DNA of 32,000 nucleotides, from assembly GCA_964514965.1 (NCBI GenBank), contig CAZETV010000001.1, forward strand, positions 390,001 through 422,000. The letters are read 5' to 3'. The notes beneath the pieces were generated by a model that did no database searches, was not told the DNA's origin, and was given only the letters and a program-made list of their open reading frames with translations. Position 1 is the first letter of the stretch. Every line of letters starts with the position of its first letter. The position numbers and the translations under genes were made by a program. This stretch comes from Candidatus Hadarchaeota archaeon (GTDB taxonomy: Archaea; Hadarchaeota; Hadarchaeia; Hadarchaeales; Hadarchaeaceae). Below, in pieces: positions 1 to 32,000 of the stretch.

Positions 1-1083
1 ATCTACAGCGTAGGCGTGCTCTTGCCCTTAGTGTTGGTGGCCATCTTGCCAGTGCTCTCGGTTATCGATATCAGCATCAATGCCATCCAAGTCTTCTCAA
101 TCTATTGCATCGCTCTCCCGCTTGGAGTATACGTGCTCAGCCGTTGGACGTTGGCGAAGCGTCCAGCCACATTCTCACCACCTAAGGTGTCGATTGAAAC
201 GAGCCGAACCCGCGCCCTTATGCTTGCGGGACCACTTACGGCCGCACTAATGGTAATCGGACTCTTCTCACCTGTCGCAGACGATTTTCGCGCTATTTTG
301 CTCCTTTGGGCCCTAACGCTTGGCATCACCACATACTTCCATTTGACCACAGCGCGGGCTTTCGAGAGACGTGGTCGCATCGAACAGATAGAGGGAGAGT
401 TCTGCGACTCACTCGTTCAACTGGGCAACCGGATAAGCGAAGGGCGCCCGGCCGAGGATGCACTCAAACATGTCGCGGACACCATGCAAGGGAGCGAGCT
501 TGCAGGTGTTTTCGCCCAAGCATCAACTAACATCCGACTGGGGAGCATGGGGCTTCGAGCCTCACTCTTCGACCCAGAGCGTGGGGCGCTCCAAGAAATC
601 CCCTCGCGAACAATCCAAAGCGTACTCTGCCTGCTTGTAGAAGTTATTGAGCGAAACACTCGAGCGGCTGGAGCTGCGATCCTGAGAACGGCTGATCATC
701 TCAATGAGCTGAAGCAGGTGAAGCTCGACATCCGACGCTCACTTGGGGAGGTCGTGACATCAATGCGTTCGGTCGCTCTCTTCTTTGCACCATTCATCGC
801 CGCTATAGCCGCGCGTATGCAGAGTTTCCTCGCTTCGAAGACAGCCCCCGTTAGTCTCTGGGGCCCGGGAACCGGTGTCTCGTCGTCAACCTTCCTGTTC
901 GTGCTCGGGTTCTATGTTGTGTTGCTAACCGCGACCCTGATGAGCTACGCGATCGAGATCGAAACCGGAGATGACCCAGTATCAAAGCGCGTGGCGCTCG
1001 CACGGGCCTTACCCATCGCACTTGGGGTTTTCACCTTGGGTTCGATCGTCGGGAAATACATGCTCACCGCAATCATCGGCTGA
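1..1083 (+). CDS. Polytopic membrane protein with T2SSF-like domain (archaeal FlaJ/TadC-type pilus/archaellum platform protein), 5' end outside window
   Basis: The frame is open from nt 1 with no upstream stop, so the GTG at 16 is probably internal. Hydrophobic helices flank a soluble segment (EGEFCDSLVQLGNRISEGRPAEDALKHVA...NIRLGSMGLRASL) that resembles the GspF/TadC/FlaJ repeat. Recognised from memory only. Confidence 0.5.
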   Translation: MYSVGVLLPLVLVAILPVLSVIDISINAIQVFSIYCIALPLGVYVLSRWTLAKRPATFSPPKVSIETSRTRALMLAGPLTAALMVIGLFSPVADDFRAILLLWALTLGITTYFHLTTARAFERRGRIEQIEGEFCDSLVQLGNRISEGRPAEDALKHVADTMQGSELAGVFAQASTNIRLGSMGLRASLFDPERGALQEIPSRTIQSVLCLLVEVIERNTRAAGAAILRTADHLNELKQVKLDIRRSLGEVVTSMRSVALFFAPFIAAIAARMQSFLASKTAPVSLWGPGTGVSSSTFLFVLGFYVVLLTATLMSYAIEIETGDDPVSKRVALARALPIALGVFTLGSIVGKYMLTAIIG

Positions 1084-1442
1084 GCAAACGTTTAATTAAA
1101 TCACAGAAATTACCCCAAAATACACTTCTAAATCCATTATGTTAGTCATATTTGATGCCTATTACCTTAATATATAGATTATAGATGAAAAATTTTTGGC
1201 CAATACTCTACTTAAATTTTTAAAATGCTAAAAAATGAAAAAAATTAAATTTAAAAATATTAAAAAAATTTTTGGTGCGATATTAGTCAAAAAAAAAAAA
1301 AAAATAATTAAAAATAGAAAATTAACATTATTTTACCTTTAATCCTTTCTCCATCTTTATTATTTTAATAAAAATTAGTCCCAACTTTTTTAGACCAAAA
1401 ATTTATATCTAAGTAAAAATCGATTAAATTTGAGGAATTTAA
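1084..1442. other. Extremely AT-rich intergenic spacer with A16 tract; probable promoter/operator region of lrp paralog 1
   Basis: No ORF is present. There is an uninterrupted A run at 1289-1304. AAAAATTTTTGG occurs at 1188-1199 and 1264-1275. TTAAATTT occurs at 1212-1219, 1245-1252 and 1424-1431. An SD-like GAGG lies 7 nt before the ATG at 1443. Confidence 0.6.
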
Positions 1443-1871
1443 ATGGATGGAAAAGACTACAAAATAATTGAAGCTCTCCAAGAAGGTGCTAGAACACCTC
1501 TGCGGAAGATATCTAAGCGGGTGCATATGAGCGAGTCTGCGGTCCGGAAGCGAGTGAAACGGCTAGAGCACGCTGGAGTGATCGAGGGGTACACCGCCGT
1601 TGTCAATCCATCAAAGCTGGGATACAACACTATGGCTTTTGTCGACTTGGATGTTATACCGGACAAACACCGAGAGGTCATAGACGGGCTAATGAAGTTA
1701 AGGGAAGTAAGAAAGGTATTAACTTCGACTGGCGAGTATGGGGTAATGAGCATGGTCTGGGCACGTGACAACAGTGAACTGAATAATATTCTCCAAAAAA
1801 TTGGTGGAATTGAGGGTGTCAAAAAGACCAGCACAGTAATAATCCTTGAACGAATAAAAGACATGTGCTAA
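1443..1871 (+). CDS. lrp: Lrp/AsnC-family transcriptional regulator (paralog 1)
   Basis: 142 aa. N-terminal HTH_AsnC pattern DYKIIEALQEGARTPLRKISKRVHMSESAVRKRVKRLEHAGVIEGY, followed by a RAM/ACT-like ligand domain. GAGG SD lies 7 nt upstream. Confidence 0.9.
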   Translation: MDGKDYKIIEALQEGARTPLRKISKRVHMSESAVRKRVKRLEHAGVIEGYTAVVNPSKLGYNTMAFVDLDVIPDKHREVIDGLMKLREVRKVLTSTGEYGVMSMVWARDNSELNNILQKIGGIEGVKKTSTVIILERIKDMC

Positions 1872-1981
1872 TCGAGGTAGTGCTCAACCAAGTAGATAAA
1901 ACAAATCTATCACTCATAGCAGCAAAAATAAGAGGGTAAACCGTCATCGCAGCGGGGAAGCACACTTGCCGATTAGATTCC

Positions 1982-2016
1982 CTAGTTAGTAGAACTAGTG
2001 ACTTTTTATTCTTTTT
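1982..2016 (+). terminator. Hairpin plus oligo-T tracts downstream of lrp paralog 1
   Basis: CTAGTT-agtag-AACTAG (1982-1998) is followed by T5 runs at 2003-2007 and 2012-2016. Archaeal termination typically uses oligo-T. Confidence 0.35.
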
Positions 2017-2086
2017 ATTAACCAAAAGATTTATTTTAAAGCGAATTAATAAATTATAGTGCGAAATCAGTCGGAGGCAAAAATGA

Positions 2087-2530
2087 ATGAAAGAAATAAT
2101 GGATGAAAAGGATTATGAGATAATTACCGCCCTCTATAAGGGTGCCAAAACTCCTTTTCGAAAGATATCCAAACGAGTGCACATGAGCGAGTCTGCGGTT
2201 CGAAAGCGGGTGAAACGGCTGGAGCAAGCCGGAGTGATAGAGCGCTATACTATCGTCACAGACCCAGCAAAGCTGGGATACAACACTATGGCTTTCTTCG
2301 GTTTGGATGTGATACCAGAAAAGCATCAAGAGATCATAGAGCAGCTAAAGAAGCTAGATGAGGTAAAAAAGTTATCGACCTCGAGTGGAAAATTTATGAT
2401 AACGGGCACGGTCTGGGCACATGACAACAAAGAGCTGACAGACATTGTCCTACGAAAAATCGGCGGGATTGAGGGTGTCAAAAAGACTCACACCGCAATA
2501 ATCCTCGAACGAATAAAAGATGTGTGCTAA
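2087..2530 (+). CDS. lrp: Lrp/AsnC-family transcriptional regulator (paralog 2, tandem duplicate)
   Basis: 147 aa, colinear with paralog 1 (MDEKDYEIITALYKGAKTPFRKISKRVHMSESAVRKRVKRLEQAGVIERY). GGAGG at 2073-2077 lies 9 nt before the ATG at 2087. The ATG at 2099 aligns with the paralog-1 start and is an alternative. Confidence 0.9.
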   Translation: MKEIMDEKDYEIITALYKGAKTPFRKISKRVHMSESAVRKRVKRLEQAGVIERYTIVTDPAKLGYNTMAFFGLDVIPEKHQEIIEQLKKLDEVKKLSTSSGKFMITGTVWAHDNKELTDIVLRKIGGIEGVKKTHTAIILERIKDVC

Positions 2531-2555
2531 TCTAGACATTGCTGGACACATCAGC

Positions 2556-2584
2556 GCTAATGCCGCACTATTAGCAGTTTTTTT
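2556..2584 (+). terminator. Stem-loop plus T7 tract after lrp paralog 2
   Basis: GCTAAT (2556-2561) pairs with ATTAGC (2570-2575) across an 8-nt loop. A T7 run follows at 2578-2584. Confidence 0.45.
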
Positions 2585-2764
2585 CATCAAGCACGAAGAA
2601 ACGTGTTTTTCCCCTTTTTAGGATTTAACATTCTAATAAAGTGTGCCTCGCTTAAAACAAGAAATAAAGGCTAGAAAAAGACTTTCTAGAGGCTGTAGTG
2701 GCGGCGCGAAAGAGTAATCAATATCAAAAAGGGCTAAATCTGACTAATGGTAATCATAAACAGT

Positions 2765-2841
2765 GCGGCAGTAGTCTAGCTTGGTTAGGACACGAGCTTG
2801 CCAAGCTCGCGGCGCGGGTTCGAATCCCGCCTGCCGCACCA
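2765..2841 (+). tRNA. tRNA-Gly (anticodon GCC), CCA encoded
   Basis: Hand-folded cloverleaf. Acceptor GCGGCAG/CTGCCGC, D stem GTCT/GGAC, anticodon stem CGAGC/GCTCG with loop TTGCCAA, T arm GCGGG-TTCGAAT-CCCGC, discriminator A, then CCA. Confidence 0.9.
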
Positions 2842-3291
2842 CTTAGTTTTGATCCTGATGTTCAACCGACGCCATACCCCAACGTGCAAACGTGCCTCGC
2901 TCACCTACGTTTTCTGAGCTTCACCAATACCGGCAAAATCGAGAACACGCAGGCCAGATATCCCCGACGCCTCAATCGTTGGAATCATCGACTCCGGTTC
3001 AGGAAAAGCATCTGTGAGGCCGGTCACAAGTCCTGCGCTAAGGTAGAACAAAATATTTCCACCAAGAACGTCCTTGACGTTGTCGCCGAAAATTCAGAGG
3101 TATCGCAGGTTAAAGAGGATTTGCAGGATTCTGCCGTGCAAGAACATCTAGGTGAAAAGGGTGAAGGTTCTACCCCACAAATATTTCTCTCGGCTTCATC
3201 CCATACAATCCCACACGAGTGTATTTCAATAGAGTATGTCCGTTTGTCTCAGGTTAAAATAGCCCTTCATCAAAGTGGGATTGGTGTTGAT

Positions 3292-3984
3292 GTGCTTCAC
3301 CTAATCCTAGCGGATTCCGAGCTCGAGACTGTACCTCAGGAGATCGCTAACCACCGCGTCATAAAGTGGAGTGCGCGACACCTAGGGAGGAGACCGACAG
3401 AATTACTGCTCAACTCAAGCCTCCATTATCCCGCGATGCGAAGACTACCTGATGGCGACCGGCGTGGACGGCCGGACATCGTACACATTTGTTTGCTGCT
3501 CGCGCTCGACACCCCCCTCAACCGAGAAGGACTACTTCGCACCTATATCCATACCCGGCACAACAAAGTCATCACCGTAGATCCGTCTACCCGCCTACCA
3601 CGGATGTTTAATCGATTCACTGGGTTAATCGAGCATCTCTTCCTCACTGGTGAAGCACCGCCAGAAAAGCCTTTACTCACTCTTGAAAATGCCTCACTCA
3701 ACGAGCTGGTCGGAAGAATCAATCCCCCAAAAGTAATATCATTCAGTCAGCACGGGCAGATGCGACATTGCAAAGACCTCTTCAGCAATAATTTGAAAGA
3801 GGACGACATATGCGTCATCATCGGCGGATTCCCTCGCGGTGATTTCCTGTCTAATGTAACCGAGCTTTCGAACGAACTCGTGAGCATAGACCCAGAACTC
3901 CTCCGTGCGCCAACTGTTTTGATGAAGGCGATTTTTGCATACGAGGATGCGTTCGATATCCAGAAAATCAGGCAGGCCAGGTGA
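3292..3984 (+). CDS. nep1: Ribosomal RNA small-subunit methyltransferase Nep1 (EMG1 family)
   Basis: The C-terminal 230 codons of the 428-aa ORF match Nep1 architecture (LHLILADSELETVPQEI..., GRPDIVHICLLLALDTPLN, RLPRMFNRFTGLIEHL, IGGFPRGDF). Known archaeal Nep1 proteins begin at the equivalent IILA..ALE position. GTG at 3292 is preceded by GGTG. The start is uncertain because there is no in-frame ATG. Confidence 0.8.
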   Translation: MLHLILADSELETVPQEIANHRVIKWSARHLGRRPTELLLNSSLHYPAMRRLPDGDRRGRPDIVHICLLLALDTPLNREGLLRTYIHTRHNKVITVDPSTRLPRMFNRFTGLIEHLFLTGEAPPEKPLLTLENASLNELVGRINPPKVISFSQHGQMRHCKDLFSNNLKEDDICVIIGGFPRGDFLSNVTELSNELVSIDPELLRAPTVLMKAIFAYEDAFDIQKIRQAR

Positions 3985-3988
3985 TCAA

Positions 3989-4318
3989 ATGTCACGTAAG
4001 AACATCCACGCATGGAAAGCAGAGCACAAGCGAATTGCTGCCGAGCGCATGGAGCGCCTATTCGAGCTGGCTGATGAGATATTTGATGGGCGCCCCGAGC
4101 TAGCCGACCGGTACGTGCAGCTCGCATGGAGGCTCAAAACCAGATACAACGTCAGGCCCCCCGCGCGCCTGAAGAGGAAATTCTGCAGGAAATGCCTGTC
4201 GTTTTGGAAGCCCGGTGCCAGCTGTCGGGTGCGGATTCAGTCTGGCCGCGTAACCATAACTTGCCTGAAGTGTGGTTATATAGTGCGTTTGCCCTACAAG
4301 CCGAAAAAGAAAGGATAG
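3989..4318 (+). CDS. rnp4: RNase P protein component 4 (Rpp21/Rpr2 family)
   Basis: Helical N-terminus (ERMERLFELADEIF...RYVQLAWRL) plus a zinc ribbon (FCRKC...CLKCG). The ATG at 3989 lies 4 nt after the nep1 stop. The listed ORF start at 3935 overlaps nep1 and is less likely. Confidence 0.85.
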   Translation: MSRKNIHAWKAEHKRIAAERMERLFELADEIFDGRPELADRYVQLAWRLKTRYNVRPPARLKRKFCRKCLSFWKPGASCRVRIQSGRVTITCLKCGYIVRLPYKPKKKG

Positions 4319-4435
4319 CTAAGTGTATCTCAATCCTTCAACTTTAACAATGTCGAAAACAGTTGAAGTGTGGGAAAAGCGTTAATATCGCCAACTTCAA
4401 GAAGGTTAGAGGACGAACTACAAGTGAGGGAAAAG

Positions 4436-4855
4436 ATGTCAGTCAAGGAAGTTCCTGCAAACGTGCTCATCAAGCGGCTGAGCGAGGAGCTGGGGAAGTT
4501 GGAGGAGTTAACTCCACCTCAATGGAGCCACTTTGTCAAGACGGGGATCCACAAGGAACGTCTTCCCGAGCAACCCGATTGGTGGTATGTGCGCGCGGCC
4601 TCGTTACTTAGACGAGTTTGTATCAACGGTCCGGTAGGAATCTCAAGACTCCGTAGCTATTACGGTGGACGGCAAAACCGCGGTCAATCACCCGAGCACT
4701 TTCGCAAAGCGGGGGGCAAAATTCTACGCGTCATCCTCCAGCAGCTCGAGCAAGCTGGCCTCGTTCGAAAGATCGAGCGAGGAGGGCGGAAGCTCACCCC
4801 GAAAGGTGCAGCGATGATTGATAACTTGACTAAACAGATAAAAACCGAAAAGTGA
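4436..4855 (+). CDS. rps19e: 30S ribosomal protein S19e (eS19)
   Basis: VKEVPANVLIKRLSEEL...PDWWYVRAASLLRRV...GGRQNRG is a typical eS19 sequence. The ATG at 4436 is preceded by GTGAGGG. Confidence 0.9.
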   Translation: MSVKEVPANVLIKRLSEELGKLEELTPPQWSHFVKTGIHKERLPEQPDWWYVRAASLLRRVCINGPVGISRLRSYYGGRQNRGQSPEHFRKAGGKILRVILQQLEQAGLVRKIERGGRKLTPKGAAMIDNLTKQIKTEK

Positions 4856-4864
4856 GGCGTGAGG

Positions 4865-5194
4865 ATGGAAGAAGAAGAAATCGAGGAAATGCGCAGGCGA
4901 AAGATGCTCGAACTGAGGGCAAAGATTGAGGAACAGCAGAAACAAGCTGAACAACGAAGACAATACGAGATTCAAAAAAGACTTGCAATTCAACAAATCC
5001 TAACCGCCGAGGCCCGAAGCAGATTAGCGAACATTCGAACGGCTAAACCAGAATTCGCTGAGCAACTGGAACTTCAACTCATCCAGTTAGCCCAAATGGG
5101 AAAACTTGGATCGAAGATTACCGACACCCAGCTGCGCCAGATTTTAAGCAGATTGCAGGCAAATAAGCACAACTTTAGGATAAGGAGGGTTTAG
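4865..5194 (+). CDS. PDCD5/TFAR19-family DNA-binding protein
   Basis: Charged coiled N-terminus, then ILTAEARSRLANIRTAKPEFAEQLELQLIQLAQMGKL. It sits at its conserved position between rps19e and rpl39e. GAGG lies 7 nt before the ATG at 4865 (a GTG at 4859 is also possible). Confidence 0.8.
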   Translation: MEEEEIEEMRRRKMLELRAKIEEQQKQAEQRRQYEIQKRLAIQQILTAEARSRLANIRTAKPEFAEQLELQLIQLAQMGKLGSKITDTQLRQILSRLQANKHNFRIRRV

Positions 5195-5350
5195 ATGGCG
5201 CGGAACAAACCGGCTCCGCTTAAGAGAAGACTGGGAAAAGCAGCCAAACACACACGGCGTGCCCCCATGTGGGTGATGTCCAAAACAAAGGGAAAAGTGC
5301 GCACCCACTCAAAGCGACGTAGCTGGCGGAGACAACGTATAAAACCATAG
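5195..5350 (+). CDS. rpl39e: 50S ribosomal protein L39e (eL39); absent from the ORF track because it is 51 aa
   Basis: Hand translation gives [61 protein letters not shown] lies upstream. The ATG abuts the preceding TAG. Confidence 0.9.
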
Positions 5351-5359
5351 GTGATATCC

Positions 5360-5611
5360 ATGCCAGAGGAGCGGATATATATCATCCCATTAAGGGAAGC
5401 CAAAAGTGCCCCCCACCAAAAGCGGACATCTAGGGCCGTCAAAATCGTGCACGAGTTCCTGCGGCGCCACATGAAGTCTGAGGAGATAAAGCTCAATCAA
5501 GCGTTGAACCGAAAGCTCTGGGAGCGAGGAGCGAAGCACCCGTTACCGCGAATCAGGGTACGGGTCGTCAAACAGGATGATGGTTCAATCGAAGCTTTTT
5601 TAGCAGAATAA
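5360..5611 (+). CDS. rpl31e: 50S ribosomal protein L31e (eL31)
   Basis: MPEERIYIIPLREAK...RAVKIVHEFLRRHMK...LNRKLWERGAKHPLPRIRV. The ATG at 5360 is preferred over the GTG at 5351. Confidence 0.9.
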   Translation: MPEERIYIIPLREAKSAPHQKRTSRAVKIVHEFLRRHMKSEEIKLNQALNRKLWERGAKHPLPRIRVRVVKQDDGSIEAFLAE

Positions 5612-5620
5612 GGTGGCGCC

Positions 5621-6283
5621 ATGCCGATTTTTAGAGTGAGCTTCAATAGAATCCCGTTCTTGGGAGCTTTCGCCCTAACCACAGATAAAATTGCGCTGCT
5701 CCCCGAGAACTTTCACTTTCGAGAGCAGATTGTGGAAGACGCGCTGGGTGTACATATAACCCGAGCGAACATACACAATAGCCCCTTGCTGGGTATTCTA
5801 GCCGCTGGCAACTCCAATGGGCTCGTGTGCTCTGAGCTACTTGAGTCCGATGAGGAGAAGCGGCTTACCAATCTTGGAGTGAGGGTCTCACGCATTCCTG
5901 GGCAATACACGGCGTTTGGAAATCTCGTGCTGGTGAACGACCATGGCGCCTTGGTGAATCCCGACCTTCCCGATGATATTTTAAAACTCATGAGTGAAAG
6001 CTTAAGCGTGCCCGTTGAACGAGGGACGATTGCGGGGGTCAAAAACGTGGGTGCAACAGGTGTAGCAACTAATCGAGGGGTGCTCGTACATCCAGACGTG
6101 TCAAACGAAGAAATCAAACACGTTTCGAGTGTTCTTGACGTGCCCGCGGAAGTTGGCACCGCATGCGGCGGGGTGAAGTATGTTGGGTTGTGTCTGGTGG
6201 CGAATTCTAATGGTGTTATCGCCGGCAGAACCACAACAGGCCCTGAGCTGGGCCGCGCGGAAAGCGCTTTAGGATTCATATGA
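5621..6283 (+). CDS. eif6: Translation initiation factor 6 (aIF6)
   Basis: 220 aa with five-fold pseudo-repeats of the GN/GA..G.L(V)NP/HP type (LLGILAAGNSNGLV, FGNLVLVNDHGALVNP, GATGVATNRGVLVHP, GLCLVANSNGVIAG). Confidence 0.9.
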   Translation: MPIFRVSFNRIPFLGAFALTTDKIALLPENFHFREQIVEDALGVHITRANIHNSPLLGILAAGNSNGLVCSELLESDEEKRLTNLGVRVSRIPGQYTAFGNLVLVNDHGALVNPDLPDDILKLMSESLSVPVERGTIAGVKNVGATGVATNRGVLVHPDVSNEEIKHVSSVLDVPAEVGTACGGVKYVGLCLVANSNGVIAGRTTTGPELGRAESALGFI

Positions 6284-6292
6284 GGTGATTAG

Positions 6293-6514
6293 ATGAAAAT
6301 ATTTCGTATTAGGGGTTGGTTCAAGCAAGGACTCAATCGCCAGCGTTTCACGCGCGAGTTGCTAGCGCTCTCGAAAGGGCAAGCTCTCGAGCGGATTTAC
6401 TCGGATGTCGGGAGCAAGCATAGAGTCAAGCGCAACCTAATCCATATAGAGGAAGCCGTTGAAGTTAAACCCGAAGAGGTAAAAAATTCTCAAGTACTGG
6501 CTATGTTGGAGTGA
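6293..6514 (+). CDS. rplX: 50S ribosomal protein LX (L18Ae/eL20 family)
   Basis: MKIFRIRGWFKQGLNRQRFTRELLALSKGQALERIYSDVGSKHRVKR. Conserved position after eif6. Confidence 0.85.
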   Translation: MKIFRIRGWFKQGLNRQRFTRELLALSKGQALERIYSDVGSKHRVKRNLIHIEEAVEVKPEEVKNSQVLAMLE

Positions 6515-6518
6515 TAGA

Positions 6519-6962
6519 ATGGAAAAAATAACTGAAGAGGAGCAGAAAAAACTGCAACGCACCCTAAGCGAGCTTCGCAACCACCAAGCAGCATTTGAGG
6601 CCCTTCAACAAAACCTCTCATTGATTACCACATCACTTTCCGAACTCTCGATGACCATTGAGGCGATTAAGACGATAAGAAGACTTAAACCGGGAACCGA
6701 TATCCTCGTGCCCATAGGCTCCGACTCTTTCATCGCCGCCAAGCTTGAAACGACTGAAAAAATGATCACAGGACTTGGCGCAGATGTCGTTGCCGAGCGT
6801 AGTATCACCGATGCAATCGTGACGCTTCAAGATCGAATGACTGAACTCGAACAAGCTTTGAGCAAGACGCGCGAGGAACTGGAAAAACTGGGCAAGCAAA
6901 TCGAAGTTCTTACGCCAGAGGCGGAGCGGCTCCTCGAGAAGGCCCGGCAAGCGCAGCCCTAG
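6519..6962 (+). CDS. pfdA: Prefoldin alpha subunit
   Basis: 147 aa with two long heptad/coiled-coil arms around a beta-hairpin core (ILVPIGSDSFIAAKL...ITGLGADVVAERS). Conserved synteny before ftsY. Confidence 0.85.
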   Translation: MEKITEEEQKKLQRTLSELRNHQAAFEALQQNLSLITTSLSELSMTIEAIKTIRRLKPGTDILVPIGSDSFIAAKLETTEKMITGLGADVVAERSITDAIVTLQDRMTELEQALSKTREELEKLGKQIEVLTPEAERLLEKARQAQP

Positions 6963-6971
6963 GGGAGCTCG

Positions 6972-8027
6972 ATGTTTGAGAAACTGAAGAAGAAGCTCAA
7001 ACGTGTAGTAGAACGAATTAGTCAGAAGGCGGCACCCGAGGCACCGCCAGAAGCACTACCCGAAGTTCTCCCAGAGACCCCTCCAGAAGCCCCGCCCAAA
7101 ACTCCCTCAAAAGTCCTACTTCCCAAAAAACCACCCAAAATGTTGAAGCGGGTAGTGAAGCGCATCATTCAGAAGGAGCTCTCTCCAACAGATGTCGAAG
7201 ATATCATATGGGAGCTCCAAGTTGGCCTGCTTGAGAGCGATGTCGCGGTGCCAGTCGCCGACCAAATCATCGAGCGCGTGAAAACTGGTTTAACGGGACG
7301 AAAGCTGGGGCTACGGGATGACCCAAAAAAACTCGCGGATGAAGTCCTACGCCAGGCAATTCAAGAAATTCTGGCAACAAAACAAAAGGTTGATTTGCTC
7401 AAGGTCATTGAGGCCAAGCGCGCTAAGGGCGAACCCGCTGTGATAGTTTTTGTTGGAATCAACGGCCACGGTAAAACCACAACGGTCGCCAAGTTAGCAC
7501 GATATCTCATCGGGCACGGGCACAAACCAGTACTCGCGGCTGCAGACACCTTCCGCGCGGCTGGTATCGAACAGCTTGAAATTCATGCTAATCGTGTAGG
7601 CGTTGAGGTAATCAAACAGCGAAGGGGGGCCGATGCCGCGGCTGTTGCTTACGACGCGGTAGCCCATGCAAAAGCCAGAGGACTTGATGTCGTCCTCGTC
7701 GATACAGCTGGGCGAATGCAGACTGATATCAACCTAATGGACGAGATGCGGAAGATTGTACGGGTGGCGAAACCCGACCTCACGATTTTTGTGGGGGATG
7801 CCTTAACTGGGAACGACGCGGTCGAGCAGGCACGAACGTTTGACCAAGCCGTAGGGATAAACGGTTCAATCCTATGTAAGATGGATGCCGACGCCAGGGG
7901 AGGCGCTGCGCTCTCAATAACCCAAGTGACGGGTCAACCGATTCTGTTTTTGGGCACTGGGCAGGGCTATGAAGATTTGGTCGAGTTCAAGCCAGAAATT
8001 ATTTTGGACGCTTTGTTCGGCGACTGA
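6972..8027 (+). CDS. ftsY: Signal recognition particle receptor FtsY
   Basis: SRP-GTPase motifs are present: GINGHGKTTTVAKLA (G1), DTAGR (G3), CKMDADARGG (G4/closing loop). The N-terminus is basic and proline-rich. Confidence 0.93.
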   Translation: MFEKLKKKLKRVVERISQKAAPEAPPEALPEVLPETPPEAPPKTPSKVLLPKKPPKMLKRVVKRIIQKELSPTDVEDIIWELQVGLLESDVAVPVADQIIERVKTGLTGRKLGLRDDPKKLADEVLRQAIQEILATKQKVDLLKVIEAKRAKGEPAVIVFVGINGHGKTTTVAKLARYLIGHGHKPVLAAADTFRAAGIEQLEIHANRVGVEVIKQRRGADAAAVAYDAVAHAKARGLDVVLVDTAGRMQTDINLMDEMRKIVRVAKPDLTIFVGDALTGNDAVEQARTFDQAVGINGSILCKMDADARGGAALSITQVTGQPILFLGTGQGYEDLVEFKPEIILDALFGD

Positions 8028-9408
8028 CGCGACGCTTTTTCTTTTCCTCGAGTTTCGCGCGCAGGAACTTTAGGACTTCCCTTGGGTCAGCTCGCCCCCG
8101 TGTGATCTTCATCACCTTTCCGGCCAAGAAATTCAAAACTTCTTTTCTGCCAGAACGATAGTCCATTACAGCTTTTGGATTTTCTTCGATTGTTCTAACA
8201 ACAGCGGCCTTAAGCTCCGCATTCTCTAGGCGCTCTAATCCCAGTTCCCTGAGCAACTCTTCAGGTTCGGCAGGTTGATTTACAAGCTTTCTGAGCACGA
8301 GCTCCCCTTGCTCGGGAGTTATCCGCTTGGTTTTGACCATCCAAAGCAAACCCGCGAGCTGTTTGTGTGTGAACTTAACGTCCGTCGCGCGAAGCTTCAT
8401 GTAGTTCAGTACCTTCTTTAGCGTCGTCTGGAACCAAGTAGCGACTAGCTTCGGGTCCACTTCATTTGCGACAGACTCGAAGAGGTCCGCAAGCTCTCGT
8501 TCGCTGACGATTACCTCTGCAGCGGGCCGGGGTATTCCATACTGTTTGACGAGGCGCTCTTCTCGGAGGTGGGGGGCTTCGACCATCTGCTTTCCAACTA
8601 TCTCGATCCGATTCTTGCCGAGGATGAACGGGAAGATGTCAGGATCGGGGATATATCGGTAGTCTTCCTCAAGTTCCTTCGCGCGCATTGGGGTGGTGAT
8701 CATTTGACTCTCGAGGTAAGCCCGCGTCTCCCGAACGACCTCTTCGCCTCTTTTTAGCTTCCCACTTTGGCGGATAATTTCAAATTTTAATGCGCGATAA
8801 GCCCCCTTGATTGAGTTGATATTCTTAACCTCCACTCGTCCTCCGCCCTCGAGCGAGATGTTAACGTCGGCACGCATCGCTCCTCCAGCTTCCGGTCTGA
8901 CCTTCCCCGTATACTCAAGCACCCGAGTGAGCGTGCGCAGGAACCTCCGGGCTTCCTCTGGCGATTTGATGTCGGGCTCGGTCACTATTTCCACGAGGGG
9001 CACGCCAGAGCGGTTATAATCAACCGTTCCCGCAATGGGGTCGTACTTTCCCGGATCCTCCTCAAGATGCACTTCCCGGATTCGTACGCCCTGCAGCCCA
9101 CCATTTTGCGCGATCGGCAAGCTGGTTCGCTGGTAGCCTGAAGGTAGGTCAGGATAATCATAGTGCTTGCGTTGGATGTAGATGGTTCGGTCGGTGATGA
9201 TCCCACACCCTAGCATGAGTGCTATCTCAATTGCAGCATCCACCACCAGCTCGTTGGGGGGGAGGGGTTTCGACCCAGGCATACCAGTGCAAATTGGACA
9301 GACGTTCGAGTTTGGGGGAACATCTTGGTAATTGGTGGGACAGTCGCAGTACATCTTTCGCTCAGTCGCCAGTTGCAGGTGAATCTCGAACCCTATTTTC
9401 ACCTTCAT
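7999..9408 (-). CDS. gatB: Asp/Glu-tRNA amidotransferase subunit B
   Basis: N-terminus GFEIHLQL...MYCDCPTNY...SNVCPICTGMPGSKP, plus a C-terminal YqeY-like tail. It overlaps gatA by 4 nt and the ftsY 3' end by 29 nt (convergent). Confidence 0.93.
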   Translation of the reverse strand: MKVKIGFEIHLQLATERKMYCDCPTNYQDVPPNSNVCPICTGMPGSKPLPPNELVVDAAIEIALMLGCGIITDRTIYIQRKHYDYPDLPSGYQRTSLPIAQNGGLQGVRIREVHLEEDPGKYDPIAGTVDYNRSGVPLVEIVTEPDIKSPEEARRFLRTLTRVLEYTGKVRPEAGGAMRADVNISLEGGGRVEVKNINSIKGAYRALKFEIIRQSGKLKRGEEVVRETRAYLESQMITTPMRAKELEEDYRYIPDPDIFPFILGKNRIEIVGKQMVEAPHLREERLVKQYGIPRPAAEVIVSERELADLFESVANEVDPKLVATWFQTTLKKVLNYMKLRATDVKFTHKQLAGLLWMVKTKRITPEQGELVLRKLVNQPAEPEELLRELGLERLENAELKAAVVRTIEENPKAVMDYRSGRKEVLNFLAGKVMKITRGRADPREVLKFLRAKLEEKKKRRVSRRTKRPK

Positions 9409-10778
9409 GCTGCAGCCTCCAGAGCCCGCATGACTTTGAGCACATCAAGTTCGCCGAGTACCTTTCCTTGAATTTGCAGCCCAGCCGGAATGCCTCCGAC
9501 TTCGCCCGCCTTGATCACGCCACTGCAGATTCCCGCGAGGTTAGCAGGGATTGTCAGATAGTCATAGCTGTACATCTGCATGGGCGTGAGCGCGGTTCCC
9601 AGCTTGTGAGGAAGCTTGGGTACAGTAGGTCCCACGATGACATCGACTCGCTCGAAAGCCCTCATGAGTTCCTGCCGGATTAAGGTTCGGACTTGGAGCG
9701 CGCGCTGGTAGTATTTTCCCCGGTACTCCTTTCTGCTTATGTACTGACCGCGCAGGATTCGACGGAGAACTTCCTCGCCGCAGACATCCTCGATGCGTTT
9801 TCCATACTTTCGCCCGTCGAACTTTCGTGTAGCAGAGAAGAACTCAACCGAGACGATGAGGTAGTAGGCGGACAGGCCGTGCTCTAGGTTCGGCAGTTCC
9901 ACCTCCACGATTTCGGCCCCGATATCACGCAACTTTTCCACAGCACCATCGATGACGTTCATGATCTTGGACTCCGTGAGTTCCGCGAATTTTGAGCTTA
10001 CGCCGATGCGAACCCCTTTTAGCCCGCCGTCGCTCAACTTCTCCAAATAGCTCACTCGATCCACATCCAGCATCACGCACTCGTTCGAGCTTTTGCCCGA
10101 TATTGTCTCAAGGAGGAGGGCTGCTCCATGGACATCGGGTGCAAGAGGGCCGATCTGATCCAGACTCATTCCGAGGTCGATAAGTCCTTGGCGCGGAACC
10201 AACCCGTACGTGGGCTTGAAACCAACCACGCCGCAGTGGCTGGCAGGGTTTCTTATCGAGCCACCAGTGTCAGTGCCCAAAGAAAGGTCACAAAATCCTG
10301 CCGCGACCGCCGCTGCCGGCCCGCTGCTTGAGCCACCCGGTATGCGTCCCGGAGCGGAAGGATTGTCGGTGGGGCCGAAAGCGCTTGTCTCGCCGCTCGA
10401 GCCGCACGCGAACTCATCCATGTTGTTCATACCCACCACGATGCCGCCCTCAGCCCGGACCCGCTTGACGACTTCTGCATCGTAAGTTGAGACGTAACCC
10501 TCGAGCGTACGCGAGGCGCAGGTGGCCCGAAGTCCTGTAACATTTATGTTGGACTTCACCCCGATCGTCAGCCCGGCAAGCTTCCCGACCCGTTCGCCAC
10601 GCTTGAGCTTGCGGTCTATTGCTTCAGCCTCGGCCAGCGCATGGGGGTTCAGCTCGATAAAAGCTTTAATCCGTTTGTCCTGTTTTTTTATTCGCTCTAG
10701 CACCCGCCGCACGTTTTCCACAGCGGAGAGCTCCCCGCGACGGATTGCATCGAGTTTCTCTAGCGTTCCTCGGCCCAC
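9405..10778 (-). CDS. gatA: Glu/Asp-tRNA amidotransferase subunit A
   Basis: Amidase signature GGSSSGPAAAVAAGFCDLSLGTDTGGSIRNPASHCG. 457 aa. Confidence 0.93.
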   Translation of the reverse strand: MGRGTLEKLDAIRRGELSAVENVRRVLERIKKQDKRIKAFIELNPHALAEAEAIDRKLKRGERVGKLAGLTIGVKSNINVTGLRATCASRTLEGYVSTYDAEVVKRVRAEGGIVVGMNNMDEFACGSSGETSAFGPTDNPSAPGRIPGGSSSGPAAAVAAGFCDLSLGTDTGGSIRNPASHCGVVGFKPTYGLVPRQGLIDLGMSLDQIGPLAPDVHGAALLLETISGKSSNECVMLDVDRVSYLEKLSDGGLKGVRIGVSSKFAELTESKIMNVIDGAVEKLRDIGAEIVEVELPNLEHGLSAYYLIVSVEFFSATRKFDGRKYGKRIEDVCGEEVLRRILRGQYISRKEYRGKYYQRALQVRTLIRQELMRAFERVDVIVGPTVPKLPHKLGTALTPMQMYSYDYLTIPANLAGICSGVIKAGEVGGIPAGLQIQGKVLGELDVLKVMRALEAAA

Positions 10779-11017
10779 CGTGCAACCTCCACTTTAAGGT
10801 TCCCTCGGTCGTCGGAGCTAGGCATGTTTGAGATGAACCGTTTTCGAAACTTGTCTCGCTCCTCCGCGGGCGTCGGCTTTCCGTCGGGGCGGACGATGTT
10901 ATAGGATTCCTGGCTGTAGTATGTTTCTATGAGTTCTGGAAGCTCTTTCGCGGCCTCAACAAATGACTCGACTATTTCCTCGGCGCTGCGCTCGATCTTT
11001 TTCTCCTTTTCAGCCAT
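10760..11017 (-). CDS. gatC: Amidotransferase subunit C
   Basis: 85-aa acidic protein directly upstream of gatA, overlapping it by 19 nt. The call rests mainly on position and size. Confidence 0.7.
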   Translation of the reverse strand: MAEKEKKIERSAEEIVESFVEAAKELPELIETYYSQESYNIVRPDGKPTPAEERDKFRKRFISNMPSSDDRGNLKVEVARWAEER

Positions 11018-11047
11018 CCAGACCCCACTTGATATCTCCGCCGCTAT

Positions 11048-12160
11048 ATGAAAAGTTTGGTACCCAACATCACTACTGTAACTTTAAGCTTAAACCGACT
11101 AATTTTCTTTGGTGGCGGTTTGAAAAAACTAGCCAAATTTTGGGAGAAATTATCGGACAAGAAAGTCCGTTGCTCGCTTTGCCCATGGAAGTGTGTGATA
11201 GCTCCCGGCAAGTTGGGCGTCTGCCGTTCCCGAAAGAACGAAGACGGCGAGCTCTACAGCTTGGTTTACGGCTCAATCGTTTCGATGGCAGCCGACCCCA
11301 TCGAGAAAAAATCCTTTTATCACTTTTGGCCGGGAACCAGCGCTTTTTCCCTCGCGGCCCCGGGTTGTAATCTCAAATGTCTGCACTGCCAGAATTGGGC
11401 CATCTCGCAGGTGAAAGTTGAGGAGATTGCCCACGAGGATCTTCCACCCGAGCGAACAATTGAACTAACCAAGCGTTACGGTTGCAAGGGCATAGCCCAT
11501 ACTTACACCGAGCCAACAATTTGGACTGAATATGCTACCGATGTAGGAAAACTAGCACACCGTGAGAATCTTTACAATGTATACGTGACCAACGGCTACA
11601 TAACCCTCAACGCATTGCAGGAACTCGGACCATATCTCGACGCAGCCAATGTCGATGTCAAGGCGTTCAACGATAGTTTTTACAGGAAGATATGCGGGGT
11701 TCCGAGCATCAACCCAATCCTAGAAACCTGTGAGTGGATGGTCGAACACGGCATTCATCTCGAGGTGACCTATCTGGTGATCCCCCGCGAGAACGACAGC
11801 GCTGAAGAAATTCGAAACTTCTGTAAATGGGTTTTTGAAAAACTCGGCCCCGAGGTTCCCACCCACTTCAGCCGCTTCTACCCCCACTATAAAATGACGG
11901 ACCGACCACAAACACCGGTGGAAACGCTTGAGAGAGCGGTGAAAATAGCCAAGGAGGAGGAGCTGCACTATATTTACATAGGCAACGTCCCGGGGCATGC
12001 CAATGACAACACCCACTGCCCCAAGTGCGGCGAGCTGCTAATCGAGCGCTACGGGTTCAGCATCACGCGCTACGAGTTAAAGGATAAGCAGTGCCCGAAA
12101 TGTGGGGCCAAAATAAACGTCGTAGGTGAGTACAGGCCGAGCAAGCGTGGGTGGTTTTAA
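11048..12160 (+). CDS. AmmeMemoRadiSam-system radical SAM enzyme (PflA-like activase family)
   Basis: Two Cys motifs, VRCSLCPWKCVIAPGKLGVCRSR and DPIEKKSFYHFWPG...APGCNLKCLHCQNW (CxxxCxxC), plus a C-terminal CPKCG...CPKCG ribbon. The start is uncertain: the ATG at 11048 lies inside a TATA-like CTATATGAAAA, and the in-frame TTG at 11120 gives a more typical length. Confidence 0.75.
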   Translation: MKSLVPNITTVTLSLNRLIFFGGGLKKLAKFWEKLSDKKVRCSLCPWKCVIAPGKLGVCRSRKNEDGELYSLVYGSIVSMAADPIEKKSFYHFWPGTSAFSLAAPGCNLKCLHCQNWAISQVKVEEIAHEDLPPERTIELTKRYGCKGIAHTYTEPTIWTEYATDVGKLAHRENLYNVYVTNGYITLNALQELGPYLDAANVDVKAFNDSFYRKICGVPSINPILETCEWMVEHGIHLEVTYLVIPRENDSAEEIRNFCKWVFEKLGPEVPTHFSRFYPHYKMTDRPQTPVETLERAVKIAKEEELHYIYIGNVPGHANDNTHCPKCGELLIERYGFSITRYELKDKQCPKCGAKINVVGEYRPSKRGWF

Positions 12161-13512
12161 ATTTCACCTTGTCGCTTTGACGCATTTTTTAATTCCTGCA
12201 TACCGAGTTTTGCCAGCTCCTCCGCCCGCTTCCCATCACGGGCCTCTACGAAACATCTAAAGATAGGCTCGGTCCCAGAGGGCCGGAGCAGGAGCCAGCC
12301 GTCATCGAATATTACTCGCAAACCATCGGTGCAATCCAGTTTGTACTTAGCGAAGCGTTTGGCGAGGGCTTTGAGGATTTTGGGCTTGAGTTCATTCGGG
12401 CATTTGACTCTTTCCTTAATCTGCGAGTAACGGGGCAGCGTGGAATCGAGTTCCGAAACTTTCATGCCCGTTTGGTCTAGCAGCTCAACGAATTTCACGG
12501 CGGTCATTATCCCCTCACGACAGAACAACCAGTCTGGGAATATCACCCCACCGTTCTCCTCGCCACCAATGTCGCCACCCCGCTTTCGAAATTCTCCGAT
12601 AATCTCAGGCTCCCCCACTCGCGTGCGTGCGATCTCGCCATCCAGCTTTGAAGCTACGTCATCGAGCAAGGCGCTGGTAGCAACCGTGGTCACGATGCGA
12701 GGACGCTTCCGCTCGCGAAGGTAATGCAGCGCCAAGAGCGCGAAGATGCGATCGCCGCTGAGGGTCTCGCCCCGCTCGTTCACTATTAACGTTCGATCCG
12801 CGTCACCATCGTGGGCCACCCCCAAGTCGGCCTTGCAGGCGAAGACGGTTTTAGCGAGTTCCCCCAAATTTTCTGGAACCGGCTCGAGCTTGCGCCCTGG
12901 AAAAGTACCGTCAAGTTGGCAGTTGAGCGAGACCACCTTGCAGCCCAGCTCCCGCAGCAAACGAGGCGTCACCACGCTGCCCGTAGCATTACCACAATCT
13001 ACTACCACCTTCAGCCCGCGCTTGAACTTTGGGACACGCTCCAGCACGGCATCGATATAGGACCCTAGAGCGTCGGCCTCACTTACGCGTCCGATATATT
13101 GCCAGTTTACCCGCTTTCCCCCTTTGAAAACGATTCGCTCAATCGCCCTCTCACGCTCGCGCTCGAATCCAGCGCCTTCGCCATCCCAGAACTTGATCCC
13201 GTTGTACTCGGGCGGGTTGTGCGAAGCAGTAATGATGACGCCTGCATCACACGAGAAGTTACGGGTAGCAAAAGAGAGTACGGGCGTGGGCGTTAACCCC
13301 AGCCTAAGCACTTCACACCCGCCAGCCGTTAAGCCAGCGGTCAACGCATGCTCTAACATCTCGCTTGAAGTGCGATTATCGTATCCAACCGCTATTTTTC
13401 CCTTGCTATTCAGATGCGTTGCTAGCGCTAAGCCGAGCTCAAACGCTAGCTTGGGAGTCAACTCTTGATTTACGAGACCTCGGACGCCGAAGGTGCCGAA
13501 GAGTTTCGACAT
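12157..13512 (-). CDS. glmM: Phosphoglucosamine/phosphohexose mutase (archaeal GlmM-like)
   Basis: MSKLFGTFGVRG, active-site ITASHNPPEYNGIKF, and metal loop GVAHDGDADR. The ATG at 13512 is preferred over the TTG at 13527. It overlaps the radical SAM gene by 4 nt (convergent). Confidence 0.85.
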   Translation of the reverse strand: MSKLFGTFGVRGLVNQELTPKLAFELGLALATHLNSKGKIAVGYDNRTSSEMLEHALTAGLTAGGCEVLRLGLTPTPVLSFATRNFSCDAGVIITASHNPPEYNGIKFWDGEGAGFERERERAIERIVFKGGKRVNWQYIGRVSEADALGSYIDAVLERVPKFKRGLKVVVDCGNATGSVVTPRLLRELGCKVVSLNCQLDGTFPGRKLEPVPENLGELAKTVFACKADLGVAHDGDADRTLIVNERGETLSGDRIFALLALHYLRERKRPRIVTTVATSALLDDVASKLDGEIARTRVGEPEIIGEFRKRGGDIGGEENGGVIFPDWLFCREGIMTAVKFVELLDQTGMKVSELDSTLPRYSQIKERVKCPNELKPKILKALAKRFAKYKLDCTDGLRVIFDDGWLLLRPSGTEPIFRCFVEARDGKRAEELAKLGMQELKNASKRQGEI

Positions 13513-13569
13513 GAGTACCGTGAACAATTGTATCGCACTTATTAAATCATCTCACACTAAATCCAACAT

Positions 13570-13659
13570 GGGCCCGTGGCCTAGCTGGATAAGGCGGCAA
13601 GTCTCAGACCCGCAAGCCTTCTAAGCTGCAAACCCGGGGTTCGAATCCCCGCGGGCCCG
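13570..13659 (+). tRNA. tRNA-Arg (anticodon UCU) with a 16-nt intron (13600-13615) at non-canonical position 29/30; no encoded CCA
   Basis: Acceptor GGGCCCG/CGGGCCC, D stem GCCT/AGGC, T arm CGGGG-TTCGAAT-CCCCG. The anticodon stem GCAGC/GCTGC with loop CTTCTAA forms only after removing AGTCTCAGACCCGCAA. A bulge-helix-bulge places both cut sites exactly at those junctions. Confidence 0.8.
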
Positions 13660-13711
13660 CTTTTAAGGGGGCTTATTTGAGCTAGTTTTTGCGATATCTA
13701 AACGAGACGTT

Positions 13712-14140
13712 TTACCGCTGCGGCTCCAAAATATTTTCCGCAGTATTTAGGAAATCTTTAGCGTCTTCAATCGCGCTGGAAGCTTCCTCTCGTGGGATGT
13801 TACCTCCCCTGTACACTATCTCGTGCCGGCTGATCCTGTAAGAGTCCAAGAGATTGGAATACTTAATCAACCGTGAATTTCTTCTGTATTTCTCCTTTAG
13901 GTACACCACCACGCAAGCATGACTCCTTTCTTTGATCCCATCCCTGAAAAGAAGCGCTCTCGCAGCATGTAGCATCGCTTGATATGCTAGGGTGAATGCA
14001 ACATCGAAGTACCCAATGTTAAAATTTCCTTCGGCCCTCTCGATGCTATGCTTAGCCAACCGGATAGTACTCTCAACAGTTGCCTCGCTTGCTCGCCCCT
14101 TTACCAACAAGCCCTTCTCAAAACATTCACGCAGGTTCAC
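13712..14140 (-). CDS. HEPN-domain protein (partner of the upstream nucleotidyltransferase)
   Basis: 142 aa, all-helical. AFTLAYQAMLHAARALLFRDGI and SRHEIVYRGG are typical of PF05168-type HEPN. It overlaps the MNT gene by 4 nt. Confidence 0.8.
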   Translation of the reverse strand: MNLRECFEKGLLVKGRASEATVESTIRLAKHSIERAEGNFNIGYFDVAFTLAYQAMLHAARALLFRDGIKERSHACVVVYLKEKYRRNSRLIKYSNLLDSYRISRHEIVYRGGNIPREEASSAIEDAKDFLNTAENILEPQR

Positions 14141-14700
14141 CCTATCACCAAATCGGCCCCATAGAGCAGGATGTGTTTTCTGACGACATTGAGATAAAAC
14201 GGATCTTTTTCCTTGGCTTTCCTATTCCACTCTACGGGTTCCATGCATGTGACGAGAACCTCCTTCTTCGCCCACTTTTCGAGTTCTTTGAATGAACGTT
14301 TGTCCACTCCCCCGCGTTTAATGACTAAAAAATCAATATCACTCTTTTCATCGTGGGTTCCCTCCGCGCAGCTGCCGTATAACGCTAGAGATACAGTCCT
14401 AGAATTCCCTTCTAAAAAATGATCGAGAAACCCGAGTTCATTCAGCGCGAGGAGAAAATGCGCTTTTTTTAATTCTCTAACCAGTGGCAACTCGTTATTT
14501 AAGGAAAAAATTGTCAGGTTCCCGACTTTCTCTTTCGTCAAAATTCTATCCTCCTCAAATGTCTTGAGATATATCTGTGCCGTCCTTGGGCTTACTCCGA
14601 GCTTGTGGACAAGTTCCTTGAAGTAGATTTTGGTGCTAGGATGAGTGAGGAAGAACTCAAGGATTACCCAGCCTTTGAATTTCCTGAATTCTCGTAGCAT
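14137..14700 (-). CDS. Minimal nucleotidyltransferase (MNT) with N-terminal winged-helix DNA-binding domain
   Basis: NTase motif LALYGSCAEGTHDEKSDIDFLVI. N-terminal wHTH-like FKELVHKLGVSPRTAQIYLKTFEEDRIL. Confidence 0.8.
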   Translation of the reverse strand: MLREFRKFKGWVILEFFLTHPSTKIYFKELVHKLGVSPRTAQIYLKTFEEDRILTKEKVGNLTIFSLNNELPLVRELKKAHFLLALNELGFLDHFLEGNSRTVSLALYGSCAEGTHDEKSDIDFLVIKRGGVDKRSFKELEKWAKKEVLVTCMEPVEWNRKAKEKDPFYLNVVRKHILLYGADLVIG

Positions 14701-14741
14701 AACTTATAAACCCATAGGTTACTTTATAAACCTATCGGTTA
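14701..14741 (-). promoter_or_regulatory. Tandem 18-bp repeats (TATA plus palindromic operator) abutting the MNT start codon
   Basis: On the + strand, TTATAAACCCATAGGTTA (14704-14721) and TTATAAACCTATCGGTTA (14724-14741) match at 16/18 positions with a 20-bp period. Each holds AACC-N4-GGTT. Read on the minus strand, TTTATAA boxes lie 3 and 23 nt upstream of the ATG. Confidence 0.55.
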
Positions 14742-14782
14742 ATAAACTGAATGAAGGTCTTTCTCTATTCAAATCGCGTAGA

Positions 14783-14850
14783 GCAAGTAGCAACACCCGC
14801 AAGCCTTCTAAGCTGCAGACCCGGGAGTTCGAATCGCGCCGGGCCCGCCA
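14783..14850 (+). pseudogene. tRNA-Arg 3' fragment (from position 27 through intron-like segment, anticodon loop, T arm, acceptor 3' strand and CCA); not foldable alone
   Basis: GCAAGT...ACCCGCAAGCCTTCTAAGCTGCAGACCCGGGAGTTCGAATCGCGCCGGGCCCGCCA. There is no 5' acceptor or D arm upstream. T-stem halves GGGAG/CGCGC pair at only 3 of 5 positions. Confidence 0.7.
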
Positions 14851-14909
14851 TTTTGTGCCCCATTGCATCAATCTTAAATCAAAGTATTGGAAATGGGTGA
14901 TAGGATAGA

Positions 14910-15665
14910 ATGGAACATGTTGAGGTTCTTAACGTTACCGGATTTCGTGCCAAGGAACAGCTTCGTGGGGCCTCCTTGGGAATTCTCCAGATGGGAAGTA
15001 TCGAGTTCCACGGGCCTCACGCTCCACTCGGAACTGACAGCATCATCGCCGCCGCTCTCGCAGAACGGGTCGCAAAAAGACTGGGGGGAATACTCTTCCC
15101 ACTGATTGCTTATAGTCATTGCCCGCCAACCACCGAGGAATATCTTGGAACCGTATCCGTGAGAACAGAGACAATGATTGATTATTTAACCGAGGTATTT
15201 CGTGGTATTCTTGCAGCTGGTGTAAAAGGGATACTTGTGCTAAACGCGCACGACGGAAATATCGAGGTGGTCAAAGCCGCGGGAAAAGTTATCGCCGACG
15301 AATTTCCGGATCGATTTGTCCTGCTGATTAACTGGTGGGAGACGCTCCCCGAGTCTTTCGTCAATTCGTTGGGATTCTTCTCTCAGAGCGGGGGGCACGG
15401 TCACGGCGGTCCGCTGGAAACTTCAGTAGTTCAAGCGATCAAACCCGACACGGTGAAGCTGGACAAAGGGAAAGACATCGATCTAAAACCCGAAAACGTG
15501 GATGAGGCACTTCATGTTGTGTCTGAAGAAAATCGTCGGGATGCTTGGGCTGGCTATCGTGGAAAAATCAGTGAATCCTCTAAAGAAAAGGGAGAAGTTC
15601 TAATAGAGGAGAGCGTAAAACGCATCGTCAAAGCTGTCCAAGAATGGATGAAGTCCGGCACCTGA
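14910..15665 (+). CDS. Creatininase-family amidohydrolase (possibly ArfB-type formamide hydrolase)
   Basis: Creatininase-family metal-site motifs are present: GSIEFHGPHAPLGTD, LNAHDGN, GGHGHGGPLETS. Confidence 0.75.
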   Translation: MEHVEVLNVTGFRAKEQLRGASLGILQMGSIEFHGPHAPLGTDSIIAAALAERVAKRLGGILFPLIAYSHCPPTTEEYLGTVSVRTETMIDYLTEVFRGILAAGVKGILVLNAHDGNIEVVKAAGKVIADEFPDRFVLLINWWETLPESFVNSLGFFSQSGGHGHGGPLETSVVQAIKPDTVKLDKGKDIDLKPENVDEALHVVSEENRRDAWAGYRGKISESSKEKGEVLIEESVKRIVKAVQEWMKSGT

Positions 15666-15954
15666 TGCGAATGTATCGTTTTCAGCTTTGGAATTAGATG
15701 ATATAATAACTGGAAAAATGCGAAACCAAGCTCAGGTATCGATGAACCGCCTTTTTCAGATACAGCTGGCATTGACATCGTGATGAATTACCAGAATTCC
15801 ATAAATTCTAAAAATAGAGCACCTGCGCCAAAAGGATAACCTCAAGAGGTGAACTCGGAGAGTCAAAGTTACACTTGCTCTCTCAAAAAAAATCCGAGAC
15901 TAAAGCGTTATTAAGAGGTACTAAAAATTGACATCGGACTCATGGGGTGACAAA

Positions 15955-17052
15955 ATGATTCCTGTATGCGAACCCAACTTGGGCAAAAAAGAACTTGAGT
16001 ACGTCACAGACTGTATCAAAACCAATTGGATCTCGTCGAAGGGGAAATACATCACTGATTTCGAGGAGAAATTCAGCAGATACTGCGGCGCGAAGTACGG
16101 GATAGCCACATGCAATGGGACAACAGCTCTCCACCTCGCTCTTGCCAGCTTAGGGATAAAATCTGGAGATGAGGTGATACTACCAACATTTACCATGATC
16201 GCGACGGCCAACTCCATAATGTATACGGGGGCAAAGCCAGTGCTCGTGGATTCGGAACCGGAGACTTGGAATATCGACCCGACTAAAATTGAAGAAAAAA
16301 TTACGAATAATACAAAAGCGATCATGGTCATGCACACATATGGACACCCTGTGGATATGGACCCGGTATTGGAAATAGCGAGAAATCACGACCTCTGCGT
16401 GGTCGAGGACGCAGCCGAGGCGCACGGAGCGGAGTACAAGGGTAAACGGGTCGGCGCGCTTGGGGATGCGAGCTGTTTCAGTTTCTATGCAAACAAAATA
16501 ATCACGACCGGTGAGGGAGGAATGGTTATCACAAACGACGAAAATATCGCGGAAATGGCGAGGCTTCTCCGCGACCAAGCGTTCGAGCCAAAACGCTTCC
16601 TCCATCGGTACATCGGCTTCAATTATCGCATGACGAACATGCAGGCAGCTATCGGTGCTGCTCAGATGGACTTGATAGACGAATCCGTGGAAACTCGGAG
16701 GCGCAACGCAAGTTTGTATAACTCGCTGCTCAGAGATGTCAACGGAATAACGCTGCCCCCCGAGGCCCCATGGGCGAAGAACGTCTACTGGATGTACACA
16801 GTTCTGGTTGAGGACTCCTTCGGCATGGAAAGAGACAGACTTATGGCATACCTGAAAGAAAAAGGAGTTGACACAAGATCGGCCTTTTATCCAATCCATA
16901 TCCAACCTGTCTATGCGAAGCATTACAAGGGCGAGAAATACCCCGCCGCGGAGGAACTGGGAAGGAAGGGGGTAAACCTCCCCTCCGGAAACACTCTAAC
17001 CGAGGACCAGATAAAATTCGTAGCCGAAACGATAGCTTCGGCAGAAGGATGA
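15955..17052 (+). CDS. DegT/DnrJ/EryC1-family PLP sugar aminotransferase (WbpE/perosamine-synthase-like)
   Basis: MIPVCEPNLGKKELEYV start, ATCNGTTALHLAL, PLP-lysine region SFYANKIITTGEGG. GGGGTGA SD precedes the ATG at 15955; the listed start at 15928 is less likely. Confidence 0.85.
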   Translation: MIPVCEPNLGKKELEYVTDCIKTNWISSKGKYITDFEEKFSRYCGAKYGIATCNGTTALHLALASLGIKSGDEVILPTFTMIATANSIMYTGAKPVLVDSEPETWNIDPTKIEEKITNNTKAIMVMHTYGHPVDMDPVLEIARNHDLCVVEDAAEAHGAEYKGKRVGALGDASCFSFYANKIITTGEGGMVITNDENIAEMARLLRDQAFEPKRFLHRYIGFNYRMTNMQAAIGAAQMDLIDESVETRRRNASLYNSLLRDVNGITLPPEAPWAKNVYWMYTVLVEDSFGMERDRLMAYLKEKGVDTRSAFYPIHIQPVYAKHYKGEKYPAAEELGRKGVNLPSGNTLTEDQIKFVAETIASAEG

Positions 17053-17056
17053 ACGC

Positions 17057-18070
17057 ATGTCGGAACTCAGTTTTGCCGTAATCGGTTGTGGCGGGTTCGG
17101 CTCCCGGAGGATAGAAGCGCTCAGAAAAATCGACTCTGAAATAGCTTGCTTGGTGGATGCCGACGAGAAACGTGTTTCGGACCTGGCCCGTGAAATCGGA
17201 TGCGAACACTCCACCGACCATCGCGAAGCCGTGCAAAGGAACGATGTGGACTGCGTCGTGGTAGCAACCCCTAACAAATTTCACGCCCCGATCACGGTCG
17301 CCGCCTTGGAGGCTGGAAAACACGTGATATGTGAGAAGCCACTCGCGAGAACCCCAAAGGAAGCACTAGAGATGGTCGAGGCCGCGAAGCGAAACAAGGT
17401 ATTCCTGAAGACGGGCTCAAACCTCAGATACTTCTCGAACGTGAAGAAGGCTAAGGAGCTTATCGAAGGAAATGTAATCGGCAAGCCCCTCTTCATCCGC
17501 GGGTGGATCGGTCACGACGGAAAGAAGGTTCTGCACGCTTGGAACGTGAAGAGAGATATCTCTGGGGGAGGGACCCTGCTGGACAACGGGGCCCATATTC
17601 TCGACCTATTCCGCTGGTTTATAGGAGATTTTTCCGATTGTTTCGGTCAAGTTCAAACGCTCCAGATGCCTATAGAAGTCGAGGACAATGGAATGGGAGT
17701 TTTCAAGGCTAAAGATGGACGGATGGCTTTCATCCAGTCATCTTGGACGGAGTGGTCGGGGTACATGTACATGGAGGTCTACGGGTCGGAAGGCTCGGTC
17801 ATCATCGACAACCGGGGGGAGAGAGTGGCTGACACGGGGAAATGGTTCGTGACCAGCACTGCGGCACACACGACAAAAGATGGCACTCGCCAGGTGTTCG
17901 ACTATTCCGCCGAGCCACCCCAGTCCTACGAGCTGGAGCTGAGGGATTTCATCAGCTGCATAAAGAAGAAGCGCCAGCCAATGGCCAGCGGCTACGACGG
18001 CATGAGAGTTGTCGAGATGGTCAGCGGGATTTACGAGTCCTCTAGGACTGGTCGCATCGTCAGGCTCTAG
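17057..18070 (+). CDS. Gfo/Idh/MocA-family NAD(P) oxidoreductase (WbpB-like sugar 3-dehydrogenase candidate)
   Basis: Rossmann motif FAVIGCGGFGSRR and EKP motif HVICEKPLA. It lies 4 nt after the aminotransferase stop. Confidence 0.8.
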   Translation: MSELSFAVIGCGGFGSRRIEALRKIDSEIACLVDADEKRVSDLAREIGCEHSTDHREAVQRNDVDCVVVATPNKFHAPITVAALEAGKHVICEKPLARTPKEALEMVEAAKRNKVFLKTGSNLRYFSNVKKAKELIEGNVIGKPLFIRGWIGHDGKKVLHAWNVKRDISGGGTLLDNGAHILDLFRWFIGDFSDCFGQVQTLQMPIEVEDNGMGVFKAKDGRMAFIQSSWTEWSGYMYMEVYGSEGSVIIDNRGERVADTGKWFVTSTAAHTTKDGTRQVFDYSAEPPQSYELELRDFISCIKKKRQPMASGYDGMRVVEMVSGIYESSRTGRIVRL

Positions 18071-18101
18071 CTCCGCCTTAGGGTCACCCAAGTAAGAAAA
18101 C

Positions 18102-18157
18102 CTTGTTACTAAAATAACAAGATATTTATATAGTTCTTGTTAGTCACATAACAAGAA
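18102..18157. repeat. Two related perfect palindromes flanking a TATA-like element
   Basis: CTTGTTA-ctaaaa-TAACAAG (18102-18121), then ATATTTATATAG (18122-18133), then TTCTTGTTA-gtcaca-TAACAAGAA (18134-18157). Both share the core CTTGTTA-N6-TAACAAG. Centres are about 34 bp apart. Confidence 0.7.
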
Positions 18158-18216
18158 TGCAACTTCGTTTACAAAATCACGGTGAGAAAGCCTCCGACTT
18201 CCTGAAGTGGCCGAAT

Positions 18217-18444
18217 CTACACTAATTTTATGAACTCTTCCCTTGTTAGGCCAGACTGTCTGATGATTTCGAGTAAAGTGCCCCTGTCTATTTCTTTATG
18301 ATAAGGAACGACAACACCTTTCTTCTTGCCCTCCACGAATTTGACAAGAATAACGTGGCTACCTTTCCTTCTCGCTACTTGGAATCCGATTTTGGAAAGG
18401 GTCCTAATGACATCTTTACCCGACAGCACCGGTAGCTTTTTCAT
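18217..18444 (-). CDS. hicA: HicA-family mRNA interferase toxin
   Basis: MKKLPVLSGKDVIRTLSKIGFQVARRKGSHVIL... is a typical YcfA/HicA dsRBD-like sequence. The ATG at 18444 is preferred over 18456. Confidence 0.85.
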   Translation of the reverse strand: MKKLPVLSGKDVIRTLSKIGFQVARRKGSHVILVKFVEGKKKGVVVPYHKEIDRGTLLEIIRQSGLTREEFIKLV

Positions 18445-18646
18445 GCCTAACGCCAAATCTCGTGATTATCATTGGTTCACCGCCGACCTCTTCTGGTAAC
18501 CCCATCTCTTCTACGTACAGCTCGGCGGCCTCCTTCAAATTTCCCAACGCCTCCTCAACCGTGTGTCCCTGGCTGGCGACATCCAATTCTGGGCACAGGG
18601 CCACGTATTGTTTTTCGCCTTTTTTGATTATCGCGGTCAACTCCAT
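18416..18646 (-). CDS. hicB: HicB-like antitoxin (UPF0150 family, no obvious DNA-binding extension)
   Basis: MELTAIIKKGEKQYVALCPELDVASQGHTVEEALGNLKEAAELYVEE. It overlaps hicA by 29 nt. Confidence 0.8.
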   Translation of the reverse strand: MELTAIIKKGEKQYVALCPELDVASQGHTVEEALGNLKEAAELYVEEMGLPEEVGGEPMIITRFGVRHEKATGAVG

Positions 18647-18785
18647 AGCTCCACCCCTGAAAATTGACACTTGGAACCACTTAAAGTTTTCTGGATTGGG
18701 TCAAGCAATGCCGAAATTGTTTTCCATGAAAGCTTTTCCCAAAAGGGTTTTTCCAATGAACGCTGTTTGTAAACTGATGATGGGC

Positions 18786-19934
18786 ATGAGGATAGCATAC
18801 GTTCACGACGCGATTTATCCTTTCGTGAAGGGCGGCGCCGAGAAGCGGATGTACGAGTTCTCCCGTCGTCTGGTAAAGCGTGGGCATGAGGTTCACGTAT
18901 TCGGCATGCGGTGGTGGGGCGAAGAGCCTGAGATCGAGCGGGAAGGGGTTCACCTCCACGGGGTCTGCAAAGCCGTCCCACTCTACTCCAGAGGGCGGAG
19001 GTCGATCAGGGCAGCGATGACGTTTGCTAGGAGCGTCCTGCCGGAACTCATTAAGAAGAAATTCGACGTGATAGACTGCTACCAAGCGCCTTACCTCCAC
19101 GCTTTCCCAACGAAAATCGGCGCCCTTTTGAAGCGAACACCTCTGGTGGTCACATGGCATGAAGTATGGCGTGGGTACTGGCGGGAGTACCTCGGGTCGC
19201 TTGGCGCTGTGGGGAGGCTCATGGAGAAGACGATTTTGCTCGGATTGGCGGACAGGGTCGTCGCGGTTTCCGACCAGACGAAAGACGACTTGGTTTCATT
19301 GGGCGTGAGCGTGGACAAAATAAGCATCATCCCGAACGGAATTGATTTTGATGATATCTCAAAAGTGTTGCCATCACCAGAGAAGCTCGATGCAGTTTAT
19401 CTGGGGCGGCTGATCAAGCCCAAAAATGTCGATATACTGCTCAGGGCCGGTGCTGCCTTGAAGAAGGAACTCCCAGGGTTGAAGATCGGGATAATCGGGG
19501 ACGGGCCCGAGAGGAAGAACCTTGAAGATTTATCAACGGAACTCGGCATCAGGGATAATGTAATGTTTTTCGGTTTTGTGGAGAACTTTGACGAAGTCGT
19601 GGCACTGATGAAATCGTCAAAAATTTTCGTTATACCATCAACACAGGAGGGCGGGGCGAGCATAGTGACGCTCGAAGCAAACGCCTGTGGCTTGCCGGTA
19701 ATCGCTGCCGACCATCCGCTCGGTATAGACAAGCGGCTAATCCCAACTGACGTAACCGGCTTCTTCGTTAAATTGACACCAGAAGATTTCGCTAAAAAAA
19801 TTCAGATGCTCCTAAAGGACGAAAAATTGAGAAGCGAGATGAAAGCTAACGCGATAAAGTTCGCGCAGCGCTACGATTGGGGAGGAGTAACAAGCGAGAT
19901 AGAGACGGTTTACAAACAGAAATACCGAAGATAG
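18786..19934 (+). CDS. Family 4 (GT-B) glycosyltransferase
   Basis: MRIAYVHDAIYPFVKGGAEKR start and the EX7E region PSTQEGGASIVTLEANACGLPVIA. The 5' 324 nt of the listed 490-aa ORF are antisense to hicB and are rejected. Alternative ATGs lie at 18777 and 18780. Confidence 0.85.
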   Translation: MRIAYVHDAIYPFVKGGAEKRMYEFSRRLVKRGHEVHVFGMRWWGEEPEIEREGVHLHGVCKAVPLYSRGRRSIRAAMTFARSVLPELIKKKFDVIDCYQAPYLHAFPTKIGALLKRTPLVVTWHEVWRGYWREYLGSLGAVGRLMEKTILLGLADRVVAVSDQTKDDLVSLGVSVDKISIIPNGIDFDDISKVLPSPEKLDAVYLGRLIKPKNVDILLRAGAALKKELPGLKIGIIGDGPERKNLEDLSTELGIRDNVMFFGFVENFDEVVALMKSSKIFVIPSTQEGGASIVTLEANACGLPVIAADHPLGIDKRLIPTDVTGFFVKLTPEDFAKKIQMLLKDEKLRSEMKANAIKFAQRYDWGGVTSEIETVYKQKYRR

Positions 19935-19940
19935 TACATT

Positions 19941-20990
19941 TCAAATAACGCTTTTTAACATCCCTCTTATTTCATCTTTACTGAGCAGGCGCGCATCTTT
20001 TGAAACCAATCTTTTCCTTTTCGCCGCGAGATACTCTTTAGTAAGCGGTTTGTGTACTATCTTGCCTGGTTTTTTAAGCACGACATCCGGCAACTCGACC
20101 GGGGGCTTGACTATAAACATTTCTCCTGTTTCCTGAACCCACACCGATTCCTCTTCGGTCATCAGCTCCTCGTGGAACTTCTCACCAGGCCGAATCCCAA
20201 TGATTTTAGTTTTCACTTCGCTTGGGACATGCCCGTATCCCGGCGCAAGCTCTTCAATCATAGCCTCTGCCAGATCGCCTACGCGCACAGCCGGCATTTT
20301 GAAAATGAAAACTTCACCGCCATCGGACATCTGCGTGGCTTTCAGAACCAACTCCACCGCCCGCTGCATCGTCATCACAAATCTAGTCATGTTCGGATCA
20401 GTGACGGTGACAGGCCCCCCCGCGCTTATCTGTTTCACGAAAACCGGGATAACGGATCCGCTCGACCCCAGCACGTTTCCAAATCTCACGCACGATATGG
20501 CTGTTTTCCTAGGCCCCTTGTAGTAGTTTGCTGATATAGTGAGTTTTTCCGCGAGCATTTTGGTGGTACCCATCACGCTTACAGGATTCACGGCCTTGTC
20601 CGTACTTATAGTTATGAACTTCTCGACTTCCTCGTCTATTGCAGCCTCTATGACATTTTGAGTACCAAGCACATTCGTTTTCACGGCTTCGAACGGATTG
20701 TACTCGCAAGACGGAACGTGCTTTAGCGCCGCGGCATGAAAAACTACGTCTATGTTTTCCATCGCCCGTTTTATCCTCTCCTTGTCTCGCACGTCCCCCA
20801 CGAGAAATCGAATGTTCGGGGTGGGCAACAATTCATTTGCAAGTTCGAACTGTGCCTCCTCATCAATGTCCAGTATCCTCACTACCCCGGCCCTGTAGCT
20901 CAGAAGCTTTCGGGCAATTTCGCTGCCGATCGACCCTGTGCCCCCCGTTATCAGGATATTCTTCCCCCTGAAAAAATCGCCCAACATCAC
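19941..20990 (-). CDS. UDP-GlcNAc 4,6-dehydratase, short CapD/PglF/WbpM-like SDR
   Basis: NILITGGTGSIGSE Rossmann motif and HAAALKHVP. The catalytic segment reads SVMGTTKM, with Met where PseB/FlaA1 has the Tyr of YGATK. Confidence 0.8.
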   Translation of the reverse strand: MMLGDFFRGKNILITGGTGSIGSEIARKLLSYRAGVVRILDIDEEAQFELANELLPTPNIRFLVGDVRDKERIKRAMENIDVVFHAAALKHVPSCEYNPFEAVKTNVLGTQNVIEAAIDEEVEKFITISTDKAVNPVSVMGTTKMLAEKLTISANYYKGPRKTAISCVRFGNVLGSSGSVIPVFVKQISAGGPVTVTDPNMTRFVMTMQRAVELVLKATQMSDGGEVFIFKMPAVRVGDLAEAMIEELAPGYGHVPSEVKTKIIGIRPGEKFHEELMTEEESVWVQETGEMFIVKPPVELPDVVLKKPGKIVHKPLTKEYLAAKRKRLVSKDARLLSKDEIRGMLKSVI

Positions 20991-22123
20991 GACTCCTCGA
21001 AGAAGGTTTCAACCGCTTTTGTTATATAATCCATATCCTTCCGCGTCAGGGCGGGATAAATCGGCAGGGACAAAACTTGTTTTGATATCTCTTCGGTCAC
21101 GTGCAGCTCGGTTTTGTAGCCCAATTTTTTCCTGTAGAAGTAGGTTAGGTGAACCGGATAGAAAAAAACCTTGGTCATGATACCTTTCTTGGCGAGGTAC
21201 TCAGAAAGGGTGTCCCTGCGTCCGTCCTTCACCCTGATCGTGTATATTTGATACACGTGGAAATAACCTTCAGAAGGTGATGGGGGAATCACCCCTTCAA
21301 CCTCATCTAATTTTTTAGTGAGGTACTCCGCGTTTTTTCTTCTCATTTTAATTATCTTGTCAACCTTCTTGAGCTGTGCGACGCCGAGTGCCGCGGTTAT
21401 GTTGGACATTCTGAAATTGTACCCCAAATCGATGTAATCTGCGTATTCAGGTGAAGTGAAGTAATCGCTATTCTCAGGCCTGCCATGCGATCTGATGAGT
21501 TTCAACTTTTCACTAATCTCTTTTGAGTCGGTCACTACTGCCCCACCCTCACCCATCGTGATAACTTTATTCTGACAGAAGCTGAGTACCGCCGCATCGC
21601 CGAAAGCGCCGACCTTCTTGCCGCCAACCATCGCGCCGAACGCCTCCGCGGCGTCCTCTATCAAAAGTAGATCATTATCCTCGGCGATTTCCCTCAATTC
21701 CCGTATCAAACAAGGGGAACCTCCATAATGAACAGGGATAATCGCTTTTGTTTTCCCCGTTATTTTTTCTTTCACATCTTCTGGATCCAGTCCGTACGTT
21801 TTTTCCTCGATATCTGCGAAGACCGGTTTCGCGCCAACAAACAAGGGGGAGTTTGCCGTCGCGATAAACGTGAAAGACGGGACGATCACTTCGTCTCCTT
21901 TTCCAATGCCATACGCCAGTAGGGCTGCGTGTAAAGCCGAGGTTCCAGAGTTGAAAACCACGGAATACTTCGCTCCGATATATCCAGAAATCCCCTTTTC
22001 AAACTCCTCAACATGTGGACCGATCGCCCAGTACATTCCCTTTTCTATGGCGTTTTTTACCGCTTGGACATCTTCCTCGTCCCAGAATATCTTAAACAAT
22101 GGGATTTTCCAATTTTGGGGCAT
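20987..22123 (-). CDS. DegT-family sugar 4-aminotransferase (PglE/LegC/PseC-like)
   Basis: FNSGTSALHAALLA and PLP-lysine region SFCQNKVITMGEGG. It overlaps the dehydratase gene by 4 nt. Confidence 0.85.
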   Translation of the reverse strand: MPQNWKIPLFKIFWDEEDVQAVKNAIEKGMYWAIGPHVEEFEKGISGYIGAKYSVVFNSGTSALHAALLAYGIGKGDEVIVPSFTFIATANSPLFVGAKPVFADIEEKTYGLDPEDVKEKITGKTKAIIPVHYGGSPCLIRELREIAEDNDLLLIEDAAEAFGAMVGGKKVGAFGDAAVLSFCQNKVITMGEGGAVVTDSKEISEKLKLIRSHGRPENSDYFTSPEYADYIDLGYNFRMSNITAALGVAQLKKVDKIIKMRRKNAEYLTKKLDEVEGVIPPSPSEGYFHVYQIYTIRVKDGRRDTLSEYLAKKGIMTKVFFYPVHLTYFYRKKLGYKTELHVTEEISKQVLSLPIYPALTRKDMDYITKAVETFFEES

Positions 22124-22130
22124 TTAACCA

Positions 22131-23471
22131 TCATTGTAATACATCGCCCAGCTTAAAATAATCTGAAGCTTGTTCTTCTTTTCGGAGTTTATTGATTATG
22201 ATGAAACCATCCACTGTTGTAACTTTGACTCCTCCTGACCCTGTTTTTCCAAAAATTAACCCAGGCAGCGGCGATATCCTTTTTCTGATATGTGGCAGAA
22301 TAGTTTCCTCTATTACTGTCTTTTCTCCCTTGTAATTGACAAACGCTCCTGGATACGGATACGCCAACGCACGTACCTTGTTGTGTATATCCAAAGCCCT
22401 TTCAAAGCGGAAATCGATGAGCCCATCATCCGGTCTTCTCCTCGGAAAATAACTTCCTTCAAAGGGGCTTTGGGGAATCGGTTTGACCTTCTCTTTCTTC
22501 AAAAGGCGGAGAGCTTTCAGGACCATCTGGGGAAAGCTAGGCAACCCCTTTAGCAATACATCTATTGCTCTTTCGTCTCTCGATACTCTCATAACTTTCT
22601 GAAGGATGATGGGTCCTCCGTCAATCACCTCCGTCATGAAATGAACAGTTATCCCGACGCTCCTTTCTCCGTTAATGATGGCCCAGTTTATGGGGGCCCT
22701 CCCTCGATACCATGGCAGGCACCCGAAGTGAATATTTATGATTTTATTTTCGAATTTTTTCAATATTTCCTCTCGGAGTATCTGGTGGTAGGAAACAACG
22801 ACGATATAGTCCAGGTCTATTTTTGTGATCTCTTTCAGAAATTCTGGAGAATTTACATCAGCGGGCTTAAAGACGAGCAGATTCAGTTCCTGTGCTACCG
22901 CCTCAAGGGAGTCATATACTCCAAACTTTGCAAACCTTTTGGATGCCTCCTTTTCCTTTCTGTTGAATTCGTCCGTTTCGGTCACGACTCCAACTACTAG
23001 ATAACTTTCCGAAACCAGAGCCGATAAGACCATGCATGCCCATTTTCCGTGTCCCATCAGGAGGATTTTCGCTTTATCGGCTTTGCTGGGCCCCCCCCCC
23101 ACCACAGCGCCTTCCGGAACGTCTTTGTTTACAAACGAACATGCTGCGACAGTCGCATTTTCGCCTATGGTTACTCCGGGCATAATCACCGTGTGGGATC
23201 CCACCTTGGCATTCCTCTTTATCGTGACCTTTCCATTCTTCCCATCAATTGTGGACTCGGAATAGATAGAGCAATGAGAACCTATTTGAACGTTTTCTTG
23301 GATATCAACCCCATACTTTGCGTTGATGTAAGTGAAGGCACCTATGTCGGTGTTTTTCCCCAGTTTCAGGTTTTCGTGATGCCGGCACATCCAGTTCCAC
23401 TTGGTCATTCCTTTCTCATCGAATTCTGGGGGTTTCCAATTTTTGAATCGCTTGTCCATAGTAACCATCAA
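22131..23471 (-). CDS. Fusion protein: N-terminal left-handed beta-helix (hexapeptide) acyltransferase plus C-terminal Fmt/ArnA-like formyltransferase (N and C domains)
   Basis: Residues about 40-135 carry hexapeptide repeats (IGSHCSIYSESTIDG, VGSHTVIMPGVTIGENATVAACSFV). Residues about 140-446 carry the formyltransferase core IINIHFGCLPWYRGRAPINWAIINGE...GITVHFMTEVIDGGPII. Confidence 0.8.
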   Translation of the reverse strand: MMVTMDKRFKNWKPPEFDEKGMTKWNWMCRHHENLKLGKNTDIGAFTYINAKYGVDIQENVQIGSHCSIYSESTIDGKNGKVTIKRNAKVGSHTVIMPGVTIGENATVAACSFVNKDVPEGAVVGGGPSKADKAKILLMGHGKWACMVLSALVSESYLVVGVVTETDEFNRKEKEASKRFAKFGVYDSLEAVAQELNLLVFKPADVNSPEFLKEITKIDLDYIVVVSYHQILREEILKKFENKIINIHFGCLPWYRGRAPINWAIINGERSVGITVHFMTEVIDGGPIILQKVMRVSRDERAIDVLLKGLPSFPQMVLKALRLLKKEKVKPIPQSPFEGSYFPRRRPDDGLIDFRFERALDIHNKVRALAYPYPGAFVNYKGEKTVIEETILPHIRKRISPLPGLIFGKTGSGGVKVTTVDGFIIINKLRKEEQASDYFKLGDVLQ

Positions 23472-24613
23472 TAGATAATTTTCTTCTGCAATAAAGATGG
23501 CGTGATTTCGATTTCAGCCAGTATTTTTACTATCCTCTGTGCGGCCCTTCCGTCACCATACGGATTTTTGCATTTTCTAACTTTTTCTCTAAATTTCTCG
23601 CCATAAAGTGCTTTTTTCACAGCGTTGACAATCTCTTTTCTCTCGTATCCAACATCTATTACATTCGTGGATCTTTCTCGCCCCGCTTGTCTAGTGCCTA
23701 TGTTGACGACAGGTAGGTGAAACGATGGTGCCTCGATGATTCCGCTGCTCGAGTTTCCAACCATAACATTCACTACCTTCATTAGGCCCAAATAATCGGC
23801 ATATGGGATACTCTTAAAGGATTTAATGAACGGATATTTTTCGTATTTTTTTATCATGTTTATCATCCTGCGCCCACCAGCATCCGCATTTGGGTAAATC
23901 AAAATTGTCTGGTGTTTAAGTTCAACAATTGCGTCCAGCGTCTCTTTTATCTGATGTGCCGCTTCGTTAGATTCTGTCACAACCGGATGCTGCAAAACCA
24001 ATAAAATAGGTTTCGATAAGTCGAGAGAATATTTTTTGGAGAGTTTGGTCCATTCTGGCAACTTTTCATTTAATATTGTATCTAAAGCGGGGGCACCAAC
24101 CACAAAAACTCTTGAAGGATCCTCACCCATTTTTATTATCCTGTTTGCGCTTTCTTGAGTAGCCGGGAAATGAATGTGTGCTAACTTGGTAATCACATGC
24201 CTAACTGAATCATCAACACCCCCGGAAACCTCTCCACCGTGTGAATGGGCTATCGGAATACCGATATATGACGCAGTAACTGCTCCAGCAAGCATTTCAG
24301 CTCTGTCCCCCAGGAGGACGAGAAAATCCGGTTTTGCCTTCTCCAATACTTCAGTCATTTTTTCGATGCATTTACCGATTGATTTCACCATCGCAACTCC
24401 GGTGTCCTCCGCATGAAGCATTTCTACTTTTGCATCGATTTTGAATCCATCTTTTCTTATTTCTTTGATTGTGTATCCAAATTCTCTTGAGAGATGCATT
24501 CCGGTCACTATAAGCACAAGTTCAAGACGCGGATGTGCCTTTATCGCTTTAAGCACTGGCTTCAGAATTCCGTATTCCGCCCGGGTACCGGTAAAAACGG
24601 CGATCTTTCTCAT
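23468..24613 (-). CDS. neuC: UDP-sugar 2-epimerase, hydrolysing (NeuC/LegG family)
   Basis: IAVFTGTRAEYGILKPV, HSHGGEVSGGVDDSVRH, VGNSSSGIIEAP. Confidence 0.85.
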   Translation of the reverse strand: MRKIAVFTGTRAEYGILKPVLKAIKAHPRLELVLIVTGMHLSREFGYTIKEIRKDGFKIDAKVEMLHAEDTGVAMVKSIGKCIEKMTEVLEKAKPDFLVLLGDRAEMLAGAVTASYIGIPIAHSHGGEVSGGVDDSVRHVITKLAHIHFPATQESANRIIKMGEDPSRVFVVGAPALDTILNEKLPEWTKLSKKYSLDLSKPILLVLQHPVVTESNEAAHQIKETLDAIVELKHQTILIYPNADAGGRRMINMIKKYEKYPFIKSFKSIPYADYLGLMKVVNVMVGNSSSGIIEAPSFHLPVVNIGTRQAGRERSTNVIDVGYERKEIVNAVKKALYGEKFREKVRKCKNPYGDGRAAQRIVKILAEIEITPSLLQKKIIY

Positions 24614-24614
24614 C

Positions 24615-25664
24615 CTATCCCGTCAATTTTTCAAACGTAATGGGCTCGTCCACCTTTATATCCTTCTTCGCCCTCTTTCCAATAACTTTTTTTAGATACT
24701 TAGGATTGAGACCTGTGCCCGACCTCTTGAGATCCAGCATATCCTCAGCTATCACGGTGCCTTTTGATATGTCCACCTTGGCCACTATGCTTCTCCTCAC
24801 GGCTTTCTTCATGGCCTCCTCACTTTCGGTTGGCCTCTTTACCCCATTCCCCAAGGCTTTTTCAACCTCTCTGATGTGCTCCACCATCTCCCTAAATTCG
24901 CCCGGTTCTAGGGAAGCTTTGTGATCTGGTCCCGGTAGTTTTCTATCTAATGTGAAGTGTTTTTCGATGATTGTTGCCCCCAAAGCCGCAGCCGCTATCG
25001 GAACGGTTGTGCCAACGGTATGGTCGGAGAGGCCTACCGATAACCCAAACATATGCATTAGGGTTTCCATAGCTCTAAGATTGGTCTCCTCAACTTTTGC
25101 AGGATAGTTGCTTACACAGTGGAGCAAAACAACTTCTTTCGCTCCCTCCTCCATTATCGTTTTCAGCGCCTCTTCGACCTCACCCAAATTTGACATGCCC
25201 GTGGACATGATTACCGGCTTTCCCTTTCTCGCTGCATGTTTGAGCAACGGGAGATTGGTTATCTCGCCAGATGGAATTTTGAATGCTGGTACTTTCAGCT
25301 CATCGAGAAAATCAATACTTTCCTCGTCAAATGCGGACGCCAAAAAGATGATATTTTTTTTCTTCGCGTAGCCAGAAAGTTTTTTAAAATCGTCCCTCGT
25401 CAACTCAAGTTTCTTCAACATATCGTGCTGGCTGCCTGCCCCCGTGCTCCTTTTTTGATACGCAGGTTTCTCGGCGGTCTTTGTGACCAACCGCTCGGCA
25501 CGAAAAATCTGAAACTTGACCGCGTCAGCGCCGGCTTTTTTTGCCGCGTCGATTAGCTTTTTAGCTAGGTCGAGTTTTCCGTTGTGGTTTACCCCGGCTT
25601 CCGCAATAATAAAACAGGACTTTCCCTCCCCTACCACCTTATTCGAGATTTTTACATTTTTCAC
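24615..25664 (-). CDS. neuB: Nonulosonic acid synthase, canonical NeuB/LegI type, with C-terminal SAF domain
   Basis: FIIAEAGVNHNGKLDLAKKLIDAAKKAGADAVKFQ, LSDHT, and SAF-like tail RSIVAKVDISKGTVI. Confidence 0.88.
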   Translation of the reverse strand: MKNVKISNKVVGEGKSCFIIAEAGVNHNGKLDLAKKLIDAAKKAGADAVKFQIFRAERLVTKTAEKPAYQKRSTGAGSQHDMLKKLELTRDDFKKLSGYAKKKNIIFLASAFDEESIDFLDELKVPAFKIPSGEITNLPLLKHAARKGKPVIMSTGMSNLGEVEEALKTIMEEGAKEVVLLHCVSNYPAKVEETNLRAMETLMHMFGLSVGLSDHTVGTTVPIAAAALGATIIEKHFTLDRKLPGPDHKASLEPGEFREMVEHIREVEKALGNGVKRPTESEEAMKKAVRRSIVAKVDISKGTVIAEDMLDLKRSGTGLNPKYLKKVIGKRAKKDIKVDEPITFEKLTG

Positions 25665-25698
25665 AAATTTTACCCCAGTCCATTTTTTTCAAATGTCG

Positions 25699-27012
25699 TC
25701 AGGCAAGCCTTTTGAAACCCGTGTGGGCAACGGGACCTCTCAACAATTTCCTGACCCTGCCACTCTCCGCTGCTTTCTTTATAATTTCAAACACTTCGCC
25801 GACATTCCTCAGATATTTCGATACGTGCGCCTTGGTATGGCTGTACGAAGCGTACAGGCTCTTCGAGGCTAGGAACCCCCTGTCCAACATCTCTTGGGTG
25901 AACAGCGTGTGCATGGCTTGGGCATCGTCGTGCTCGAACGCGAATGTGGTCAAGGGAGGTATTCCCATAGTTCTTATTTTCAGGTCGTGGGCATCCGCAA
26001 GTCTTTTCCAACCGTCGCTGACCAAATTTCCGATTTTGCACAGGTGTTTTGGCACATTATTTTTTCGCATTTTATTTATGGTGACGATGGAAGCCGCGGG
26101 ACCTATTCTATCGGTCCAATAGGTGCTACTTATGAAGCTCTCTTGGGCAACGTCCATGACTTCCCTCTTGCCCACCACCGCAGCCATTGGGAATCCGTTG
26201 CTCATGGCTTTCCCGTATACCGCGATATCTGGGTAGACCTTATACAGCGCGTGAATTCCACCAACATTCATACGCCATCCCGAGGTTATTTCATCGAATA
26301 TCAGGACAGCGCCGATTTCATCCGCAATTTTTCTAACTTTTTTCAGGAAATTGTTTTTTGGCTCTTGGTGCCTTATAGGCTCCATCGCTATCACGCCGAT
26401 GTCCTTATTTTTTGATACGATATTCTCTAGCTCTTCTATTTTGTTGTAGTTGAATGGGATCGATGTTCCAATCAGACACCTCGGAACGCCCTTGGGGTCT
26501 AATCCTGGAAGCAGATGCCCATCCAGATTCTTTTCGTTTGCCAAATTGGCTGAGAGATACCAATCATGCCAGCCGTGGTAACCACAAAATGCTATTTTGT
26601 CTCTTCCAGTATATGCCCGCCCAATCCTGATAGCTACCGCCATAGCCTCCCCACCTGTCTTCGTGTATCTCACCATGTTCGCCCACGGATTCAAACCCAG
26701 CAAAAGCTCCGCCAATTCAACTTCTTCGGGGCAGTTTAGAGTAGTCATCGGAGCCAAGTCTATCGCTCTTTTCACCGCTTCATTTACATCAGGGTCGGCA
26801 TATCCGAGCACACAGGCTCCGATGCCCATGTACGACATATCGATTAACCTGTTGCTATCAAGGTCCCAAATTTCGTCGCCCTTTGCCTTCTTGAAATAGG
26901 CCGGCCACTGCGCCGGAAGAAACATCTCAGAACGTTTAGAAAGCAACTGGGTCCCCCCAGGGATTACTTTTTTCGCAGCTTTCCACAACTTTGGGCCTTT
27001 TTTTATTTTCAC
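25699..27012 (-). CDS. Class-III PLP aminotransferase (glutamate-1-semialdehyde aminomutase-like)
   Basis: 437 aa. DLDSNRLIDMSYMGIGACVLGYADP, FDEITSGWR, and lysine region YGKAMSNGFP. Confidence 0.8.
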   Translation of the reverse strand: MKIKKGPKLWKAAKKVIPGGTQLLSKRSEMFLPAQWPAYFKKAKGDEIWDLDSNRLIDMSYMGIGACVLGYADPDVNEAVKRAIDLAPMTTLNCPEEVELAELLLGLNPWANMVRYTKTGGEAMAVAIRIGRAYTGRDKIAFCGYHGWHDWYLSANLANEKNLDGHLLPGLDPKGVPRCLIGTSIPFNYNKIEELENIVSKNKDIGVIAMEPIRHQEPKNNFLKKVRKIADEIGAVLIFDEITSGWRMNVGGIHALYKVYPDIAVYGKAMSNGFPMAAVVGKREVMDVAQESFISSTYWTDRIGPAASIVTINKMRKNNVPKHLCKIGNLVSDGWKRLADAHDLKIRTMGIPPLTTFAFEHDDAQAMHTLFTQEMLDRGFLASKSLYASYSHTKAHVSKYLRNVGEVFEIIKKAAESGRVRKLLRGPVAHTGFKRLA

Positions 27013-27014
27013 GG

Positions 27015-28025
27015 CTATCGCCCCGAAGCGAGGCTAATTTGTTTCCCTATTTCAGAACTCTTTTCGGCTGCGTATAAAATCTCCAATATTTTCTTATCAT
27101 CCTCAAAACTGTATGGGTATTTTTCTTTACCTTCTATCGCCCTGACAAATCTTTCCATCTCTTCTATGTACATTCTCTCCCCTATGATGTATCCTTTTTC
27201 CGGCTTGCCTTCTTCTGTTGAGTATTCCTCCCATTTTTTCTCTCCAGCTGTGAAAACTTTTACGACATTTGCGTTTCGATCCCATTCGATTGTTCCCTCT
27301 TCTCCGAGTAGCCGAAAAACACGAACTGGTGCTCTAGCTACTACGTCAACGAGCATGTGTCCAAGGGCACCGCTTTTGAATTTTAGAAGCACTTGATAAG
27401 TGTCATCGATGTCGACATCCAAATCCGATACTTTACCTTTTAAGCAAGATGTCGCATCCACATCTCCAAGCAACCAAGTTAACCACACAAGCTCGAAGGG
27501 GACTATCTCTCTAGCAGCTCCGGTGGTCCTCCTTGCGACGTAAAACTTCCTGTAGTCCTCCCACGGATGCCAATCTGGCAGGTATTGTCCAGAATGATAT
27601 GTAAATGCAAGTGGCTTGCCAACAGCGCGTTCGTCTACTAGTCCCTTTATTTTTTTGATTGCGGGGTGGAACCTCATTGTGCAGGACGGTGCCGCGACTA
27701 TTTTTTTACCCTTGATTAGAGAGATCAGCTTGCCCATTCCATCATTGACGACGCTCGCCTCAGTGAAGAAATGCTTGTTTTTTCGTGCTGCAATCATGGC
27801 ATATTTCATGTGCAAATCTGGCGGAGTGGAGATAATCAGAGCAGCCGGATTTTCAATCATGGCTTCTTCGAACTCTCCAAATGTTTTGATTTTATATTTC
27901 TCTTCGGCTTCCTTCCGCCTGTCCTCCCTGAGGTCGAATCCGATTATCTCACCTGCTTTAAGGTACTGCAAATTGCGGATGCGCCTTTTGCCCATCGAAC
28001 CTAACCCTACGACTAAAAACTTCAT
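27015..28025 (-). CDS. Gfo/Idh/MocA-family oxidoreductase (own start inside the 578-aa ORF)
   Basis: MKFLVVGLGSMGKRRIRNL Rossmann start, preceded on the minus strand by AAGGAGTGAACTGT-ATG (strong SD). The 336-aa length is typical of the family. Confidence 0.8.
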   Translation of the reverse strand: MKFLVVGLGSMGKRRIRNLQYLKAGEIIGFDLREDRRKEAEEKYKIKTFGEFEEAMIENPAALIISTPPDLHMKYAMIAARKNKHFFTEASVVNDGMGKLISLIKGKKIVAAPSCTMRFHPAIKKIKGLVDERAVGKPLAFTYHSGQYLPDWHPWEDYRKFYVARRTTGAAREIVPFELVWLTWLLGDVDATSCLKGKVSDLDVDIDDTYQVLLKFKSGALGHMLVDVVARAPVRVFRLLGEEGTIEWDRNANVVKVFTAGEKKWEEYSTEEGKPEKGYIIGERMYIEEMERFVRAIEGKEKYPYSFEDDKKILEILYAAEKSSEIGKQISLASGR

Positions 28026-28030
28026 ACAGT

Positions 28031-28751
28031 TCACTCCTTGATAGCATGGACTACTTTCCACGTTAAAACGATATTCCCGATTATTTGCAACTTCCCCGAT
28101 GTATAACTGCTGAACGGCAATTCCTTTTTTCTTTTCATCTTGATGTTGACTTCGTCTTCCAAGATTTCCACTTTCCCCGCTCCGACCGCCCTGAGATAAC
28201 CAGCGAACTCTTGAATAAATATTGTAAAACTCGTACGGCGCGTTTTGACTGTGTCCCTCCTTGTAAATTTTTATAATGTAAGTGAAATCGCCCAACAGAA
28301 GCCTGATGAAAAGGTGCTTCTTCGTAACTCTGGCAAGCTCTCTTACAGCTTTTTTCCAGTTTGGAATGAATGGAAGAACCATGTAACAGATAACAATGTC
28401 GTAAGAGTTATCCTCGATTTTTAAGTCGAAAATGTCTCCCTTGTCAACTCTAAAGTTTTTTTCCTTAGCAAAGACTGATCGAGCTAATTTTAGATAATGC
28501 TCTGAAACATCTACGCCATAGTAAGATATATTTTGGTCGATTTTTTTGAGCGAGGGGTAAAAATGACCAACACCGCAACCGACATCCAGGACCTTCATCC
28601 CGGGTTTGTACACCTCCCGCACGAGCTTGACTAGCTGTTTTACTTGCTCCATTTCCGGCTCCTGACCAAAGGCTCGCTTTTTCATTAATTCCCCGTACGC
28701 TCCCTCCTCCCATAGGCGCTCCCAAACTCTTTTGTTGCTCACAGGGTTCAC
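28031..28751 (-). pseudogene. Class-I SAM-dependent methyltransferase interrupted by a +1 frameshift (or assembly indel)
   Basis: Frame 0 gives motif I VLDVGCGVGH through ...PYEFYNIYS. The +1 frame then gives a far more protein-like C-terminus, QEFAGYLRAVGAGKVEILEDEVNIKMKRKKELPFSSYTSGKLQIIGNIVLTWKVVHAIKE*, ending at TGA 28033-28031 inside the downstream SD. The 721-nt span equals 240 codons plus 1 nt. Confidence 0.6.
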
Positions 28752-29509
28752 CCAATTTTTTTTAACTTGGGCTTAGCATGCTCTTTTAGCCTTGCCTCGT
28801 ACGCTTTTTGCACCTCTTGGTTTATTTTGGCGATTTCAGGATTTTCTTCGAGCAGTTTCACGACCTCTTTCAGCGGGATAATTTTGCCGGATTTGTAAAG
28901 TTTTTTGAAAACTGCTCTGAAAAATTCTAGGTCTTTAGGGTAGTCAAGCGTCATTCTGGACTCGGGATGTTTCAGGTCATCGCTCGCGTCCAAGTACTTT
29001 ACCTCGAAGAGACCAGTATCGACGAAGTAGCCTCCCCAAACTTCAGTATCAGCTTCTTCCTTGAGCTGGCAAACCCTCTCAAGAGCTTCCACTTTTATAC
29101 CGATGGGAACCGCGCCGACAGGGAAGCCTCGCCAGGCGATATAATCCGCGTTTGTTTCTTTAAAGTGGTCTATCGTCTGATCTACCAGTTCTGGGTCACA
29201 TAGTATGTCATCACCATCTATATTCACGATGAAGTCCAGTCCATATTTTTTCGCGGCTTTTAGATACCTGTCGAGTTTGTCTTCTGGACTACCTCTGAAG
29301 ACCTCGATATCATTTCTGCGTGCCACATCGACTAAGATATCGTCGTCTGGGTGAGTGGATGTACAAAGCACGACAAGGTCAGGGCGCTTCGCGGCCTTTG
29401 CACGATCCATGAGGTGCTCTATGGTCGTTCGTCCCTCTATCTCAAGTAACGCTTTTTTTGGCAATCTGGTCGACTTCATCCGCACGGTTATAAAAATAGC
29501 CGTTTTCAA
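28748..29509 (-). CDS. SpsF-type cytidylyltransferase (CTP_transf_3 family)
   Basis: FITVRMKSTRLPKKAL, VFRGSPEDKLDRY, NIDGDDILCDPELVD and RMTLDYPKDLEF are colinear with B. subtilis SpsF as I recall it. Confidence 0.75.
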   Translation of the reverse strand: MKTAIFITVRMKSTRLPKKALLEIEGRTTIEHLMDRAKAAKRPDLVVLCTSTHPDDDILVDVARRNDIEVFRGSPEDKLDRYLKAAKKYGLDFIVNIDGDDILCDPELVDQTIDHFKETNADYIAWRGFPVGAVPIGIKVEALERVCQLKEEADTEVWGGYFVDTGLFEVKYLDASDDLKHPESRMTLDYPKDLEFFRAVFKKLYKSGKIIPLKEVVKLLEENPEIAKINQEVQKAYEARLKEHAKPKLKKIG

Positions 29510-29520
29510 TCAATCACCGA

Positions 29521-30588
29521 TTAAATCACATTATCGGGGGTGATGGGGTCGTTTTTCTTCATGCTCTTGGCGGCGGTCTTGCCCAATAAGCGTTCGATTT
29601 CATCCGGAAAAATCCCTTCATCCGATCTTTTGAACGCCAGTTTATCGCGAGTTATCTTTTCCCCCTTTTGGATGTCCCTAGCCGCGACTGTTCGCTTTCG
29701 GGCAATCTCCCGGTATTCCCGCTCTGCTTTTGATAAGGGTCTTACATCGGAAAAACCAAACGCCTCCTCTATTTTCCTGAGGTTGACGACGAACTTTTTA
29801 AAGACAGGCGAATCGAGCGCAGATTCGAAGTCTTCGCCCCTCAGGTTCCTATCATGGGTAAGATGCTTTTCGATGACTTTTGCTCCGAATGCTAGTGCCA
29901 CGAGCGGAATGACGAGAGCTAGATCGGAGCCCCCATCCGTGTGGTCTGCAAAACCTATGGGAACTTGGAATTTTTGCTTCAGAGTTGGTATAAATTTCAG
30001 ATGCATGTCCTCCAGCTTAGTCGGATAGCTCTGGAACCCGTAAACCAGCACGAGATTTTCGTTGCCTTCTTCCTTCATCCAAGAAATGGCCCTCTCTACC
30101 TCTTCCATTGTGGCGCCACCCACCCTCAGAAACACGGGTTTTTCCTTCTTCGCCACTCCCCTCACGAGATTTTCCTCGGCGAGCGACGCCGGAGAGACCA
30201 CATAAGCATCCGCCTTTAGATTAGAAGCGAGACCAACACTCGGAAAGTCGTTGCACATCGCACATATTAGCAGCCCATTTTTTCTGGCGTACGGAAACAA
30301 CTCAGCCCAAGCCGCTGGAGCCAGGTTAATTCGGCTCAGATATTCGTAAATGGGCAGTGCTTCCTTGCCCGCTGATACGCGCCCTTTCCCAGTCCTGTAC
30401 TGCGGGACCATGTAATTTTCCATGAATGTGAGGTGAAAACAAATGGCGTCTGCCCTCGCATTGGCCGCTGCGTCTATTATCTCTTTCGCCTTTTCAACCG
30501 ACCCGTCATGTGACCATGCCATCTCCGCGATGACGAATGTGGGATGTTGATCACCTATCTTTCTTCTACCAATTCTTATTGTTTTCAA
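29521..30588 (-). CDS. Second, divergent NeuB-family synthase (SpsE/PseI-like) with SAF domain
   Basis: FVIAEMAWSHDGSVEKAKEIIDAAANARADAICFHL replaces the AEAGVNHNG...KFQ of the first copy. FADHT, plus SAF-like RTVAARDIQKGEKIT. Confidence 0.8.
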   Translation of the reverse strand: MKTIRIGRRKIGDQHPTFVIAEMAWSHDGSVEKAKEIIDAAANARADAICFHLTFMENYMVPQYRTGKGRVSAGKEALPIYEYLSRINLAPAAWAELFPYARKNGLLICAMCNDFPSVGLASNLKADAYVVSPASLAEENLVRGVAKKEKPVFLRVGGATMEEVERAISWMKEEGNENLVLVYGFQSYPTKLEDMHLKFIPTLKQKFQVPIGFADHTDGGSDLALVIPLVALAFGAKVIEKHLTHDRNLRGEDFESALDSPVFKKFVVNLRKIEEAFGFSDVRPLSKAEREYREIARKRTVAARDIQKGEKITRDKLAFKRSDEGIFPDEIERLLGKTAAKSMKKNDPITPDNVI

Positions 30589-31313
30589 ACTTCCACCTCG
30601 CTTTTGAACAACCCTGATTTCACTACAAATTCCGCCAATAAAAAGTCAAACTCATCGTCTATCCCAATAGAACTGATCCTGTCCATAATCAAACCTTTCA
30701 TGCTTTTGGGATTGAAACAAGGCGATTTTTCACTGACCCTATCGAAATACCTCCTCCGAGTGATTATCAGTCCATCGCTTATTCTGAAGAGTTTTGGTAA
30801 CTCTTGCCTGCGAAGTGGTTTGTTCATGCCTCCAATCAGCTCTTTCAAATTTCCCTCTTCATTCCTTTCGTAGACAAAATATGGGTGGTAACCCGACTCA
30901 ACCTCACACACACCTATAACTGAGTCAAAATCGGAGGTCAACAACATCCTCAACCCCGCGTTTATATGTTCATGAGTCCGAAACGGCGATGTCGGCTGAA
31001 GAAACGCCACGATTTCCGGATGATATCGCTCTTCTTTTTCAAGATAATGCAAGGCGTGCAGAAGAACGGAGAGCGAGGACGCCTCGTCCATCGCTAGCTG
31101 CTTGGGCCTCAAAAACGGAACTTCTGCACCATATTTTCTCGCTATTGCCGCTATCTCTTTGTCTTCAGTTGAAACTATGGTACGGTCGAGCTTGCTGCTG
31201 AGCGCGGCATCTATTGTGTAGCTGATTAGGGGTTTTCCTCCGAGGGGTCTGATGTTCTTTTTCTGGACCCCTTTAGACCCGCCTCTTGCAGGGATAATTC
31301 CGACCGCTAGAAT
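30585..31313 (-). CDS. neuA: CMP-nonulosonate synthetase (acylneuraminate cytidylyltransferase, NeuA/LegF type); proposed ATT start
   Basis: The listed ORF (TTG at 31112) lacks the N-terminus. Hand translation upstream in the same frame gives ILAVGIIPARGGSKGVQKKNIRPLGGKPLISYTIDAALSSKLDRTIVSTEDKEIAAIARKYGAEVPF with no ATG, GTG or TTG. ATT at 31313-31311 lies 7 nt after GAGGT. Confidence 0.7.
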   Translation of the reverse strand: MLAVGIIPARGGSKGVQKKNIRPLGGKPLISYTIDAALSSKLDRTIVSTEDKEIAAIARKYGAEVPFLRPKQLAMDEASSLSVLLHALHYLEKEERYHPEIVAFLQPTSPFRTHEHINAGLRMLLTSDFDSVIGVCEVESGYHPYFVYERNEEGNLKELIGGMNKPLRRQELPKLFRISDGLIITRRRYFDRVSEKSPCFNPKSMKGLIMDRISSIGIDDEFDFLLAEFVVKSGLFKSEVEV

Positions 31314-31318
31314 GGTAC

Positions 31319-32000
31319 CTACCTCTTTTTAAGGTCTGAAACAGGTACGTAGCACTTACTGCATATCGGGATTTCGGAATACCTGCTGGCGATATGGGCA
31401 CTTCGAATTTTTTCATATTTCTCGTTGTGCCAGATGTCCTTCAGTTTCTCTTTCCTAGCGTCTCCCATAATCGATTCCCTTTTGTTGTCGACACAGCATA
31501 AGGTGACGATACCATCCCACATTATGAACATTCGTTGGAACAGTTGAGCGCAGACGAAGTTTGGGTTGTAATATTCAGGATACCCCTTCCATTCTTTTGT
31601 ATAATCGATGAGTTCCCCGTAGCCTACTAGGTCTATCCCAAGCACCCCGAAACCAAATTTTTTGTAATCCTCAAGTTCCTCCCTCGGGTTCCCCATTACG
31701 ACCATTGAGGCCCGCGTCTGCACGTGTTTGTAGCCGAGTTCGTTCCTGAGTTCAACAAACTTCTTGATGTTGGCCACAACCCGTTGAAAGTCTGCCCCGA
31801 TTCTTATCTGGTTATATTTTTCCGGATAGGGAGAATCGACCGAGAAAAATATGCTGTCCAAACCGGCATCGAGAAGCTTGCGCGACATATCCTCCGTTAG
31901 GGCGACGGCATTTGTGTTGAACATGACCTCAATAACCCCCTTTTCCTTGGCGTAACTCACCTGTTCAACTACATCGGGGTGGATCAGGGGTTCGCCGAGA
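31319..32000 (-). CDS. Radical SAM enzyme with SPASM/twitch-like Cys-rich C-terminal domain, 5' end outside window
   Basis: The frame stays open to the window edge (…LGEPLIHPDVVEQVSYAKEKG). TIM-barrel radical SAM core motifs are present (NTNAVALT, FFSVDS). C-terminal cysteines: CAQL...TLCCVDN...ICSKC. Confidence 0.7.
   Translation of the reverse strand, partial: LGEPLIHPDVVEQVSYAKEKGVIEVMFNTNAVALTEDMSRKLLDAGLDSIFFSVDSPYPEKYNQIRIGADFQRVVANIKKFVELRNELGYKHVQTRASMVVMGNPREELEDYKKFGFGVLGIDLVGYGELIDYTKEWKGYPEYYNPNFVCAQLFQRMFIMWDGIVTLCCVDNKRESIMGDARKEKLKDIWHNEKYEKIRSAHIASRYSEIPICSKCYVPVSDLKKR

Follow-up and report, generated by a model that had tools for sequence, protein, structure and literature searches.

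A hadesarchaeal operon with a predicted legionaminic-acid-type pathway and a recurrent cassette built around a divergent NeuB-like protein

Introduction

In Shewanella, the eight-carbon lipopolysaccharide (LPS) sugar Kdo8N is made by the KdnB oxidase, an iron alcohol dehydrogenase, and the KdnA aminotransferase, which oxidise a hydroxyl of an ulosonic acid and then transaminate it to give an amino-ulosonic acid; KdnA is of a different aminotransferase class from the one described below. The GDP-route legionaminic pathway of Campylobacter jejuni was reportedly set out by Schoenhofen in 2009. Canonical clusters of the Campylobacter type have the layout legI-legG-ptmE-ptmF-legF-ptmA, in which PtmF, of 326 aa, carries an oxidoreductase annotation and PtmA is 254 aa long (PMC4481668). 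In Halorubrum sp. PV6, the cluster HrrPV6_1046-1053, ordered legC-legB-legF-legG-formyltransferase-neuD...legI, makes 5-N-formyl-legionaminic acid (PMC6137143), and the CMP-sugars of Ca. Kuenenia carry formyl, free-amine and methyl modifications (bioRxiv 10.64898/2026.04.20.719630). NeuB has three catalytic glutamates, E134 among them (PMC8208679), and its catalytic site is lined by K129, Q55, T110, N184 and S213 (PMC6795526).

The locus described here occupies positions 19941–32000 of a 32,000-nt stretch of DNA (the window). The genes present, their families, the state of their active sites and the conservation of their order were read directly, the last by comparison with homologous loci from other genomes and metagenomic contigs (numbered with the prefix L).

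Results

Operon layout and base composition

An earlier note on this DNA had placed it in an archaeon, and the host indeed belongs to the Hadesarchaea. Its description of twelve minus-strand genes with overlaps or short gaps also stands: the minus strand carries every large open reading frame (ORF) in 19941–32000, eleven ORFs represent twelve genes (A to L) since one ORF holds two, and the junctions in order from A to L are −4, +7, −4, +1, +34, +2, −4, +11, −4 and +5 nt. The domain assignments of that note, including formyltransferase, methyltransferase, oxidoreductase, class-III aminotransferase and radical SAM, all hold.

The operon is AT-richer, with a modest contrast: its GC content is 46.4%, versus 50.5% in the remaining window and 52.9% in the housekeeping block 3300–13527, the mean per 60-nt line is 0.465 versus 0.505 (Mann-Whitney p = 1e-10), and the GC minimum of the window lies at 1001–2000, not within the operon. 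Earlier hand counts of four lines (43.3, 41.7, 33.3 and 36.7%) were exact, but those lines were unrepresentative and the difference had been overstated as sharp; GC is therefore only weak evidence for the horizontal acquisition that had been proposed, for which the cross-domain synteny with Chloroflexi is the stronger argument.

The operon probably continues past 32000, because the radical SAM gene of a sister genome (Hadesarchaea DG-33, L001) is preceded by a GT-B glycosyltransferase 10 nt upstream. This protein belongs to the BFO_1060 family (NCBIfam NF046086) and, since BFO_1060 adjoins the Leg locus BFO_1063-1074 in T. forsythia (PMC5378307), is a candidate nonulosonate transferase.

Unit 1: a predicted legionaminic-acid-type route

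Genes A, B, C, D, E and K are predicted to form a complete UDP-route pathway to a sialic-acid-like sugar of the legionaminic acid type, and the family matches of A–E and K uphold the earlier proposal to this effect. A (19941–20990) is a UDP-GlcNAc 4,6-dehydratase of the short soluble PglF/SpsM/CapD type (PF02719, 370 bits) that stays below cutoff for the PseB equivalog (337, cutoff 407) and reaches merely 79 for the GDP-type LegB (cutoff 475); its motif STDK...MGTTK shows the Met-x3-Lys arrangement of B. subtilis SpsM M146/K150 (PMC7439481). B (20987–22123) is a DegT-family sugar 4-aminotransferase (PF01041, 398 bits), assigned to the PglE/LegC/PseC class with no narrower specificity because the PseC (323) and LegC (274) equivalogs both fall under their cutoffs. 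C is an in-frame fusion, with no stop codon between its domains. The N-terminal domain (23076–23471; Hexapep) is a small left-handed beta-helix N-acyltransferase of the NeuD/PglD C-terminal-half type, which matches TIGR03570 with 64 bits over model positions 115–202 and forms a separate gene of 130–160 aa in five other loci (L003, L040, L082, L009 and L010). The C-terminal domain (22131–23069) is a formyltransferase with Formyl_trans_N (PF00551, 104 bits) and Formyl_trans_C (PF02911, 44 bits) and scores 170 bits against NF005414 and 158 bits against ArnA.

D (23468–24613) is, as had been claimed, a hydrolysing UDP-sugar 2-epimerase of the NeuC/LegG type and not WecB (TIGR03568 484 bits, cutoff 236; wecB 145, cutoff 210). 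E (24615–25664), here NeuB1, has NeuB and SAF domains and is a LegI-like nonulosonic acid synthase (TIGR03569 473.6, cutoff 399.65). Its active-site signature ENHKQSKSESSYSHEHD is canonical at 17/17 positions examined, in agreement with the earlier assignment, and it is 42% identical to B. subtilis SpsE, 35% to N. meningitidis NeuB and 35% to PseI. K (30585–31313) is a CMP-nonulosonate synthetase of the NeuA/LegF/PseF type (PF02348, 86 bits; PseF equivalog 139.5, under the 205.7 cutoff). Its family was named correctly before, but its start at 31313 is ATT, 7 nt past GAGGT, and no ATG, GTG or TTG precedes the essential IIPARGGSKG motif; the non-canonical start is conserved, as ATT in L001 and as ATA at the matching place in L080 and L082.

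On these assignments, A would 4,6-dehydrate UDP-GlcNAc, B would transaminate C4 of the dehydrated sugar, and C would N-acylate it with acetyl and/or formyl; D would hydrolyse and 2-epimerise the N-acylated UDP-sugar, NeuB1 would condense the D product with PEP, and K would activate the result with CMP. The product could be another 5,7-diamino isomer, because sequence does not give the stereochemistry of A and B.

Unit 2: a cassette around a remodelled NeuB-like protein

J (29521–30588), here NeuB2, is a divergent NeuB-like TIM-barrel and SAF protein (PF03102, 173 bits, plus SAF) under the cutoffs of both the NeuB (233, cutoff 399.65) and the PseI (200, cutoff 340.25) equivalogs, with the signature ESHCHMVPSRQYAHEHD. 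It falls in a monophyletic clade of 40 sequences that retains the metal and sugar ligands E25, Y186, H215, E234, H236, D247 and R314 but in which K53, Q55, K129 and E134 (N. meningitidis numbering) are all replaced, so NeuB2 may lack PEP-dependent synthase activity altogether. SpsE has all four of these residues in a canonical active site, and NeuB2 is 29% identical to it, versus 42% for NeuB1; the earlier equation of the second pair with the Bacillus SpsE/SpsF pair thus fails for the synthase, and only the cytidylyltransferase is SpsF-type. That enzyme, I (28748–29509; COG1861; PF02348, 67 bits), has weak equivalog matches, of the KdsB type only, and 6oew ('cytidylyltransferase', 5e-24) is its best match among solved structures; SpsF is the JGI name for its homologues, a COG-level assignment.

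G (27015–28025) is a Gfo/Idh/MocA NAD(P) oxidoreductase (PF01408, PF22725 and PF02894) whose equivalog matches, to inositol 2-dehydrogenase and archaeal UDP-GlcNAc 3-dehydrogenase, are weak, and H (28031–28751) is a class-I SAM methyltransferase (Methyltransf_11/25/31). Both had been named in the earlier note, and the correction is that they appear as a single 578-aa ORF (27015–28751) in which H is apparently frameshifted by 1 nt near 28210: read in the other frame, its C-terminal peptide aligns end to end with the homologues in L032 and L035 (z = 3.7–3.9) and ends at 28031, 5 nt ahead of the ATG of G at 28025, which has AAGGAG 8 nt upstream. F (25699–27012) is a class-III, GSA-aminomutase-like aminotransferase (PF00202, 133 bits), which among solved structures comes closest to GSAM (1e-41), aminopentol aminotransferase and aminoglycoside C-6' aminotransferases. 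L (31319–32000), a radical SAM/SPASM enzyme, has its N-terminus cut at the window end; its full-length homologue in L001 (92% identity) carries Radical_SAM and SPASM and matches the spiro-SPASM model at 81 bits; the N-terminal half of that model matches the SpsF-type protein.

The two-synthase architecture is recurrent, not unique. The SpsF-type gene lies directly downstream of NeuB2 in 42/44 loci, the oxidoreductase downstream of the SpsF-type gene in 28/42, and the aminotransferase after the oxidoreductase in 30/41 NeuB2-clade loci, always in the order NeuB2-SpsF-oxidoreductase-aminotransferase. The full 11-gene order is kept in two metagenomic contigs (L082 and L080, 67–83% identity) and in Dehalococcoidales (L040, 45–64%), and the core cassette is shared by Legionella, Azospirillum, Nitrosotalea and Heimdallarchaeota. 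It can apparently work alone, since in Legionella moravica, L. bononiensis, Azospirillum soli and a Magnetospirillum sp. it is found with neither NeuB1 nor NeuC within 10 kb. Bacterial loci with both NeuB1 and NeuB2 mostly have one cytidylyltransferase, of the SpsF type (NeuA occurs in 13/48 loci), and there one product fits better than two. No published characterisation of unit 2 was found in the literature, so that the earlier view of a match to no known pathway holds for this module, but not for the layout, which recurs in many bacteria and archaea.

Discussion

We consider it possible, at a probability of roughly 45%, that this is a surface-glycan precursor operon in which the legionaminic-type unit 1 is joined by a unit 2 (J, I, G and F, with H and L in a tailoring role) giving a second CMP-activated ulosonic acid, most likely with an additional amino group. 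We infer every substrate, the sequence of the steps and what both products are. NeuB2 would form a keto-acid to which I attaches CMP, G would oxidise a hydroxyl of the sugar, and F would turn the carbonyl into an amine, for which it speaks that its nearest solved relatives include enzymes aminating sugar carbonyls; methyltransferase, formyltransferase and radical SAM enzyme would decorate the sugar last. Unit 2 would be an ancient cassette, horizontally shared between bacteria and archaea. The residues lost by NeuB2 and the single cytidylyltransferase of most bacterial two-synthase loci count against this explanation; L003, L004 and L008, moreover, have the NeuB2-SpsF pair with neither oxidoreductase nor aminotransferase, and the operon has no deacetylase, which leaves the choice of formylated nitrogen unfixed.

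A single product, with NeuB1 making the sole nonulosonic acid and all of unit 2 tailoring it, is rather doubtful. NeuB2 would then be a non-synthase that binds the nine-carbon acid, a role for which we know of no precedent among NeuB-fold enzymes and which counts against this reading; the oxidoreductase and aminotransferase would introduce a third amine, with the final CMP activation left to the SpsF-type enzyme or NeuA. It would account for a NeuB2 donor site that is rebuilt while sugar and metal ligands are kept, and for the SpsF-type enzyme as the only cytidylyltransferase in most two-synthase loci. Bacterial cassettes such as L016, L029 and L034 moreover resemble the Campylobacter-type layout with NeuB2, class-III aminotransferase and CN-hydrolase inserted, and Ca. 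Kuenenia reportedly tailors at the CMP-sugar level (bioRxiv 10.64898/2026.04.20.719630). The genomes in which the cassette lacks nearby NeuB1 or NeuC argue otherwise, as does the strict NeuB2-SpsF adjacency, which is the classic synthase/activator arrangement. It is unlikely that G and F (with I) do not act on a nine-carbon acid but instead produce and activate hexosamines as a dedicated pool, after the model of C. jejuni PtmF/PtmA/PtmE feeding GDP-GlcNAc into the legionaminic pathway. PtmF and PtmA match the Gfo/Idh/MocA family and an SDR family (f8) in size and position, both families adjoin PtmE-like CBS-nucleotidyltransferases in L016, L023, L029 and L032–L035, and CMP-linked HexNAc-like species without a keto-acid are reported from Magnetospirillum (bioRxiv 10.64898/2026.04.20.719630). 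The hadesarchaeal operon, however, lacks a PtmE-like gene and has a dehydratase of the UDP (SpsM/PglF) and not the LegB type; PtmE co-occurs with the SpsF-type enzyme, which is thus no replacement for it, and NeuB2 is left unexplained.

Two further readings concern unit 1. It is improbable that NeuC-NeuB1-NeuA makes Neu5Ac from UDP-GlcNAc and that A-B-C separately supplies a bacillosamine-type UDP-2,4-diamino-2,4,6-trideoxyhexose for a glycan. NeuC, NeuB and NeuA are enough by themselves to make Neu5Ac, A-B-C on its own corresponds to PglF/E/D, and TIGR03569 and TIGR03568 do not distinguish Neu from Leg enzymes. NeuB1 is nevertheless nearer the Leg synthase SpsE than the Neisseria enzyme, whose nearest neighbour is a separate third synthase in L004 and L007, and the six-gene set of unit 1 is co-linear with the sets from which Halorubrum (PMC6137143) and Bacillus (PMC7439481) make legionaminic acid. 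A pseudaminic acid pathway is highly improbable and effectively refuted. PseB, PseC and PseF head the equivalog matches of A, B and K, but all three are under cutoff, A has Met where PseB has Tyr, and the hydrolysing 2-epimerase is not used by the Pse route; a domain search of the operon found neither the PseG hydrolase nor the GNAT PseH, in line with the earlier argument against this sugar. Under the preferred two-unit reading, the rebuilt active site of NeuB2 points to a related sugar not yet described, and the operon would be a promising pointer to a CMP-ulosonic acid that has yet to be described.

Comparison with known systems

Unit 2 and the Shewanella Kdo8N system would be alike in working, but their enzyme families are unrelated. 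The GDP-route Leg clusters of C. jejuni and Plesiomonas, with PtmE, PtmF and PtmA (PMC4481668), provide the layout that hosts the bacterial relatives of the cassette, which have PtmE-like, oxidoreductase and SDR genes at the PtmE, PtmF and PtmA positions; the hadesarchaeal operon has neither PtmE nor a LegB-type dehydratase, and the canonical clusters have neither NeuB2 nor the class-III aminotransferase. Ca. Kuenenia stuttgartiensis shares two cytidylyltransferase genes and a formyltransferase in its Leg cluster but differs in a deacetylase that is lacking here and in a single reported neuB, and an oxidoreductase/class-III aminotransferase pair is not described for it (bioRxiv 10.64898/2026.04.20.719630). 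The Halorubrum PV6 cluster is likewise archaeal, and its dehydratase, DegT aminotransferase, LegF, LegG, formyltransferase, NeuD-like protein and LegI are the unit 1 set, except that two separate genes there encode the formyltransferase and acyltransferase that are fused here; it has no second NeuB-like, SpsF-type, Gfo/Idh/MocA, class-III aminotransferase or radical SAM gene. The B. subtilis sps system (SpsM, C, D, G, E and F; PMC7439481) shares the UDP-linked route, the Met-x3-Lys dehydratase, an SpsF of the same COG as I and, in SpsE, a protein 42% identical to NeuB1. It has one synthase and one transferase, however, and because SpsE is a canonical synthase and NeuB2 is not, the NeuB2-SpsF pair of the Hadesarchaea is not the SpsE-SpsF pair of Bacillus.

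Organisation of the operon and its gene models

The operon (19941–32000) comprises eleven large ORFs, all on the minus strand, with successive junctions of −4, +7, −4, +1, +34, +2, −4, +11, −4 and +5 nt. Pfam and NCBIfam scans confirmed all of the families that an earlier note, made from the sequence alone, had named for the operon proteins. In one departure from that note's description, the 578-residue ORF at 27015–28751 is two genes. Gene G, encoding the Gfo/Idh/MocA oxidoreductase, starts at an ATG of its own at 28025 that is preceded by an AAGGAG site, and the final ~60 residues of gene H, the methyltransferase (28031–28751), lie in another frame that ends with a stop at 28031. This C-terminal peptide aligns end to end with the methyltransferase C-termini of two compared loci, L032 and L035 (z = 3.7–3.9 against shuffled sequences). 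The methyltransferase therefore seems to have undergone a 1-nt frameshift near 28210, where the sequence is rich in T and A (TATTTATTCAAGAG), and this shift joins it artificially to the oxidoreductase ORF. The match was missed by BLAST and picked up by local alignment with shuffling only, in two of three homologues; the frameshift may be genuine, making H a pseudogene, or may be an assembly indel.

Gene K, encoding the NeuA-type CMP-transferase, has no ATG, GTG or TTG ahead of its IIPARGGSKG motif, and the only plausible start is an ATT at 31313, 7 nt past a GAGGT. A NeuA-type gene without a canonical start is found in four genomes: this one (31311–31325), the sister genome Hadesarchaea DG-33 (L001, 9266–9285) and those of two related loci, L080 (~9260–9280) and L082 (~9262–9282). 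In the window and DG-33 the site is occupied by ATT, and in L080 and L082 by ATA, both isoleucine codons; the codon lies 4–7 nt past a GAGG-like site, with the essential GIIPAR motif five codons further on. Gene callers put the start in L080 and L082 at a later GTG, removing this motif. The pattern resembles conserved use of a near-cognate AUU/AUA start, or else re-initiation past the radical SAM stop codon. In DG-33, the radical SAM gene is preceded at a distance of 10 nt by the gene of a GT-B protein, which matches 'surface carbohydrate biosynthesis protein' as well as the BFO_1060 glycosyltransferase family. The operon therefore probably continues beyond coordinate 32000 and takes in a candidate nonulosonate transferase.

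A probable legionaminic-type route

The first set of enzymes, referred to as unit 1, begins with gene A, a short Polysacc_synt_2 dehydratase (PF02719, 370 bits) that falls under the cutoffs of both the PseB and FnlA equivalogs and carries a Met-x3-Lys motif in the sequence ...STDKAVNPVSVMGTTK.... The same motif occurs in Bacillus subtilis SpsM, a UDP-GlcNAc 4,6-dehydratase that can be replaced by PglF (PMC7439481). Gene B is a DegT aminotransferase (PF01041, 398 bits), and gene C fuses a 130-residue β-helix acyltransferase (Hexapep/TIGR03570), free-standing in relatives, to a formyltransferase. As the earlier note had proposed, the product of gene D is a hydrolysing NDP-sugar 2-epimerase of the NeuC/LegG type and not a WecB: it passes TIGR03568 (484.1 bits, cutoff 235.9) and fails the wecB model (145.1 bits, cutoff 210). 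NeuB1 (gene E) exceeds the TIGR03569 cutoff (473.6 against 399.65 bits), and each of its 17 active-site positions that were examined is canonical; gene K belongs to the NeuA/LegF/PseF type of transferase (PF02348, 86 bits). The 4-aminotransferase, N-acyltransferase and CMP-transferase are recognised at family level only, with their specific equivalogs all below cutoff. From this enzyme complement, it is quite likely that unit 1 makes a legionaminic-type acid.

No deacetylase was found in this operon, unlike in L080, in the compared locus L006 and in Ca. Kuenenia. The closely related operon of L080 has genes for an ATP-grasp ligase, a HAD hydrolase and a PIG-L deacetylase (15277–18728) inserted between NeuB1 and the acyltransferase, at the position where the window fuses formyltransferase to acyltransferase, so that N-acyl decoration appears to be a variable part of the cluster.

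A putative second synthase with a rebuilt donor site

NeuB2 (gene J) matches PF03102 (172.6 bits) and the SAF domain PF08666 (52.5 bits), and scores under both synthase equivalog cutoffs (NeuB 233.2, cutoff 399.65; PseI 200.1, cutoff 340.25). A NeuB-like fold is predicted with certainty. Its residues were mapped to Neisseria meningitidis NeuB numbering via a PDB alignment and an alignment of 128 sequences. E25, Y186, H215, E234, H236, D247 and R314 are retained, and the protein differs from canonical synthases by K53C, Q55H, T110M, K129V, S132P, E134S, S154R, N184Q and S213A. The 40 relatives of at least 40% identity form a single clade in a neighbour-joining tree, in which the metal ligands H215 and H236, together with E25, E234, D247 and R314, are invariant (40/40). 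The clade has its own substitutions: Q55H and N184Q are universal (40/40 each), F112N is present in 39/40, K129 is replaced throughout (by V, M, I or A in 36/40, and once each by G and N), E134 has become Cys in 28/40, and basic residues are gained at position 74 (K/R, 33/40) and position 154 (R, 27/40). The canonical set is kept in all 64 other K53/Q55/K129 sequences, which include three solved enzymes.

K53 and K129 are said to hold the PEP carboxylate, a 2005 finding attributed to Gunawan et al. The catalytic site of NeuB is lined by K129, Q55, T110, N184 and S213 (PMC6795526). Three glutamates have been proposed as catalytic, E134 among them (PMC8208679). On its donor side the pocket is thus rebuilt, whereas its metal and aldose side is conserved. 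That NeuB2 is a decaying duplicate with lost substrate binding was considered and rejected, because the clade is large and monophyletic, has conserved residues of its own (H55, N112 and Q184) and has gained the basic residues at positions 74 and 154.

Distribution and gene order of the cassette

A genome scan with a NeuB2 profile gave 79 loci, to which three metagenomic loci were added; in one search, 559 NeuB2 homologues were found at E ≤ 1e-10, and gene context was available for 48 loci. A protein 100% identical to NeuB2 is on record, and its 90% cluster includes KUO39434.1 from Hadesarchaea archaeon DG-33, and no match was found on plasmids by tblastn at 1e-40. An SpsF-type transferase lies directly downstream of the NeuB2-clade gene in 42 of 44 loci, the oxidoreductase is present in 28/42 and the class-III aminotransferase in 30/41. 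Within 10 kb, a NeuB1-type synthase is encoded at 27 of the 48 NeuB2-clade loci, NeuC at 26, a radical SAM enzyme at 15 and NeuA at 13. This recurrence means that the two-synthase layout is common across bacteria and archaea and no peculiarity of this genome.

The DG-33 contig is 92–97% identical over shared genes, and L082 and L080 share the order rSAM-NeuA-NeuB2-SpsF-oxidoreductase-aminotransferase-NeuB1-NeuC-hexapeptide-DegT-dehydratase at 67–83% identity, an order also found in the Dehalococcoidales locus L040 at 45–64%. In Bacteroidota, Ignavibacteria, Aliarcobacter and gammaproteobacterial loci, the cassette sits inside a Campylobacter-style cluster that lacks NeuA and encodes a PtmE-like CBS-nucleotidyltransferase, frequently together with a CN-hydrolase and an SDR. 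In Legionella moravica, L. bononiensis, Azospirillum soli and a Magnetospirillum MAG, it occurs without a nearby NeuB1 or NeuC. Loci of Methanomicrobiales (e.g. Methanocalculus), Thermoplasmata and Bathyarchaeia contain another divergent NeuB paralogue, in which K53 is kept and Q55H, K129E and E134S/G are found (L073, 8040–11050; also L047, L056, L063, L067, L068 and L078); next come an SpsF-type gene and, after it, a canonical NeuB-NeuC pair, so that units of a divergent synthase with SpsF have diversified several times.

Past the cassette of the alphaproteobacterial locus L036 (13989–19137) lie a methyltransferase, an unannotated 531-residue protein, an HpcH/HpaI pyruvate aldolase, a third cytidylyltransferase (CTP_transf_3) and a further Gfo/Idh/MocA enzyme, giving this cluster three cytidylyltransferases in total.

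Proposed mechanism and alternatives

Our preferred reading, to which we assign a probability of roughly 0.45, is that the operon makes two products. Unit 1 would yield a CMP-legionaminic-type acid, and unit 2 (NeuB2, the SpsF-type cytidylyltransferase, the oxidoreductase and the class-III aminotransferase) a second CMP-ulosonic acid, with the methyl-, formyl- and radical-SAM enzymes acting as variable tailoring. The sequence proposed for unit 2, in which NeuB2 would form a second keto-acid, the SpsF-type enzyme would activate it, and the oxidoreductase and aminotransferase would convert a hydroxyl to an amine, is put forward tentatively. Two products are suggested by the adjacency of NeuB2 to SpsF, synthase next to transferase, by the fixed gene order of the cassette and its stand-alone occurrences, and by the relatedness of gene F to aminotransferases whose substrates are sugar carbonyls. 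A 'Rosetta stone' link, though weak, points the same way: in the spiro-SPASM family model, the N-terminal half matches the SpsF-type protein and the C-terminal half the radical SAM protein, both below cutoff.

The main rival is a single product, with NeuB2 as a tailoring enzyme and SpsF as the only or final activator; the rebuilt donor site of NeuB2 and the many loci with two synthases yet one transferase favour it, the stand-alone cassettes favour two products, and we regard it as unlikely. A role of G and F in PtmF/PtmA-like precursor supply, for which the likeness of G to PtmF is a positional analogy in bacterial loci together with an annotation in PMC4481668, seems rather improbable; of the Campylobacter GDP route, the PtmE-like family (f10) has no member in the window and LegB TIGR04180 reaches 78.9 bits against a cutoff of 475. 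NeuB1 shares 42% identity with SpsE, a legionaminic synthase, and 35% with each of Neisseria NeuB and a pseudaminic synthase. Neu5Ac made alongside a separate bacillosamine-type sugar would be a quite improbable outcome, and pseudaminic acid a highly improbable one: no PseG or PseH was found, neither a Glyco_tran_28_C nor a GNAT domain being present in any operon protein by Pfam scan, and the PseB, PseC, PseI and PseF equivalogs were all below cutoff for the operon proteins. Together with the hydrolysing epimerase, these absences bear out the earlier preference for legionaminic over pseudaminic logic.

In a bolder reading, the cassette might make a CMP-ulosonic acid of an undescribed kind, for example tri-amino or chain-extended, through a NeuB-fold enzyme without the canonical PEP-binding machinery. 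Such a product would be widespread on the surface of uncultured archaea (Hadesarchaea, Thaumarchaeota, Heimdallarchaeota) and many bacteria, and could explain the C10 CMP-ulosonic acids of Magnetospirillum gryphiswaldense, which a 2026 preprint left unassigned and without a proposed gene cluster (bioRxiv 10.64898/2026.04.20.719630). The C10 ion masses equal CMP-Leg5Ac7Ac + C2H3N + 0–2 CH2, which fits an extra amine plus acetyl and equally an acetamidino plus O-acetyl, and the link to the cassette is a lead only.

Composition, origin and genomic surroundings

The GC content is 46.4% in the operon, 50.5% in the rest of the window and 52.9% in the housekeeping block, a deviation that is significant but small, with other parts of the window lower. 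The operon had been described as AT-richer; the direction and the four line counts behind it were exact, but the contrast is not sharp, and the GC argument for horizontal acquisition is weak. The conserved order across domains and protein identity of up to 67% with Chloroflexi clusters are better evidence of horizontal exchange: the Dehalococcoidia loci L003 and L040 share 45–67% identity with the operon proteins, and the order in L040 is identical.

The rest of the window contains archaeal housekeeping ORFs (Nep1, S19e, eIF6, prefoldin, FtsY and GatA/GatB, from translations judged by eye), and Pfam confirmed a phosphohexomutase, an Lrp/AsnC regulator and a HEPN/nucleotidyltransferase pair. 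On the plus strand, 15928–19934 encodes a DegT aminotransferase, a Gfo/Idh/MocA oxidoreductase and a GT4 glycosyltransferase (Pfam), convergent with the operon and separated from gene A by 6 nt. The oxidoreductase of this trio has homologues in the alphaproteobacterial loci L033 and L036, a few genes downstream of the NeuB2 cassette, so the trio and the operon may be functionally linked. The HEPN protein and minimal nucleotidyltransferase (13712–14700) overlap by 4 nt as a toxin-antitoxin-like pair, in a patch of GC 0.44–0.47 between a creatininase-family gene and an odd 91-nt tRNA (13570–13660). ARAGORN calls this tRNA-SeC (anticodon TCA) and Rfam matches it with the general tRNA model only (45 bits); it could be a selenocysteine, a long-variable-arm or an intron-containing archaeal tRNA. 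The lowest GC of the window (0.37–0.44) is found at 1083–2700, where tandem Lrp/AsnC-type paralogues lie (1443–1871 and 2087–2530), the first confirmed by domain scan. Next to them, a long ORF (2698–3984) reads through a tRNA-Gly (2765–2841) at its start, so the real Nep1-like gene must begin later.

Significance and comparison with known systems

Many microbes carry nonulosonic acids at the ends of their surface glycans, where these sugars influence recognition by phages, hosts and immune systems; to our knowledge, only a handful of biosynthetic types have been described. A subsurface archaeon would here have a complete legionaminic-type route, yet the weightier point is that NeuB-like enzymes with a rebuilt active site make up a large family, conserved across domains, whose members are each paired with an activating enzyme of their own. 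Cultured carriers of the cassette include Nitrosotalea devanaterra, Legionella moravica, Azospirillum soli and Skermanella stibiiresistens, so that the product can be searched for directly by DMB-LC-MS and the enzymes assayed, making it testable which ulosonic acids still await discovery. The operon is ordinary in purpose, yet it flags a large, testable enzyme family spanning two domains with chemistry yet to be described.

No characterisation of unit 2 was found in the literature, where the combination of class-III aminotransferase, oxidoreductase, cytidylyltransferase and NeuB led only to a comparison of L. pneumophila serogroups with a related but different gene set, and a large phylogenetic survey of these synthases did not single out the NeuB2 clade (PMC8208679). 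The second pair had been likened to Bacillus SpsE/SpsF: the likeness holds for the SpsF-family transferase, homologues of gene I being labelled SpsF at COG level by JGI, but not for an SpsE orthologue, since SpsE shares 29% identity with NeuB2 and 42% with NeuB1, and has the canonical signature. The enzyme set of unit 1 is that of the Halorubrum PV6 cluster, which makes 5-N-formyl-legionaminic acid (PMC6137143), and the Ca. Kuenenia cluster has two cytidylyltransferases and a formyltransferase. Unit 1 is an additional member of a known pathway type, nearest to Halorubrum PV6, the B. subtilis sps genes and Ca. Kuenenia.
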